Positions 1 to 63,998 of a stretch of DNA of 63,998 nt are shown here, one piece after another. The stretch lies in the IMG/VR virus record IMGVR_UViG_3300033134_000083, positions 1 through 63,998 of that record; one strand, 5' to 3'. A program made the translations under genes and the position numbers. The stretch is from a virus (lineage: Duplodnaviria; Caudoviricetes). The notes beneath the pieces were generated by a model. That model was not told the origin of the DNA and ran no database searches. It worked only from the letters and a program-made list of their open reading frames with translations. Numbering within the stretch: position 1 is the stretch's first letter; each line of letters begins with the position of its first letter.

Positions 1-506
1 ACTACTACTAGTACCCCCTTATCTAGCAGCAGCTGCAAAGCCTTCCGGCTGACGACTACCTCATCGGGACGCTGGCGCTTACGTAGCCACGGGTTCTTCA
101 TGGCTCCGCCCTTCCGGTAACCGGGTCAACGCCTACAGCTTCGCACAGCTCCCGGTAAGCACCACTCCTGCGAAACACCACTAGCCGCTCAGGCGGACAC
201 TGAAGAGCGGCCATCAAGTGGAATCGATTCACGGTCACCAAGTCGTTCCCATTCAGTACCTGGCGGATGGCAGCCAGTTTCTCCGCTTGGTCTAGCGCTT
301 CGTGAAAAAGCGGGTCACTGCACTGGTGTCCCATCGTCAGCTGTTTCCCTTCTCAAGTCTTTCCACGACCATGTACCATCTAGTTCTTCGCTGTATACGT
401 CATCACAGCGACCACACCGGTACAGAATGTACGTAACCGGTGCACCGTTTACGGTTTGGTGCTGAACTTTGACCCGGACGTGTTTGCATTGACTCCAGCA
501 CGTCAT

Positions 507-1055
507 TTACCTTTCCCTCCCAAGCAACTTGATTAGCATAACAGCAGACCAAGAGACGCCAATAAGTCCAGCAATGAAAATAGCTGGTGCTATTGGCGCA
601 TACTGCTCACCAGAAAACAGTGCAACGGTGGTAACCACCGCTGCCAAAGACGCAGCCACCCCCAACATAGCCAAAGCAGCCTTACGGGCAACGTGAATGC
701 TAGTCATCTTTGTCGGCTGCTTAGGCGGCTCTGGTACACGTACGATGATTTCGCTGCCGTGCTTAGTCACGTCCCTAAGCAACCTGGCCAGTTCGTCTTC
801 GGTGATGCCCACCCGGTACGCTCGGTTACGCCGCTCGGTTACTTCGTTAGCGGTGAGCTGACCCTGGGCATACGCCTGGTTCAGCAACTCGACACAAGCA
901 TCCTTCTGCTTATCCGTAGCACGCATTCCCGTTTCCCTTTCCCTGACAAATCCTATCGCCCACCCACCCAGGCATGGGCCGCAAAGCTGAGCTACGTCAC
1001 TAACCGAACCCGGTTGAGCACGAATAGAACCGCCGCACAGCTTGCACGGCCTCAC
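507..1055 (-). CDS. DUF1707 (SHOCT-like) domain membrane protein
   Basis: MRATDKQKDACVELLNQAYAQGQLTANEVTER matches the DUF1707 pattern; two C-terminal hydrophobic helices; alternative start at 926. Confidence 0.7.
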   Translation of the reverse strand: MRPCKLCGGSIRAQPGSVSDVAQLCGPCLGGWAIGFVRERETGMRATDKQKDACVELLNQAYAQGQLTANEVTERRNRAYRVGITEDELARLLRDVTKHGSEIIVRVPEPPKQPTKMTSIHVARKAALAMLGVAASLAAVVTTVALFSGEQYAPIAPAIFIAGLIGVSWSAVMLIKLLGRER

Positions 1056-1264
1056 TCGCTGCTTCCTTCATTAGTTAGCTTACTATGCTGACTATTCGGC
1101 GTTTCCAGGATGCGGTCATAGTCGAAGTCGCAGTCAAGGCAGCAACACCAGCAGCTACACCGGTCATGCTCCGGGTCGCTAGCTTTGCGCTGGTCATGCA
1201 AAGCTTGAGCTTCGTTTTCGGTGTAGTAAGTTTTGATGGTCATAGCTTCACCCGATATCGATGC

Positions 1265-1555
1265 TTATGGTTTCCGTTTCCTGAACGTTTGCCTAGCTTC
1301 CAGTATGAGTGGTACTGTCAACAGCGCACCGGGGATGATAAGCAACGCAAACCACGGACGGTCATTGCCAAGCCACTGCGCAAGACCCTCGCCGATGAGC
1401 AACCCGGCAGGCAGGCTAGCCCACTGGGCCACACGCTGAGCGGACGGCAACTTGTAACGCCAGTAGTGACGCCACTGACTAGCTTCAATCCACACGAGTG
1501 CAGCTAGAGCGTGAACTTCGTGCAAGAATCTGCGTAGCCACCAATGACGTTTCAC
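1265..1555 (-). CDS. small membrane protein
   Basis: Two hydrophobic segments; ATGA overlap with the upstream gene. Confidence 0.5.
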   Translation of the reverse strand: MKRHWWLRRFLHEVHALAALVWIEASQWRHYWRYKLPSAQRVAQWASLPAGLLIGEGLAQWLGNDRPWFALLIIPGALLTVPLILEARQTFRKRKP

Positions 1556-2202
1556 GATCTGCTCCTCAGCAGTTCCTCCCGCGCGTTAGCCGCAGCTTCG
1601 CAAGCTGGGCATATCATGCCCTCGCAAGGCTCACCGCACGCACCGCATATCCCTGGCTGCAGGTGCGACGTGCCCAGAAAGTCAGCGTTGCTATGCCAGG
1701 CACCGTTATCCAACGTAATGCCAAGCTGCTCGTTGAGCACGGTAACGGGCTCTCTGGCTGGGTCGGTGCTCAGCACGATGGCTTTGTTTAAACCCATCCG
1801 CTGCTCCAGCTCAGCCCGTTCGGCAGGGTCCTTCAGATTCCACTTCGGCAGTATCTCCGTGGCGAACACCACTGCGTCGCTGCGTCCGTCATTCACGGGA
1901 AATAGGTAGCCGTTGTGCAGCATAACCGTCCTTGAGTCCAGCAAAACTGGGTGGTTAAACTCCAACCCTATAGGCATGCTGCCTGCGTGGCGGGAATGAA
2001 ACACAGCATGAAACAGCGGCCAGGTAAAGCGCGCTGACATGAACGAGTTGATGCAGTCAGCAGCGTCTATGCTGCGGCTAGTAATCAGCCGGTTTTCCTG
2101 CACCATAGCCCAGCCAAACCCATGCGGGTTCAGCCGGGCACCGTTCTCCAAGTGTTCCCGCTCAGGCATCACTCCTGGCGGAAGAAGCACCATGTGACAA
2201 AT
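1552..2202 (-). CDS. class II glutamine amidotransferase-like (Ntn hydrolase) protein
   Basis: N-terminal Cys, NPHGFG, FHSRHA, NHP and HNG motifs; an ATT start at 2202 puts Cys at position 2 (ORF track start is ATG 2211). Confidence 0.75.
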   Translation of the reverse strand: MCHMVLLPPGVMPEREHLENGARLNPHGFGWAMVQENRLITSRSIDAADCINSFMSARFTWPLFHAVFHSRHAGSMPIGLEFNHPVLLDSRTVMLHNGYLFPVNDGRSDAVVFATEILPKWNLKDPAERAELEQRMGLNKAIVLSTDPAREPVTVLNEQLGITLDNGAWHSNADFLGTSHLQPGICGACGEPCEGMICPACEAAANAREELLRSRS

Positions 2203-2348
2203 TGTAATCATTCCCTTCCTGGCGGTACAGGATAGGTTCTTGCGCTAGGGCCGTAAAGCTTCAGCGCTAGTGCGTTGCGTGCAGCCCGGCCGGTGCCATC
2301 GGTGACTTTCGAAGCGAGTAACTTCTTCCAGACCGTCAACTCATGTGT

Positions 2349-2639
2349 TCATTTCTTTTTTCTCCTCATCAGTACGATGTACTTGCCTTTGAGCTTCTTC
2401 GTCAAATGGTAACCATGGCACCCGTACGGGCACCGGTACACAGAGCGAACATCGTCAGTCAAATACGCTGCCGCGTCTTCGATGCTGGCATGCCAATGCT
2501 TACCACCACACGGACGTGCTTCCCGCTTACGGCGACGTTTACGTCCACGATGTGCAGCCCGGCGGTGAGCCAGACAGCAATACACCGCATCAGGGTTCTG
2601 CGGAAAAAACAACCGGCCACAATGCCCACATACCTTCAT
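2349..2639 (-). CDS. basic zinc-binding hypothetical protein
   Basis: CxxC, YCC and YRCPYGCHGYHLT motifs; Arg/Lys-rich. Confidence 0.55.
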   Translation of the reverse strand: MKVCGHCGRLFFPQNPDAVYCCLAHRRAAHRGRKRRRKREARPCGGKHWHASIEDAAAYLTDDVRSVYRCPYGCHGYHLTKKLKGKYIVLMRRKKK

Positions 2640-3788
2640 TCCCGTTCCTTTAGCTAAATAGTACCGTTACCGCAGCCACCACAACCAGCGTTTACGGAAA
2701 CGGCTACACCCACACAGGGCGCATTCCTCACCAACCCGGTAGTGGTAGTGAGCCATCCAGCTATGACCACACCGGCACATCATGACGTTGACCGAAGTTC
2801 CGCACCGTCCGCGAATAGCTCACTTACTGTGATATGGCGCAAAGCGTTTATCTCGCTTACTGTCACGTCGGGTATAACACGTCTGGCGTAAGCACGAGTA
2901 CGCTTTGTCAGCTTGTCCCACGGCAACGTTCCCTCGGTAGCTGAAGCAGTAAGAAGCATAGTAACCAAGAAGCGCTGACGCGCGATGCTTCCTTTTGCGT
3001 AGCTCATGGCTGGTCCTCCTCGTATGCCATGTTCAGCTGCTGGCGTACCAGCTCATCTTCCTTGGTCCACCCGTTCTGCCGCCACACGTACGGCTTGAAC
3101 GGCATCCCGTTCCTGAAACCGCGAACCACTGAATGTCCAGTGATTGGCAAGTGTTCGTCGCCCGTGTGGCGTGCCAAACCGTCACGAGCTTCCGGTTCGT
3201 AGATACGTACGTCAATCTGTGGTGGAAGCGTCAACGGCTTCCCGTCCACTTTCCGCCACCGGTAGTGGCGCCACTCTTCTCTCATTGTCGTTTCCTATTC
3301 CCTTGAGCTTCTGCTCCGCAGCCAGTGCGCGCTGCTTCCAGTATTCACGCTCTTCGCGTGCTTCGGCTAGTTTTGTAGTGAGTTCGTCGTACGTCATGGG
3401 CCGAAACGTCACTTTCGTTCCTCCAGTTCACTGAGCGAAAACCATTGCTCCAGCTCTGCTGGTGTCCTCACGTCAGCGGTGTGCCATCCGTACTCGGACA
3501 CTCGCAGCCAATCGCCGGACTCCAGCAGGTGGATAACCTCCACCTGCCAGCGTCCGTCCTTCGTCATGTAGCTCATCGGAGTTCCATGCGGCCGAATCCA
3601 TGGCCGGGAATGTTGCTGCACCGGGGCCAGTGGTAACACTGGCTAATACGGTCACCGTTGTGGCACTTCACGAACTGCCTATCCGGCTCACACTTGCTGC
3701 ACCCATCTTCTTTGCCGGGGTGCCAGAACCCGTTGCTAGCTATGTGGCCAGCAGCGGGAACACCAGGCATGACTAGCTGCGGCTTCAT

Positions 3789-4001
3789 TCAGACCTCCAC
3801 TCCCTTTACTGCTGGGCGGATGGCGCTGCGCTTGACGGTAAAGTACTTGTCTCGGTTGTCGTCGTAGATAAGGACCTGGTCCTCGATGTGGGGGTATACC
3901 TCCACGACCCGGTAGATGACCGGGTAAGCTTGCTTGTCGTTGCGCTTCACGACCCGGTTACCGGGCTGGTACGTTGCTGCGGTATCGTTCCTCATGTACA
4001 T
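3789..4001 (-). CDS. small SH3-like hypothetical protein
   Basis: YQPGNRVV pattern; directly downstream of a repeated promoter motif; possible leaderless start at 3995. Confidence 0.5.
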   Translation of the reverse strand: MYMRNDTAATYQPGNRVVKRNDKQAYPVIYRVVEVYPHIEDQVLIYDDNRDKYFTVKRSAIRPAVKGVEV

Positions 4002-4031
4002 GTAAACAAGTTCTGCCCCCTGGTTATTTCC
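4002..4031 (-). promoter_or_regulatory. GGAAATAA-N16-GTTTAC promoter-like motif, copy 1
   Basis: Exact motif and spacing shared by four sites. Confidence 0.7.
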
Positions 4032-4056
4032 CAGAGGGCAGAACTGCCGACGCTGG

Positions 4057-5340
4057 TTACTTGGCCAGCAGCATCAGCTTGGCGTGAGCCTTCGACTTCA
4101 CGTCGTCGCTGGCACCCTCCAGAATGGCCGTAGCTCTCGCCGCAGCCATCTTGTCGCCCTTCACCGCAGGCACCAAGTCCAGCCACGCCCCGCTGGTCCG
4201 CCGCGTCACCTGATGGTCCAGGTAGTCAGTCACGGCCCGCTCGGCAGCGTAAGCAGTCAAGCCAACCTGCTCCTTCTCCTTGGCGACCAGCTCCAGAATC
4301 TGCTCGCTGCGCTTGGCCGCCTTAGCGACCTTCATCTTGCCAGCGTCTTCCTCGACGGGCCACAGGCTAGCCAGCAGTTCCTGCACCTGGTCGATGGTGA
4401 TGTCGGTGCGAGCCAGCCGAGTCTCCTCCTCGGCGAACTTGTCGTAGTACTTGAGCGACAAGCCCATCGTTCGGCGAGCCTCAGCTATCCGCTGGGTTGC
4501 GGTCTTGCAGTGCCTTACGCTCCACTGCGCGTAAGCATCCCGCATCGCAAACCGCTCCGTGTTTCCGCAAGCTATCCGCCACGGTGTGGCCACACAGCGG
4601 AACGGGCTGATGCCGTCGTGGCTGTTGATGACTGCCACGTACTTGCGCACCTCATCGTTGATACCCTCGGCGTCGATGATGACCGATTCGGGTAGCTGCA
4701 TCGACACGAACACCCGACGACCACCGTATAGAGCACCAGCGGTCTCCCAGATGGCGTCGTTGCTTTCGGTGAGGTCCTGCAAGAACTGGAACCCTTCCCG
4801 GTTCTGCACCGGAGTGTAGACGTTGCCGACCACACCCAGCGGAGCCCACGTGTCGTCCCGGACGGTGACGAACTTGCCCGGCACGTCCCGTATCTCACCA
4901 TCAGCGTAGTAGTGCACTGGCCGGGTTTCGACACCCCAGTTGATGCCACCCAAGTTCAGCACTTCGTCGATGTCGCTGACGCCTTCGGGGACGACGTTAC
5001 CCAGCGCATGCCACTCCGGCTGCCGCGTGTACAGTGCCGCTGTACCGGTGGAGGTGTCCAGGTTGCTTTCCGGCAGAATCAGCGGTATCTCCGCTGGCCG
5101 GGTAGCCCGCTGAACACTGAAAATCTCGTTCCGGTCCCACCCTTCCAGCACCAGGTACCGGTTGCCGTCCAGCATGCGAATCTTGCCATCGGCGATGTCC
5201 TGGTCCAGCTTCATGTCGATTTCCGCTTGCGCGGCACCGGAGTCGTACCCGGCTATCGCCGCCTGGTTTCGCTCCACGATGGCTCTGAGCTGGGCTATCT
5301 GCCCTTCCTTCTCGGCCTTGAACTGCTCGTTGACGTCCAC
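4057..5340 (-). CDS. DUF932 family phage/plasmid protein
   Basis: PEWHALG, LGVVGNVYTPVQN, WETAGALYGGRRVF, NSHDG and RIACGN motifs. Confidence 0.85.
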   Translation of the reverse strand: MDVNEQFKAEKEGQIAQLRAIVERNQAAIAGYDSGAAQAEIDMKLDQDIADGKIRMLDGNRYLVLEGWDRNEIFSVQRATRPAEIPLILPESNLDTSTGTAALYTRQPEWHALGNVVPEGVSDIDEVLNLGGINWGVETRPVHYYADGEIRDVPGKFVTVRDDTWAPLGVVGNVYTPVQNREGFQFLQDLTESNDAIWETAGALYGGRRVFVSMQLPESVIIDAEGINDEVRKYVAVINSHDGISPFRCVATPWRIACGNTERFAMRDAYAQWSVRHCKTATQRIAEARRTMGLSLKYYDKFAEEETRLARTDITIDQVQELLASLWPVEEDAGKMKVAKAAKRSEQILELVAKEKEQVGLTAYAAERAVTDYLDHQVTRRTSGAWLDLVPAVKGDKMAAARATAILEGASDDVKSKAHAKLMLLAK

Positions 5341-5391
5341 GTACGTTCCCTTCGATTCCCTGTGGCTAGCCCGGCTGAGCTAGCCAACTAC

Positions 5392-5421
5392 GTAAACACC
5401 TTAGCTACGTGGTTTATTTCC
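5392..5421 (-). promoter_or_regulatory. GGAAATAA-N16-GTTTAC promoter-like motif, copy 2
   Basis: Upstream of the DUF932 gene; exact spacing. Confidence 0.7.
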
Positions 5422-5430
5422 AGCAAGCAG

Positions 5431-5460
5431 AAAGGCCCCCGACCGAAGCCGAGGGCCTTT
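5431..5460 (-). terminator. intrinsic terminator-like hairpin
   Basis: aaaggccc...gggccttt inverted repeat between genes. Confidence 0.55.
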
Positions 5461-5477
5461 GGGGCGTGAGATGAGGC

Positions 5478-5666
5478 TTAGCTCAAGCACATCTCGGTGA
5501 AGTGCCGAATCACTCGCTGACCGCTATCCAGCTTGACCTTAAAGTAGCCGTAGCCGCCGTCCTCGACCAGCTTGCCGGTGACGTTGGAGCCAGCAAGAGT
5601 GACCGAGTCGCCGACCTTTAGAGTGCACTGCTTGGCTTGCTCAGCCAGCCTGTCGATGAGTCCCAT
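5478..5666 (-). CDS. small SH3-like hypothetical protein
   Basis: LKVGDSVTL...GYFKVKLDSG; purine-rich RBS before ATG 5666. Confidence 0.55.
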   Translation of the reverse strand: MGLIDRLAEQAKQCTLKVGDSVTLAGSNVTGKLVEDGGYGYFKVKLDSGQRVIRHFTEMCLS

Positions 5667-5683
5667 GTTCCCTGTTCCTTCCC

Positions 5684-6310
5684 TCACGTACATGTAAACG
5701 TGTTGGGGTGCTGGTTTATTTCCCTCAGGAAGCCCATCAGCTGGCTGCCGATGTACTCGGTGAACGCAGGGGGGATGGCTTGGCGAGCTTCGGTGTTGGT
5801 CATCCAGGTGCAACCCATCGCATCAGCGAAGGCCCGTTCACCCTTGTGCATGAACGGAAGCAGCGACCGGTTGCCTGAGCACTGACACGGTTGTATCAGC
5901 TCGTAGGCAGTCCAGTTGCCTCGCTGGAAGTCACGGTGGCGCTTCACCTTCAAGCCAAACTGGGTGCCGCACAGCCGGTAGTCAGCGCGCAGCCCAGCTT
6001 CCGGCACGTTTTCCACTACCCACGGCACCGAAACTACTGATAGCCGCTTCAGCATGGGCGTCAGTAGGTCTGAGTGGTCGTCGCGTGACCCTCGCCACGC
6101 TGTTACCCTCGCAAACCGCTGACAAGGCGGCGAAGCATGGATGGCATCGAAGCTATCCAGCGGGTACGTCATAGCATCGGCTTGAATGAACTCAAACGGG
6201 AAGTGTGGCTGCGGTGCTATGTCCACACCGACAACGGTGAAGCCAGCTTGACTGTAGCCCATTGCTGCGCCACCAGAACCACAGAACAAGTCCAGCAGGA
6301 GAAAAGTCAT
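5684..6310 (-). CDS. DNA cytosine-C5 methyltransferase (short phage type)
   Basis: DLFCGSGG (motif I), ASPPCQ (IV), VENV (VI), QAIPPAF C-terminus. Confidence 0.85.
   Translation of the reverse strand: MTFLLLDLFCGSGGAAMGYSQAGFTVVGVDIAPQPHFPFEFIQADAMTYPLDSFDAIHASPPCQRFARVTAWRGSRDDHSDLLTPMLKRLSVVSVPWVVENVPEAGLRADYRLCGTQFGLKVKRHRDFQRGNWTAYELIQPCQCSGNRSLLPFMHKGERAFADAMGCTWMTNTEARQAIPPAFTEYIGSQLMGFLREINQHPNTFTCT
5694..5723 (-). promoter_or_regulatory. GGAAATAA-N16-GTTTAC promoter-like motif, copy 3
   Basis: Exact motif and spacing. Confidence 0.7.
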
Positions 6311-6663
6311 GCACTGTCTACTTCCACGCTAGTAAGTGGATGACCTTGCGCGTCGTGTACGCCAACCATATCCTCCGTGACCATGACGCCTGCTGGGACG
6401 AGGTACTTGACGGACTTGCGGCTGCCACGTTGCTTATGGTTACTGCCCGCTTCCCGTAGTAGTCGGCCAAAAGCGGTTCCAGGGAAATACAACGTCCCGT
6501 CATCGCGCCGGTAGGAGCTTTTCTCCGCCTGCTCTCGGGGAGTTCCGTACCCAGTCGTTATAGCGCGGGTTGGCGTTTCCACTTCGTTTTCCTCAGTAAA
6601 GCGATGCATTAGCAGAGGGGAAATACCCTCCACTACAGCAGTAAAGGTTTTGATGTCTACCAA
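6307..6663 (-). pseudogene. C-terminally truncated phage RAMP/Cas7-like (Vipr-like) protein
   Basis: GISPLLMH and LYFPGTAFGRLLREAG resemble the N-terminal RAMP motifs; the ORF stops at VEVDSA with no Gly-rich loop; GGAGG precedes TTG 6663. Confidence 0.55.
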
Positions 6664-6682
6664 ATTTTTCCCTCCAGAAATA

Positions 6683-6812
6683 GCTGAAGTCACCAAAGAC
6701 ATCTTCGGTGACTTCAGCGCCGTTCCCTTGGATTGCCTTGGCCAGCATCGCCTTGCCTGGCCATGCCGTGCCCGGCCCCGCCAAGCCGTGCCCAGCCTGG
6801 CACCGCCTAGCC
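6683..6812 (-). ncRNA. GGC-NN pentamer array (16 units, 6735-6812) plus 3' 12-bp hairpin (6683-6718); VIPR-like guide RNA candidate
   Basis: Strict 5-nt periodicity; TATACT -10 box at 6823-6828 on the minus strand just upstream. Confidence 0.65.
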
Positions 6813-6845
6813 TGAAAAAACTAGTATACCCTGCGGCGGTGCGCG

Positions 6846-9701
6846 ATGCCTAAGGGCGGAGCAGTTCTAGCTGGATTGAGAGCAGCCCAATCCACCGCTG
6901 TTAACCCAACCATTCAGCCGTTGGGCGGCAGCGTTTCTCCGTTGGCTGCGCAGTATTCACAGTGGACACTCGGTCGCACACAGCAATCGACCGCTCTCCC
7001 GAGAGACCCAATTGAATTTTTGACTGGTGCCTTCGGCCCCCTGAGCCCCATCCAGCCCGTTGGTATCGACACTCCACCACCCGATGCGGAACGACCCGAA
7101 CCACGGCGCTGGCAGTACCCCGTCGGGTGGAACATGCCGGTTGGCATGCCCGGCACCGAAGGACTCAAACTAGCTGACTTCCAAACCCTGCGCACCTACG
7201 CTGAGGTGTACTCCGTCGCTAGAGCATGCATCCAGCTACGCAAAGACGAAATGCTCGGCATCGGCTGGGACATCGGCCCCACCGCTGACGCAGCCAAAGC
7301 TATGCGAGGCAGCAGCAGCGCCATGGCCGACTTTGGCAAACGCCGCGACGAAGCACTCAAGTTCTTCACCCAACCCGACCCCAACTACAACGACTTCACC
7401 AGCTGGTTCTCCGCAGCCCTGGAAGACATGTTCGTCATCGACGCGTTGTCGGTGTATTTGCATCCCACCCGCATCCCCGGCAAGGGCCTGTTTGGCACTG
7501 ACTTGGGCGGGTTGGACATTATCGACGGCAGCTCCGTCCGTCCACTGCTGGACCTACGGGGTGGTTCACCTAGCCCACCCAACCCCGCATACCAGATATA
7601 CCAGTACGGCATTCCCCGCGTTGACTTGATGACCATGCTAGCCGAACAAGACATTAAAGACTTGGGTAAACCGGTTGCGCAATACCGGGGCGACCAGCTT
7701 CTTTATCTGCCCCGATACCCGAGAACGTGGACGCCGTACGGGCAAGCCCCGTTGGAACGCTGCATCATCCCCGTTATCACGGGGTTGCGTAAGCAGCAGT
7801 ACTCCATGGATTACTACCTGGAAGGTTCCATTCCCGGCGTCTACATTTCCCCTGGCGACCCGAACATGACGCCAAACCAAATCCGTGAAGTTCAAGACAG
7901 CCTGAACGCTATCGCTGGTGACGTGGCGTACAAGCACAAGGTGTTGATGCTGCCCGCTAATAGCAAAGTGGAGCCGCAAAAACCACCAGAACTAGCCGAC
8001 CAGTCCGACGAAATCATCATGACTCAAGTATGCATGGCATACAACGTCATGCCGATGGAGCTAGGCATTTCGCCGAGGGTGAGCGCTACCCAATCAACGG
8101 GTGCAGCTAACCAGATGGCTAAAGCCTCGCAGGACATTCAGGAACGCAAGTCGCTTGGTCCTGACTTGCTATGGCTAAAGGCTGCCTTGTTCGACCGCAT
8201 ATTGCAGGACTTTTGCGGGCAAATGGACATGGAATGGAAATGGGATGGTTTGGAGGAAGATGAGGACGAACAAACCCTAACCACACTCCTTGTAGCCCAA
8301 ATCGGCGCTGGCCTGTCCTCCATTGACGAAGCACGCATTGAACTAGGTCGCCAGCCATGGGGCCTACCCATTACTAGCGACCCAGGCTGGGCGGGACAGA
8401 TGGGCTTCACACCACTAGGCCAAATCAGCCTCACAGGTGCACCAGAACCCGGAGTCGCCCCACCCACTCTTCCGCAGCCCGGTCAAGGTGGCCAGCCCGG
8501 TACCCCATTCTCTCCTGGTGGCACCACCGCAGGCCCCCCCTCAGGTGCGTCCCCACAGTCTCCTATGGCGCGTATACCCGCTGCCGGTGCAGCACCCCAG
8601 CAAGCTAACGCTGGACCGGCTACAGCTAAACCTACGCCGTTCCCTGGTGGTACCCCAGCTCATGCTGCTGCTCAAGCAATAGCTTCAGCCGAGCATGCCC
8701 ATCCCATTCCTAAAATGGCAGGCGAGCTGGCCGCTTCCACTCTGGCTAACGCTGGGACGGTGGACCCGCCTACCAATGGTAAGTATAAAGCGACTCTAAG
8801 TGAGCTAGATGCTCTACGCCGCCATCTGCACAAAGGACGCCAAATCAGCACCTGGGAACGTCGCCACATCCCCGGCTCCACCCTCGCTAGCATCAGCGAA
8901 GACCTCGCTAAGGGTTTGAGCATCGACCAAGCAGTGGACGTAGCCGCAGCGCTGCTACCCAAAGTAATCGAAGGAACCATACTCAAGGTCGGTCCCGAAG
9001 GGTTCATTCACGGCTATGTATGCGTACGCCCACCCTGCGGCAAGATAGGTGACGCAGTAGACCACTCGGTCCACGGCCCCGGCGTCGTCACCCACGTAGA
9101 CGACAACGGCACCATGCACGCCCGGTTCGCTGATGGCACCGAAGGAAAACTAGGCAAACCAAAAACATCCATGGAATCGGCAGTACGCCAGCGCCGCATC
9201 GACGCTGCCGTTGCCCAAGCTATGCACCCTCAAGGCCGGGGAGACGAAGCAGTACTGCCCTGGACTAGAGGCGCTGACCCAGAAGAATCCGCTCAGCGTT
9301 TGCAAGAAGCGACCGCTAAAGCACCACACGAACTAACCGACGAAGATGTACAAGGACTCACCTACGAAGACAGCCTGAAACTGCTAACTCACGTAGCACA
9401 CGGCTCTCACGAATACAGCGAAGAACGAATTGACAAAGCAGTGAACGACCTTCAGCAGCAAATGCACGAACTTAAGGACATGGCTCAGCGAGAGATAAAA
9501 GACGAGCATGACATTGAGCTGCTGAAAGCCACCAAACAGAAATTCTTCTGGCACACCGGCATGGTCCTCGGCGGAATTGCCGTAGGGCTAGCATCCATTC
9601 CACTCGCAGGCCTTCCCGCTATCGTTGCTCTAGTAAGCGGCGCGCTAGGAGCATTCCCTGGCCTCGGCATGGAACTCGTTGACCTCATTCGAAAGTGGTA
9701 A
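6846..9701 (+). CDS. portal protein with long C-terminal extension
   Basis: First gene of the virion operon; YGQAPLE, YYLEGSIP and SIDEARIELG portal-like motifs; Pro/Gly linker, extra modules and a hydrophobic C-terminus. Confidence 0.85.
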   Translation: MPKGGAVLAGLRAAQSTAVNPTIQPLGGSVSPLAAQYSQWTLGRTQQSTALPRDPIEFLTGAFGPLSPIQPVGIDTPPPDAERPEPRRWQYPVGWNMPVGMPGTEGLKLADFQTLRTYAEVYSVARACIQLRKDEMLGIGWDIGPTADAAKAMRGSSSAMADFGKRRDEALKFFTQPDPNYNDFTSWFSAALEDMFVIDALSVYLHPTRIPGKGLFGTDLGGLDIIDGSSVRPLLDLRGGSPSPPNPAYQIYQYGIPRVDLMTMLAEQDIKDLGKPVAQYRGDQLLYLPRYPRTWTPYGQAPLERCIIPVITGLRKQQYSMDYYLEGSIPGVYISPGDPNMTPNQIREVQDSLNAIAGDVAYKHKVLMLPANSKVEPQKPPELADQSDEIIMTQVCMAYNVMPMELGISPRVSATQSTGAANQMAKASQDIQERKSLGPDLLWLKAALFDRILQDFCGQMDMEWKWDGLEEDEDEQTLTTLLVAQIGAGLSSIDEARIELGRQPWGLPITSDPGWAGQMGFTPLGQISLTGAPEPGVAPPTLPQPGQGGQPGTPFSPGGTTAGPPSGASPQSPMARIPAAGAAPQQANAGPATAKPTPFPGGTPAHAAAQAIASAEHAHPIPKMAGELAASTLANAGTVDPPTNGKYKATLSELDALRRHLHKGRQISTWERRHIPGSTLASISEDLAKGLSIDQAVDVAAALLPKVIEGTILKVGPEGFIHGYVCVRPPCGKIGDAVDHSVHGPGVVTHVDDNGTMHARFADGTEGKLGKPKTSMESAVRQRRIDAAVAQAMHPQGRGDEAVLPWTRGADPEESAQRLQEATAKAPHELTDEDVQGLTYEDSLKLLTHVAHGSHEYSEERIDKAVNDLQQQMHELKDMAQREIKDEHDIELLKATKQKFFWHTGMVLGGIAVGLASIPLAGLPAIVALVSGALGAFPGLGMELVDLIRKW

Positions 9702-9886
9702 CCATGGATAAACCCAACTCCGCCACTCTGCAACGAGCCGAGGAAATTCTCACTCAGGCACTGATGGACAACGGAGTCAGCGAACAAGACGCCCGCGCTG
9801 CTGCACAAAAACTCGTGACCATTCAGCAAAGTTTGCCGGAATGGCCGCCACCACCAAATGACCCGGGGCCAACCATATCCGAATAA
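9695..9886 (+). CDS. small hypothetical protein
   Basis: Overlaps the portal stop; likely ATG start at 9704. Confidence 0.5.
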   Translation: MVTMDKPNSATLQRAEEILTQALMDNGVSEQDARAAAQKLVTIQQSLPEWPPPPNDPGPTISE

Positions 9887-10020
9887 ACTACATTGCATGG
9901 ACTTGGACGACTCCTCGCCTCGCTGTGAATCATGCGGTCACGTACTTGAAGACGACGACTGCGGATGTACCTGCTGCTTTTATGAAGACGACGAACCCAT
10001 AGAGGAAGTTTTCGCTTTCT

Positions 10021-10863
10021 TTGACACTGGCGAAAAGGGCACAACCGCTCCCCCGGAGGCACCTGAGCACAGCCGATGACGTTAAACGTCAACTCAGCGC
10101 CGACTACCCCGAAAACACCCTCGGCTGGATAAGCAACCAAGACTGGAGCGGACCCAAAGAAATACCCCTTAGTAATGTCAACTTCACCAACCGCAAAAAA
10201 TGGAACGCCTGGCACGAACCGCAAAGGGTAGCTAAGTTCGCCCGGCGGATAGCTAAGCGCTCTAAACAAGGTCGCCGCATCAAACCCGTCGTTCTCGTTG
10301 ACACTCCCGACAGCGACAAAAACCGTGACCTGATGATAGTGGACGGTCATCACCGCTCCCTCGCTTACCAAAAGCTGAACAAGCCGGTCTGGGGATATGT
10401 TGGCCGGACCAGTAAAGTTGAGGGACCTTGGGATGAACTCCATGCAAAACAGCGCGCAGTAGAAGGCCGAACAACTACAGATGACGACTATGGGTACGAG
10501 CCAAAGGGTAAAGTAGCTACCACGATTGCTGCTATGGCCCATGGGACGAGCGATAGCCAGCGTGAAGACGGCCATAAGCAGCAATCGTGGCAAGCTTGGG
10601 AACTTGACCGAGACCACGCCAACCAGCTAGCCGAGAACTTGCAGCAAGCCCTAGCTAGCGCCGTAGACACCCACTCCATAGCTCAAGAATGGGCCGACAT
10701 TGTAGCCCGCCAAGCACTAGGTCCTGGTGCTGCGGAAAGCTACGTGATGGCGAGAGCACCACACATCCAGCAAGCCATAGAGAACGTGCTAGGCCCAGCA
10801 TGGGAACAGGCATGGCAGCTAGGTGAACAAGCAGCTCAGCATCAGCTAGCGGGAGGTACCTGA
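10021..10863 (+). CDS. ParB/Srx-like domain head-associated protein
   Basis: KPVVLV...IVDGHHRSLA motif; helical C-terminus. Confidence 0.7.
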   Translation: MTLAKRAQPLPRRHLSTADDVKRQLSADYPENTLGWISNQDWSGPKEIPLSNVNFTNRKKWNAWHEPQRVAKFARRIAKRSKQGRRIKPVVLVDTPDSDKNRDLMIVDGHHRSLAYQKLNKPVWGYVGRTSKVEGPWDELHAKQRAVEGRTTTDDDYGYEPKGKVATTIAAMAHGTSDSQREDGHKQQSWQAWELDRDHANQLAENLQQALASAVDTHSIAQEWADIVARQALGPGAAESYVMARAPHIQQAIENVLGPAWEQAWQLGEQAAQHQLAGGT

Positions 10864-13800
10864 CTACTCCCACTACTCAGCAGCAGTCACCTCCGCAGCC
10901 CAGCGCTCTTGATGACCTCATCGCCCTGCTCCTGCTCACCAGCCCTGCTCTAGCAGCCTGGATAGCTACCCGCCGCAGCAGCGTCCGGAGCATGACCAAC
11001 ACCCGTCTAGCTCAGCTAGCAGCCGTTCTACGTGGCTTCCAGCAGTCAGCACTAGCCGGTGAACCAACCAATCCAGATGACCTGGAACACCAACTCAACG
11101 CTGTCCTAGCCGGTCCCGCTGTCCTCCCAGCCGACCAGCTACCCGAGCCAGGTTCCACGGGAAACACCTACCGTGGCCAGCCAGCTACCGGCCCAGCGCA
11201 AAGCTCCGCTGCTAACGTCGGGCAGACGGAAGTATCCGCTGCTATTGGTGCTGCCGCACATAACGTATACCGCAGCGACCCGGACGTGGACTACTCCGAA
11301 TGGCTAACCGCCGAGGACGAAAAAGTCTGCCCTATCTGTGTAGCTAACCAGGAAGCAGGCCCGGTTCCTATTGGCGCACCGTTTCCATCAGGGGTGCCGT
11401 TTCCACCGGCGCATGTGAACTGCCTACCGGGGGATGCCCTTGTATCGGCCCGTAGCCGTATCACGGGTGCGACGTCTCGGATATACGACGGTGAGCTGGT
11501 CTGCATCCGCACTCTGGCTGACAAGCTCCTTTCCGTCACCCCCAATCATCCGGTACTGACGGACCATGGCTGGATTGCGGCTGGTCTCCTGAAGAAAGGA
11601 GAAAACGTAGTTAGCGCTAGCGAGAGTGAGCGGAAACCGGGAATTGACTACGATAACGAGAACATGCCAGCCCGCATTCAGCAAATAGCGGAAGCGTTCT
11701 TGTGCTCGCGCAACGTGACTACCGCTGAAGTGCCATTGACCGCCGAAGATTTCCACGGCGACGGAGCTGGTAGTGAAGTCAGCATTATAGGGACCTATCG
11801 CAGTTTGCGTCCCGTACTCAAGACCGAGAGAGTTCAAGTAGGTGGCAAACAGCCGTTCCAATGCGGACACATGTACATCGCTCGGCGCGGCTTCACGGGT
11901 TTGCGCTCTAGCGATTCGCCGTTCCAGCGAGTCGGTATTTCCACGCCGAGCCACGTTAGCAGCAATAGTAAGAGCGCTACGCTCTTCGGCAGTAGTTTGC
12001 GCCATGCGGACGTACATGCTTTCGCTACGCCCTCTGGGCTTGACGTCGTTTTGCAGCAGGATGCGGCGGATAACGTTACGACTGACGCCAAAAGATTCAG
12101 CAAGCGCTTTTTCGCTCTCACCCTTGGTGTAGCGGTCGAGCAGGTTGCTGAGGTCTGGCGGGTCCCATTTAGCGGGCATGTGTATAACCTTGAGACAGTT
12201 GATGGGTGGTACATCGCCAATGGCATTGTAACTCACAACTGCCGGTGCACGACTACTCCCAGTGACTATCGTGCGGTGCCTGCGTTTGAAGCTCAGCAGG
12301 AAGCAATGCCCATGCGCCGTTTCGGCCTGCCGCATACTTCAGCGAGCCGGGAACGTGAACTGCAGAACGTGCCCAGTGAAACAACCGTGCTTCATGTAAC
12401 AGCAGAGCTAGAAAAAGGCGCCCCTGAGGGGAACATTTCCGGTGTCACCTTCGGTCCGCTTGCTAAATGCGTCTCCTGTGGCTGCGGTCTACCCCATGAT
12501 GACCACGGAGACGCCCGTAACATTACCCAGGAAGACGTTGAAGCCGCAGGAGCCGCAGTGGGTATAGCACCCGGCCAAGCCGCATCCAACATTGCTGACG
12601 CTTGGCGTGCGATGATGGTAGACGAAGCTGGCGCCAGGCAAGCGGACCAGGCATCCAAAGGCTGGCACGACGCGTGGCTGCATGAACTACGCGGCGGCCA
12701 CGGCGAATGGATTGGCGTTGGTGGTGACGTACCACACTTCGCTCAGCATGGCTCCACCCACGTCGAAGTAAAACCCCTCGTTAACGGCGACCACGAAGAC
12801 ATCAAACAGCGAGTTGGTAACCAGCTAAACCACCAAGCACAATGGGTGCCTAACCTTGCAGTCAGCTACCACGCTCACGTAACACCCGACAACGAACCCG
12901 ACTCTGGGCACCACCAATGGGGTTCCATCGTCATCCGCCAGCATGAACTATCAGACGACCAGCTACCCCACACCGTAGCCCACCAAATGGGTCACGCCGT
13001 TCACGACGCATTCCAAGGCGGTGCCGCCACCCAATACAACTCCAAACTGGGCGACATAAATCTGTGGCGCAAACTTTCTGCGGCTCTCGGCGTCAAAGAC
13101 CCGCCATTCACTCCTCGTAGCCACGGACGTGGTTACGTAACTCCTATGGTGTCCACCGACTGGGTGCGCCGCAACCGGGCCGCTATCCGGGACCAAGTCT
13201 CTAACCAAGCCACCGCTAACGTGGACGAGTTCATCGCCGAACTATGGGACCAGTTCACCACATCACCTAACCCTAGCCCCGTCGCTCAAATATTCGGCGA
13301 CTACGTGATGCAAAATTTGCCGTCACGCACCCACAACCCCCTTCTCGGGGAACTAGCCATGGCCGGTGGCAGCGTCGGCGGCCGCCGCAAATCCATGCAA
13401 GACTACTGGATAGCTAAAGACCTCCGCACTGCCTGGGAACACGAACTACGAGACCGTCACGGCAAATGGGCTAAAGCCGTTACCGAAGCACTGAAAACCG
13501 CACCCGACGCTCATGTAGCATCGGCTGATCGCAACGCTGAACATGTCGTGTTCACTATCGGCGACCCCAAGACCGCTGACCACGTTGTCACTATCGTGCC
13601 CGGCATGAACCCGCACTGGGAACATTTGCCCGCCGAAACAAAAGCAGCTTCCCGGATGAAAGCAGCCGTCGAAGCCAGAACCGGTAAAAAAGTCGCTGCC
13701 ATTCTCTGGGCTGGCTACAAACCACCGCAAAACTTTGCTTCGGCTAGCGACAAACTAACCGCGCAACACGCAGCTAAAGACCTTATGCGCTTTCAACGCC

Positions 13801-15371
13801 AGCTACGCAAAGACAACCCCAACGCCCACCGCACCGTTATCGGTCACTCCTACGGCAGCGTCGTCTCCGGTGAAGCAGCCCGCCACCTACCCAACTTCGC
13901 CGACGACCTCGTGCTCATTGGCTCACCCGGCACCTCGGCACACAAAGCAACCGAGTTCAACGTCCCCGACGGTCACGTATGGGTAGGAGCCCACTCCAAA
14001 GACCCCGTAGCTGGCGTATCCCGAGAACTACGCTTCCACTACGGCGGCAGCCCAGCCCGGCCAGCCTTTGGCGCAAAGGTATTCAACTCCGAAGTGCCAG
14101 GGGCTCAGTTCAGCACTCCGCTGCACAGCAGCGTTGGAGTGCTCGGACGAATGTGGCCCCAGACCAGCGAAGCTGACCCCGTAGCCATGTCAGCAGGAGC
14201 GCACTCCAGCTACTGGCGGCCCAACTCCAACGCCTGGAACGCAATGACTGCGATAGCATCAGGCGACCCTATTATCGAAACACCCGGCATTCCCGGCCAG
14301 CCACTCGTCGTAAAAGGCTGGCACGACGCCTGGCTACATGAGTTCCGTGACCCACGTGGCCACTGGGTGCACGAAGGACCACCACCAGCAGTACAGGACA
14401 TGGTCAAACACGGGTGGACGTTCCACGGCACCCCCGGTTCCCACCAGCACGCTAGTTTCCTATCCTCTGCTGCTGACCTAATGCGAAGCCAGCCACAGCT
14501 ACGTCCCCTAGCTGAGACGCTGCGCCGAGCATCAGCGGAGATGAACAAAAAACACCCCGACGTAGCCCACCAAGTACTCCTAGGTGCAGCTAAGCAAACA
14601 CACTTCGCAGCCCTGAAAACCGGTGACGTTAACTTGCGTCACGCAGCATTCGCGTTGCATTACCACGGCGACCTCCTAGACGACTTGCACCTCACCGGTC
14701 GCAGTGACTTGCCGGAAACTCGTGAAGCTGCGGATGCACGCCGCTCCCTGGAAGCCGACCTGAAGTCCGGCCAGCACGACGTTCAATACCCTGGCCATGG
14801 ACAAATGGGCGAAACGTCGTTCGTCCGGTTCAATAACGGTTCCCGGTGGGTGCGTAAAGGTGACGCAGCTATCGACCAAGACCGCGAAATTCTCTCCAGT
14901 CGGGTAGCGGATGCCCTCGGCGCTCGGGCACCGGAAGTTATCCCCGACTCATCATGGAACCCTACCGACAAACACCCCGTTGTCTGGGAGCCCATGCTGC
15001 CGCACCCTACCGCTATCGACTTGGAACGCGGCAAAGACTACGATCCCGACAAAGTGTTCTCCGGCCCTGAAGGTCAGCGAATTGGCGTTCTTGACAAAAT
15101 CATATCCAACCAAGACCGCAACGACGGAAACTGGCTCGTAGACAGTAACGGACTTCCTGTTCCTATCGACCACGGCCAAGCTTACTTTGACAACGACTAC
15201 GCCCCATCCAGCGAGTTTTCCACCAAACTAGACCCGACATCCATTTCGCCTGCGCAATGGGATGAGTGGGCAGGAAAACTCGGCGCTCTCAGCCCAGAGT
15301 TCTCCGCGCTCAACCGAGGAGACTGGTTTCAATCAATGATGCAGTCATTCCAAAGTCTGAGGCCATCATGA
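10860..15371 (+). CDS. MuF (phage head morphogenesis) polyprotein containing an intein and several effector domains
   Basis: WLTAEDEKVCPIC...PPAHVN|CRC MuF motif split by an intein; zincin-like, alpha/beta hydrolase (GHSYGS) and kinase-like (DRNDGN...IDHG) domains; frame is open from CTG 10860 (ORF track start is ATG 10992). Confidence 0.85.
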   Translation: MTTPTTQQQSPPQPSALDDLIALLLLTSPALAAWIATRRSSVRSMTNTRLAQLAAVLRGFQQSALAGEPTNPDDLEHQLNAVLAGPAVLPADQLPEPGSTGNTYRGQPATGPAQSSAANVGQTEVSAAIGAAAHNVYRSDPDVDYSEWLTAEDEKVCPICVANQEAGPVPIGAPFPSGVPFPPAHVNCLPGDALVSARSRITGATSRIYDGELVCIRTLADKLLSVTPNHPVLTDHGWIAAGLLKKGENVVSASESERKPGIDYDNENMPARIQQIAEAFLCSRNVTTAEVPLTAEDFHGDGAGSEVSIIGTYRSLRPVLKTERVQVGGKQPFQCGHMYIARRGFTGLRSSDSPFQRVGISTPSHVSSNSKSATLFGSSLRHADVHAFATPSGLDVVLQQDAADNVTTDAKRFSKRFFALTLGVAVEQVAEVWRVPFSGHVYNLETVDGWYIANGIVTHNCRCTTTPSDYRAVPAFEAQQEAMPMRRFGLPHTSASRERELQNVPSETTVLHVTAELEKGAPEGNISGVTFGPLAKCVSCGCGLPHDDHGDARNITQEDVEAAGAAVGIAPGQAASNIADAWRAMMVDEAGARQADQASKGWHDAWLHELRGGHGEWIGVGGDVPHFAQHGSTHVEVKPLVNGDHEDIKQRVGNQLNHQAQWVPNLAVSYHAHVTPDNEPDSGHHQWGSIVIRQHELSDDQLPHTVAHQMGHAVHDAFQGGAATQYNSKLGDINLWRKLSAALGVKDPPFTPRSHGRGYVTPMVSTDWVRRNRAAIRDQVSNQATANVDEFIAELWDQFTTSPNPSPVAQIFGDYVMQNLPSRTHNPLLGELAMAGGSVGGRRKSMQDYWIAKDLRTAWEHELRDRHGKWAKAVTEALKTAPDAHVASADRNAEHVVFTIGDPKTADHVVTIVPGMNPHWEHLPAETKAASRMKAAVEARTGKKVAAILWAGYKPPQNFASASDKLTAQHAAKDLMRFQRQLRKDNPNAHRTVIGHSYGSVVSGEAARHLPNFADDLVLIGSPGTSAHKATEFNVPDGHVWVGAHSKDPVAGVSRELRFHYGGSPARPAFGAKVFNSEVPGAQFSTPLHSSVGVLGRMWPQTSEADPVAMSAGAHSSYWRPNSNAWNAMTAIASGDPIIETPGIPGQPLVVKGWHDAWLHEFRDPRGHWVHEGPPPAVQDMVKHGWTFHGTPGSHQHASFLSSAADLMRSQPQLRPLAETLRRASAEMNKKHPDVAHQVLLGAAKQTHFAALKTGDVNLRHAAFALHYHGDLLDDLHLTGRSDLPETREAADARRSLEADLKSGQHDVQYPGHGQMGETSFVRFNNGSRWVRKGDAAIDQDREILSSRVADALGARAPEVIPDSSWNPTDKHPVVWEPMLPHPTAIDLERGKDYDPDKVFSGPEGQRIGVLDKIISNQDRNDGNWLVDSNGLPVPIDHGQAYFDNDYAPSSEFSTKLDPTSISPAQWDEWAGKLGALSPEFSALNRGDWFQSMMQSFQSLRPS
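11421..12239 (+). mobile_element. intein 1 (273 aa) in MuF
   Basis: CLPGD block A, VTPNHP block B, SGHVYNLET block F, THN|C block G; removal restores PAHVNCRC. Confidence 0.92.
11424..12179 (-). CDS. antisense HTH + Vsr/DUF559-like PD-(D/E)xK endonuclease inside intein 1 (251 aa)
   Basis: HTH (SEKALAESFGVSRNVIRRIL); SALERLF...Q.AIGPYNADF...VAVEIFGGQWH...LLNAGWHVL. Confidence 0.85.
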   Translation of the reverse strand: MPAKWDPPDLSNLLDRYTKGESEKALAESFGVSRNVIRRILLQNDVKPRGRSESMYVRMAQTTAEERSALTIAANVARRGNTDSLERRIARAQTREAAPSDVHVSALERLFATYLNSLGLEYGTQTAIGPYNADFTTSSVAVEIFGGQWHFSGSHVARAQERFRYLLNAGWHVLVIVVNSRFPLTLASANYVFSFLQETSRNPAMVRQYRMIGGDGKELVSQSADADQLTVVYPRRRTRDTATGRYKGIPR

Positions 15372-17131
15372 TTACGGTTCACACTCAAGCAGGTAAACGC
15401 GGCACCATCCACATCGAAAACAACCGCCTCAAAGGGTCCACCCCTGCACTGCAACGCGTCGCTGACCAAGTACAAAGCCGCATCGGCAGTGCTCAGGACT
15501 CGTACCACTATCTGCTGCGCAGCTCCAATGGTTATGTCCAATACGCGGAAGCAGGCCACCAATCACCCGATTCAGCTAAGGTACAGCTACCCGACTCACA
15601 GGGACGCCCATCGGAGCTATGGATTGCTAAAGAAACTGTAGCCATGCTGGAAGACGTGGAAAAAAGAAAGTCTCCGCGAGGTAACGCTCAAACTTTGCGT
15701 GACTACTGGACCGGCCATGGTCACGGGGGACCCACCCACCACGCATTCGAGCGAGCCATTGCGTGGGGTACGCCCGGTGACTTCGACCGCTGTGTAGCCA
15801 TGGTCACTGAACACGCCAAAATGAGCCCGGAGCACGCCAAGGGCTACTGCGTTACCGAAGACGCTCGCGTGCTTTCGGCTGGAAGCTCACTCCGATTGCT
15901 GGGCAGCTTTGAACGGTATTACATCGGGGATGTCATCGCTATTACTACTTCCACCGGTAACCAGCTCACCGTTACCCCGAATCACCCGATAGCAACACGG
16001 AGCGGCTGGGTTCCGGCTGCGGAACTCCAGCCAGGAGACCACGTCCTGTGCAGCCTCAGCGCTGAACGCATGATACGCCAAGACGAAGATGACATCGTAC
16101 CCCGCATTAAGCAGGTAGCGCAGTCGCTGTCCTTGGCGTTCACCACGGTGACGCGGGCCGTAGATTTCCACGGCGATAGTACCGATGGCGAGGTCCACGT
16201 TGTACGGGCCAACAGCCTTTTGGTGGACGATGCCCTCAACGCCATGCTCGCTGAGCATGCGGGCGAACTGCTCCTCGTCGGAAGCGACCATGGGATTCGC
16301 CTGGCGCGTGCGGGCAGCCTTGAACCGGTTCTTAGCTCCAGTTCCGCCGGGAGTCCCGTAAACGCGGGGCAGGCTAGGGTCAGCTGGTATCCGATGGTCA
16401 GCGGGGATGTGGTTGCGTCGCAGAACGTTGTAGACGCTGCTGATCGAGCAGCCCAAAGCCGAAGCGACTACTTCGGCTTTATCTCCGGAAACGAAGCAGC
16501 TGATGATAGTCGCTTCATCCAGGTCGGCCTGGAACCCGTTATTCGCGTGCCTAATGGCAACGCAGTTTGCTCTCAACACGTCGCTGATGGTGTTCCGGCT
16601 AGCGCCAAGCCGTTGAGCAACGTCGCTAACCTGAAGTCCGGTTTTGTAGAGAGCAACTACCTCGGCGTCCGTGTAAGTCCGGTGACGAACGAAGCCAGCA
16701 GCACGGCGCGGACCACGCTGGACTTCAACGCCTCTCTCGCTGAGAAGCTTCTTTACGGTTCGATGGCTGACTCCGAGACTCGCCGCGATTTTCGTCAGTG
16801 GCTCTCCGTCGATGTAGCGTTGCGCGATGTTGTCTCCGTCGAGCGAAGGTCGTTCAGCGGTCATGTCTACGATCTTAGTACAGATACCGGAGTCTTTACA
16901 GCAGAGACTTTGGTATCTGGCCCGTGCAATCTTCGCCACCATGACGCGCTAGGCATCTGGCCCGCTACCCACGCTAAGGACATTAGGGAAGCAGAAGGCA
17001 AGGAGAAGGTTTCTGCAGCCAGTTTGGCGAAAGTCGGACCGCACGGCTGGGCACATGACTGGAAAGACGTAGACCCTGCGTTACTGGGTTTGGTCAGAAA
17101 AAGAGCAAGCCGACCAAGCGGCCCGGTATGA
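15368..17131 (+). CDS. head-associated protein containing intein 2
   Basis: ATGA overlap with the MuF stop; host reads LRDYWT...AWGTPGDFDRCV...AKGY|CNLRHHDALGIWP once the intein is removed. Confidence 0.75.
   Translation: MITVHTQAGKRGTIHIENNRLKGSTPALQRVADQVQSRIGSAQDSYHYLLRSSNGYVQYAEAGHQSPDSAKVQLPDSQGRPSELWIAKETVAMLEDVEKRKSPRGNAQTLRDYWTGHGHGGPTHHAFERAIAWGTPGDFDRCVAMVTEHAKMSPEHAKGYCVTEDARVLSAGSSLRLLGSFERYYIGDVIAITTSTGNQLTVTPNHPIATRSGWVPAAELQPGDHVLCSLSAERMIRQDEDDIVPRIKQVAQSLSLAFTTVTRAVDFHGDSTDGEVHVVRANSLLVDDALNAMLAEHAGELLLVGSDHGIRLARAGSLEPVLSSSSAGSPVNAGQARVSWYPMVSGDVVASQNVVDAADRAAQSRSDYFGFISGNEAADDSRFIQVGLEPVIRVPNGNAVCSQHVADGVPASAKPLSNVANLKSGFVESNYLGVRVSPVTNEASSTARTTLDFNASLAEKLLYGSMADSETRRDFRQWLSVDVALRDVVSVERRSFSGHVYDLSTDTGVFTAETLVSGPCNLRHHDALGIWPATHAKDIREAEGKEKVSAASLAKVGPHGWAHDWKDVDPALLGLVRKRASRPSGPV
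15848..16924 (+). mobile_element. intein 2 (359 aa), paralogue of intein 1, with a non-canonical C-terminus (VSGP|C)
   Basis: CVTED block A, VTPNHP block B, FSGHVYDLST block F; terminal Asn absent. Confidence 0.85.
15887..16864 (-). CDS. antisense 3xHTH + Vsr/DUF559-like endonuclease inside intein 2 (325 aa)
   Basis: Three HTH repeats (IAASLGVSHRTV, VAQRLGASRNTI, VASALGCSISSV); QKAVGPYNVDLAIGTIAVEIYG...LRYLLNAGYDVI. Confidence 0.85.
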   Translation of the reverse strand: MTAERPSLDGDNIAQRYIDGEPLTKIAASLGVSHRTVKKLLSERGVEVQRGPRRAAGFVRHRTYTDAEVVALYKTGLQVSDVAQRLGASRNTISDVLRANCVAIRHANNGFQADLDEATIISCFVSGDKAEVVASALGCSISSVYNVLRRNHIPADHRIPADPSLPRVYGTPGGTGAKNRFKAARTRQANPMVASDEEQFARMLSEHGVEGIVHQKAVGPYNVDLAIGTIAVEIYGPRHRGERQGQRLRYLLNAGYDVIFVLAYHAFSAEAAQDVVSWLEFRSRNPAAPCCYRVIRGNGELVTGGSSNSDDIPDVIPFKAAQQSE

Positions 17132-17292
17132 GGCTGCTGGCTACCGAGGAGACTTGTACCCCTGGGACGCGCTACGGCACGCCGAGGAAGGCAAGGAGAA
17201 GTAAGCCGTTCTCGGTAGCCAACTTGCTGAAGTTTCAAGTAGAGTTCATAATCATGTGACGGGCATAGCTATGCCCGAGCTACGGGAGGTTC

Positions 17293-20200
17293 CTGTCCGA
17301 GTTCCGTGACCCCGTGGCGCAGAAACTAGCTCAAGCTCTTAAGAGCTATAACCCGGACCAGCCTCGTGGCGCACACGGCGAGTTCGGTTCGGACGGTCAG
17401 TCGGCTCAATCAGCTGCTCAATCAGCGCAAAAAAAGTCGCTGCTGTCTCAAGCAAGCGACTTGGACCAAGAAGCAGCGGACATCCAGTCCACCATTAAGT
17501 CGCTGAAAAAAGAGCAAGCATCCTACCTAGCGCAAGCTAAAGCAGCTGAAGCGTCGTCTAGCTCCTCTAGTAGCTCAACTTCCTCTACGTCAACGTCACC
17601 AACGGTAACTGGAACAGCAGCCGGTTCCACTTCCGCTACATCTGCTGCCGCTTCCACGGCTACTACAGCAGCCCAGTACGAAGCTGACGCTGCTGCAGTA
17701 GGTAAGCAGATAACCACTCTGCAAATCAAAGTCAACTCGTTGCATGCTCAAGCTAACCAGCTACGCGCTCAAGCAGCAGGCATCAAGTCGGACGGGACAG
17801 ACAGCCGCCTACTATCTGGCATTCGCCAAGACCTTGGGCAGTCTGTCCCTAACCAGAATTATATACCCAAATCAACACGGAGGTCCGTGGCGGCCACTCT
17901 AACCGACCAGCAGGAAGCTAGCTTCAGCTTCCCGATATTGAAAACTGAGACGACCGCTGATGGCGACCTGCTGGTTTACGGTAAGGCCACCGATGGAACC
18001 GTGGACACGGACGACCAGATTGTTGACCCTGGCTGGTCCAGTAAGGCACTAACCGACTGGCTGTCCACTGGCGCTAACCTACGTGTTCAGCACAACCCGC
18101 ACCGTGACCCCGCCGGTATTGGACTCCAAATCGACGCTGACCGTGACGGCGACGGTAGCCACTACCTCAAGGCTCTGGTAGTAGAACCAACTGCTAAGAA
18201 GCTCGTCAGCAAGGGTGCGCTGCGCGCTTTCTCCGTTGGCATTATGCGGCCCCGCATTGTTACGGATATGAAAGCTCGCGGCGGGCGGATTGTTGACGGT
18301 GAACTGGGCGAAGTCAGCCTCGTGGATCGCCCTGCTAACCGCAACTGCACCTTCACTCTCGTCAAAGCCGACAAGAAGGGCCGTGCCGAGTGGTTGGGTG
18401 CCTTGAACAGCGACCCCGACTTCCTCGCTAAGTCACTTACCCCATCGCCTGCTGATGTAGCCCGCATGATTGGTAAGCGAGCAGTTGAACCGGGCCCCAG
18501 CCGCCCCAACGTCCAGCAGAGCGAGATTCCCACCTACTTCGCTGACCCGGTAGCTAACCGGCTCCAGGAAGCACTAAGACTGGAGAAGCGCGACCTGCCC
18601 GGCGGCGGCAACGTGGACTCTGGCGGGCAAGACCGCAGCGACATGCCACGTAAAGACTTCGCTGGTCCGAACGGCACGTTCCCCATCGAAAGCCAAGGCG
18701 ACGTAAGCGACGCCGCTAGCCTGGCGCACCATGCTGACAACCCGTCCGCTGTCCGTAGCCGCATTCGCTCCATTGCCCGCAGGAAGTGGCCGGACATGAA
18801 ACTGCCACCGTCTCTCGACGGCGACGGTGACGATAAAAGCGCCGAAGCTGACTTGGAAAAAGCAGGCATGAAAGCCTGCCCGAACTGCGGCAAAAATTAC
18901 CACGCCGACTCCAAGATGAGCAAATGCGAAAACTGTGGCCACAAACTTCCCGTGGTTAAAGCCGACAGTGAATGCTCCACTTGCCACGGCAGCGGCAAAA
19001 TCCGCGAAGGTCACATGAAGTGCCCGGACTGCGGCGGCAGTGGCGTTATGAAGGGCGTTTCGAACTTCGGAGACAAGAAAGCCCCCGCGTTTGGCTCCGA
19101 CGAAGACGAAGAAGACGACAACGAGAAGGTGGCTAAGGGTCACGACCAGGACATGGGTGACCGCATGCAGGAAGACGACGATAACTCCGGCGAAGGCGAC
19201 GGAGACAATGACGATGATGGCCAAGACACTTCTGACGACGATGGCGTAGGCGAAGAAGACAACATTAAGCAGGCCGTTCCCACTACTGGGAAACTGTTCT
19301 GCCCGTCCTGCGGCAGCAAAGTCAAAAAGTCCGGCAACTTCTGCCCTGGTTGTGGCGCGAAGCTAGCCATGCCCGACAAAACCAAACACGTCATTCCGCA
19401 TTCTCACCCCTCGCCTGGTGACAATGTACGGGGCAAGAAGACTAAGCCCGTTGCTCCACACCGGGAACCAGACGGTCCCCAGACCGAAGATTTCGAAGCA
19501 GATTCCGGCATGCAAGACGGGGATGCAAAGGGGGGTAAGCCACCAGAGCCGTCGCCCACGTGGACTAAGGCACGCGGTTCCACCGACCCGTCCACTGGTG
19601 TAGCGCACACTCCTGGCACTACCGAGGGTCCCAACCCTGGTAGCGAAGAAATGCGGCCTGAGGAAGAGTACGAAGTCGGCCACGGTGAGGAAGACAACCG
19701 TCCGTCTTCACCCGATGGGATGGCTCAGTACGCGAACATGAAGATGCGTGTTACCGAAGCGCCGTACACCATCATGCGGATGCACGACGCTCTATGTGCC
19801 GCCTACGACGGTTTCGACGTGCTAGCTGAATACCCCAGCCTGAAGACTTTCGCCGATGCAGTGGACGCTGAGAGCTGGCGGGAGCTAGCTAAGAACGTTG
19901 TGGCTGAAGGCAACCTGCACCTTGGGCAGAGTGCTCTAGCCGTTGCTAACGCAGCCGAAGCACTCAAAGCAATGGACCCTGCTGCGGTGGAAGACGGCCG
20001 GGCACTACTCCGCAAAGACTTCACCAGCATGTACCCCAACGTGCACTTGAGTCCGGGCCAGATTACTGCTCAGCAGTTCAACCGGCCCTACATCAGCGAA
20101 GGTCACGCACCGCTGTCGGCTGCACCCATGGGAAGCCAGCCATCGGCTCCTACCCCACCGGCCCCTCCGTCTGCTTCCCAGTTCACCCGAGGCCCACTCA

Positions 20201-20931
20201 CCGAAGGTCACGAGTCTCCTAGTCCCGGCAATGGCGGCAACCGCCCAGCAAGCTTCGCTCAGCCTTCCATGGGCAGCTTGAGCGCCCCTAAGGGCGACGC
20301 GTCTGCTGCCATTGCCGTCATCCACGACCACATTGTCAACGAATGGCCGGACCTGTGCACCATGAGCACCACCTACGTCCAGCCAGCAGCTAAGAACGGC
20401 ATCGACGCTACCAGCGGTGCTGGCAGCCAGATTGCTAACCAGATTCGCCGCCACCAGCAGCGTCAGCAAGCTCAAGCTGGTCCTCAGAACATCACCAAGG
20501 GTGAAGGTCTCGTGCCAGTCACTAAGAAGCAGATTGGCAAGGTCGCCGGTAGCGGCCTCACTGAGAAAGCACTCAAGAACGTTCTCGCAGCCGAGCTGAG
20601 CAAAGCTACAGCTACCCTGACCGATACCATCAACAACTACCGTGAGCAGAACGAAATGCTGGTTAAGCAAGTCGGTGACTTGCAGCACCAGGTTGACATT
20701 CTCGGCTCACAGCCCGACCCGAACCAAGCTCCAATTCGCAGCGTAACGGCCTATCCGCCCAATCTCGAAAGCGGTGCTGTCGCCCAGGACCGGCGGTCCT
20801 TGGTGGACGAGATGGGCGAGAAGATTCGCGCTGAAAAAATGCAGTTCCTTAAGTCGCTTGCTAACAGTGGCGACCCAGTAGTGCGTGAAGGCGCTCAAGC
20901 CCAGATTCAGAAATTGCTGATGGCGCCGTGA
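17293..20931 (+). CDS. prohead maturation protease / scaffold polyprotein
   Basis: VYGKAT...D.DDQIVD...NLRVQH...AFSVGI...EVSLVDRPAN protease core; DUF6582-like module, zinc ribbons, acidic tract, C-terminal coiled coil; second in-frame GTG start with RBS at 17887. Confidence 0.85.
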   Translation: MSEFRDPVAQKLAQALKSYNPDQPRGAHGEFGSDGQSAQSAAQSAQKKSLLSQASDLDQEAADIQSTIKSLKKEQASYLAQAKAAEASSSSSSSSTSSTSTSPTVTGTAAGSTSATSAAASTATTAAQYEADAAAVGKQITTLQIKVNSLHAQANQLRAQAAGIKSDGTDSRLLSGIRQDLGQSVPNQNYIPKSTRRSVAATLTDQQEASFSFPILKTETTADGDLLVYGKATDGTVDTDDQIVDPGWSSKALTDWLSTGANLRVQHNPHRDPAGIGLQIDADRDGDGSHYLKALVVEPTAKKLVSKGALRAFSVGIMRPRIVTDMKARGGRIVDGELGEVSLVDRPANRNCTFTLVKADKKGRAEWLGALNSDPDFLAKSLTPSPADVARMIGKRAVEPGPSRPNVQQSEIPTYFADPVANRLQEALRLEKRDLPGGGNVDSGGQDRSDMPRKDFAGPNGTFPIESQGDVSDAASLAHHADNPSAVRSRIRSIARRKWPDMKLPPSLDGDGDDKSAEADLEKAGMKACPNCGKNYHADSKMSKCENCGHKLPVVKADSECSTCHGSGKIREGHMKCPDCGGSGVMKGVSNFGDKKAPAFGSDEDEEDDNEKVAKGHDQDMGDRMQEDDDNSGEGDGDNDDDGQDTSDDDGVGEEDNIKQAVPTTGKLFCPSCGSKVKKSGNFCPGCGAKLAMPDKTKHVIPHSHPSPGDNVRGKKTKPVAPHREPDGPQTEDFEADSGMQDGDAKGGKPPEPSPTWTKARGSTDPSTGVAHTPGTTEGPNPGSEEMRPEEEYEVGHGEEDNRPSSPDGMAQYANMKMRVTEAPYTIMRMHDALCAAYDGFDVLAEYPSLKTFADAVDAESWRELAKNVVAEGNLHLGQSALAVANAAEALKAMDPAAVEDGRALLRKDFTSMYPNVHLSPGQITAQQFNRPYISEGHAPLSAAPMGSQPSAPTPPAPPSASQFTRGPLTEGHESPSPGNGGNRPASFAQPSMGSLSAPKGDASAAIAVIHDHIVNEWPDLCTMSTTYVQPAAKNGIDATSGAGSQIANQIRRHQQRQQAQAGPQNITKGEGLVPVTKKQIGKVAGSGLTEKALKNVLAAELSKATATLTDTINNYREQNEMLVKQVGDLQHQVDILGSQPDPNQAPIRSVTAYPPNLESGAVAQDRRSLVDEMGEKIRAEKMQFLKSLANSGDPVVREGAQAQIQKLLMAP

Positions 20932-21051
20932 AAAGAGGGAATCCCTACTTTTAGTTCCGCAACGGGTTTGGGCTTCGCACCCATCTTGGGAGCAAGGATT
21001 CCCCTTACACCAAAAAACTATACCGTAAGACAGCACCCGCGAAAGAGGTAC

Positions 21052-22923
21052 ATGGCTGACATTCTCACCACGTCCGACGTGGTACAGGAAGCCGCCACTG
21101 AGGCCAGTTGGTACGATACGCCAGTCGATATGCTCGCTGGCCGTATGCCTGAGGCAGTGAAGGGGGCGGGTTACGCTCGTCCAGGCGGCAATAAGGTCCT
21201 GGATAACCAGGACGAGATTTTCGACCGTTCCTTTAAGGCTACTAAAGCGCTTAGGGCGGCTACTTTCAAGGGCTATCACGAGCCGGAAACGGTCCGTAAG
21301 AGCCTTAACCCTAATTTCACCAGCCAGTTCGGCAACTTCCTTGCTGCCGGTACTCCTGGCTTTGGTAACCAGGGTCTTACCGAACTGGTTAACCAGATTA
21401 ACTCCGCTTTCTCGCAGACTGACGCGCTGAAAAATTTCACGCTGACTGCTCCGCTGGCGTCCGGCTTCGTGCCGTTCGACCTCGTAGCGCCGTCACGGCT
21501 TATCTACCCGGTCTACAGTCCGCTGAGGAACAAGATTCCTCGGACGCCTGGCCAGGGCACTAGCCGTAGGGTGAAGGTCGTCACTGGTGTTTCTGGTTCC
21601 CAGACTGGCAGCCAGGGTGTTATCGACATTTCCATCCCGGAACTAGTCGCTGGTAGCTCCATTTCGGGTACCTGGCCGCTTAACCTGCCCGCTTCGGGTA
21701 GTCAGACGGCTATTGACCTGAACGTTCCCTACCAGTTCTTCGGGCTGACGGAAGCGTTGTCGTGGCTGGCTCAGTTTGGTGGCCAAGGCTTCGAAGACAT
21801 TTCGGCTCTTGCGAACCTGATTCTCCTGCAAGAGTTCATGCTCGCCGAGGAGTACGCCATGCTGGCGGCTACGCCAGTTAACTTGGCTGTTCCCAGTGCG
21901 CCGACGTGCACCACCCGGCTGCCCGGCTCCAACGAGACGGCTATCACTGACTCGTCTGGTTACGTGTCGGTGTGCGTTACCGCCACCAACTTCTACGGCG
22001 AAACTATCGCTTCGTCAGTTACGTCCACTGCTGTTACTAACAACACCTACGTGCTGGACGTAACCATTTCTCCGGTAGCTGGTGCCCAGCAGTACAACAT
22101 TTACGTCTCCAACTCCCAGAACGCGCTTTCTACTGTCTGCTACCTTCAGGTCGGCACTAGTATTCAGGGCTCTACTACGTACACCGGGTACCAGACGGTT
22201 AATAGTGCCGGTGGCCACAAGTTCACCATTCAAGGCGTTCTGGCATCGTCTAGCAACGGCACCCCACCCACCGTCGACACTGGTACGGGTAAGTCCACCC
22301 GGATGGCTGGGATGATTCCTACTCTGTCCGGCCAGGCCGCTACCGCTGGCGTGTACCCAACTTCCCCTTCAGTATGGGAAGGCGGCTACGTCAACCAGTC
22401 GCTGGGTACGCACCTGTCCATCAGCGCTGTGAACACGGCACTCCAGTCGCTCTTCGACGGCGGTACTGGTACTTCTCCTGGCGCGTTCCGGGCCGACCCT
22501 GCCGAACTCATTGGTGAGGGCGGCGACATCATGCGCATGTCCAACGACATTGTGCAGTCCGGACAGGCCACTACTTACCAGCTTCTGGTCAACCAGAGCG
22601 AAGTTGACGGCATCACGTCCGGTGCTGCGGTCAGCCAGTTCCAGAACCCCATTACCCGGTCGAAGATTCAGCTTCTGGTGCACCCCTGGCTTACCCAGGG
22701 CACTGCGATGCTGATGTCCTACACCCTTCCCTTCACTTGGTCTAACGTGGCCAACTGTTGGGAAATGGTCATGGTGCAAGACTACTTGTCCATTTCCTGG
22801 CCCGTTATCGACGCTACGTTCCGTTACTCTCTGTTCCAGTATGGTGCGCTCGTCGCTCAGGCTCCCTATTACAGCGGCCTGCTTCAGGGCATCCAGGTAA
22901 GCGATACGACTCCCTATTCCTGA
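21052..22923 (+). CDS. major capsid protein with Ser/Thr-rich Ig/FN3-like insertion
   Basis: Follows the protease/scaffold; FDLVAPSRLIYPVYSPLRNKIPR and IQLLVHPWL motifs; RBS before ATG 21052; followed by a strong hairpin. Confidence 0.85.
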   Translation: MADILTTSDVVQEAATEASWYDTPVDMLAGRMPEAVKGAGYARPGGNKVLDNQDEIFDRSFKATKALRAATFKGYHEPETVRKSLNPNFTSQFGNFLAAGTPGFGNQGLTELVNQINSAFSQTDALKNFTLTAPLASGFVPFDLVAPSRLIYPVYSPLRNKIPRTPGQGTSRRVKVVTGVSGSQTGSQGVIDISIPELVAGSSISGTWPLNLPASGSQTAIDLNVPYQFFGLTEALSWLAQFGGQGFEDISALANLILLQEFMLAEEYAMLAATPVNLAVPSAPTCTTRLPGSNETAITDSSGYVSVCVTATNFYGETIASSVTSTAVTNNTYVLDVTISPVAGAQQYNIYVSNSQNALSTVCYLQVGTSIQGSTTYTGYQTVNSAGGHKFTIQGVLASSSNGTPPTVDTGTGKSTRMAGMIPTLSGQAATAGVYPTSPSVWEGGYVNQSLGTHLSISAVNTALQSLFDGGTGTSPGAFRADPAELIGEGGDIMRMSNDIVQSGQATTYQLLVNQSEVDGITSGAAVSQFQNPITRSKIQLLVHPWLTQGTAMLMSYTLPFTWSNVANCWEMVMVQDYLSISWPVIDATFRYSLFQYGALVAQAPYYSGLLQGIQVSDTTPYS

Positions 22924-22927
22924 TGCA

Positions 22928-22976
22928 CTAAAGGGAAGCCGAGCGCAACGGGGGGGAACGCTCGGCTTCCCTTTAG
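22928..22976. terminator. long hairpin after the capsid gene
   Basis: ctaaagggaagccgagcg / cgctcggcttccctttag, an 18-bp inverted repeat. Confidence 0.7.
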
Positions 22977-23005
22977 CTACCATAGCGCAACCTTAAGCGA
23001 GGAGC

Positions 23006-23284
23006 ATGGCATCTGTCCCAATTAGCATCAGCACAACTGCAACGCTAATCCACACCCCAAGTACCACCAGCAACGAAACCGTTTGGGTGCACGTTGACAC
23101 TGCCAGCCCCCTCGTGTACTTGGGTGGCGCGTCGGTCACGTCGTCTACGGGACTGCCATGCGGTCCTGGGAGTGACGTGTCGCTTTACAACTTGGGTGTA
23201 GCCACAGCAGCTCCAGCTATTTACGGAATCGTAGCTAGTGGCAGCGTTGCCGGTTCGGTAAAGCTGTCCACGAACACGTCGTAG
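23006..23284 (+). CDS. small Ser/Thr-rich virion (decoration-like) protein
   Basis: RBS gaggag; VYLGGASVTSSTG motif; position after the capsid gene. Confidence 0.65.
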   Translation: MASVPISISTTATLIHTPSTTSNETVWVHVDTASPLVYLGGASVTSSTGLPCGPGSDVSLYNLGVATAAPAIYGIVASGSVAGSVKLSTNTS

Positions 23285-23596
23285 AAGAGGAATATAACTA
23301 GCGTTGCCCAATTCCATGTCGCAATCAACGATTACCTGCGCTGCTCCTGCTGACGGGGTCAGGCTAGCTACAATGCTACGCCCGGCTTCAGCTTGGAAAA
23401 CCACGCCACCACCCGATGTGGTAGAAGGCAACGGCGGTTCCGTCACTTTGTACTGGTGGAAAGCTGTAGTTCCTTCATCTGCTGTAACTACTGCAGTGAG
23501 CACTAACCGCAGCAGCGTCAGCTCTGCTATCAGCGTTTCGCACTCCGTTGCGGGTGTGATTACTAACAGCAAGCTCTAGAGAACCTTGGGAGGTTC

Positions 23597-24232
23597 TTGC
23601 CCAGTTCAATCATTAACCCGCAAATCAACGAAACTCTCGCCCCGTACCAATTTGACGCTGCGGTAACCATTTCCGGTGCGAACGTCAACGGCGGCACGTC
23701 TGCCCTGTCCCCAGCCCTGTACGCTTTGAAGGGCTGGTCGTTCCCGCTGATCCTTGCCGGTGGCACCACCGCGGCTATCACCACTGGCTCGGTGTACTTG
23801 TCGCAGATTACGCTGCCGATTAACACCACCTTTGGTAGCGTGTACTTCTACAATCTGGGCACGGGGTCGTCCACGACAGCGTTCGCTGGGGTGTACTACG
23901 TAAACACGTCGTCCACCGCTACTCTAGTGGCTTCCACGAACAGTTTCACTACGCTCAGTTCGGCGGCGGCCTGGCGCACTGCTGCGCTTACTGCCCAATT
24001 CACGACCACCGCCACGGGCACCTATTACGCAGCGCTGCTGTGCACGGGCGGTACTGGTCCCACCATGCTTACTGCTGCCGCTAACCCGACCGCTACTGCG
24101 CTGGAAGGGCCCATCGCTACGGCGGGTTCTTACCCATTCGCCATCAACGGCACTGGTGCTTCCGCGCTGTCCACCCAGCTGACTTTGTCCAGCAACACTG
24201 GGGCTATTCCTCTGTGGATGGGGCTCGCCTAA
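23597..24232 (+). CDS. Ser/Thr/Ala-rich virion protein
   Basis: GGAGGTTC-TTG start; beta-rich composition. Confidence 0.65.
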   Translation: MPSSIINPQINETLAPYQFDAAVTISGANVNGGTSALSPALYALKGWSFPLILAGGTTAAITTGSVYLSQITLPINTTFGSVYFYNLGTGSSTTAFAGVYYVNTSSTATLVASTNSFTTLSSAAAWRTAALTAQFTTTATGTYYAALLCTGGTGPTMLTAAANPTATALEGPIATAGSYPFAINGTGASALSTQLTLSSNTGAIPLWMGLA

Positions 24233-24236
24233 GCGG

Positions 24237-24279
24237 CCGTGCCCCGCACCTTTAGGGGAAACAAAGGTGCGGGGCACGG
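24237..24279. terminator. hairpin
   Basis: ccgtgccccgcaccttt / aaaggtgcggggcacgg inverted repeat. Confidence 0.65.
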
Positions 24280-24307
24280 TTTCCAAATTTAAGGGAGGAT
24301 AAGGAAA

Positions 24308-25492
24308 ATTCGTATTCTCTGGTCGTCTAATGCGCCCTTCGCAGCGACGGGGTATGGAACCCAAACTGCTACCTGGCTACCGAGGATTAAATCGCTTGGC
24401 CATGAAGTAATAGCTGTTGCTCCGCCGTCATTTGCTGGGTCGCCGTTGAACTGGAACGGTATAACGGTTCTTCCTGGGTGGCGGGACGGAATCGGTAACG
24501 ACATTCTGCTAGACCATTACCGTCGCAGCGAAGCCGACGTGCTCATCACGTTGTGCGACGCGTACATGCTGGCACCCGAGATGCTCAGCGAAATGAACGT
24601 AGCCCACTGGCTGCCAGTTGATTGCTACCCTATGAACTTCCGCGACCAGGCCAGCATGAACCAGACCGGTGCGTTGCCGATAGCTATGAGTCAGTTCGGC
24701 CGGGACCAGCTAAAATCAGCCGGGTTTAGTCCGCGTTACATTCCGCACGCTATCGACATTACAACATTCTCACCACCCGCTAACCATAAGAAGCAGCGGG
24801 AAAGCATCGGACTGAGCGACAACACGTTTGTCGTTGGCTTGAACGCTTACAACAAAGACGTAATGCGAAAAGCGTTTGGGGAGCAGATGCTGGCGTTTGC
24901 GGCGTTCCGCAAACGCCACCCTGACTCAATGCTGCTGGTTCACTCCGCTGTGGCTGAACCTACTGCCGTGGACTTGCAAGCCCTAGCTCATGCCTGCGGG
25001 ATAGAAAAAGCTATCCTATTCCCCGACCAGTACAGCTATGCAGTTGGCACGATGACTGCTGAGAACATGGCTTCCTGGTATGGAGCGCTGGACGTTCTCA
25101 CTAACTGCTCCTACGGCGAGGGTTTCGGTCTGCCCATCCTCGAAGCCCAAGCTACCGGCACCCCGGTTGTCGTCACTGACGCTTCGTCCATGACGGAGCT
25201 GTGCGGTAGTGGATGGCTAGTTCCCGGTGATAAATTCTGGGTTCCGGCTCACCGGGGCTGGTGGATGCGACCGGACGTGTCATCCATGACTGCTGCGTAT
25301 GAGTCCGCATGGCAAGCACGCGAAAACGGTACCATGCCCGCGTTGCGGGAAAAGGCCCGCCAGTTCGCCCTCAAATACGACGCCGACGTAGTACTCAAGG
25401 AATGCTTCGCTCCGGTACTGGACGAAATCCAGGGAAACCTTCCAGTCAAAGAAGGTGTCAGCAGTGGCATTCTCCCTGAAACGGTACCATGA
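24308..25492 (+). CDS. GT-B (family 4-like) glycosyltransferase
   Basis: RILWSSNAPFAATGYGTQT N-terminus and EGFGLPILEAQATGTPV signature; requires an ATT/ATA start. Confidence 0.85.
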   Translation: MRILWSSNAPFAATGYGTQTATWLPRIKSLGHEVIAVAPPSFAGSPLNWNGITVLPGWRDGIGNDILLDHYRRSEADVLITLCDAYMLAPEMLSEMNVAHWLPVDCYPMNFRDQASMNQTGALPIAMSQFGRDQLKSAGFSPRYIPHAIDITTFSPPANHKKQRESIGLSDNTFVVGLNAYNKDVMRKAFGEQMLAFAAFRKRHPDSMLLVHSAVAEPTAVDLQALAHACGIEKAILFPDQYSYAVGTMTAENMASWYGALDVLTNCSYGEGFGLPILEAQATGTPVVVTDASSMTELCGSGWLVPGDKFWVPAHRGWWMRPDVSSMTAAYESAWQARENGTMPALREKARQFALKYDADVVLKECFAPVLDEIQGNLPVKEGVSSGILPETVP

Positions 25493-26132
25493 CTTTTACA
25501 ATACCCTCGGCTTTAACCAGTCAAGTGCGTTTATCCAATGGACTATCAAGGAACACGAAGCAGCTATCCTAAGCGAAAACTGCGTCGGTGCTAAATCAGT
25601 AGTCTCAGTGGGAACGTTCGGCGGTCTTTCGGTAGCAATAATCCTGGATGCTATGGCAGACGATGGGATACATTACGGCATCGACCCGTTTTTCCCCAAG
25701 TATTGCGCGCAGGACAATTACCGAGATGTATACGACGCTACTGTCGCTCACTTTCGCCGCCCCGGTCAGCAGACCGTAACCTTTCCTGGGTTTGCTTCCA
25801 TCCCCGGCGAGGAGCTATCCCAAAACGCCAGTGACGGGGAGCCTCCCATTGAGTGGCATCAGCTAAAGCGCGTACCACCCGGCGTGGACGTGTGTTTCAT
25901 CGACGGTGACCATCACGACCCAGTGCCCCTGAATGACTTCCAGGAAGTGTGGCCACTAATTAAGCCCGGAGGCCGCGTCCTCCACCACGACATTTCCAAC
26001 TCGACGTGGGGACCACACGCTGTTTCGCTGCTGAACTACATAAGGGAACTACCGGACGCAGACCTCTGGACTGATACGTCAGGTGAAGACGGAATCGCTG
26101 TAGTAACCAAAAAGGACGTGACCGCTACTTGA
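25455..26132 (+). CDS. class I SAM-dependent methyltransferase (Methyltransf_24-like)
   Basis: VGTFGGLS, GIDPF, FIDGDH and IKPGG..LHHD motifs. Confidence 0.75.
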   Translation: MSAVAFSLKRYHDFYNTLGFNQSSAFIQWTIKEHEAAILSENCVGAKSVVSVGTFGGLSVAIILDAMADDGIHYGIDPFFPKYCAQDNYRDVYDATVAHFRRPGQQTVTFPGFASIPGEELSQNASDGEPPIEWHQLKRVPPGVDVCFIDGDHHDPVPLNDFQEVWPLIKPGGRVLHHDISNSTWGPHAVSLLNYIRELPDADLWTDTSGEDGIAVVTKKDVTAT

Positions 26133-26821
26133 GCGTTGCCATTGTCAGCACCATCTACGACAACTATGACGCACCGTACATTCCACCCGAGCAAGACATC
26201 GAGTGCGAATGGGTCATGGTCACCGACCGGCCTCGTAGCTGCGCACCGTGGCGAGTGGTAACCGAACCAAGGCCGCATCTGCCTCCCCGGCTGGCGGGTA
26301 AAGTGCCCAAGACGCATTCCCGGCATTACACCGATGCTGACGTGGTTATCTGGACTGACGCTAACGTGGAAGTCACAGCTCCAGATTTCGCGTCATGGTG
26401 CGTAGCTCAACTCGGTGACAACCCGCTGAAAGCGTACGTTGACCCAGGTCGCGCTACTGTCCACGAAGAAGCTGCAGCTTCAGCAGTGTCGCCACGTTTC
26501 CACGGCCAGCCGTGCGTCGACCAAGCCGACTTTTATGTGAAGAACGGTTTTCCACCCGACTTTGGCACGTGGTGGACTGGGCTAGTGATTTACGGGCCCA
26601 ACTGCCCGTATTTCGGCGACGAATGGCTGAGTGAAATCACCCGCTGGTCGCTGCAAGACCAGATAGCTATCGGCTACATGTTTTGGCAGTACGGCATAGA
26701 CCCCAAACTAGTGTCTATCAAACCGGACTGGACCCGTCCCGACAACGGTTACGGAGGCTGGCACGGCCGAGACGGCGTGCACGACAAGTTCCGCATGCAT
26801 AACCACCGGCATGACCTATGA
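26129..26821 (+). CDS. DUF616-like GT-A glycosyltransferase
   Basis: STIYDNYD, IWTDAN and QDQI motifs. Confidence 0.65.
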   Translation: MSVAIVSTIYDNYDAPYIPPEQDIECEWVMVTDRPRSCAPWRVVTEPRPHLPPRLAGKVPKTHSRHYTDADVVIWTDANVEVTAPDFASWCVAQLGDNPLKAYVDPGRATVHEEAAASAVSPRFHGQPCVDQADFYVKNGFPPDFGTWWTGLVIYGPNCPYFGDEWLSEITRWSLQDQIAIGYMFWQYGIDPKLVSIKPDWTRPDNGYGGWHGRDGVHDKFRMHNHRHDL

Positions 26822-27705
26822 AAGCACTCGTCACTGGCGACAAGGGTTTCATCGGCAGCCACGTTGCCAGTGAACTAAAATCCCGTGGCTACGAAGTGCA
26901 CGGCTACGACCTAGTTGACGACCGGGATGTGCGTAACCTACGTGGCGGCAGCCGCTACGACCTGATTATTCACTGCGCTGCCGTAGTCGGCGGACGACGG
27001 GTCATGGACTGGACCCCGCTGGAGCACGCAGTCAACCTGGCCATTGACGCGGCGTTGTTCCAGTACGCCCACCGTATTCGCGCTGGCCGCGTGGTGTACT
27101 TCTCTAGTTCCTGCGCATACCCCGCCATCTTGGGGGCTATCAACGGCCGGAAACTAGCCGAAGGCGACATCAACCTGGCTCAGCCACGGTGGCCGGACCA
27201 GCTTTACGGCTGGACCAAACTCACCGGGGAGCTACTCGCCCAAACAGCACGCGAAGCTGGCGTGCCTGTAAGCGTGGTACGGCCGTTCTCGGTGTACGGC
27301 CCACGTATGCGTGAAGGCTTCGCTGTCCGAGGCTTCCTGGAGCAGGTACAGCGCCGTAAAGACCCCGTCTCAGTTTGGGGTAACGCCGACCAGGTTAGGG
27401 ACTACATCCACGTAGCCGATGTAGCTAAGGCTGTAGCCACAGTAGCCGAGCAGCACATCGACGGCCCGGTCAATTTGGGCACTGGCGTTGGCACATCCCT
27501 AGCCGAACTAGTAGCCATGATGAGTGAAGCAGCAGGCTACGCTCCGACTGTGGAAGTGAACCGTGACATGCCCGCTGGTTACCCGTACCTCGTTGCGGAC
27601 GCCAAACTGCTGCACACGTTCTGCCCGCCGAGAATGGCGCTGGAAACCTACCTAGCTGAGGTGCTGGATGCTCGTCATGGTGCCGTCCAGGGAACGTCCC
27701 CGTAA
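26818..27705 (+). CDS. NAD-dependent epimerase/dehydratase
   Basis: VTGDKGFIG, SSSCAY, YGWTK and RDYIHVAD motifs. Confidence 0.9.
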   Translation: MKALVTGDKGFIGSHVASELKSRGYEVHGYDLVDDRDVRNLRGGSRYDLIIHCAAVVGGRRVMDWTPLEHAVNLAIDAALFQYAHRIRAGRVVYFSSSCAYPAILGAINGRKLAEGDINLAQPRWPDQLYGWTKLTGELLAQTAREAGVPVSVVRPFSVYGPRMREGFAVRGFLEQVQRRKDPVSVWGNADQVRDYIHVADVAKAVATVAEQHIDGPVNLGTGVGTSLAELVAMMSEAAGYAPTVEVNRDMPAGYPYLVADAKLLHTFCPPRMALETYLAEVLDARHGAVQGTSP

Positions 27706-28330
27706 CGTAGCCCGGTTCGCTCAGGCAGCCCAGCAAACCGCTACCACGGCTGACGTTGTGTTCATCTTTGATGAAGACGACCCGCTCCTAGCCGAATCCA
27801 TCAAAGCAGCAGGACCGTGGCGTTACGTCACCCAGCCACGCATGATTACCGTGCCTAAGGTTAACCACTTTGCTATGGCTAACTTGGACTACCCAGTGCT
27901 CATGTTCGCTGGCGACGACTGCATACCCCAAACCAAAAGCTGGGATGAACAACTAGCCGACGCTGCCGCAACTGGTTACGCCTACCCCAACGGACTAGGC
28001 CGCACCGACATACCAGAACACGTAGCTATCCGCAGTGACATAGTCGAAGCCTTGGGCTGGTTCATGCTGCCTGTTTTGTCCCACTACTACACGGACAACG
28101 CCTGGGCTGACCTAGGCAACGGCGCCAAATGCATTACGTACCTGTCTGACGTGGTTTTGGAGCACCGTAACCCGCTGTACCGCAAAGGCCCCAAAGACCA
28201 CGTCCTCAGGATGGCTGAACTACGCGGCGACGCCGACCGAGCTGCATACCAGCAATGGCACGACGACGGCTTTGCTGATGATTTGAAAACAGTGCAGCAG
28301 GTTACTGCCGGATCAAAACTTCAAGGATAG
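27668..28330 (+). CDS. GT-A (family 2-like) glycosyltransferase
   Basis: VPSRERP, FAGDD and HYYTDN motifs. Confidence 0.75.
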   Translation: MLVMVPSRERPRNVARFAQAAQQTATTADVVFIFDEDDPLLAESIKAAGPWRYVTQPRMITVPKVNHFAMANLDYPVLMFAGDDCIPQTKSWDEQLADAAATGYAYPNGLGRTDIPEHVAIRSDIVEALGWFMLPVLSHYYTDNAWADLGNGAKCITYLSDVVLEHRNPLYRKGPKDHVLRMAELRGDADRAAYQQWHDDGFADDLKTVQQVTAGSKLQG

Positions 28331-28335
28331 CCCCC

Positions 28336-28605
28336 ATGCCCCGCATTTCGCTCCCTCCCGGCTGTTACGGAGCCAAACTCCCTACCCGTGAAGTAAACGA
28401 CAAACCCGGTGGTCACATCACCGTGACCGACCAGGAAGCACGCTGGATAGCTAACAGTAGTAATGGCCAGCTAGGCATCCTTTCCGCCACTCAAGCGCTT
28501 AGCTTCGGCACAAAGAAGAGCCGGTTGTGCCCTAGCTGTGCTCGGTTGTGGAATGCGTGGTCGGCTGAGTGCCCTCGTTGTGGGGCTGAGACTCAGGAAG
28601 CATAA
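28336..28605 (+). CDS. small zinc-ribbon protein
   Basis: CPSC...CPRCG. Confidence 0.6.
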   Translation: MPRISLPPGCYGAKLPTREVNDKPGGHITVTDQEARWIANSSNGQLGILSATQALSFGTKKSRLCPSCARLWNAWSAECPRCGAETQEA

Positions 28606-28726
28606 GCACTTCAACGCAATTGCCGTTTTCAGCGCTAAACGACGGCTTCTTCCATTCAGCTGGCGGTAGCACCTCAACGCAATTGCCGTTGAGGTTGCTC
28701 AAGGAAGATTTTCTCCAACTATTCAC
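28532..28726 (-). CDS. leaderless DUF397-like peptide with a tandem motif
   Basis: WRKSSLSNLNGNCVEV followed by WKKPSFSAENGNCVEV; TATAGT 7 nt before GTG. Confidence 0.7.
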   Translation of the reverse strand: MNSWRKSSLSNLNGNCVEVLPPAEWKKPSFSAENGNCVEVLMLPESQPHNEGTQPTTHSTTEHS

Positions 28727-28759
28727 ATTAGCAACTATACCACAAAAGGAAACCCCTGC

Positions 28760-29410
28760 ATGGCTGTTTATGCCCGCAGCGACGTAGCTTCCGTCGCTAT
28801 CCCTGTCAGCGACGGAGGTTGTGGTGACATCCACTTCCGACCCGTCGTCCAGGGCGCACCCGCTAAAGTATGGAAGCTAACTTGTGGCCCCTGCGAAACC
28901 TACCTCAAAAGGGACATCACTGCGTCCACTATCGAGTGGACTGACAAAGAACACGTCAAACACATTTACAACACGTCCACTTGGGGTGACGACCCCACCC
29001 GCATTCCGCTCACTCCCGACGAGGAACGCGTGTCGAACTCGATGGAGAAGCAAGGCAAGGCGGCCATGGCGTCCGTCTTCGAAGGAATGGCTAAAGGCTT
29101 TATCACCGAACAGCAGCGCGCCACAGCCGCCGACACGGAAGCCTCCATCTACGCTCAAGCGCAAACGCAGGCTGCGAAAGAAATCGAAGACCTAAAAGCC
29201 CAGATTGCTGCTCTCCAAGAAGCCTTCGGTACTAGTCAGCCGCTACGACGCGAGAAGAAAGGGACCATCGTTCCCGAGAGCCCGAACCTTCCCACCGGCC
29301 TAAAGGGCATCTGCCCAGAATGCGGTGGGCCACTCCGTAAACCGGGTCAGCGTGGCGCCACTCCGAAAGTGTGTACTAGCTGCAGAGCTAAAGCAAAGGT
29401 GTTAGCTTAG
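28760..29410 (+). CDS. zinc-finger/coiled-coil hypothetical protein
   Basis: GC.D.H, CGPC, coiled coil, CPEC...CTSC. Confidence 0.65.
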   Translation: MAVYARSDVASVAIPVSDGGCGDIHFRPVVQGAPAKVWKLTCGPCETYLKRDITASTIEWTDKEHVKHIYNTSTWGDDPTRIPLTPDEERVSNSMEKQGKAAMASVFEGMAKGFITEQQRATAADTEASIYAQAQTQAAKEIEDLKAQIAALQEAFGTSQPLRREKKGTIVPESPNLPTGLKGICPECGGPLRKPGQRGATPKVCTSCRAKAKVLA

Positions 29411-29411
29411 G

Positions 29412-29609
29412 TTGTCGTGGCGGCGGCGGGGCGCACCCAGTATGCACGGAAGCGAGTGCCAGCGTTGTGGCACGAGTGGGCGCGGGCGTACTGGACGGCG
29501 CTCTGCCATCGCCACCTGCCGTAGCTGCGGAAAGCAAATCTGCGAGAAGCATGCCACGTGGGATGGCGAAAATTATTTGTGCACATTCTGCAAAAGAAAC
29601 GGCCTTTAA
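29412..29609 (+). CDS. small Cys-rich zinc-finger protein
   Basis: CQRC, CRSC, CEKH, CTFC. Confidence 0.6.
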   Translation: MSWRRRGAPSMHGSECQRCGTSGRGRTGRRSAIATCRSCGKQICEKHATWDGENYLCTFCKRNGL

Positions 29610-29610
29610 C

Positions 29611-29903
29611 CGTATCTTCTCTGGCTACCGTCGGGACTGTGGCCCGCTTCTTGTCTGGCTTTCGTTTTCACCGTGAGCCTGCCTGGCGTTCGATAGGCTC
29701 TGGAAACTGCAAGCTTGATGGCTTTCGCAACATCTCTGGCTTTCGCACCCTTTCTGGGATGCTGCAACGACGATGGCTACCGTTCCACCCCTGAGCCGCC
29801 GGTTCGCTGGCTATCGCATCACCTTTGGGCGGTTACTTACCTTAGCTATCGCGCGAGCGCTGGCTAAGGACCGCGCTGTATCTGGCTATGGTTGCAATCA
29901 TGG
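29611..29903 (-). repeat. TIGR-like dual-repeat array A (about 17 CCA-N9-CG modules, partly degenerate)
   Basis: Alternating CG(at/aa/gt)agCCA and short CG/CA..CCA repeats separated by 9-nt unique spacers; TATAGT at 29917-29922. Confidence 0.75.
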
Positions 29904-29940
29904 GTTACATTTTTTAACTATACCCCTAGGACGGAGGTCC

Positions 29941-30873
29941 TTGGCCGTATATGGACCGGGCACTCCGTATCTGACCCCTCAGCTGCTGACGAATGCGCCG
30001 ACTGGAATAACGTGGAAATCAATTCCGAATCCACGGGCTACACCACCTGAGCAATATGCTGAGCAAATCAATATATGTGCCCGTGCTACCAGCATAGTTG
30101 ACACCGCGTGTAACCAAGTAATACGTGCCACCATTGACACGGAAACTCATTACGGCCCTGACTATTACGTCACTATCAATAGCCAGACTGGCGTTGGTCG
30201 CATCGAGTTGCAACGCTGGCCCATTGTTCAAGTACTTGGTGGGCAGTGGAACAGCGCTGCTACGTTCCCACCGGACTGGCAGCCCATCGCTGAGAACCAG
30301 TTCGCTATCGAACGTCCCATCATCGGTCTCTACGGCACGTCAGCACCGTCTGACGCTGGCGAAGGCGGCCAGGCTGTCCTGGTAGCACCCGGCTACCTAA
30401 CGTGGGCTTACGGACGCCGTGGTATACAGATCCAAGTTCAGTACGTCAACGGCTGGCCGCACACATCGCTGACGGTAGCTGCGACGGCTGGTAGTTCCGT
30501 AGTTCAAGTAGATGACTGCACCGGCTGGGCTCCCGTTACGTCCGGCGGCCAGGGCGCAACGGGAGTCCTTAAAGACTCATCCGACCAAGAACCCGTCACG
30601 GTAACAGCAGCCAGCACTACGGCCGGTCCCGGAACTTTGACGCTAGCGTCGCCGCTAGAGTTCGGTCACGGCGCTGGGGTACTGCTCACCACCATTCCAG
30701 AACAGCTTCAGCAAGCCACTATCCTGTTCGCTGCTGCTCAAGCACTTGTCCGGGGTGCGACCGCCACCACCATTCAAACCATTAGCGGCACCGGTCAGGC
30801 TACAGCCGCAGGAGCGGACGAGCTAAACCAGCAAGCCAGGGCTCTTTGCGTGCCATACAAGAGAGTTTGGTGA
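29941..30873 (+). CDS. head-to-tail adaptor-like protein
   Basis: PYLTP...ICARATSIVD...Y.NGWPH...IPEQLQQATIL...PYKRVW; GGAGGTCC-TTG start. Confidence 0.7.
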   Translation: MAVYGPGTPYLTPQLLTNAPTGITWKSIPNPRATPPEQYAEQINICARATSIVDTACNQVIRATIDTETHYGPDYYVTINSQTGVGRIELQRWPIVQVLGGQWNSAATFPPDWQPIAENQFAIERPIIGLYGTSAPSDAGEGGQAVLVAPGYLTWAYGRRGIQIQVQYVNGWPHTSLTVAATAGSSVVQVDDCTGWAPVTSGGQGATGVLKDSSDQEPVTVTAASTTAGPGTLTLASPLEFGHGAGVLLTTIPEQLQQATILFAAAQALVRGATATTIQTISGTGQATAAGADELNQQARALCVPYKRVW

Positions 30874-30999
30874 GCGTGCTATGAAACGGAAGTCAGCGGA
30901 GTATGCTGGCGGTACGGTCCCAGGAGAGCGGAGCCTGACCGCTAGCGGTTCCGAGGGCTATCGGGAGGGGATGCCGTTCGACTCGGCGTCCCGACTGTT

Positions 31000-31548
31000 T
31001 CAGGACTCCTGGGACCCTCGGCGGTACTCCCATAGCCGTCGAACGTTTTCGCTGTTAGTTACCGTTTCCATGTGCGCTGGGTTACAGCAAAGAATGTTTC
31101 GGCACAGATGGTCAATAGTTAGACCCGCTGGAATCGGTCCTACTATTAGTTCGTAAGCAAACCGATGAGCCCCAACTACTTCTTCGCTGGTAATTCCGAA
31201 GCGTCCGTACCCGTCGCTAGTCGTCCCTTCCAGCCACGGCCAGCACTCTTCCGCGTCGCAGCGCTGAACCTTTCCCCAGAAGCGCTCCTCCACCGGAAGC
31301 CCTTGAGGGCGCACCATAAGCAATGGATCACCATTGCGCTTCCAACGGTGATAATGAAGCGAACACCAGCCGCGCGCTAGTCGTACGCCTTCACATCCTT
31401 CTACAATGCAGCTTGTGTCTACTGGATGCCATCGCGATGGCTTAAGGATTGTCGCGTTTCCGTGCTTACGCCATCTTTGGTAGTGAAGCGTACACATATC
31501 CCGGCAGAAGGCAGGCCGCTCGCAGTCAACGATTGAGCAGTTTGTCAC
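31000..31548 (-). CDS. HNH homing endonuclease
   Basis: Two CxxxxC..C.LHY repeats; GYGRF, AHRFAY, IDHLCRNILCCNPAH...EN; TACGAT 6 nt before GTG. Confidence 0.9.
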   Translation of the reverse strand: MTNCSIVDCERPAFCRDMCTLHYQRWRKHGNATILKPSRWHPVDTSCIVEGCEGVRLARGWCSLHYHRWKRNGDPLLMVRPQGLPVEERFWGKVQRCDAEECWPWLEGTTSDGYGRFGITSEEVVGAHRFAYELIVGPIPAGLTIDHLCRNILCCNPAHMETVTNSENVRRLWEYRRGSQES

Positions 31549-31585
31549 CGCTCAATCGTACATTAAGGAGGGCCGAGCCTCGCCG

Positions 31586-32086
31586 GTGAATAGCTGCCAG
31601 CTCTACATCAAGAACATGATTAACGGGTTGACCGTACCGGGGAACGCTAACTCCCTCCTGGCGTACATCACCCCAGAAGACCCCTTTGACGACACTAACC
31701 CCGCTGCGTACATCTGGCCCAGTACCGGCAACGAGGACCGGCAAGCCGTTCCCCGGGTTGGCGCTGACATTTACAATCCTACTCAAGCGGGCTGGAAAAC
31801 TCTCACCCACGACCTGGACATTTACCTAACCTGGTTTAACGACGACAGCGACCCTAACGCTGACATCTCATTCCCAGCCGTCCTTGACGTCGTCATGTAC
31901 ACGTACCGGTCTAGCGCTAACCCAGCCGTTGTAGCTGACCCGCTAACCGGGCTGCAATCCCAGCTTATTGACGTGGGTGAACGCATGACGTACCGAATGG
32001 CTGGTATTCACGCTACAGCCGACCAGAGGTGGCTGAGGTACGACGCGCAGCTCACCTTGACTATCATTGAAGAGCTGCAAAGCTAG
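31586..32086 (+). CDS. tail completion/terminator-like protein
   Basis: Size and position directly before the tail tube gene. Confidence 0.5.
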   Translation: MNSCQLYIKNMINGLTVPGNANSLLAYITPEDPFDDTNPAAYIWPSTGNEDRQAVPRVGADIYNPTQAGWKTLTHDLDIYLTWFNDDSDPNADISFPAVLDVVMYTYRSSANPAVVADPLTGLQSQLIDVGERMTYRMAGIHATADQRWLRYDAQLTLTIIEELQS

Positions 32087-32097
32087 GTCGGCCAGCT

Positions 32098-32354
32098 CGC
32101 CGGATCTTTGGCTCACGTCTGTGGGGTGGAACCCGCAAGGTCTATGGCTATCGCATTGCTGTTGGGCCGCGGTGTCCCTGGCCTTCGTCCTCCCGCTGGA
32201 ACCTTAAAATCGCGGCCCTCATGGCTAACGTTGGCTGGCTGGCTGGGCAGAACCGCTACATCTGTGGCTATCGCGCCCGGCTTGGGCCGTGTGCCCCCTG
32301 GCTTTCGTCTTCCCCATGGGACCGCAGTATGTTTGGCTTTTGCGGTGATTATGG
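32098..32354 (-). repeat. TIGR-like dual-repeat array B (about 13 CCA-N9-CG modules)
   Basis: e.g. CCA aacatactg CG gtc CCA tggggaaga CG aaag CCA gggggcaca CG gc CCA agccgggcg CG atag CCA; TATACT at 32366-32371. Confidence 0.8.
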
Positions 32355-32389
32355 ACTTTAAAGCAAGTATACGCTAATACCGGAGGTAA

Positions 32390-33682
32390 ATGACTGCGAT
32401 AGTCATCGCAACGCCGCAGCCTGTTTTCCCAGTCTCTGAGCGTTTTGTCGGCATTGCCCGGGAAACTACCTACGGTACTGCGGTCAACCCTGCCTACACT
32501 ATACCTCTCACTTCGTTCACCCCGTCCGACAAACCCGTATGGGTTATGGACGAAGCATGGCGTGGTGCCATGGCGGGCGAGTACGACATGCTGCAGGGTC
32601 CCATCTGGGCTGAGACAGCGTTCGCTGGTCCGGTATACGGCGACACGGTTGGGCACCTGCTTTATAACATCTTGGGAGATTATACCCAGTCAGCTACCAG
32701 CACTACGCCCACTACGACGCTGTCGTCAGCAGTCGCGTATGGGGTGGGCACCATTCCCGTAGCTACCGGTACGTCATTCACCAACGGTATGTATGTGGAA
32801 GTGTTCCAGAGTGGGAGCACCGGCCCGGCTGAAATCTGCCAGGTATCCAGCTCCACGTCAACTACTATCGTGTTCTCGGCTGCTACACCCATTCGGTTTG
32901 CCCACTCGTCTGGTGCGACCGTCACAAACACGAACGTGTCGGCTGGCACCTACACCAACACGTTTACGTTGCTGAACGGAACTGTAGGCCAGGACGCTAT
33001 GGGCGCCGGTCAGCCACCAAGCCACACCTTCACCGACCGCACCCAAGTACCAGGGTCCGCAGGCAACCTCGCCGCTCAGTACGCGTTTGGGTGTTTGTCG
33101 CAGCTAACCCTAACGGGTAGCGCCCAGGGAATTTTTATGCACTCAGGGAACCTGACCAGCTTCTCCTACGCACAACCTAGCGCTGCGCCCACCGCTAACG
33201 TGTCCTCGGTGCGTGCTACGCCAAACTGGCGCTCCACCATCGGCGTCAACGGAACCGTGTCCGGCTCCCCCGTGGACGACATCACCGAATGGGAGTTCGC
33301 GCTGAACCGAGTCGTGGAACCCATCCCCACCACGGACGGTACGCAGTCGCCATACACCATAGCCCGAGGCAAGTTCACTGCTACCGCGAAGCTTACGTTC
33401 CAGCCTAGCGTTGACTTGTCTGCGCTGACTTACATGTTGAACAACACTCAGCCGCAGCTACAAATCATCTACTCAAACGGCCTATCGGGTACCAGTAACA
33501 TTACGTACACGATTAATGTTCAGCTAGGTGCGTTCGACACGGCTAACATCAACGAGTCTTCGGCACTGTTCGGGTACGACGTAACCGCTAAGCTGATTGC
33601 TAACACCACGAACGGCATTGGCTGGTCCGGTAGTTACTCACCAATCAGCATTGCTATAGCTAATTCGATTCCAGTTTACTGA
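32390..33682 (+). CDS. major tail tube protein with Ser/Thr-rich insertion
   Basis: VGIARETTYGTAV N-terminus; PPSHTFTD; position in the operon. Confidence 0.8.
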   Translation: MTAIVIATPQPVFPVSERFVGIARETTYGTAVNPAYTIPLTSFTPSDKPVWVMDEAWRGAMAGEYDMLQGPIWAETAFAGPVYGDTVGHLLYNILGDYTQSATSTTPTTTLSSAVAYGVGTIPVATGTSFTNGMYVEVFQSGSTGPAEICQVSSSTSTTIVFSAATPIRFAHSSGATVTNTNVSAGTYTNTFTLLNGTVGQDAMGAGQPPSHTFTDRTQVPGSAGNLAAQYAFGCLSQLTLTGSAQGIFMHSGNLTSFSYAQPSAAPTANVSSVRATPNWRSTIGVNGTVSGSPVDDITEWEFALNRVVEPIPTTDGTQSPYTIARGKFTATAKLTFQPSVDLSALTYMLNNTQPQLQIIYSNGLSGTSNITYTINVQLGAFDTANINESSALFGYDVTAKLIANTTNGIGWSGSYSPISIAIANSIPVY

Positions 33683-33684
33683 TG

Positions 33685-33714
33685 AAAAAGCCCGGACGGG
33701 CTTCCGTCCGGGCT
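33685..33714 (-). terminator. intrinsic terminator
   Basis: agcccggacgg / ccgtccgggct stem with an A-tract on its left. Confidence 0.7.
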
Positions 33715-33743
33715 CCTCCCAAGAAGCTTATCCGGTGAGTACC

Positions 33744-33890
33744 TCAATGAGAGCTCCTTTCCGGGTTCCGCTGGGTGCGCGCCGGGTTGTTCTTAGTCCG
33801 GCGATGCTCAGCCGCATACCGGGCACACTTAACCCGGTTACGCCCATGCTTGCGGTTCTTGTGTCCCTGCTTACGCGGGGCTCCTGCCAT
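33744..33890 (-). CDS. 48-aa highly basic peptide (not in the ORF track)
   Basis: GGGAGGTG RBS; MAGAPRKQGHKNRKHGRNRVKCARYAAEHRRTKNNPARTQRNPERSSH; followed by a terminator. Confidence 0.6.
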   Translation of the reverse strand: MAGAPRKQGHKNRKHGRNRVKCARYAAEHRRTKNNPARTQRNPERSSH

Positions 33891-34066
33891 TGTGGTTCAC
33901 CTCCCTTCGGCTGGCTAATGCCTGCCTGGGAGATGGCGCAGAACCATCGCGTATCCTCCTTCCTGTGAGCTTCGCTTCAGCTTTGGCTTCCGCTGCTTCC
34001 ATGGCAACGTATGCCCTCGCTCCTACTATGGAGCTAATACTTACTATAACCCGTGAAAGGGAGGCA

Positions 34067-34653
34067 ATGAAACTGGAATTGACTAGCGGTCAGTGGATTG
34101 AGCTGCGTGATGTTAACCAGCTCACCGCAGGTGACAAACTAGCGCTTCACGCATCCACCGAACTACCGATGCAAGGCAGCCAGATTGACGAGTTCGCCGA
34201 AGGCCGTGGTACGTTCACGTTCAGCCTGGGCACGGTCGATGAGCAGTTGTACGGCGTTCTAGCACGCATCATCCAAGCATGGAGCTACCCGTACTGCCTG
34301 CCTAAGGACGACATTTCCCGAGACTTGGACACGGGTAAGCGTACGTATGCGGATAGCTTGGCCCGGCTACCGCTCGATGACTGGAACGAACTAGAAGAAG
34401 CCACTGCCGAGCACATGAATAAGCTGCGGCAGTCCCCAAAAGGGCGCAAAACGACCTCTACTACCTCCGGGCGTTCCTCACGGGCAAAGGTCGAGAACTC
34501 CCGCCCGGCCTAGACCCGCTTACCCTTCGGCGTTGTCTTTACCTCATCAAGTTCCGGCTTACCCCCGAGGAAGCTGACGCGCTGCCGGTAGAGGTGGACC
34601 AGTGGCTGCTGCCAGTCTGGCTGACTATTCAGAAGATTGAGAACGGCCAATGA
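34067..34653 (+). CDS. tail assembly chaperone: short form ends 34513, long form by -1 frameshift at CCCAAAA (34435-34441)
   Basis: X XXY YYZ heptamer in frame; -1 frame reads ...FRLTPEEADALPVEVDQWLLP... and ends overlapping the next ATG. Confidence 0.8.
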
Positions 34654-35159
34654 CCCCAGACGAGCTACCCGCCTACATGGACGCATTGCTTAGCCGGGTC
34701 AACGAAGGAGGTCGCGCTGCATGCGACGGAATGGTCGCTGCTTTCGACAAAGGCATTAAAAGCGACGAGCTGATTCGCACTACCGGGCATCCGTCAGCAC
34801 CAGGTTCCCCGCCAGCGCTGGAAACAGGGCGGCTACGGGCTAGTTTCCGCATCAAGCACGCTGAAGAGATAGGCGCTTACCGGTGGCGTTCATCGGATGC
34901 ACCGAACACAGTTTACGCACACATCCAGGAATACGGCGGAGATATTTGGGCTAAACATACGTATGTGGACAAGCGCACTGGTGTGACCCGTCCCGGCTTC
35001 CTTCGATGGAAGGGTGGGGACGGGGGCTTTCATTTTGCCCGCCACGTTCACCTACCCAAACGCCCGTACATGCACCCGGCAGCTATCAGAATGAGTGGAG
35101 ACGGCACCCTGCGTAAAGGTGCCGTCTCCGGTTTCGAGCGCGAAATGGGCTGGGATTAA
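34650..35159 (+). CDS. HK97 gp10-like neck/tail completion protein
   Basis: SAPGSPPALETGRLRAS, YAHIQEYGG and PKRPYM.PA motifs. Confidence 0.75.
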   Translation: MTPDELPAYMDALLSRVNEGGRAACDGMVAAFDKGIKSDELIRTTGHPSAPGSPPALETGRLRASFRIKHAEEIGAYRWRSSDAPNTVYAHIQEYGGDIWAKHTYVDKRTGVTRPGFLRWKGGDGGFHFARHVHLPKRPYMHPAAIRMSGDGTLRKGAVSGFEREMGWD

Positions 35160-35243
35160 CGAATCCGGTACTTGCCCCGAACTGGTGGCTTCTCACCCGC
35201 CCGAACCTGTTCGTCGTAGGCGTTGGCGTATAACTGCTCCGCG

Positions 35244-35501
35244 TTAACGCGAGTGCCATGCGGAGCGTTCGTCGCAGCCAGCCGCTGAAGGCGAACAAAA
35301 GGTTGTTCCGCCGAAGCGTCCATCAGCTGTTTCGTACTGGACCGTCCTCAGTACGTCGCCCCTGAGGTCGCTCATAGCCCGTGCAACGCGGACAGCTTCA
35401 GCCAGAATTTCGTCCGGCGCAGCATCCTCGGAGACAACGGTACCGGTGCTCAGCTTACGTACAACTTCGAACTTGACGGTAACGTCCACTTGTTCGTTCA
35501 C
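35244..35501 (-). CDS. hypothetical protein (antisense insert)
   Basis: GTGA overlap with the upstream minus-strand gene. Confidence 0.45.
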   Translation of the reverse strand: MNEQVDVTVKFEVVRKLSTGTVVSEDAAPDEILAEAVRVARAMSDLRGDVLRTVQYETADGRFGGTTFCSPSAAGCDERSAWHSR

Positions 35502-35935
35502 CACCTTCCCGTTGCTGGAAAGTGCATCTCCAGCGTGTCGTCCACTTTGTGGTGCCGCCCCTGAGGCTGCGGCAGCGGCTTCGTATCCATTGCCCGGTGC
35601 CATGTAGCTACCAGAGGCGGTTGCGCCGCCTGCGTAGCCCTGGAGCTCGTACGGGTGACTATCCAAGCGACGCTGCGAACCACGACAGCAGTGATAGCTC
35701 CGAGGGTGGCGAGCACCCAAGCAGCGAACATGACCGTACGCCGGTCCATGAACACCCGCCGGAATATCAGCGCTGCGTCCCTGAGCATGATGAACGGCAA
35801 CGCTAGCCCCACGGTGGCGAACACCAGCGGCCACGGCATCCAAACCACCGTCTGCCTGCGGTAACGCCGCTTCGGTTGACGTGCGTACGAACCTCTCAGC
35901 AGCTCACTGCGCTGAGAGGTTGTGTTCCTTTCCAT
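35498..35935 (-). CDS. membrane protein (antisense insert)
   Basis: Two hydrophobic helices; lies downstream of promoter motif copy 4. Confidence 0.6.
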   Translation of the reverse strand: MERNTTSQRSELLRGSYARQPKRRYRRQTVVWMPWPLVFATVGLALPFIMLRDAALIFRRVFMDRRTVMFAAWVLATLGAITAVVVRSVAWIVTRTSSRATQAAQPPLVATWHRAMDTKPLPQPQGRHHKVDDTLEMHFPATGRW

Positions 35936-35960
35936 GATTCCCTCATTTCGTCTCGTACGT

Positions 35961-35990
35961 GTAAACACCTAGCGTACTCTGATTATTTCC
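35961..35990 (-). promoter_or_regulatory. GGAAATAA-N16-GTTTAC promoter-like motif, copy 4
   Basis: Exact motif and spacing. Confidence 0.7.
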
Positions 35991-36012
35991 CGTTTAGGGG
36001 GTGGTGACTGAG

Positions 36013-38659
36013 GTGCCGAGTCTGGAAGATGTGACTCAGCGCTTCTTAGGAAGCGTTCATCGCTGATGTTGCCGAGTATGTAGGCCCCCTGCGCGACGCT
36101 ATCGTCGCGGCGAAGGAGTTCGCTGACGCTAACCACCAAGACGATGATGCGCTGGAGGAGCTAAGAAGCGAACTAGACCGCACCCGTGAGTCCCTGGTTG
36201 ACGTACGCACTGCGCTAGATGAGACGCGGGACTCAATCAGCCACTTGGATAAGTCGGTTGAAACCCTGGCGCTAGCTATGGCGCATACTAGGGATGACAC
36301 CGAAGAAACCGCTGAAGCCATGGACCAGCTACGGGACCATGGCGAGGAAGCAGCCGAGTCACTCAAGCAAGTCCGTGACGCATCCATCGAAGACGACGTT
36401 GCGCTTGACGGGGTACGGGACCGAGCCGAAGAATCAGCCAGTGCTCTAAGCCGACTACGCGACAAAGCCATCGAAGCTGCTGGTGCGCTCACCGGGTTGG
36501 GAGCTGCTGCCGATGCCGCTAAGGGTGCGGATGCTGCAGGTGGCGGCGGTATGGGCGGCATGGTCTACCTCATCGGCGCTCTTGTCATTGCTATCGCTGG
36601 TGTGCTCCCCGCAGTAGCCGCTATGGGAGCATCCATTGGCGCTTTCGCTGGATTTGCTATCCCCACCTTTGAGAAAGTCTGGAAAGCAGCCTCTTCCGGC
36701 AAAGCAGCTATCGACGCGCTACCCGCACCGCTAAGGACAGCCGCCGAGGAACTAAAAGGTCTCGAAAACGAGTACCTCAGGTTTGCTAAAGCGTTCCAAA
36801 CTCCGGTAGCGCAAATCATGTCCCAAGCGCTGGGAATTGCTTCCGACATTTTGCCCAAGTTCATACCATTGGCAATGGCGGGCGCTAAAGCGGTCAGCGC
36901 ATTGCTAACTGTACTTGACCAGGGCCTGCGTTCCACCGGTTTCACTGATTTCCTGGCCCTTATGACTAAGATGGCCGTGCCCGCTACGATAGCGATTACG
37001 CACTTGCTTGGCGCCCTTATGGGATTCCTGGGAACGGTCATTCGGGAAGTAGCACCAGCGTCCATTCCGTTCACCAACTTCTTGACCACTATCGTCAAGG
37101 ACCTGACTGGGCCGCTGGCTGCTGCGCTAAAGCTAGGCGTGGAACTGCTCACCGGCTTGGGTAAAGCACTCGAACCGCTGCTGCCGATGCTGATGACGTT
37201 TGCGTCGGTACTGCTGAATGACGTGGGCAGCAGCTTCATGGAATTGGTGCCGCTGTTCAAAACGCTAGCCACTGATTTGGTACCAGCGTTGCACGCAGCG
37301 ATTAAAGGCATCGAGCCAGTTTTCGCTAACTTGCTGACACCCAACAGCCCACTCCTTTCGGCGTTCGCTGCGCTACTCAAAGTGCTGCCCGATGTGGTTA
37401 AAGCCTTTACCCAGTTGATGAACTTTATTGACACCCACCCATTTATGACCAGAATAGCAGTCGACATTCTATCCACTGTTGGCGCTATTTTTGCGTTCCA
37501 GAAAGTTATCGGGCTTGTCGCCGTTGCTCTAAAGCTCCTGCTAGCTCCCGTCATGGCCATTGTGGACGCCATGAAAGCACTGAACTTGGCGTTTGGTTTG
37601 TCCGACCCCGTACTAGCCCTCATCGTTATCGCCATCGCTGCGCTAGCTGTTGGGCTGTACGAACTGTACGAACACTCCAAACTAGTACGCGACATTGTTC
37701 ACGACGTAGCCCAAGCGTTGAAAACCGCTTGGGACACAGCTCTGCACGCAGCAGGCGACGTAGTGAGGTGGTTCATTTCCGGACCCCTGGCTGCCATTAA
37801 AAGTGCTATAGCTGATTTGGCTGCTTGGTGGAAAACTCACGGCCAAGCCATGGAAGAAGTGGCTAAAGTTATCTGGACAGCCATTTCCACTGACATTAAG
37901 GTAGCGTGGGACCTCATTGTTGCAGTCCTGAAGGTAGGGATGGCGGTTCTGCAAGCTGTCTGGGGTGTAGCGTGGGCCATCATAAAAGGCGTCGTTGAAA
38001 CCGTCTGGAACGTTATTAAGACTATTGTGGATGATACTTTCCACGAAATACTAGACATTGTTGGAATCATCCTAGACTTGCTGACTGGGCACTGGCACCA
38101 AGCCTGGGAAGACATGAAAGCTCTTGTCAGCACAGTCCTCAATGAAACTGTTGATGTTATTGGGGAAATTCTGCGTGGCTTGGTTAGTACCATGTACAAC
38201 GCAGGAGTGGCAGCTATCATGGGGTTGGTGCACGGTATCGAGTCCGTAGCTGGCGACGTAAAGTCAGCTATCGGCGGCATCGCTCACGATATTGCCGGAG
38301 CTATCGGGCTTTCCCCAGCCGAGTATGGGCCGCTGTCCGGTTCCGGTGCACCGGAAATCCGTGGTCGCCACTTCTCCGAAGCACTTGCCCAGGGCATCAT
38401 CTCAGGACGAGCAGCAGTGCAAGGAGCTATCCGCTCTCTATCCGGCACTATGGCCTACGGTGGCGTAGGCGGCTCCATGACGGGAGCTACAAGTGCTGGG
38501 GTACACGTCACTGTCCCGGTCACCATGGCCCCAGGAATGGGGGCTCTCACGTCACCCCAGTTCCTCCAAGGCATCCAGCCAGTTGTCCAGGAAGCCATCC
38601 TGAGGTATGTGCAACTCAACCAGAGCAGCGGCATAGCCGCTTACAACCGACGTTCCTAG
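36013..38659 (+). CDS. tape measure protein, with a frame discontinuity at 36046-36058
   Basis: Long Ala/Leu-rich helical protein with W-periodic repeats and SPAEYGPLSG; main frame is open from 36050 but has no canonical start until 36245. Confidence 0.85.
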
Positions 38660-38668
38660 CGGAGGTAC

Positions 38669-40618
38669 TTGGCCACTATCCCTCCCAACACCCGCGCTGT
38701 TGGCACTGTCAATCCCGCTGGCGACATGGACAACGTGGCCGACGTGCTATCAGTGCTGACTGGCACTACGCCCGGCGGTAGTGTTTCCACTGGCGTTGCC
38801 AGCATCTTCGCGGCCGGTTTGTACGACCCTCGTGCCTACGGAGCCGTAGGCAACGGCGTCACTCCCGACGACGCAGCTATCCTAGCTGCTATTACTGCTA
38901 TGCCACAGCCTGGCGGGTTCCTTAACTTGGGTGGTGCTCCCACTGCTTACACCATCACCCAGCCGATCGTCATCCCGTCCGGCTGTTCCGTCATCGGTTC
39001 CGCTGCCGCACCACCCGGTAAATACCGGGACGCTCCCATACCAACTCAACCTAACGTGGTAGTCAGTAGTGGCAGCGCTATTCCCTCTGTTATAGCTTCT
39101 CCCGCGTTTCTAGCTCCTGCCAACGCGTCGTATACAGCTACTGGGAACCCCAGCGTGTTTACCGTCAGTGGGGCGACTGTATGGGACGGTGCTCAAGTTA
39201 TCCTAGCGACCGGTACCCCACCCACGGGGCTTTCCAACAACACCATCTACTATGCAGTAAACGCCAGCGGCAGTACTACGTTCTCGCTAGCTACTAGCGT
39301 TGGCGGGTCAGCGCTTGGGTCAGGAAGTACGACAGGAACCATCTCCGGTGTTCCTACTCCCGACAGCGCTATCCTTATCAGTGGGCTAGTTGTAGACGGT
39401 AGCGGAATATCAGGAACCGGTAACGGCATTTCTCTGCTCGCTGGGGCTAGCTCCATTTGGGCTTGCGGAACACAAAACACCTCCGGTTACGGCATCCTAT
39501 GCACCAACACTACGTCGGCGGGTACAGCCACGCTCACCACAGCCGTCCAAGACGAAGACGGCGTTTACTTCTGCCGCGTTTACAAACCAGGTTCGCACGG
39601 GATTTTCATTCAGTACACCACCCCCGGCGGAACCATCACTGATGGTTACGTCATGTACAACATCGTTGACCAGGACTTCGACGGCACTGGGATTGCTATC
39701 TACTGCCAGAACATGGCGGACTGGCAAGTAATCGGAAACCACGTCTACGCCTGCCCAGTCGGCGCTTACCAGTTGTATAGCTGCAACGAAGCCACCATCG
39801 CCGACAATAGGGCGGACAACTGGGGTCAAAACTCGGTGTCAGCTACAACGTACGTCGGTTTCAACATTGAAGTTACTCCATTCGGGCGTACTACAATCCG
39901 GGGAAACCGCTGCTACACCAAAGAATCAGCTGGTGGCGGCGCCGGGAACTTCATCTACTACCAAATCGGCCCCGGTGGCACTAACCAAGCCAACGAAGTT
40001 GAGTTCCTCGACAATAGCTGCCGCCAAGTACTAGCTGGCACATCGGGTACATCCACCGGGTACTCGTTCAGTGCTACCGGCAGCGGGTCGCTAACCGTCA
40101 TCGGTGTCAACAGTCCCCTCACCGCCGAAGTTGGCACATCCGGCACCCTCATCTCCGCTATACCCACCGTTAGCGGTACAGTTACTTTCCCCGGTTACGA
40201 CGGTTCAGTGTTCCAATCCACACCGGCTAACCCGGCATCGACGACTTCCACAGCGCCCGTTATGGCCGGTCTAGCTGTGGAGCTACAACCCCAGGTAACC
40301 GGCAAGTACTGGGTTAGCGCCAGCGGCATGGCGGGTACGTCCACCACTACCGCCATCGTTACCATCACGGGCCGCTACGGCACTCCGTTCAGCAGCGCTC
40401 CCGCTCAGGGCGCTGCTTCAACTGGTACAACATTCGGCGTTCAGCAAACGCCTAAAGCAGCAGCGGCAGGCGGATTCGCAGCGTTCAACATTATGGGCAC
40501 CATTACGGGGTTGACTCCCGGCACCACATACTGGGCCGACTTTGCTTACCAGACCGCTAACGCTTCCGACCCGGCATTCATCGAAAACATTCAGTTCCTG
40601 TTCCAGGAATGCTCGTGA
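38669..40618 (+). CDS. beta-helix (pectate lyase-like) tailspike / receptor-binding protein
   Basis: DPRAYGAVGNGVTPDDAAI motif followed by parallel beta-helix repeats. Confidence 0.75.
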   Translation: MATIPPNTRAVGTVNPAGDMDNVADVLSVLTGTTPGGSVSTGVASIFAAGLYDPRAYGAVGNGVTPDDAAILAAITAMPQPGGFLNLGGAPTAYTITQPIVIPSGCSVIGSAAAPPGKYRDAPIPTQPNVVVSSGSAIPSVIASPAFLAPANASYTATGNPSVFTVSGATVWDGAQVILATGTPPTGLSNNTIYYAVNASGSTTFSLATSVGGSALGSGSTTGTISGVPTPDSAILISGLVVDGSGISGTGNGISLLAGASSIWACGTQNTSGYGILCTNTTSAGTATLTTAVQDEDGVYFCRVYKPGSHGIFIQYTTPGGTITDGYVMYNIVDQDFDGTGIAIYCQNMADWQVIGNHVYACPVGAYQLYSCNEATIADNRADNWGQNSVSATTYVGFNIEVTPFGRTTIRGNRCYTKESAGGGAGNFIYYQIGPGGTNQANEVEFLDNSCRQVLAGTSGTSTGYSFSATGSGSLTVIGVNSPLTAEVGTSGTLISAIPTVSGTVTFPGYDGSVFQSTPANPASTTSTAPVMAGLAVELQPQVTGKYWVSASGMAGTSTTTAIVTITGRYGTPFSSAPAQGAASTGTTFGVQQTPKAAAAGGFAAFNIMGTITGLTPGTTYWADFAYQTANASDPAFIENIQFLFQECS

Positions 40619-43600
40619 CTGTTTCGGTAACCGTAGCCGGTAGTGCCTCATATTCAGTGCCAGCCTCGGCTGGTGTTGTTCCACTGCCACCAGCTTGGCC
40701 GTTGCAAGTTTCCGTTGCTAACACTGCAGGCGACTGGATGATAGCGTGCATCACGTGGCGGCAAGTGAACGAACTATGGTCCTTCAACGTTTCCTTTGTG
40801 CCATCAGCCAATAACTTCTTTATTGTTACAGCCGCCCAGTCGGAGTCAATTGAAGTATCGCAAACTTTCACTGACACCCTTAATGCTGGTGTTACGTTCA
40901 CCGTCACTAATATTATCGGTGAAGGGGCGGATGCTTACGTTTACTTCACTCCTGACGCGACCACCGTCATGGCATACCCCGACGTAGTGTTCCAAACAGG
41001 CGTGACTATGTCCGTTGCCGACGACGTGCATAACTGGTGGTATCCCGTGGGTATACCCATGGGCACGTCCAGCAGTGCTGGCGTCACCCGATGCTCTATC
41101 TGGGCAGCGCCAGCAGCTAGAGCCGCTAACTATGTTAGCGTCGCTCCGACTGAAGGATACCTGGGCGTATCATGCCTAGTTTTCGACGTTGCTGGGCTCT
41201 CGCCCTGGTCAACGGTAGTTGATACTTCCACCACGTACCTTAACGACAACAGCGCTATAGGTCTGACTGCCAGCGCCGAAGGCCAGGAATGTATTGCACT
41301 AGCCGTAGCCGGTTCCGACAACGTAACGGCTGGCATTGCTCCCGAAGCAGGCGATGGCTGGGGAACCCAATACACAGTCAACTCAACTAACGGAGTCAAC
41401 ACCGAAGACGACATTGAATGCGACGCTACCTGGCAAATAAGCAGTGGCACTACTGAAATAGTTTGGACAGCAGATTTTAACGTCGACTTCTGCGCTATCA
41501 TCGCTACTATTACGGTAAGTGGCACGCCGCTCATCGCTGGGGTCTACGGTCCGGTTTACACCACGTACTATCCAGGTGGCGGCCAGTCTGCTAACTGGCC
41601 CTACACCATCGCTGAGATAGGGCTCGGGGCTGGGGCTGGCACCCCAGCCGACCAAATCAACTGGGTGTCGCTCAGTCAGCCTAGCTCTACCCGTAGCCGC
41701 ATGCTGGCCAGTCAGCTCACCCAAGGCCGCCAGTACACGCTAGACCAACTGCAAACCGGCCAAGGCACCATGGTGCTAGACGACCCAGACCAAGTGCTTA
41801 TCCCACCCGGCTCTGGTGCGTTCGCTAACGGCATTGACTCCGGTACACCGTTCCGTATCCGGCAAGCATGGACGGGTGGAAACTGGCAGGTACAGTTCTC
41901 CGGCAACGGGTCAACGTCCTCTCCCCAAATTGACACTGAAAGCATTTTCACTGTTTCGCCGGGGAGCACGTACTCGGCATCGGCGTGGCTAGGAACCTCG
42001 GTTGAATGGGCGGATGGGCTAACGGTTTCCATTCACTGGCATACGTCCGGGGGTAGTCTCATCTCCGTTACGTCGTCGTCCTCGGTTACGGGTCCCTCAG
42101 CTGAGCTAGCAGTAGCTAACGGCATCGCACCGGCCACTGCTGCTACAGCTAACGTTATTATCGCTGCTACCGGTACCCCTCCCGCATCCACTGTCTTCTA
42201 CGCCGCAGCAGCAGAACCAAGCACTGGGTGGCTTGTTATCCCGTCAACGATTACTTGGACTGCCGAGAACGGCGCTACATCAACTAGCCTAGGCACATGG
42301 TCGAGAGACCGTAACGGCCCGCCGAACATCACTCCGTGGTACATCAGTCAAGCTGGTTACTTTCAACGCTGGCCACCAAGCTGGTCAGCGGACACATATC
42401 GTGGCCAAGTCCAAGCCACTATTGCGGACTCGTGGGCGTACACGAACCGTCAGCTGAAAAGCTGCCTACGGCAGGAAGTGCTTGCCGATGGTCCATACGC
42501 GTACTGGCCGCTGAGCGACTCGGCCGGAGTACTGGCTGCCAGCAACATTGCTCCGGGGAACACGAACACGCTTAACGTAGTGCAATCCCGTGAAGGCGGT
42601 ACGTCGACTAACCAAGCGTTTGGGGCTAACTCGGCGGGGCTACCCGGTGACCAGGTAACGACCATCACTACGTCAAGCCGGTCGTCTTCTAGCCCCGGTA
42701 TGTGGCAGCAAGCGGGCAGCACTGGCAGTACCGGCTACACGCTGCAATGCCAAGACAGCCGTTACCCGCCGATTTCCAACGGTCTAACTGTAAGTATGTG
42801 GTTCCAGTCCACGTCGGCGGCACCACTTGATGCTGACGCTGCGCTCATTGACCTAAGCGGTACTCAGGAAATTCTTGGTTTGTCCCTCCTCAGCAGCACC
42901 GGTGACCTGACTTTTAGTTACTACACTGCTGCTGGTGTGCACGAAGTTGTTGGCAGCCTAACGGGTAACGTGTCCACCGTGGCTGCCATGCAACTAGTAA
43001 CCGCTACGTTTAACCAGTCTTCATACAGCATTTTCTACAACGGTAGCCTCGCTACGTCGGGCGCTTTCGCCGCTGATATTGTCAGCCAGTTCTCCACTGT
43101 GTGTTTTAACGGCCGGGTGAACCGTGTAGAAACCGACGCTTTCTACAACGGCTACGTGGCCCATTGCAGCATTCACCCATACCAGGTGACACCCTCTCGG
43201 ATAGCAGCCTGGTATGCAGCCGGATACTACTGCTACGCTCCCATTCTAAATAGCGAACCTGAAGGTGAACTATCCACAGCGCGAGTCCAGCGCCTGCTGG
43301 GCTACTCCGGGATTAGCGGCCCCCGTAGCATTCAAACCGGCCCAAGCGTAGACGCTCCCTCGTCGGCTATTCAGCAACCGCAGATGGTTTCCATGCAAGA
43401 CATTGGCGGTCAGCCAGCAGCTACATCGCTCACCAATATCGCTGCGTCCACGGTGCCGTCACTGATGTACGTCGCTCCCACGGGTGACGTGGTGTATACC
43501 AGCAAAGAGCTGGTATACAACGATGCGGTTAAGTGGGTGCTTGGTGACGATATAGCAGCCGGTGAAATACCAATTCAAGGCAGCTACGCACCAGATTACG

Positions 43601-44121
43601 ACCCAGCCCGTACCGTCAACGACATTCAGCTTACTCAGCTAGACGACCAGTCCGTTACTGTACCCCAAGACTCGGTGCTGGAAATTAACAGCATCAACAG
43701 ATACGGTGACCAGTCCTACCAAGAAACCGGGTACGTTCAACCTGACTTGCTCACCCCTCCCCCGTATGGCGGCCCCAGCGAGCAAACCCTAGCCGACTGG
43801 ATAGCCGAAACTAACGCCTCCCCGAAGCTCAGGGTTGCCCAGGTGACCGTAGACGCCGCTAGCCACCCCGCAGCATGGCCGTTCGTGCTTCAAGCCGCTG
43901 TAGGCGATGTGGTGACCGTCAACGTGCGTCAGGTTACAGCGATGAGCCAGCTCGTCTCCATTACGGGACGCATCACGCAAACTCAGCGCACACTGTCGTT
44001 CGGCCCGCAAGTAGTGGGCTCAATCATGTGCATCCTGGACATCGCCCCAGATACAGCCGCCCTAACCTGCGACTCACCAACTCTAGGTCAGCTAAACGGC
44101 CAAAACGTGATGGTTTGGTGA
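40609..44121 (+). CDS. minor tail protein with LamG/concanavalin-like domain
   Basis: DGPYAYWPLSD, TVSMWF, QGRQYTLDQLQTG; position after the tape measure gene. Confidence 0.75.
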   Translation: MLVTVSVTVAGSASYSVPASAGVVPLPPAWPLQVSVANTAGDWMIACITWRQVNELWSFNVSFVPSANNFFIVTAAQSESIEVSQTFTDTLNAGVTFTVTNIIGEGADAYVYFTPDATTVMAYPDVVFQTGVTMSVADDVHNWWYPVGIPMGTSSSAGVTRCSIWAAPAARAANYVSVAPTEGYLGVSCLVFDVAGLSPWSTVVDTSTTYLNDNSAIGLTASAEGQECIALAVAGSDNVTAGIAPEAGDGWGTQYTVNSTNGVNTEDDIECDATWQISSGTTEIVWTADFNVDFCAIIATITVSGTPLIAGVYGPVYTTYYPGGGQSANWPYTIAEIGLGAGAGTPADQINWVSLSQPSSTRSRMLASQLTQGRQYTLDQLQTGQGTMVLDDPDQVLIPPGSGAFANGIDSGTPFRIRQAWTGGNWQVQFSGNGSTSSPQIDTESIFTVSPGSTYSASAWLGTSVEWADGLTVSIHWHTSGGSLISVTSSSSVTGPSAELAVANGIAPATAATANVIIAATGTPPASTVFYAAAAEPSTGWLVIPSTITWTAENGATSTSLGTWSRDRNGPPNITPWYISQAGYFQRWPPSWSADTYRGQVQATIADSWAYTNRQLKSCLRQEVLADGPYAYWPLSDSAGVLAASNIAPGNTNTLNVVQSREGGTSTNQAFGANSAGLPGDQVTTITTSSRSSSSPGMWQQAGSTGSTGYTLQCQDSRYPPISNGLTVSMWFQSTSAAPLDADAALIDLSGTQEILGLSLLSSTGDLTFSYYTAAGVHEVVGSLTGNVSTVAAMQLVTATFNQSSYSIFYNGSLATSGAFAADIVSQFSTVCFNGRVNRVETDAFYNGYVAHCSIHPYQVTPSRIAAWYAAGYYCYAPILNSEPEGELSTARVQRLLGYSGISGPRSIQTGPSVDAPSSAIQQPQMVSMQDIGGQPAATSLTNIAASTVPSLMYVAPTGDVVYTSKELVYNDAVKWVLGDDIAAGEIPIQGSYAPDYDPARTVNDIQLTQLDDQSVTVPQDSVLEINSINRYGDQSYQETGYVQPDLLTPPPYGGPSEQTLADWIAETNASPKLRVAQVTVDAASHPAAWPFVLQAAVGDVVTVNVRQVTAMSQLVSITGRITQTQRTLSFGPQVVGSIMCILDIAPDTAALTCDSPTLGQLNGQNVMVW

Positions 44122-44122
44122 C

Positions 44123-45235
44123 ATGAGCTTCCCGCCGATTCCCGTTCCGTCCACATGGAACGAAGGGGAAATAGTCCCCGCCGAAATACTGCGAGACGAC
44201 GTTTCCAGCACTGTTCAGTTCCTCGCCAACCGCCCCACGTTCGTTGGTAACGACCCCACCGGTCCCTCCGTTAGCGGCACCGAACCCATGCCCGTGGAAG
44301 AACTAAACGACACGTGGAACGGGCACGCTGACGGTACCGACCCCAGCCAGTACTTCTGCCAAGCCCCCGGCTGGTACCTATGTCAAGCCGACATCCCATT
44401 CGACTACACCACAGCCACCGAAGTTCAGTTCGCTGCCGGATTTGCCGGGCTAAGCAGCGGAGTTGCATTCGGCCCCAACTGGGGTCCCCTTACTGAAAAC
44501 GGTTCCGGTTGGGTGCCCGTAGCTCGCTCATGCGACCTCATCATCATGCACGGTCAAGGAGCTATCGGTGGTGCTGGCGACTACGTCGAGTTTTACCTAT
44601 TCGCTGGGACGGGGACCACGCTGGTTACCAGCACCACCCAGCTACCCACCGTTTCAGTTCGGTGGGTAGCTAAAGTCAGCGGCGTCACCGGACTCCCCGT
44701 GCCCACTAACCCGGCGTGGCCTGTACCACCCGATTACATCACGTCAGCGGATATGAACGCCAACGTGCGTGATACGGTACGGTTTCTAGCCTTCCCACCC
44801 ATCTGCAAGGCCGTGTACACGCCGGGGACAACAACATTGCCGTCGCAAACGTTCCCTGCTGGCACTGTCGTAGCCTTCGGAGTGGACGACGCCGTTGTTG
44901 ATAACTATGACGGTTTTACAGGGGGGACGGGGAGTAATTACACTGCGGCGGTAGCAGGGAACTACTTCTGCTATGGGCAGATAAACCTGAACAGCAGCGC
45001 TAACGACGCTATTTACTGCGCTGGTTTCAGCGTCAACAGTGGCACTACGCAATGGGGTGACTCCGTCAAAATGGTAGCCACCGCAGCCGGTGGTGCTTCC
45101 GTAACTAAACGGCTGCGTTTGGACGAAGGCGACGTACTCCAATTCGTCGCCTCGCAGGACAGCGGGGCCAGCATCGAATACAACACGACCGGAGCAAACC
45201 AAACTAGGTTCATTGTCGTGTGGGAGGGCGCTTGA
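44123..45235 (+). CDS. minor tail protein with internal duplication
   Basis: Two W...I.A..L/M...V...V.FLA..P modules. Confidence 0.65.
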   Translation: MSFPPIPVPSTWNEGEIVPAEILRDDVSSTVQFLANRPTFVGNDPTGPSVSGTEPMPVEELNDTWNGHADGTDPSQYFCQAPGWYLCQADIPFDYTTATEVQFAAGFAGLSSGVAFGPNWGPLTENGSGWVPVARSCDLIIMHGQGAIGGAGDYVEFYLFAGTGTTLVTSTTQLPTVSVRWVAKVSGVTGLPVPTNPAWPVPPDYITSADMNANVRDTVRFLAFPPICKAVYTPGTTTLPSQTFPAGTVVAFGVDDAVVDNYDGFTGGTGSNYTAAVAGNYFCYGQINLNSSANDAIYCAGFSVNSGTTQWGDSVKMVATAAGGASVTKRLRLDEGDVLQFVASQDSGASIEYNTTGANQTRFIVVWEGA

Positions 45236-45765
45236 GTGCCGGTCCCGACCCTGTAGTTCCGCGCTTTCCCGCTGGAAAAGCGCCGCTACCATCGGATTTC
45301 AACACTTGGATTCAAGCACCGTTCACCTTCTTGACCACTAAGGTAATGTTTCGGGCCCAATACGAGGGAACGCTGTCGTTGACAGGAGACGCTTTTACGA
45401 AAATACCGTACGACACCATCCTGGAAGACCCATACGACGGCTGGGACGCCACGAACCACACATGGATGGCACCTACGGGATGCACCGGCTGGTACGAAGT
45501 AACCATGACAGCGTTTGCCGACGAGTTCGGCACTGACCACGACACTATTCAAGCAGTGCTTTACCTCGACGGTGCCCTGTACGCTCAGCCGTCCGGAATT
45601 TGGGGTGCCGAAGGTCACTCAACGGGTTGCTGCGCTCAAGTAGATTTGCCGATGACTGGCGGCTTCGACTACATCTCTGGCTACATTTTCGTCAGCACCA
45701 CCGTGGACACTACCGGCGAAACGGGACAATACCCTACCATCGAGGTAGTGTGGATATCGCTATAA
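45232..45765 (+). CDS. minor tail protein
   Basis: Similar module to the upstream gene (DPYDGW...GWY); TTGA overlap. Confidence 0.6.
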   Translation: MSAGPDPVVPRFPAGKAPLPSDFNTWIQAPFTFLTTKVMFRAQYEGTLSLTGDAFTKIPYDTILEDPYDGWDATNHTWMAPTGCTGWYEVTMTAFADEFGTDHDTIQAVLYLDGALYAQPSGIWGAEGHSTGCCAQVDLPMTGGFDYISGYIFVSTTVDTTGETGQYPTIEVVWISL

Positions 45766-45795
45766 CTAACCGAGTCCAGGGAATCCCCTGGCTAG

Positions 45796-46233
45796 ATGGG
45801 GGAGGACGTGGACCCGGCATGGATTACTGCAGCGCTAGCGCTTCTCGCAGCAGTTTTCACGTGTTTCATTACGCTTGGCCGAGTAATCTGGCGAATATGC
45901 AAGGGGCTGCTCCAATTTCTGGGTGACCTGAACGGCACACCCGCTCGTCCTGGCGTGCCCGCAGTCCCCGGAGTTATGGAGCGTCTTAGCTCAGTAGAGC
46001 GCCAGCTAACAGCAGTAGCTGTTGAAACAAAACCCAACGGTGGCACGTCCATGCGTGACATTGTGCACCAAACTGCGGTCGATGTTGCTGAAATGAAAGC
46101 AGCCATGCATCGCATTAACGGAAAAGTTAACACGAATACTGAGTCGCTTAACCATTTGTCTAAACGAGTAGAGCAGTTTGAGGCAGAACGCCAAAAACGA
46201 GAAAGCAACGAAGAAACCGAGGTTACTAAGTGA
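45796..46233 (+). CDS. lysis-region membrane protein
   Basis: N-terminal TM helix, KPNGGTSMRD motif, coiled coil. Confidence 0.65.
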   Translation: MGEDVDPAWITAALALLAAVFTCFITLGRVIWRICKGLLQFLGDLNGTPARPGVPAVPGVMERLSSVERQLTAVAVETKPNGGTSMRDIVHQTAVDVAEMKAAMHRINGKVNTNTESLNHLSKRVEQFEAERQKRESNEETEVTK

Positions 46234-46469
46234 ATACCCGGGTTACAATCTTCATTCTCGTATGTGTTCTCGTAATGGGCGTAGCCGACCTAGCTGCTTC
46301 CTGGGTTATCACTAATGCCAGCCAGCATCGTTGGTGCTCCACCTTGATAACACTAGACAACGCTGACCAATCTGCAGAAAAAGCTCCAGCGTCAGAAAAG
46401 CCAAAGGGTGCGTACTCGTTTGCGCTTATTAGAGATTTCCACAACCTGAGAGACGAGTTTTGCGGCTAG
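46230..46469 (+). CDS. small membrane-anchored protein
   Basis: N-terminal TM helix, terminal Cys; GTGA overlap. Confidence 0.55.
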   Translation: MNTRVTIFILVCVLVMGVADLAASWVITNASQHRWCSTLITLDNADQSAEKAPASEKPKGAYSFALIRDFHNLRDEFCG

Positions 46470-46633
46470 TCCTTCGGTTTAATGATTGACCGTAACCCGA
46501 ATACGCCCCTGCGCTTAGCCCGGTCCTTCCTGGCCGAATGAAAAGTCTTCATGGGCTTACCGGTTCGGCGGTTGATACACCGCTCACCGGAGCGGCACCA
46601 GCACTGCCCACAGGGCACATCCCTAGTACTCAT
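46466..46633 (-). CDS. 55-aa C3H zinc-finger peptide (not in the ORF track)
   Basis: VPCGQCWCRSGERCINRRTGKPMKTFHSAR. Confidence 0.55.
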   Translation of the reverse strand: MSTRDVPCGQCWCRSGERCINRRTGKPMKTFHSARKDRAKRRGVFGLRSIIKPKD

Positions 46634-46787
46634 CCTGCTTTAGTCCTGCTGCTTTAGCCAGCTCCTGAGCATGCCGCCTCAGCCTTTCCAATCGGAGCCT
46701 AAGAATATCGACCCGGTTCATCAGATCAGCATATGCAGCAGCTACGTCGTCATCCAAAACAGGCCATTCTTCACTTCCCGGTTTCAT
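46623..46787 (-). CDS. 54-aa leaderless coiled-coil peptide (not in the ORF track)
   Basis: TAGGGT 6 nt before ATG; MKPGSEEWPVLDDDVAAAYADLMNRVDILRLRLERLRR. Confidence 0.5.
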   Translation of the reverse strand: MKPGSEEWPVLDDDVAAAYADLMNRVDILRLRLERLRRHAQELAKAAGLKQDEY

Positions 46788-46813
46788 ACTGCTACCCTAC
46801 TACACGGAGGGGC

Positions 46814-47287
46814 ATGGCGGAATTTTATGATGCAGTTACTCCCAGCAACATTCCAAATGGCAGCTACGCTGTCCTGTATGCTGACGGCCTCTACAAGGCC
46901 ACCAGCGAGCAAGCGTCTCGGTTCCGGGGGGTACTGTGGAACACCGTCTACGGCGGTAAGGCCGCAGCCAGTTACTCCGCGTGCATCGACTATGAACAAG
47001 GCAACCCTTCATTCGAAGGCAACGCTCTGTACGAATGGGCGGCCGAACGTAAAGCAATGAATGCACACGGCCGCGTTTACTGCGACCTAAGTAATTACCC
47101 GCGTGCTAAGGCAGCAGTCGCCGGGCTAGGGAACATCGTCTGGTGGCTCGCCACGCTAGACGGCAACAAGCTAAACCCCTACTACGTTCCAGACCTATGG
47201 GCGGTGCAATACCAGGGCGGCATGGACGCCGAATACGACGTCAGCTGGCTGTACGGCCCGTGGATATACCCCCCGTTGAAGCCATGA
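46814..47287 (+). CDS. putative endolysin catalytic domain (GH25-like, no cell-wall binding domain)
   Basis: DYEQGN, VYC, WWLA, AVQY and YDVS motifs; adjacent to the holin; GGAGG RBS. Confidence 0.6.
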   Translation: MAEFYDAVTPSNIPNGSYAVLYADGLYKATSEQASRFRGVLWNTVYGGKAAASYSACIDYEQGNPSFEGNALYEWAAERKAMNAHGRVYCDLSNYPRAKAAVAGLGNIVWWLATLDGNKLNPYYVPDLWAVQYQGGMDAEYDVSWLYGPWIYPPLKP

Positions 47288-47514
47288 GTAGCGTCGAAGC
47301 CAAGGTGGCAGCCAGCAGTTCCACGTCCATCCTCACCGGAGTCATCACCTGGATACTGGTCACGTACGTGCCTGTGTTCCACTCCGGCCTACCGGGCCCG
47401 CTAGCCACATTCCTGCCCTGGATGGTCTCTGCGGTACTTGGAGCTACGGCTGGGTACTTTGCCCCGCACACCAACGCTCCGGCTGCTCCCTCATCGTCTC
47501 AAACAGGTAGCTAG
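47284..47514 (+). CDS. holin
   Basis: VEAKVAA, two TM helices, AGYFAPHT; ATGA overlap. Confidence 0.7.
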   Translation: MSSVEAKVAASSSTSILTGVITWILVTYVPVFHSGLPGPLATFLPWMVSAVLGATAGYFAPHTNAPAAPSSSQTGS

Positions 47515-47953
47515 CTAGGGACGTGCTGTACTCAAGCATGTCGCTCAACGGCAACTCGTTCTCACTGTGCCAGCTAAGCGGTAGTTCCGGGTCGGCCACA
47601 GTGTTGCCCTTAGCAACAGCTACGTAAACGTGGTCAAGGTGGTAGTGATACTCATTAAGTCCGTTGTCGCGGGGCATTTCTACTTGTACCAGCCACCATG
47701 GTAGTGGACGGTGCCGTTCCGGCTTATGGCGAGCCGGTGGATGCGGCATAACTAGCTCCGCTACTATGCCTGCTTCCTCCTCAATTTCCCTCAGCGCAGC
47801 CTCGTGTGGTTGTTCACCGCTTTCCACGTGACCACCTGGAGTCATGAGCTTGCCCCAGATGGGGTGCCGTATAAGCCCTAGCTGCCACCCGCTGCTATCC
47901 TGACGAAACAGGAACGTGCTAGCAGTGGCATGCGTAGCTACGTACGCTGCCAC
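47444..47953 (-). CDS. NUDIX hydrolase
   Basis: GGHVESGEQPHEAALREIEEEAG Nudix box. Confidence 0.9.
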   Translation of the reverse strand: MAAYVATHATASTFLFRQDSSGWQLGLIRHPIWGKLMTPGGHVESGEQPHEAALREIEEEAGIVAELVMPHPPARHKPERHRPLPWWLVQVEMPRDNGLNEYHYHLDHVYVAVAKGNTVADPELPLSWHSENELPLSDMLEYSTSLASYLFETMREQPERWCAGQSTQP

Positions 47954-48195
47954 TTGTTAACCGGACCCGTCGAAGCAGTTGTAGCGTTCAGGTCACGTTT
48001 GTTGCTAGGACGACACCGGTCACATGACGCAGCACCGGGGAAATGTGCGTGGGACTTGCTGCGCTCCTTCTTTCGTAGCCGCTTCCGCTGCTTCGGAGTC
48101 AGAACATGGTCTTCCGGTACTGGCAGCTTCCAGCCCCCTTTCTGCACCCGGTAATTCTGATCCCGCTCCTCAGCTAGCATTTTCCGTTCCTTCCA

Positions 48196-48223
48196 AAGCC
48201 CCCGCCTAGGCGGGGGCTTTTTT
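48196..48223. terminator. bidirectional intrinsic terminator
   Basis: aaagcccccgcc ta ggcgggggcttttt. Confidence 0.75.
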
Positions 48224-48403
48224 GCGTTACTTTGTACAGTTCATATGGCAACCACTTCCGTGGCAACCGCTGCCGTGGTCACCGTGGCAGCAGCCATGAC
48301 ATGAACAGCTACAGGTACTAGCATCCGGGCAGCCTTTCATGACCGACCGTAACAGCACGAGCAGTAACCGCAGTGCCGCCCTTCCTTACACCGGTCGCAT
48401 TGC

Positions 48404-48763
48404 CTACGCATCGGCTAGCACCATCAGGTCGCTCATGCCCATGACAGTATGCTTAGCTATCAGGCGTACGTCTTCCTCGCTGCGTAGGTCGTCGTTAAAC
48501 CCCTCTGGCGAGTACCAGTCCTGGTTGAACAAGGTCTGACATGCGCGCTTAAACGACTGAGTGAAAGCCCAGTCCAGCGTCAAGTCAACGTTAGTACAGC
48601 CGCTGCCGTCCATTTGGCCCGTAGCGCGATACCAGCAGCCGCGTAGACAGTACCCTTGGTCGTCGTTTCCCAGCTCACCCTGGAGCCACCCGTACTTGTC
48701 CCAAACGGTTTGCATAGCTTCGGCTACGGCACTCAAGTACTGTTCCGCCTCGGCCCGGTTCAC
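48404..48763 (-). CDS. DUF6197-like hypothetical protein
   Basis: YGWLQG...YCLRG...FNDD.R...V pattern. Confidence 0.55.
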   Translation of the reverse strand: MNRAEAEQYLSAVAEAMQTVWDKYGWLQGELGNDDQGYCLRGCWYRATGQMDGSGCTNVDLTLDWAFTQSFKRACQTLFNQDWYSPEGFNDDLRSEEDVRLIAKHTVMGMSDLMVLADA

Positions 48764-48774
48764 CTTTCCCCTTT

Positions 48775-49215
48775 CTAGTCCCAGCAGCTTGGGAAGTGCT
48801 CGGCCAACAGTCGCAGTGCTTGCTGGGCTTCCTCGATGTAACGGTTGTCGTAGTCATCCCAGTGTTTATGGTAAGCCAGTAGCGGCTCCGATATGCGAGT
48901 TAGCACATCATCCCACTGCTCTAACGTAATGTCACTGGGGTAACCGTGCCCGTGGTTGCGCAAAGAAGCTATAGAGCTACCAATTAGCTTAGCTAGGTAA
49001 CTATCGAGACTCCAAACGTCACGGTCGGCCCAGCCACGCTTGGAGCGCTGGTAACGCCAGCGTAGCCTAACCCACGGTTGTGGGCGAGCTAGTTTTCCAA
49101 GGTTACGCCGCAGGTACCAATACGTCCGTCTCGGCGCTGACCTGAATGGGTGAGCAGCCTCCCACGCTTTGCGTGCTTCCCACTCGGCTATGTAGTCTCG
49201 CCACTTAGTGGCCAC
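48775..49215 (-). CDS. conserved phage hypothetical protein
   Basis: RGWADRDVWSLDSYLA...GYP...W...L...HFPSCWD. Confidence 0.6.
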   Translation of the reverse strand: MATKWRDYIAEWEARKAWEAAHPFRSAPRRTYWYLRRNLGKLARPQPWVRLRWRYQRSKRGWADRDVWSLDSYLAKLIGSSIASLRNHGHGYPSDITLEQWDDVLTRISEPLLAYHKHWDDYDNRYIEEAQQALRLLAEHFPSCWD

Positions 49216-49239
49216 TTATGCACCCTCCGCCCAACTCAG

Positions 49240-49311
49240 CGGCCCTGGAGGGAATCGAACCCCCATTTACGGTTCCGTAGACCGCAGCTCTATCCGTTGA
49301 GCTACAGGACC
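49240..49311 (-). tRNA. tRNA-Arg(ACG)
   Basis: 72-nt cloverleaf; GGTCCTG/CAGGGCC acceptor stem, CT-ACG-GA loop, GTTCGATTC T-arm. Confidence 0.9.
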
Positions 49312-49320
49312 CGCCACTAC

Positions 49321-49890
49321 CTAGCTTCGCTCCGGTTTAACTAGCTCCACAGGAGCTAGGGATTGCTGAATTTCCTCCAAGGTAACTACGGCCGCTTGTA
49401 TAGCGCCAAATCCAAGTCTGTAACCGGGCATCACGACGCGTGGCAAACAGTTAACGCACCAGCCGCACACATGCCCACCGTACACAGCGTAGCCCCTGAG
49501 AGGCGTACCACAACCACTCAAGCACATAGTAGGCGGAGTAACGTCGATGACGCGCTGTTTCTGCGCTCGCCACCCGTCGCGGTGTTCGATAACCCGACCA
49601 TACAACTCGGCAGTCATAACCCAGCTTTGTCGGTGTCTATCGGCAACTTTCATGGCATGAAACCCGCACCGGCATCCAGCCGGGTCCGGCACTGGATGCG
49701 ATAGGCCCGCTCCGCACTGGGCTACATCCACCGCTTCGTAACATATATTCACACCAGCGCCAGTAAAGGCTGCCCGTGTGCCGTTCCAGCGAATACGGCA
49801 TAGTTTAGTTACCCGAATGGGTTCCGCATGCGGAGAAGGCACCGTAGGAACGGTCTCAGTCGCAGGAGCTGGTATAACCGGCCAGTTCAT
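49321..49890 (-). CDS. conserved actinophage hypothetical protein
   Basis: C...H.VP...C.CGFHA...V.LYGRVIEH..GWRAQ motif. Confidence 0.6.
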   Translation of the reverse strand: MNWPVIPAPATETVPTVPSPHAEPIRVTKLCRIRWNGTRAAFTGAGVNICYEAVDVAQCGAGLSHPVPDPAGCRCGFHAMKVADRHRQSWVMTAELYGRVIEHRDGWRAQKQRVIDVTPPTMCLSGCGTPLRGYAVYGGHVCGWCVNCLPRVVMPGYRLGFGAIQAAVVTLEEIQQSLAPVELVKPERS

Positions 49891-50067
49891 TCCTCCCATC
49901 GTCCCGTGCCACTTATGATGGGACGACATCAGGTACCAGCTCAGGCTCGGCCGGTGCTTCCTCCGGGATAAAGTCCGGCACCTCGGCTGGGTCGGGAACT
50001 TCGTACTGCTTTTCCTGCTCACCGATTTCCACCACGCACCTCTTCCCTAAACGTTTTTTCCTTGCCC

Positions 50068-50400
50068 CTACAACCAGTTTGCTAGCTTCCTAGCCAACCG
50101 GCCCATAGTATTGTCCTGAAAACGCTTATGGTGCACAACGGCAGCTCGTGCACGGTCTAGCTCCTGCTGCCGCCCCTTCATAATTGCTGGCGGCCGTCCC
50201 TGCCTTTCAGCTTTCTGCAACCTCCGCTCGGCAGCCACGACTCGCCGTTCAAGCCTTTGCTTTGTTTCGGCTCCCTGACTTTCGGCAGCAAATACAGCGT
50301 TTCGAGCATCAATTGTACGCTGAGCGTTTAGTTTAGCGTCAGCTCGTTCCCGCCACTGCGCATACTCAGCAGCTTGTTTGGCGTCGCGTCTAGCACCCAT
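50068..50400 (-). CDS. coiled-coil hypothetical protein
   Basis: Purine-rich RBS; helical and basic. Confidence 0.5.
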   Translation of the reverse strand: MGARRDAKQAAEYAQWRERADAKLNAQRTIDARNAVFAAESQGAETKQRLERRVVAAERRLQKAERQGRPPAIMKGRQQELDRARAAVVHHKRFQDNTMGRLARKLANWL

Positions 50401-50418
50401 TCCCTATCCCATTTTCCC

Positions 50419-50456
50419 TGAGCCCCAGCGAGCTACCGAACTGCTCCACCCCCGCG
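50419..50456 (-). pseudogene. 5' half of an initiator tRNA-fMet
   Basis: CGCGGGGGTGGAGCAGTTCGGTAGCTCGCTGGGGCTCA, ending inside the anticodon; no 3' half follows. Confidence 0.7.
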
Positions 50457-50475
50457 TTGCTTGAACAACTTAATG

Positions 50476-51033
50476 CTACCCGCTTTGCTGAGTCTGCGCT
50501 AGCGTTTTGAGTGCCATAACCATCTCAGCTAGTGCCTGGGGAACCCTTCCCTGCGGGTCCAAGTCCTCGGCCTCAACTGTACCCTCGCCCCGGTTTTGAC
50601 GTACCCAGTACAGTTCCCCACTAGTGCTACAGGCCAACATCTGACGCTGTTCGATGCGTTCTGGCTGGAGATGAATTTCATGCTCAGCCGAAGCCCGGTT
50701 TAGCCGCTCCGCCTTTTCGGTACCAAAGTCGGCTTGGTCTAGGACAACGCCCCATGCCTCGAAGCGGAACGCTACGCCAGCTAGCCCGGCAGGTACTGGT
50801 GGAGCAGGTGGCTTGTCTGGAGGCAACGTGTCGTAGTTCAGCAAGCCGTTAGCTAGCCGAGATACCACCTCGGGCGGGTCTACTAGCTTCCAAAAAATCT
50901 CGTTCAATTCAAAGCTAAGCAACTCCAGCTCACTGTGGCAATCAGTCACAAAGTAAAGCTCGGGGCACTCGTCCCATTCGGTGCGTTCGCTTAGTGCCGC
51001 TGTAAGCAACCGGATAAAGCGTTTGTCTCTCAT
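50476..51033 (-). CDS. hypothetical protein
   Basis: GVAFRFEAW...H.QPERIE.R motif. Confidence 0.55.
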   Translation of the reverse strand: MRDKRFIRLLTAALSERTEWDECPELYFVTDCHSELELLSFELNEIFWKLVDPPEVVSRLANGLLNYDTLPPDKPPAPPVPAGLAGVAFRFEAWGVVLDQADFGTEKAERLNRASAEHEIHLQPERIEQRQMLACSTSGELYWVRQNRGEGTVEAEDLDPQGRVPQALAEMVMALKTLAQTQQSG

Positions 51034-51105
51034 CTATTCCCCTAAGGGGGTAAAGGCAGCGCCTCCGGTCGGCCGGAACTCTCCGGAGGCGCTGCCAGGT
51101 TTTGC

Positions 51106-52650
51106 TCAGCTAGACCCGTTGCGTGTGTCGACCGGCTTGACTTCGAACGCCATGCCGTCGAACTGCGTGCGCTTGAGCACGCTCTCAGCAGCCTTAACCA
51201 CGACCCGCTGCACAGCACCATCCACCGTGTCCAAGTCGGCAGCTTCGTCCGCTGCTTCCATCATCTCTAGCTGACGCCTCAGCCCGTTAGCCGCAGCCAC
51301 CAAATCCTCAGTGGTGATAACCGAAGGGTGACCGTTGTTACGGGCAATGGAGTAGCGCACTGCTCGCTGAGCGGCTTCCACTGCGTAGGCGGGTACGTAA
51401 CCCTTGAACGCCTCGGTTACAGCTTCGTAGTCGATGTCCTTGAGCAAATGCGCAGGCAACGTCACCTTGATGAGCTGTTCGGTGGCTTCCCGCTCCAGCG
51501 GACCCAGATGAATCACCGAGTCGATACGCCCTGGCCGCAGCATGCCCTTTTCAATCAGGTCAGGGTAGTTGGTGGTGAACCCGACCATGATTTCCGCGTT
51601 CTTACCCGCGACGTTGTCCATCGCGTCCAGAACTTTCCCTATCTGCGCACGGGACGCGTTCTTGTTGGCCACGTTGTCCACGTCCTCGACCCACACCACA
51701 GCCGGAGAGTAAAGCTGAGCGGTGCGCAGAGCCACCAGCGGGTCGTCTTCCGGGCGGACCAGAATGAACGTCCAGCCGTGCTGGGTAGCGTGCTGAGCGG
51801 TCAGTGCCCCTGCCAGGGTCTTACCGACTCCAAACGTGCCTTCCAGCAGGAACGCGCGCTTGAGCGGAATGTTGTGCTTACGCAGTTCCTCGGCATGGTC
51901 GGTGATAGTCCACACGTTGGCCTGAAGCTGTTCAAGCTCCCCGGCGTTGTAAACAACCGACCGGGGGTCCACTGCGTGTTCCTTGAAGAACCCAGGTATG
52001 TCGGCGCCGTTGATAGCCTTGCCCCGGTAGATGGAACGTTCCCGTAGTTCGTCTTCCACGACGGCGAAGAAGCCTTCGATGATGGTCCGGTACTTGTGTG
52101 GTGCCACCACCGAAATGCACGACAGGATGCCCTTCACGGGGTCGCGCACAGCGCCCACGTCAAACACGGCGTCAAGGATAGAGAACTTAATCTCATTCCA
52201 CGGCACCTGTATCGACTTCCCCGCTGCCACCTCGATGGAAATGAGCTTCGGGTGGTGTTCCTGGCCGAACATGTCATACCAGGACTTACCGATGCCAGCG
52301 GTGCCGAACAGTTTCACCATCGCCCGGTTAAACGCCGCCGCACCATCATAATGACGGTAAGGAAACGTCTTAGCGAACTCGAACTTCTTCTCCTGCTGCT
52401 GCTCGGCTTCCCGTAGGAGCTGACGAGCCCGCTTGAACCCTTCCGGCCCAGCTAGACTCGCTGGGAGCACAATCGCTGTGCCCTCGAACTTGATGTCGTC
52501 ATCACCAACTGCACCGGAGCCAAGCTGCGACAGCACCTCCATCAGCCGCTGCCGGTCCGTCTCCTCCTGCGAGACGACTTTCCCCTGTACCGGTTCGTCC
52601 TTACGAGGGGAAAGCATCTTCATGATTTCCGCCGTACTCATCTCAGCCAT
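51106..52650 (-). CDS. AAA+ ATPase
   Basis: GTFGVGKT Walker A, VVWVEDVD Walker B, TTNYP...LRPGRID second region of homology. Confidence 0.9.
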   Translation of the reverse strand: MAEMSTAEIMKMLSPRKDEPVQGKVVSQEETDRQRLMEVLSQLGSGAVGDDDIKFEGTAIVLPASLAGPEGFKRARQLLREAEQQQEKKFEFAKTFPYRHYDGAAAFNRAMVKLFGTAGIGKSWYDMFGQEHHPKLISIEVAAGKSIQVPWNEIKFSILDAVFDVGAVRDPVKGILSCISVVAPHKYRTIIEGFFAVVEDELRERSIYRGKAINGADIPGFFKEHAVDPRSVVYNAGELEQLQANVWTITDHAEELRKHNIPLKRAFLLEGTFGVGKTLAGALTAQHATQHGWTFILVRPEDDPLVALRTAQLYSPAVVWVEDVDNVANKNASRAQIGKVLDAMDNVAGKNAEIMVGFTTNYPDLIEKGMLRPGRIDSVIHLGPLEREATEQLIKVTLPAHLLKDIDYEAVTEAFKGYVPAYAVEAAQRAVRYSIARNNGHPSVITTEDLVAAANGLRRQLEMMEAADEAADLDTVDGAVQRVVVKAAESVLKRTQFDGMAFEVKPVDTRNGSS

Positions 52651-53332
52651 TCCGTTCCCCTTTTCCTACTTGGTAGCAATCTGGTGCCAATGCGAAAGGA
52701 TGTAGAAAATAGTGTCTATAGCTGGCGCAATAAGCCCCCAGATAATAGCGTGAAGTACGGTAACAAGAACTGGGCCACCAAGCAGCAAAGCTATCTTAAC
52801 CCCAATGCCAGCAGTTACGATGCGCTTTAGTTTCTCGTACCAGTCCCGTAGCATCGTTTCCCTTTCCCTAAAGGTTAGCTTAGCCCATTGCCGCCAGCGG
52901 CGCCGTCTTTTTCGCCAGCCCAGCGTGCGGCTTCTTGCACAGCAATCATAGTTTCGATGACGTGTTCGCGTAGCTCCGGGTCATCAAGTCCGCATGGAAC
53001 ACAGATGAGGAACTCGGTAAGCCCAGGATACGGGTTTGGCTGAGCCGAATCGCGGTAGACCGGCTGCTGGCAACGGCTGCATGCGTCCACAACAGCAGTA
53101 GCTACAGGTTTGCCGTTCATTTCCGCTACCCGTGGGCATATGCGAGCTACAACATCCTGTTCCGCGTCCACACTGTTCCCTTTCGAAAGCTTTAAGGCAA
53201 GGAGAGACCCCCTGAGCCGCACTACTAAGATGTTCAGTCCTTTCGCCAAGGCTTGCGTGCCCTGCCGGGCACACGTACGTCTCTCCCTGCAGGTGGCACA
53301 CTACTTAATCTTCGCCGTGTGCTAGGGCGGCG

Positions 53333-53404
53333 TCGGGATGGGCTGGATTGAACAGCCGACCTCTCGGTCCCAGGCCGAGTGCTCTACTACTGAGCTACAT
53401 CCCG
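53333..53404 (-). tRNA. tRNA-Pro(TGG)
   Basis: 72-nt cloverleaf; CGGGATG/CATCCCG acceptor stem, CC-TGG-GA loop (C at position 33). Confidence 0.8.
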
Positions 53405-53475
53405 TTACCGGGAATGGCAGGGCGGAGCTTGGGGCCTAGCCATCCCCGGCGTATGAGCGTTTACAAAACGCTACT

Positions 53476-53841
53476 TTACCCTATATCTGGTGTCGTGGGT
53501 GCGGCATTATCCCACCAACGCCGCCCGGCCTGCCACTCGGCCCGGTGCTGGTCACACAAGGTCTTTATCCAAAAAGCTGACGCTTCACCGCAGGTGCCAG
53601 GTTCGCCGCACCATTCGCAAATAGTGACAGACTTTGCGGTGGCTACGCCTACTGCCTGCATTAGCGGCAACTGCCGGTTATCCATGCTCAGGTAGACGCG
53701 TAGCTCACCGAACTTTTCCTTAACCTGTGCCACCTGATAGTCCGGGTTAACCGCGAGCAGTTCCTCGTGTAGCTGCTGCACCAGCGGCACCCACCCTGGT
53801 CCTACCGAGTCGTCTACTAGCCACTCCGGTAGCTGGTTCAT
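53476..53841 (-). CDS. conserved phage protein (QVKEKFG family)
   Basis: GW..LV..L...VAQVKEKFGELRVY...ICEWCG...WIKTLC. Confidence 0.7.
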   Translation of the reverse strand: MNQLPEWLVDDSVGPGWVPLVQQLHEELLAVNPDYQVAQVKEKFGELRVYLSMDNRQLPLMQAVGVATAKSVTICEWCGEPGTCGEASAFWIKTLCDQHRAEWQAGRRWWDNAAPTTPDIG

Positions 53842-54620
53842 GTCGTTTCCCATTCCATAGTGCGAACATTCAAAATAGCCCAGTTGTTGTCCATGCCGTC
53901 GCAAGCCAACCCAGTTACTTTTACTACGCCGTGGTTCATCTGCACTGGCTTGGAGTATGCCATGTGGTAGTGGCCGTGAATCAAGTAACTTGGTTGAACT
54001 ACGTTTACTACGTTCTGCAGCAGTTCGCGGTGAGCTTCTGCTGCTGGAATCTGCGGTAGCCACTCCCGTGGTGGTGGCGGTAGCGTTAGCGTTACCCCAG
54101 CCGGGCAGTCATGGGTAAGCATCACGTCAGCTTGCCCTACTTGGGACACTGATGCTGCCTGCCCAGGAGTGATTGCTTCTTCCGGGAACCAGTCCTCGCC
54201 TTCGGTGAGCAGGTCCTTATCGACGCTTACAGCACCGCCCAGGGCTAGCCATTCCCGGCTATGCCATAGCCACCGGGACCCACGAGGTAGCCACCGAACC
54301 CTAGGTCCAGCTACAGCCACCGACCGCGAGTCTTGCGGAACGTTCCAGTCGCCTCGGTACGATGCGAGCGCTGGGTGGTCCTCATGGTTTCCGTCGAGAA
54401 ACATGAACGTCATATTCAAACGCTCCAGCCACTCAGCTACCGAGTACAAGTAATAAAGACCCCCCGCAGCGCCTGGCCAGAACCCGAAGTCGCCTACCTG
54501 AACGGCGAGCTTAACCGACTCGCCGCTAAGGCGTGCTGCTATTTCGGGCAAGATAAAAGAACTCCACCTAGTGTTAGCGTGCAAGTCTCCCACTACTGCT
54601 ATGCGCTCTGGTTTACTCAT
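53838..54620 (-). CDS. calcineurin-like metallophosphoesterase
   Basis: GDLH, VGDFG, DGNHE, THDCP and HGHYH motifs. Confidence 0.9.
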   Translation of the reverse strand: MSKPERIAVVGDLHANTRWSSFILPEIAARLSGESVKLAVQVGDFGFWPGAAGGLYYLYSVAEWLERLNMTFMFLDGNHEDHPALASYRGDWNVPQDSRSVAVAGPRVRWLPRGSRWLWHSREWLALGGAVSVDKDLLTEGEDWFPEEAITPGQAASVSQVGQADVMLTHDCPAGVTLTLPPPPREWLPQIPAAEAHRELLQNVVNVVQPSYLIHGHYHMAYSKPVQMNHGVVKVTGLACDGMDNNWAILNVRTMEWETT

Positions 54621-54997
54621 CGTGTTCCCTGTGGTACCGGTCGTAGCACTGGGCGGGTGGGACGCTCGGCTATTTTGCGCCGCATCTTGGCAATAATAGC
54701 CTTAGTTTTGCTACCTAGAGCTAGCTTCTTACGGTCCTTACGGCGCTTCTTCCATTCCATCCACGCACAGTACGAGTACAAGGCAATAGCAGCAGCGCTG
54801 AAAAAGATTACTGGCCCGTTCTCGACGCAGACTCCACCAGCTAGTATCACGAAAGCGCAAATGTCAGCGATGACCCAGTATGCAAGTCTGCTGAATACAG
54901 AACGCCGTAGAAAACGGTAGCTTACTAGTTCGGTAAAGATAAGCGTTGCGGTAACAGTAAAGCCAGCTTCTAGTAGCATCAAGCCGATGTTTTTCAT
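54617..54997 (-). CDS. membrane protein
   Basis: Three hydrophobic helices and a basic tail. Confidence 0.55.
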   Translation of the reverse strand: MKNIGLMLLEAGFTVTATLIFTELVSYRFLRRSVFSRLAYWVIADICAFVILAGGVCVENGPVIFFSAAAIALYSYCAWMEWKKRRKDRKKLALGSKTKAIIAKMRRKIAERPTRPVLRPVPQGTR

Positions 54998-55254
54998 GTT
55001 CCTTTCCCTTTTCCAACCGGTCGCCCTCCCTGTGACGGCCGGTAATGCAGATACCACGTGTATATGTCTCGCAAAGCGAACAGGTATCGCTTCTCTCCTT
55101 CGATAGTTATTTCATACCGCTCTGGAAAGCCGTTGTTTTTGCGTCGCGAATACCACACCCATACTTGCTGGCGAGTATGCGGTTTGCCGTCCAGACGGGG
55201 AGCGCGTTCATCCAGCATCCGGGCAGCATCCGTGAATCCGCCATAGTGCTCCAC
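54994..55254 (-). CDS. AlpA/excisionase-like DNA-binding protein
   Basis: G...AARML...TRQQV..W..R...FPE...LF...DI..W. Confidence 0.55.
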   Translation of the reverse strand: MEHYGGFTDAARMLDERAPRLDGKPHTRQQVWVWYSRRKNNGFPERYEITIEGEKRYLFALRDIYTWYLHYRPSQGGRPVGKGKGT

Positions 55255-55989
55255 CTATTTGCTCCGCTGGCCCGGAAGCAAGTGCTCTGGGAAGTTAAGC
55301 TTGGTGTCACTGCCGAAGCGTAGCTTTGCGGCAGTGTCGTAGGCTTGTGCAGCTTCTAGCTCGGTATCAAAGCTGCCGATGTAACGGTTCGGCGCTGTGC
55401 TCCCGAACCTAGCCATCCACTTACTGTGGCTCGGGTAAACGCCACGGTATTCGGAATGCGAAACCCGTGGAAGCGGAAGTTGCACAGATTCCAAGTTCGG
55501 AAAGTTAAGCCACGCAAATTCGCCAAAGTATTCGCGCGCTGCTGAGTCATAAACACGCGCAGCATCGACTTCCGATTCGTACTGACCGAGCCACAACATG
55601 TGGTTTCCCACATTAATGCCAGCTCGCCATTTGCCGGTGTCCCGGCGGTAGAACACACCCTTGAACTGGGACGAGCTGTTACGGCTGCCACGCTGATTTC
55701 GCACGTTCTGCTGCTGGGTGGCAGGACGCAAGTTCCACCGCTGGTTGTTCAATCCGTTCCCGTCTTTGTGGTCTACGCCCTTCAACCCCATAATCAGGGT
55801 GTGCATAAAGAGCGTACGCTTTTCTCCGTTCATGCGCGCATTTGTAATAGCGTAGGGACCGTAATGGCGGCCGTGCCAAACATAGTCGCGAACGTTCCAC
55901 CGATGCTGCGTAACGAGGCGGTAGTCACCTTCGTCCACAAGAGCAACTCTGCCAGCAGCTTTCTTGCCGTACAGAAAGACTTCTTTCAT
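55255..55989 (-). CDS. HNH endonuclease with two AP2 domains
   Basis: VDHKDGNGLNNQRWNLR; SQFKGV...W.A.I...LG.Y..E..AA..YD twice. Confidence 0.9.
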   Translation of the reverse strand: MKEVFLYGKKAAGRVALVDEGDYRLVTQHRWNVRDYVWHGRHYGPYAITNARMNGEKRTLFMHTLIMGLKGVDHKDGNGLNNQRWNLRPATQQQNVRNQRGSRNSSSQFKGVFYRRDTGKWRAGINVGNHMLWLGQYESEVDAARVYDSAAREYFGEFAWLNFPNLESVQLPLPRVSHSEYRGVYPSHSKWMARFGSTAPNRYIGSFDTELEAAQAYDTAAKLRFGSDTKLNFPEHLLPGQRSK

Positions 55990-56338
55990 TTACCGCTTCC
56001 CCTCATTCCTGGCAGTAGATAGTCCTCATCCGTAACCTGGGGATAAGTTCCCGGTAGCTCCGGAGCAATAATGTTCAGCATCTGAGCCAAGTATGCTACG
56101 TCGCGGCGGTGGTTACGGTGGCGGCAATCCAAGCCACGGCAATGATGCTGGTTACACATGCGCCGAGTGCGGACGGCAGCCATGCGCATGTTGGACCAGT
56201 CACCTTCGTCCAGCATCGACCCAGCTAGCAGATGGGTTTCTACTAGGTAGCCTGGCTGAGGTGAACGTCCCGGTGGCGGTGTATCAGCCCGGTTTAGCCG
56301 TGACTCAGTCACTTCGCTAGGGCTGGGACGGTAAGTCA

Positions 56339-57628
56339 CTATTCCTCCCGCTGACGGCGCAGCCGGGCAGTTAGCTGCTGGATTTCCGTAGCTAGCCTGC
56401 CGTTCTGTTCCCGCAACCGCCGATTCTCGGCCAGGATGCCACTCAGGTAGTCAGCTACCTGGTCGGGTGTAATACGCTCGGCAGCTTCTACAACTTCTAC
56501 GACGGGCGTGGTCGGCGCTGGGACCGGCGTGGGGGCGGGCTTGACCCGTGTTGCATGCTTGGCTGCGGCCTCGGTGTGCAGCGCCTCGGCAGCGCTCAGC
56601 GCTGCTTCGTACGCTTCGGTGCCGAAGGTAAGCGCATGCGACTTAGTCAGGTGCAGCCGCATGGGTTCCGCAGCAGCTTTGTCGCCACTGTAGAGCTTGC
56701 GGGGGCAAAACGGGCACGGCCAGTCCCGGTACGAACTGTACGGGTGCGCCGCGTCTTCGTGGCGTGACCGAAGGTAAAAGTGGCTGAACGGCTTTCCGCA
56801 TTCCGGTTCCCGGCAAGTGCACTCCTCCTCCGCGCTGCTAACCGCGGGCGCTTTTACCTCCGCTGCTGGTGCCGGACCCAAATGGTAAAGCCCACTCCAG
56901 TGGTAAATTAGGTTACCGTCTACCATGTTCTGCAGATAATGCATCGTGTTCTGGTAGCTGGCCGGGTAACTATCAGCAACTATGTAGTCGTGGAGCTGCT
57001 GGCCAGTGGCTGAACCCAGCGCTTCTAGCGCTTTGGTAATCCAGTCTTCGGCGCTGCGGTGCACTAGGAACACATGGCGAGAACGCCACCGGGAGCTTTC
57101 CATCTCCTGACCGCATATGCCACCGTCCACCGGGTAAGTGCATATTAGCTTGTACTGCACTGGTTCCGGAACGCGGTCTTCGCCAGCTTCGGCAGCAGTA
57201 ACCTTAACCGTAGTGGCAGGTGGTTCGGCTGGTTTCAAAGTGGGCTTAACTTCGCTGAACTCGCCTCGCACCCACCACAGCGACGGTACGCTACGGTTGC
57301 CCTGAGTGATGCAAATCAAGTTTCCGCTGGTGCGCAGGTAGCGGTTCAGGTCACGCTTGGCATGCTTGACTGCCTGGTCGTCGTTGTTAGCCATCCACGC
57401 CCAGATGTCTTCGATGATGGGGTTGACCCAGCCACGCCAATGCCAGCCAGGGATGCCGTCATGTTCGGCAGGCTGCGGATTCTTATCTACTGCTGCCCGC
57501 TGTAGCACAGCACGGTGCACAGCGTACGCAGCTAGCGTCATGCTCTCTGGCTTAGACAGGTCCGGTACGTCGTCGCTGGCTATTTCGGTAAGGTCGCGTC
57601 CCCCTACCTTTACTCGCATGTCGGCCAT
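56339..57628 (-). CDS. multi-C2H2 zinc finger / wHTH protein
   Basis: Three CxnC...HxxxxH motifs; C-terminal coiled coil. Confidence 0.65.
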   Translation of the reverse strand: MADMRVKVGGRDLTEIASDDVPDLSKPESMTLAAYAVHRAVLQRAAVDKNPQPAEHDGIPGWHWRGWVNPIIEDIWAWMANNDDQAVKHAKRDLNRYLRTSGNLICITQGNRSVPSLWWVRGEFSEVKPTLKPAEPPATTVKVTAAEAGEDRVPEPVQYKLICTYPVDGGICGQEMESSRWRSRHVFLVHRSAEDWITKALEALGSATGQQLHDYIVADSYPASYQNTMHYLQNMVDGNLIYHWSGLYHLGPAPAAEVKAPAVSSAEEECTCREPECGKPFSHFYLRSRHEDAAHPYSSYRDWPCPFCPRKLYSGDKAAAEPMRLHLTKSHALTFGTEAYEAALSAAEALHTEAAAKHATRVKPAPTPVPAPTTPVVEVVEAAERITPDQVADYLSGILAENRRLREQNGRLATEIQQLTARLRRQREE

Positions 57629-57677
57629 GCTGCCTGCTTTCCCTAGTTCCCGTTACTTGTTTACCCAATATACACGC

Positions 57678-58235
57678 CTAAAGCCACTGAACCGCGTTAA
57701 TCGCCGCAGCGATGGGTTCGTCTTTGGCCGCAGCTAGCTGAAGCAGTGTTTGAGCTGGTGCCGACAGCCCGTCTAGACCGCTGCCCGCTGGCGACTTGGG
57801 GTCGTGCAGCCGTTCCACTAGCTCGTCAGTAGTAGCGCACTGGTGCACCGTGAAACGGTCCTTCTCGGTGTCTACTATTTCCTCCGGCTCCAAGTCGTCC
57901 AAGTCACCCGGTTTACACGCTGCGCACGGTTCCGCATCGTCATCTAGGGTGGCATTATGCACGGGAATCAAGCCGTTGTGGCAGCGACTTTCGTGTTTGT
58001 GATACACCACCGAGCGTCCCACCACTTGCAGTACGTAACCCCGTGGCCCAACCGGCACCAGCGGTGACGTTGCTTCCCCCGCGTCGTCCCGCTTCACTTC
58101 CCAGTCCCGGTAAACAGTCATTTCAATCCACCGGGGCCGGTATGGTGTTTCAGTGCTATGCTCAGCAAGCAAAACACCATAAAAGCCCCGCCGCCCTAGT
58201 GCGCCACGGATGAGGTGTTCACGAACATCATTCAC
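57678..58235 (-). CDS. conserved actinophage hypothetical protein
   Basis: RW.E...Y...GYVL..VGRSVVYH...PC..C.P. Confidence 0.55.
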   Translation of the reverse strand: MNDVREHLIRGALGRRGFYGVLLAEHSTETPYRPRWIEMTVYRDWEVKRDDAGEATSPLVPVGPRGYVLQVVGRSVVYHKHESRCHNGLIPVHNATLDDDAEPCAACKPGDLDDLEPEEIVDTEKDRFTVHQCATTDELVERLHDPKSPAGSGLDGLSAPAQTLLQLAAAKDEPIAAAINAVQWL

Positions 58236-58365
58236 TTCGTCCCCTTCCCAACTGCTCGCTTCCCTGGCGCTACGTTAAGCTTACCCGCTTCTTCGAGTAG
58301 CCCAAGGTGCACGCGATAGCCAGTAATGAGGCGGCTGCCCGGAAAAAGGCGGGTAAACTTAGTAC

Positions 58366-59061
58366 ATGGATAACACGAATGGAAACGCAAAAATTTCCCG
58401 TAGTCACCTTGAGAAAGCGCTATGGGAAATGACTGGCTGGCAGGGCGACCAGGTAGTTATTGACGGTATTCTGCTAATTCACGACGCTATCGTCGCTTCG
58501 GACGCTGAGAGCTTGGCTAAGTCCCCGGAGTCGTTCCGCGAAGGCTACTACCACTCGCTGGTCACCATGGCCGAAGCTGTGCTGGACACGGGTGGACGAA
58601 TGCGGCTGGTGCCACCGGAAGCAGAACCAGTGCTGAGGGCTGGCGACGTGGACGCTTTGGCTGCCGCCATCCTAGCTAAACTTCCGGTAGCGGCCGAGCG
58701 GGCCGACGATGAGCGGTTGCTCGCCAACCCGGACTTGCTGGAAAGCCTGGAGCAGATGCACCAGGCCGACGTGGGACCGGAGGTGATTCCGGCCCGCGAG
58801 GAAGTAGAAGTAGAAGTAGTAGCCCCTCCTGCTGCTGACGCAGTTGTCCCTGGGTTGAGTGAAGCCGAAGTAGCGAAGTTCATGGCTACGCTAACCGAAC
58901 AGGACGAGTTCACCGGCGATATCAAGTGCACTACCTGCAGCGCTCGTGAAGGGCATGATGTATACAAGCCATACACAGACTTCTACCGCGACAGCAAGGG
59001 GGCGCACGGCAGAAAATCGCGCTGCAAGACCTGCGAACAGAAGCGCAAGCGTGGAGAGTAA
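58366..59061 (+). CDS. hypothetical protein with C-terminal zinc finger
   Basis: KCTTC...KPYTDFYRD...SRCKTC; TAAACT 6 nt before ATG. Confidence 0.6.
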   Translation: MDNTNGNAKISRSHLEKALWEMTGWQGDQVVIDGILLIHDAIVASDAESLAKSPESFREGYYHSLVTMAEAVLDTGGRMRLVPPEAEPVLRAGDVDALAAAILAKLPVAAERADDERLLANPDLLESLEQMHQADVGPEVIPAREEVEVEVVAPPAADAVVPGLSEAEVAKFMATLTEQDEFTGDIKCTTCSAREGHDVYKPYTDFYRDSKGAHGRKSRCKTCEQKRKRGE

Positions 59062-59146
59062 TTAAAAAGCTAGCCAGGGGCCCAGAGGGTTAGCGGAAGT
59101 CAATGAACTCGGCGGCCCCTGGCTACACCAAAAAGGGGAAACACAA

Positions 59147-59689
59147 ATGGGAATATCTCAAGCTCAACTCGGCTGGATGGCTGCTGTTCTCGACCTTAAA
59201 GGAATGTGTATAAGAAAGAGAAACAAAACCCGAGCCACTCCGCAACTCGTCCTCGTTGTCGAATCACGCGAGCATGCAGTTATCCGTAAGCTAGCTGAAA
59301 TGACCGGCAGCAATCCGGAAGCTAAACGCCCCGCTGATATAAAGGAATGGATGCGGCGTGGTTGCGTGGAGCACTGCCCGCAACCCCACCAACATGTCCA
59401 CGACGAAAAGTGGAGTATGCCGCTCACGTCCCGGTGGACAGTAACCGGTGTAGTCGCTGGCATTGTGCTTTACAACTTGGCACCATACTTTGTCAGCGAC
59501 AAGCCTTACGCAGCTTTCGCCGAGGAGGCGCTGCGTAACGCGGTGCTGACCGGTCAAGGTTCCGGTGCCAGCAAAGCGGCGATAGCCCGGCTGGTTACAC
59601 TGGGCTGGGATTTGCCGCCGGAGCTAGCCAGCGACTTGCTAGAGCTAGCTGCACTAGCTGCTGGCGTGGAAAAAGCCAAAAGCGCATAA
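59147..59689 (+). CDS. degenerate LAGLIDADG-like protein
   Basis: QLGWMAAVLDLKG followed by beta strands and a RW.V.G motif. Confidence 0.45.
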   Translation: MGISQAQLGWMAAVLDLKGMCIRKRNKTRATPQLVLVVESREHAVIRKLAEMTGSNPEAKRPADIKEWMRRGCVEHCPQPHQHVHDEKWSMPLTSRWTVTGVVAGIVLYNLAPYFVSDKPYAAFAEEALRNAVLTGQGSGASKAAIARLVTLGWDLPPELASDLLELAALAAGVEKAKSA

Positions 59690-59697
59690 GTAGCGGC

Positions 59698-59773
59698 GGG
59701 GTGTTAGCACAATGGTTAATGCAGCGTCCTTTTAAGTCGTGGATTCCGGGTTCGAATCCCGGGCACCCCACCA
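59698..59773 (+). tRNA. tRNA-Lys(TTT)
   Basis: 76 nt with encoded CCA; CT-TTT-AA loop; GGTTCGAATCC. Confidence 0.9.
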
Positions 59774-60320
59774 AAAGGAGTGACCGTGCCTTCCGATGAA
59801 ACTAACGACCGGGGCGAGCTAACGTTCGCGGAGCAAACCCGGTTGCTGAACACACTACCCGGCAGTGAGCACCTAGAACCCGAAGTGCACCAGTACTGCT
59901 CCGAGCATGACCAGCCGCTGGATTGGTGTTTTCACCGGGCCACACCGCACGACGACCCGTGGTATGACGCACCTCCCGGCCCTCCGGTGCTTCCGGAGAT
60001 TATGGCAGCGTGGGCTCAGCGTAAGAAGCGGATGAAGGAGCCTTTGGAATGAAGCCCGAGGACATTCATCCCGAGCTGAAGGAGATTCTGGACCGCCGAG
60101 CCGGAAAGGTGCATTCGTCCACGGGTTCAGTTATGTCAACGTTGGCTGAAATACTTACCCGATACGAAGAGCTGCGGCAAAAGCCGCGCCCACGTCGGTT
60201 CTGCCCTCGCTGCGGAGTCACGCGCGCTATCGGGGACGAGCATGCGTGTAAGCCTGAGGCTGTTGCTTCCTGGCAGCAGCGGCTCGCAGAATGGGCGGAG
60301 CTAGAACGAAGGGAACTGAA

Positions 60321-61076
60321 GTGAACGACGAAGCGGTTCGTAAGCACGTAGCTGCCCAGAACCCTGACGAAAGCCAAAAGCAAAGCGGCAGTAAGCCAAC
60401 CGTGGTCGAAGCTCTGAACAGCGTCAAGAGTGCTATAGGGGCGGTCGGAAAGTCGGAACGTAACGCGCAGCAAGGGTATAACTTCCGTGGTGTGGACGCG
60501 GTGGTGAACGCCGCAGCACCGCTGCTGAACAAGCACGGCATCGTCATCATGCCGATGCTCAAGCAGGTGCACTACGACACGGTAGCGGTGGGCAGGAACC
60601 AGACCCCGATGGCTCATGCCCGAGTGCAGGTGGTGTACCGGTTCTACGGTCCGGGCGGTGACTGGATTGACGCCGAGGTGCCGGGCGAGTCCATGGATAG
60701 CGGCGACAAAGCCACACCCAAAGCTATGAGCGTGGCGTACCGAATAGCACTACTGCAAGCCTTGAACCTACCCACCGATGAACGCGACCCCGACGAGGAC
60801 AGCTATGAACGCTCAGCGGAGCCGGAAGTGGTGCTGGCGTCACGGGAGCAACTCGTGGAGTTGCGTACGCTGCTAACTGGCTTGGGTCACACCGACCGGG
60901 CTGAATGCCTGGACATAGCGGAACAGCTAGTCGGCCACAAGCTGGCTGACAACCCAGGGAACCTTACTGCCGATGAGATAGGCGGCATCAACGCTGCGCT
61001 CAAGCGCCTTAACGGCGAGTCGGAGAAGCTGGATGAACTACTGGGTGTGGAATCTGGCGGCGTCGGTTATGAGTAA
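60321..61076 (+). CDS. ERF family ssDNA-annealing protein
   Basis: VGKSERN.QQGYNFRGVD, GESMDSGDKATPKAMS.AYR, DPD. Confidence 0.85.
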   Translation: MNDEAVRKHVAAQNPDESQKQSGSKPTVVEALNSVKSAIGAVGKSERNAQQGYNFRGVDAVVNAAAPLLNKHGIVIMPMLKQVHYDTVAVGRNQTPMAHARVQVVYRFYGPGGDWIDAEVPGESMDSGDKATPKAMSVAYRIALLQALNLPTDERDPDEDSYERSAEPEVVLASREQLVELRTLLTGLGHTDRAECLDIAEQLVGHKLADNPGNLTADEIGGINAALKRLNGESEKLDELLGVESGGVGYE

Positions 61077-61363
61077 CTTGTATGACCGTGGTTTCCGGCT
61101 CACTATGGTGTGTCTCGTAGCGTATTTCGTATTGGTGGCCAATTTTCTTAGCTCAGAAACTCCATGGGCGCTGCAAGCACTAGTTATGCTCGGCGCGTGC
61201 AACATTTACTGGATGGGTATGCGGATAACCCTGTGCTGGGTGCTGCTTAATGAGCAAAACTGGCCAGCAGCACCAGCTCGGGAACGTATACTATAACTAA
61301 GACGGCCCCAACCCGGAGTCATGGAAACAAAAGAGGAGACATGGCTATTCCGAAAGGAAAGCT

Positions 61364-61789
61364 ATGTCGACTACGAGGTCGCCACGTTCACCCCGTTGGG
61401 ATCTGCTGGGGCACTATCAGGTCCGCATCAACGATGAGCTGTTTATCAACCGCTGGCGCTTTTTGCAGAACCCGCTATTCGCAGTTCTGCTAACGCGCAT
61501 ACACGGAAAGGATACTGAAAGGGACCCTCATAACCATTCCCGGCCGTTCGTTACTATCGCGCTTACGGGCGCTTATGCCGAGCGTGTATGGCCGAACCCA
61601 CGTAACCGGGAACACAGTTACCTGCGGAAGCATTACCGGTTCGTGCCGGTGCTAGTACGCCAGAACGAAGCACACCAGATAGTTCACATCGTGGGCAAGC
61701 TACGTACTTTGGTATTGGCGGGGCGCCACCACGGAACGTTTTACTTCTGGACTTTGCAGGGACCGGTAGACATGAGGGACTACCACTAG
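61364..61789 (+). CDS. cupin-like phage protein
   Basis: D.ERDPHNHS...L.GAY.E...H.I. Confidence 0.6.
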   Translation: MSTTRSPRSPRWDLLGHYQVRINDELFINRWRFLQNPLFAVLLTRIHGKDTERDPHNHSRPFVTIALTGAYAERVWPNPRNREHSYLRKHYRFVPVLVRQNEAHQIVHIVGKLRTLVLAGRHHGTFYFWTLQGPVDMRDYH

Positions 61790-61799
61790 GGAAGCAATT

Positions 61800-61835
61800 A
61801 GCAGGGCCCCGGAACCCAGAGTTCCGGGGCCTGCT
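61800..61835. terminator. hairpin between convergent genes
   Basis: ggccccggaac / gttccggggcc inverted repeat. Confidence 0.7.
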
Positions 61836-61837
61836 GC

Positions 61838-62503
61838 TTACGGGGTGTTTTTCAGCCGGAGACGTTCTCTGGCTACAGCAACAGCAGCAGCTAGTCTCAT
61901 GCTGGCGTCATCCAGCCCAAGCTGGATGCCAATCTGCCGCTGAGTGTAACCTTCCTCCAGCATCTTCATGGTCCTGGTGATGAGGTCTTCCAGCGCGGCG
62001 TCGTTGCTGAACCGCATGTCGTCCCGCCCGGCTACTGTCGTAGCCATCTGAGCGCGATGCTGGTCGTTCTCCAGAATCATCCTTAGCTGCTCACCAACTG
62101 CTATTAGCTGGCCAGCCAGGCTACGTGCTTCTGTTATCCAGGCCCGTGCGTTTGTGTTCCTGGCTTCATCTACCGCATGCGCAAAAGCGTTACGGTAGTT
62201 AACTCCTTTCATTTCCGCCAGGAACGATTTGATACTGCGGGTGACTGTTTCACCTAGGTTTTCCAGTACTGGGTCGGTACGCCAGTCGATGGGTTCGGGC
62301 TCCGGCTTAAGGCTAAGTTTCCCAACCACCCGCTTGGGGCGGTTGGGAAACACCACGTCCAAGTCCTTGCTGACAGTGCCGTTGTCAGTATCCAAAGCCC
62401 TGACAATCTGCATGACGCTGTAGCCGTTTTTGTATAGCTTGAGCGCCGCATCTCTACGCCGGGCTATCTGTTCCGGCGTAGCACGTGGTCGGCGCTGGTT
62501 CAC
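61838..62503 (-). CDS. HTH DNA-binding protein
   Basis: GYSVMQIVRAL...TVSKDL and GYTQRQIGIQLG. Confidence 0.7.
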   Translation of the reverse strand: MNQRRPRATPEQIARRRDAALKLYKNGYSVMQIVRALDTDNGTVSKDLDVVFPNRPKRVVGKLSLKPEPEPIDWRTDPVLENLGETVTRSIKSFLAEMKGVNYRNAFAHAVDEARNTNARAWITEARSLAGQLIAVGEQLRMILENDQHRAQMATTVAGRDDMRFSNDAALEDLITRTMKMLEEGYTQRQIGIQLGLDDASMRLAAAVAVARERLRLKNTP

Positions 62504-63315
62504 TGCAACTTGCCGGACTTCATGGCGCGGTTGTAGTCGTACAGAACCATGTCCCGGATGCCCCGCCACGACGGGCTGGTGGACGCCTTGTACGCCAGCC
62601 ACTGCGCTGCCGTCTTCTGGCTCAGCTTCTCCTTGAGCCGCTGCATGTTCAGCTGCGGATAGGTGGCCACGAGGTCACCGATAGCCCGCAGAATAGCAGC
62701 GTCAAAGCGCCGCCCTGCCATGTTGGACTCCTCCGGGATGGCGTAGGTGATTGAGTCCAGCGTTTTCCGCAGAAGCTCAGCACCAGCCTGCGGGCTAAGC
62801 GGCTTAGCCTGCGTGCCGTGAATGAGCCGCATCACGGTGCCTGCCGCCTTGATACCTCTGGCTGACTGGGCATCGGTGATGATGAGCCCCAGGGACTCGA
62901 TGACTCTCTCGGCTTCGACTTCGTGTGCGTCACCAGCGAGGACCCGCATACGCCATTCCTGCACCCGGTTGTGTGGGCGGCGCCCCTTGGCGATGCCAAG
63001 AGCGACCGCTGCTTCGTCACCCAGACCGTCCACGTCGGGCAGTAGTACTGCCCAGATTTCAGAGTCCGGGTCCCGCTGTTCCAGGCCCAGCTTGCGGTGC
63101 TGGCCTTCGGTAGCGACCAGTTTCCCGTCCGAGCGCTGCACCAGTGTAAGCACTTCGGCCAGCGCCCAATCCCACCGGGTAGCAATCCGGTCGACCTTAC
63201 TGGGGTCGATGGACCGCTGTACCCGCTGGTCCACGACAATGTCGCCGACTCTTACCAGCCCGATTGACCGTGGGTCGCTGGCCCCTCCTGGACCTTTTAT
63301 CCAGTCTGTTGCCAT
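62500..63315 (-). CDS. ParB-like (DUF6551/DGQHR) protein
   Basis: VDQRVQR...EGQHR motif. Confidence 0.7.
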   Translation of the reverse strand: MATDWIKGPGGASDPRSIGLVRVGDIVVDQRVQRSIDPSKVDRIATRWDWALAEVLTLVQRSDGKLVATEGQHRKLGLEQRDPDSEIWAVLLPDVDGLGDEAAVALGIAKGRRPHNRVQEWRMRVLAGDAHEVEAERVIESLGLIITDAQSARGIKAAGTVMRLIHGTQAKPLSPQAGAELLRKTLDSITYAIPEESNMAGRRFDAAILRAIGDLVATYPQLNMQRLKEKLSQKTAAQWLAYKASTSPSWRGIRDMVLYDYNRAMKSGKLQ

Positions 63316-63998
63316 AGCAGTTTGCTTCCCTTCCCTTGGCAGTGAAACTGCTTTTGGATTCATACTATACAACGCGGATGCACCGAAACGCGCTTAGCCG
63401 CCAAAACGCTGAGGCGGACTAGTTCTTCCCTGGTAAACAAGTAAGCTTACTACCATGCTAACCACTATGCTTTGTCACGTTTTGAGCGCAGGTAAGTCAC
63501 ACGACCCTCAGTTGCCCAAGTACCCACGCTGGCTACGGCACCGACTAGCCACCCGTCCCTGGGTACTCAACCGGGTTGAGTACAACGGCGAGTGGGCCAT
63601 CTGGGAGCCCCGCAGGCGGCCCTGAGTTCGCTCCTGAGCCCTCGGCGCTACGTAGCCCGGCTAGCTCCTAGGGCAACACTTCCTGAGCGCTCCTAGCGCT
63701 GCCAGAATCCCTTAGGGGATGCTGGCCAAGACGTGTCCTCCCGGTGGGTCGCAAGTTAAGGTTGGTTCCACACTCGGCGCGGTTCAGCGCCAGCCTTCGC
63801 GTGAGGGAGGTCGATGAGCACTGCCGGTACTCACGCGGTTGGCTACCAGCGGTTATGGGCTGGGCCAGGCTAGACGACGGCTTCTACGACCATCCTAAGG
63901 TCATTAGTCTTGTTCGCTTGGGTAAACTAGGTTGGTCGGCTCTAGGGCTCTGGACAGCTTGCCTCAGCTGGTCGTGCGTTCACCCAAGCCGACCCCTA

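Follow-up and report, generated by a model that had tools for sequence, protein, structure and literature searches.

A candidate UUA-linked translational bypass near the start of a phage tape measure gene

Known bypass systems and the present locus

UUA-linked bypass in the terminase gene of phage phiHau3 was reportedly described by Smith et al. in 2013. To our knowledge, very few natural genes depend on bypass, namely T4 gene 60 and its relatives, genes of Magnusiomyces mitochondria and three terminase genes of Streptomyces phages or prophages. T4 gene 60 has a gap of ~50 nt, a stop codon after the take-off codon GGA and a nascent-peptide signal, and the mitochondrial elements called byps are 27-55 nt long. 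As described by Antonov et al. (2023, PMC10732093), the UUA-linked type is found in the large terminase gene of Streptomyces phage phiHau3 and in the StrepC.1 and S. catenulae prophages. For phiHau3, this source gives the junction peptide, detected by mass spectrometry in E. coli with UAA replacing UUA, as well as a full-length product in Streptomyces, and it states that a stop codon in the shifted frame inside the gap did not lower expression (PMC10732093). A tie of the terminase bypass to the scarcity of charged tRNA-Leu(UAA) in the host has been proposed, and the authors remark that UUA-triggered bypass went largely unnoticed over ten years (PMC10732093). The type rests on a single bench-studied phage. 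The same paper cites E. coli hops at codons that are 'hungry' or slow (Weiss et al. 1987; Gallant and Lindsley) and the byps of Magnusiomyces capitatus mitochondria (Lang et al. 2014).

Here, we analysed a 63,998-nt stretch of viral DNA (the window; IMG/VR record IMGVR_UViG_3300033134_000083) from an uncultivated phage of 57% G+C found in wetland metagenomes. The first-pass annotation had likened the start of its tape measure protein (TMP) gene to UUA-linked bypass candidates in Streptomyces phage genes, and this precedent proved real, with the same anatomy in the phiHau3 terminase. Several sequence features that mark the phiHau3 type were found here, namely a short frame-disrupting insert that is missing from contiguous homologues and has UUA as its first codon, take-off and landing codons read by one tRNA, and a phage that otherwise avoids UUA; the two also share a zero-frame stop within a few codons, and a local hairpin that would bring the landing codon near, as in phiHau3, is predicted here. 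The phiHau3 terminase sites in the record (GGC TTA CTC C GGT and TCT TTA ACG G TCC) have a displacement of 10 nt each, whereas the displacement here would be 13 nt (11 nt in a metagenomic relative, L003) and neither 10 nor 7 nt. In addition, the gene is a tape measure gene and not a terminase gene, the site lies at codon 11/12, right after initiation, the take-off and landing codons are identical (TTC/TTC) and not synonymous, the insert length differs between carriers, and the inserts have no sequence similarity beyond TTA.

With T4 gene 60, the locus shares matched take-off and landing codons, peptidyl-tRNA retention and a take-off hairpin, here as predictions from the sequence, together with a possible 5' stem-loop that would form on mRNA exit and, in the window, a Shine-Dalgarno-like element before the landing site. 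However, the ~50-nt gap, the stop after GGA and the nascent-peptide signal of the gene 60 type were not found; the 47-50 nt of gene 60 compare with a gap of 10 or 8 nt here, a rare sense codon would occupy the A site in place of UAG, only 11 residues would precede the take-off and no mobile-element context was seen. As in the 'hungry'-codon hops, a peptidyl-tRNA would detach at a slow A-site codon and re-pair at a nearby cognate triplet, but those occur at a low level, as errors in reporters or over-expressed genes, while in the present case two natural genes would need the hop to make an essential virion protein. The byps are likewise short inserts in coding sequence that form hairpins and are bypassed from one matching codon to the other, but they are numerous and mitochondrial, whereas the window insert has no second copy.

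Anatomy of the junction and its relatives

The gene product was identified as a tape measure protein by its match to PHROG 58 (E 8.5e-41) and to 13 more TMP PHROGs. A minor tail protein gene lies upstream at 32390-33682, as expected for a tail length tape measure protein, a long helical protein with hydrophobic segments that is encoded in the tail gene block. The PHROG 58 match starts 5' of TTG 36245, at residue 31 of the open frame. By tblastn, the matches among phage records are annotated TMPs of Streptomyces and Mycobacterium phages, all of them distant (<60% identity, none over 80% of the query), and megablast found no near-identical phage record. Relatives of the portal and TMP were found in actinomycete genomes (Actinoallomurus 60%, Streptomyces 51%, Cellulomonadaceae 52% and a Streptosporangiaceae MAG), and the host is presumably an actinomycete.

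Table 1. Features at the tape measure gene start (window coordinates unless L003 is named)
Feature	Position	Strand	Basis or remark
Shine-Dalgarno-like GGGGGTGG	35996..36003	+	9 nt 5' of GTG 36013
Predicted 5' stem-loop GAGGUGC.GAGUC / GACUC.GCGCUUC	36010..36045	+	Holds start codon, ends at take-off codon
TMP coding segment 1, MPSLEDVTQRF	36013..36045	+	GTG start plus 10 codons; last is the take-off codon
Local hairpin CGCTTC-TTAG-GAAGCG	36040..36055	+	MFE fold; would bring landing codon beside take-off codon
Putative take-off codon TTC (Phe)	36043..36045	+	Last pre-insert codon aligning with homologues
TTA (Leu), A-site codon at take-off, proposed slow-to-decode trigger	36046..36048	+	Sequence read
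Coding gap TTAGGAAGCG, 10 nt	36046..36055	+	From DNA alignment; insert absent in L002, 11 nt long in L003
+1-frame TAG overlapping TTA	36047..36049	+	Blocks simple +1 slip at TTA pause
Shine-Dalgarno-like AGGAAG within gap	36048..36053	+	2 nt 5' of landing codon, 5 nt 5' of ATC 36059
Putative landing codon TTC	36056..36058	+	Homology to relatives restarts here (F-IADV…)
TMP coding segment 2	36059..38659	+	Resume codon ATC to stop 38657-59; 866 codons
Zero-frame stop TGA	36064..36066	+	Reached by normal TTA decoding; 17-residue peptide
Downstream starts if the insert is a lesion	TTG 36245, ATG 36278; GTG 3142 (L003)
Gene as called by source pipeline (P0001), 793 aa	36278..38659	+	From ATG 36278; truncated annotation

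On re-reading, the base-level description of 36013-36066 in the first-pass annotation was correct throughout. The GTG at 36013-15 is followed by CCG AGT CTG GAA GAT GTG ACT CAG CGC TTC, which matches the first 11 residues of the contiguous homologues P0002-P0005, and the TTA is followed by GGA AGC GTT CAT CGC and the zero-frame TGA. The gap TTAGGAAGCG and the landing codon together form the 13-nt insert that the contiguous homologues lack. The TMP frame (+1) is open from 36050 to its stop, and, as had been noted, it has no canonical start for about 65 codons; its first ATG, GTG or TTG is TTG 36245, 65 codons past 36050 and 63 past the landing codon (46 codons are free of starts after the landing codon in L003). 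The two segments would give a product of 11 + 866 = 877 aa. Upstream, the stretch TAGGGGGTGGTGA with the Shine-Dalgarno-like element is identical in L003, and TTAG is present there too. A scan of 35150-36150 for promoters and terminators gave 0 sites.

The bare pattern, in which a codon and TTA are followed within 60 nt by the same codon in a different frame leading into a long open one, is common, with 47 rows in the window, mostly from out-of-frame TTA inside long genes; the significance of the site therefore rests on homology and not on the pattern. No other convincing TTA-hop site was found at five inspected gene starts of the window, and a search of the window for a second copy of the insert with up to 3 mismatches returned 1 match, the site itself.

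The contiguous QRFIAD that had been predicted for homologous TMP N-termini was found in P0002, P0003/L002, P0004 and P0005/L015, and more distant relatives have a contiguous QxF-[IT]A[DE]. The annotation had named homologues without the MPSLEDVTQRF segment as evidence against a bypass; the homologues carry MPSLxDVTQRF. In total, at least eight distinct relatives are contiguous at the junction (the above, P0006, the L016-19 group, L020 and L098); in these, I/V/T-A-D/E comes right after F and the length does not vary. As the N-terminus is contiguous in relatives, the additional 13 nt of the window are an insert, and its DNA alignment with L002 shows exactly 13 extra nucleotides. TMP segment 2 aligns end to end with P0002-P0006.

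The second carrier, L003, has 58.6% amino acid identity over its 630 open codons and is interrupted by 11 nt at the identical codon boundary, TTC (2993-95) TTA GCG CG TTC (3004-06), with the TTA at 2996-98. The landing TTC is followed by ATA in L003 and by ATC in the window, both giving the Ile of F-IAD, and in both genes no Phe-cognate triplet lies between the landing TTC and the take-off codon. The frame change is +1 in the window and +2/-1 in L003, which means that one frameshift direction cannot explain both, while a TTC-to-TTC hop can. The 11 upstream codons follow the family consensus in both carriers, with S/G and E/D changes as in contiguous relatives, and lie behind a strong, conserved Shine-Dalgarno-like element, whereas the zero-frame tails after TTA are unrelated (LGSVHR* in the window and LARS* in L003). 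AGGAAG is absent from the L003 gap, indicating that the Shine-Dalgarno-like gap element is not conserved. These two are the insert carriers among the matches listed; the metagenome scan returned at least 594 stretches and at least 10 relatives, and further carriers may exist. A single-protein scan of viral contigs found no relatives, and a 22-nt pre-gap pattern had 0 matches in viral contigs and 0 in genome contigs. A gapped pattern across the insert matched 9 + 44 stretches, all by chance since the DVTQRF context occurs in 0 of the 53.

TTA is counter-selected in this phage, yet it is kept at the junction in both carriers. The earlier remark that TTA occurs occasionally in other genes stands for 55 greedily chosen ORFs, where 17 of 17,649 codons are in-frame TTA (0.96 per 1000), mostly in doubtful ORFs or 5' of likely true starts. 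It does not stand for 11 long + strand genes, which have 0 in-frame TTA in 8,343 codons against 165 out-of-frame TTA and 146 in-frame CTA. The TMP frame itself contains 0 in-frame TTA in 867 codons, and the window holds no tRNA-Leu gene.

The insert is not a one-off assembly error, as the annotation had feared it might be, because Logan contigs of two runs, both of which may be the source samples of the contig itself, carry 35700-36700 with 0 differences. Their depths are 6.3 and 10; the comparison is one of contig consensus, in which a minor insert-free subpopulation would stay hidden. Among the sequencing runs listed for this DNA, none is an RNA run. A Logan contig of the L003 type stops 6 nt past TTAG.

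The proposed hop and its rivals

We propose that the TMP gene is probably decoded by a short programmed translational bypass. We infer the hop itself, and likewise its efficiency, and the predicted steps would run as follows. Initiation at GTG 36013 would give MPSLEDVTQRF, and the ribosome would pause with peptidyl-tRNA-Phe on the take-off TTC and the rare TTA in the A site. The tRNA would then detach, 13 nt of mRNA would slide past, with the small hairpin helping or compacting, and the same tRNA would re-pair with the first downstream cognate triplet, the landing TTC. Decoding would restart at ATC 36059 to give the 877-aa TMP with an N-terminus collinear with its relatives, and the predicted junction peptide is the tryptic FIADVAEYVGPLR, which starts from the take-off Phe after …VTQR. 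Ribosomes that decode TTA would terminate at TGA 36064 after 17 residues. Because the nascent chain would have only 11 residues, a nascent-peptide signal like that of gene 60 is unlikely and drop-off would be a risk.

The divergence between the carriers bears on this proposal. In the 42 aligned codons from the landing codon to the first canonical start, pN is 0.182 and pS is 0.687, values that resemble the 0.283 and 0.702 for the rest of the gene. By this comparison the segment is under purifying selection, and the low pN relative to pS indicates that it is translated in the TMP frame. In the TMP tree, the window and the uninterrupted P0002 are sisters (100/98) and L003 branches outside them, which implies two changes for the interrupted state. 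The two genes resemble each other most in their start region (83-88% nucleotide identity versus ~50-75% elsewhere); its 10 upstream codons hold 1 synonymous change, versus 20.5 of 29.8 synonymous sites just downstream. From these contrasts, the 5' end including the insert may have moved by recombination, and the case for retention of the insert throughout the divergence would then be weaker.

The selection on this segment also counts against the insert being a tolerated lesion, with the TMP made from a downstream start without its first ~75 residues, the genomes being defective, or an insert-free minority supplying the TMP. The source pipeline does call the gene from ATG 36278, minor variants would be hidden in contigs, and the early end of the L003-type Logan contig might reflect local heterogeneity. 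However, the stretch from the landing codon to the canonical start aligns with all relatives, the TMP frames are intact over 867 codons in the window and 630 in L003, two runs at depth 6-10 have the insert form as their consensus, and the same rare arrangement in two phages would be unlikely if random; we consider a lesion unlikely. Frameshifting within the insert, programmed or adventitious, would leave a four-residue insertion (QRF-LxAF-IAD) through a +1 shift in the window and a -1 shift in L003. Both frames are open together over a few codons, so that shifting anywhere from 36050 to 36064 would bring the TMP frame back, and the resulting insertions would be similar (L-S-A-F from the L003 -1 frame and L-E/G-A-F from the window +1 frame). 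Nevertheless, a pair of related genes would have to shift in opposite directions at one site, and the conserved slippery sequence and single direction of a programmed +1 or -1 site were not found: there is neither a slippery heptamer X XXY YYZ nor an RF2-like CUU-UGA context. A +1 slip at the TTA pause meets the TAG at 36047-49 in the window, and the contiguous relatives show no length variation at the junction, which leaves frameshifting highly improbable. The two insert lengths allow hopping and frameshifting to be told apart by comparison. On general grounds, an mRNA intron or archaeal-type splice was also rejected, 11-13 nt being too short and the host bacterial, as was transcriptional slippage, for which there is no homopolymer run.

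Unlike a frameshift, reinitiation tolerates any frame relation, and both 13 nt and 11 nt fit it. The first codons would then be a leader ORF (17 codons in the window and 15 in L003), and the TMP would be made separately, without its first 12 residues, by termination-reinitiation or weak initiation at the Ile codon. ATC 36059 has AGGAAG 5 nt before it and the leader TGA 2 nt after it, ATA 3007-09 overlaps the leader stop TAG 3008-10 in L003, and the strong nucleotide conservation of the Shine-Dalgarno-like element and the first codons would fit a leader needed for coupling. On the other hand, AUC and AUA are very poor bacterial start codons, and no Shine-Dalgarno-like sequence lies 5' of the ATA in L003. 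Reinitiation also gives no reason for the avoided TTA, the duplicated TTC or the TMP-consensus sequence of the first 11 leader residues, and the phiHau3 precedent, as presented in PMC10732093, was resolved as bypass. Reinitiation is accordingly rated as quite improbable, and the TTC-to-TTC hop remains our preferred reading.

RNA structure, purpose and significance

The hairpin that had been claimed around the take-off codon does pair in the MFE fold of its 51-nt context (-15.5 kcal/mol). However, 17 of 200 shuffled sequences reach an equally good fold, and by itself the hairpin is therefore not significant. L003 has a different 5-bp hairpin, GCGCU-UCUU-AGCGC, that 103 of 200 shuffles equal; the z-scores are -1.31 in the window and 0.15 in L003. 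The 5' helix in 121-nt folds has a z-score of -3.0 in the window (0 of 200 shuffles) and -1.47 in L003, and its two-sequence consensus has 20 pairs, 2 of which are kept by a one-sided change and 0 by compensatory change.

As for its purpose, a hop at this position could tie TMP synthesis, hence tail production, to scarcity of charged tRNA-Leu(UAA) in an actinomycete host, by analogy with the phiHau3 terminase. Such a link to host tRNA-Leu(UAA) or bldA status, which the annotation had raised, is conjectural. Alternatively, the hop could hold down the output of a low-copy virion protein. A joint reading, which we put forward tentatively and regard as rather doubtful, is that UUA-headed hairpin-forming inserts are a recurrent, exchangeable regulatory cassette of actinomycete phages that, placed after TMP codon 11, makes virion output conditional on host development. 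If this were true, tail production would depend on a host short of charged tRNA-Leu(UAA), that is, on its developmental state, and the 13- and 11-nt versions would mean that the landing site is reached by scanning to the first cognate triplet and not by a step of fixed length. In this reading, the predicted 5' stem-loop, which holds the start codon and ends at the take-off codon, may drive forward movement.

In the literature searched, no report linking bypassing with a tape measure gene was found; one paper contains both terms, and its mention of the tape measure concerns the G-T frameshift. Judged from the two sequences, the locus is most likely a case of UUA-linked bypass in a second, unrelated gene, in two natural versions of different length. 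The ~50-nt cassette suits reporter tests of take-off triggered by a slow sense codon. A search for TTA plus a matched codon at homology breaks in actinophage genomes may reveal more cases, which gene callers would truncate as in the window, where 793 aa were called against a predicted 877 aa.

The interrupted tape measure frame and its uninterrupted relatives

The gene of the tail tape measure protein (TMP) opens at GTG 36013, with GGGGGTGG upstream, and its first 11 codons read MPSLEDVTQRF. After the TTC that ends this segment, the frame continues through TTA GGA AGC GTT CAT CGC to a TGA, and a second TTC lies in the TMP frame (see the table). We re-read 36013-36066, proposed in the first-pass annotation as a TTA-triggered translational bypass, and all of its coordinates were correct. 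The pattern of a codon, TTA and the same codon slightly downstream in another frame has 47 rows in the window; because it is so common, the bare pattern alone is uninformative.

Coordinates of the TMP site and of other features in the window
Feature	Position	Remark
Portal gene	6846-9701	
Head proteins		encoded in window
Two very large overlapping ORFs	10992-17131	+ strand; 1459 aa and 621 aa, overlap 106 nt
Glycosyltransferases and nucleotide-sugar epimerase	24446-28330	block between head and tail genes
Gene-poor stretches with direct repeats	28605-28717; 29611-29816	structural region
ORF with early TTA codons	29773-30873	
Minor tail protein	32390-33682	
Small ORF upstream of TMP gene	35244-35968	- strand, divergent
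Spacer with perfect 9-bp inverted repeat	35897-35922	CCTCTCAGC…GCTGAGAGG
Take-off TTC	36043-45	
TTA	36046-48	
TAG of TMP frame	36047-49	
TMP frame, open to stop	36050 to 38657-59	
Landing TTC	36056-58	
TGA ending the GTG frame	36064-66	
Earliest ATG/GTG/TTG of TMP frame	36245	TTG
Gene call of source pipeline	36278	starts ATG; 793 aa
Long protein with tape measure profile matches		PHROG 58, E 8.5e-41, and 13 other TMP PHROGs
More large tail-region proteins		encoded in window
tRNA-Arg(ACG)	49239-49311	
tRNA-Pro(TGG)	53332-53404	
tRNA-Lys(TTT)	59698-59773	

A search of 5.8 billion proteins yielded five informative relatives. Four start [MVL]P[SG]L[DP]D[VI][TV]Q[RK]F and go directly on to [IV]AD[VT]…, and the fifth starts MADELEPVNQVF-TAD. 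Because all five start alike without interruption, the 11 codons give the true N-terminus of the family, and the TMP frame of the window carries it on from F-IADVAEYVGPL…. At the DNA level, the related locus L002 reads an uninterrupted CAG CGC TTT ATA GCG GAC, to which the window aligns with exactly 13 extra bases. Contiguous N-termini, as the first-pass annotation had anticipated for homologues, are also found in L015, the four near-identical contigs L016-L019, L020 and L098.

No tail-chaperone G/GT genes precede the TMP gene in the window, and a consensus scan ahead of it found no promoter and no terminator. From inspection of its sequence by eye, the small divergent ORF upstream probably encodes a membrane protein. 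In the viral contigs L016-L020, which are more distant relatives, about 150-600 nt before the TMP starts, a same-strand gene (…RPYMRPVHRRM…RRLVP*) directly precedes the TMP gene with a slight overlap; therefore, the upstream gene order differs from that of the window.

A second carrier and the rival explanations

A metagenome contig, L003, carries a second interrupted TMP gene, whose protein is 58.6% identical to that of the window over 630 open codons. It reads GTG CCG GGT CTA GAT GAT GTG ACT CAG CGC TTC TTA GCG CGT TCA TAG, and the TMP frame restarts at TTC ATA GCC GAT…. Both carriers have an identical set of TTC take-off, TTA and TTC landing codons, and the gaps have common ends and a different middle: 10 nt (TTAG-GAA-GCG) in the window and 8 nt (TTAG-C-GCG) in L003, with displacements of 13 nt and 11 nt. 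Because the window needs a +1 change of frame and L003 a +2/-1 change, no single frameshift direction fits both genes, and in the window a ribosome that paused at TTA and slipped +1 would hit the TAG immediately. A hop from TTC to TTC would fit both alike; in each, the landing TTC is the earliest Phe-cognate triplet 3' of the take-off codon.

After the landing codon, no canonical start codon occurs for 63 codons in the window and 46 in L003. In the aligned part of this segment (42 codons), 20.5 of 29.8 synonymous sites are changed between the carriers, with pN 0.182 versus pS 0.687; in the rest of the gene (552 codons) the values are 0.283 and 0.702. The segment is thus clearly coding in the TMP frame. 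The 11 upstream codons keep the family consensus in both carriers, and the zero-frame tails past the TTA (LGSVHR* and LARS*) are mutually unrelated.

An assembly artefact, considered in the first-pass annotation, is countered by Logan contigs from two runs on different samples, which reproduce the insert and match 35700-36700 without difference (depth 6.3 and 10). As either sample is possibly the source of the contig, this agreement represents reproducibility with another assembler, not sample independence. Since the comparison was made with contigs only, genomes that lack the insert may be present as a hidden minority. One of the runs, X1, also contains a 4617-nt L003-type Logan contig, aligned to window 35995-36049, that stops right where the interruption lies, 6 nt past the TTAG common to both carriers; local micro-heterogeneity or just low depth may account for this end.

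In the TMP tree, the window is sister to the uninterrupted protein P0002 (100/98) with L003 outside that pair; therefore, the interrupted state needs two changes. The two carriers resemble each other most between the Shine-Dalgarno (SD) sequence and the insert (83-88% nucleotide identity), with 1 synonymous change in 10 codons versus saturation just downstream. This can be read either as constraint at the RNA level on the region of initiation and recoding or as recombination, by which the 5' end and insert may have been transferred between co-occurring phages. If the 5' end recombined, the selection argument spans a shorter period in which the insert was present. One would still not expect an insert to spread, and to persist as consensus, if it abolished an essential virion protein. 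Termination of the leader ORF with reinitiation at ATC 36059 in the window or ATA in L003 accounts for the tolerance of both insert lengths, but it leaves the retained TTA, the duplicated TTC and the kept N-terminal consensus unexplained, and we regard it as unlikely. The comparative evidence supports the bypass interpretation of the first-pass annotation as far as sequence goes: a UUA-triggered TTC-to-TTC hop is the probable route, and its product would be a TMP of 877 aa, collinear with its relatives. TMP is needed in a few copies per virion. We can only infer the purpose of the hop, which may be sensing host tRNA-Leu(UAA) status or limiting TMP output.

Predicted RNA structure and comparison with the phiHau3 terminase gene

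The hairpin CGCUUC-UUAG-GAAGCG of the first-pass annotation is present in the predicted local MFE fold of the window, its stem immediately followed by the landing codon, but it is no better than shuffled sequence (17/200). The same holds for L003 (103/200), where a different 5-bp hairpin, GCGCU-UCUU-AGCGC, is predicted one base ahead of the landing codon. When the folded stretch is longer, a shared 5' helix is predicted for both carriers (z -3.0 in the window, -1.47 in L003), in which the start-codon region pairs with the 13 nt ending at the take-off codon. Its two-sequence consensus has 20 pairs, two kept via one-sided changes and none compensatory. Speculatively, this modelled helix might act like the gene 60 5' stem-loop.

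According to Antonov et al. 2023 (PMC10732093), the phiHau3 terminase gene is split by two 10-nt inserts, each starting with UUA, and a single insert (7 nt in S. catenulae) interrupts each of two prophage terminase genes; the bypass kind accounts for only 3 of 100 ter genes. The authors also report that full-length phiHau3 product was made in Streptomyces, that MS detected a junction peptide in E. coli when UAA was substituted for UUA, and that recoding was not reduced by a +1-frame stop in the gap. The sites in the phiHau3 record are GGC TTA CTC C GGT AAG and TCT TTA ACG G TCC ACG, with take-off and landing codons read by one tRNA, 10 nt apart. The TMP site of the window has the same anatomy, and the hop would be a further bypass of the phiHau3 type, a kind already known. 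It differs in gene (tape measure, not terminase), in its location at codon 11/12, in displacement, in a codon pair that is identical where those of phiHau3 are synonymous, and in phage lineage. In the literature searched, no paper ties bypassing to a tape measure gene.

TTA usage, genome content and likely host

TTA is used least of all Leu codons in a greedily chosen set of 55 ORFs (17 of 17,649 codons versus 301 CTA and 224 TTG), and most of the 17 belong to doubtful ORFs or precede the likely true start. The occasional TTA elsewhere, a caveat of the first-pass annotation, thus exists in this set but not in the 11 long + strand genes, whose 8,343 codons contain no in-frame TTA, 146 in-frame CTA and 121 + 44 out-of-frame TTA. 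The TMP frames have none either (0/867 in the window, 0/630 in L003). This avoidance matches a codon bias described in PMC10732093: phages of Streptomyces 'usually entirely lack UUA'. The window encodes three tRNA genes, for Arg, Pro and Lys, and none for Leu, Leu(UAA) included.

The window is an entire linear IMG/VR viral contig of 63,998 bases (57.3% G+C; CheckV completeness estimate 77%), and we found no close relative among deposited phage genomes. Portal relatives occur in Actinoallomurus vinaceus (60%), Streptomyces sp. (51%) and a Cellulomonadaceae MAG (52%), and a Streptosporangiaceae MAG holds a TMP relative. Because these relatives sit in actinomycete genomes, the host is probably an actinomycete.

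The glycosyltransferase and epimerase block suggests glycosylation of the virion or host surface. Both very large overlapping ORFs match PHROG 15127 'head protein', and the 1459-aa ORF also matches the C-terminal part of a portal profile; in this pair, head-decoration-like modules could have been duplicated or fused. The gene-poor stretches contain a direct repeat in two ~50-nt copies sharing AGCAC(T/C)TCAACGCAATTGCCGTT at a spacing of 63 nt, and the repeats of these stretches may have a regulatory role. A 20-nt repeat, CGC..CT.TCTGGCT.TCG, occurs in four copies in ~200 nt, some immediately ahead of the ORF at 29773 and some within its first part. This ORF has four in-frame TTA among its first 48 codons and probably a true start downstream of 29914.
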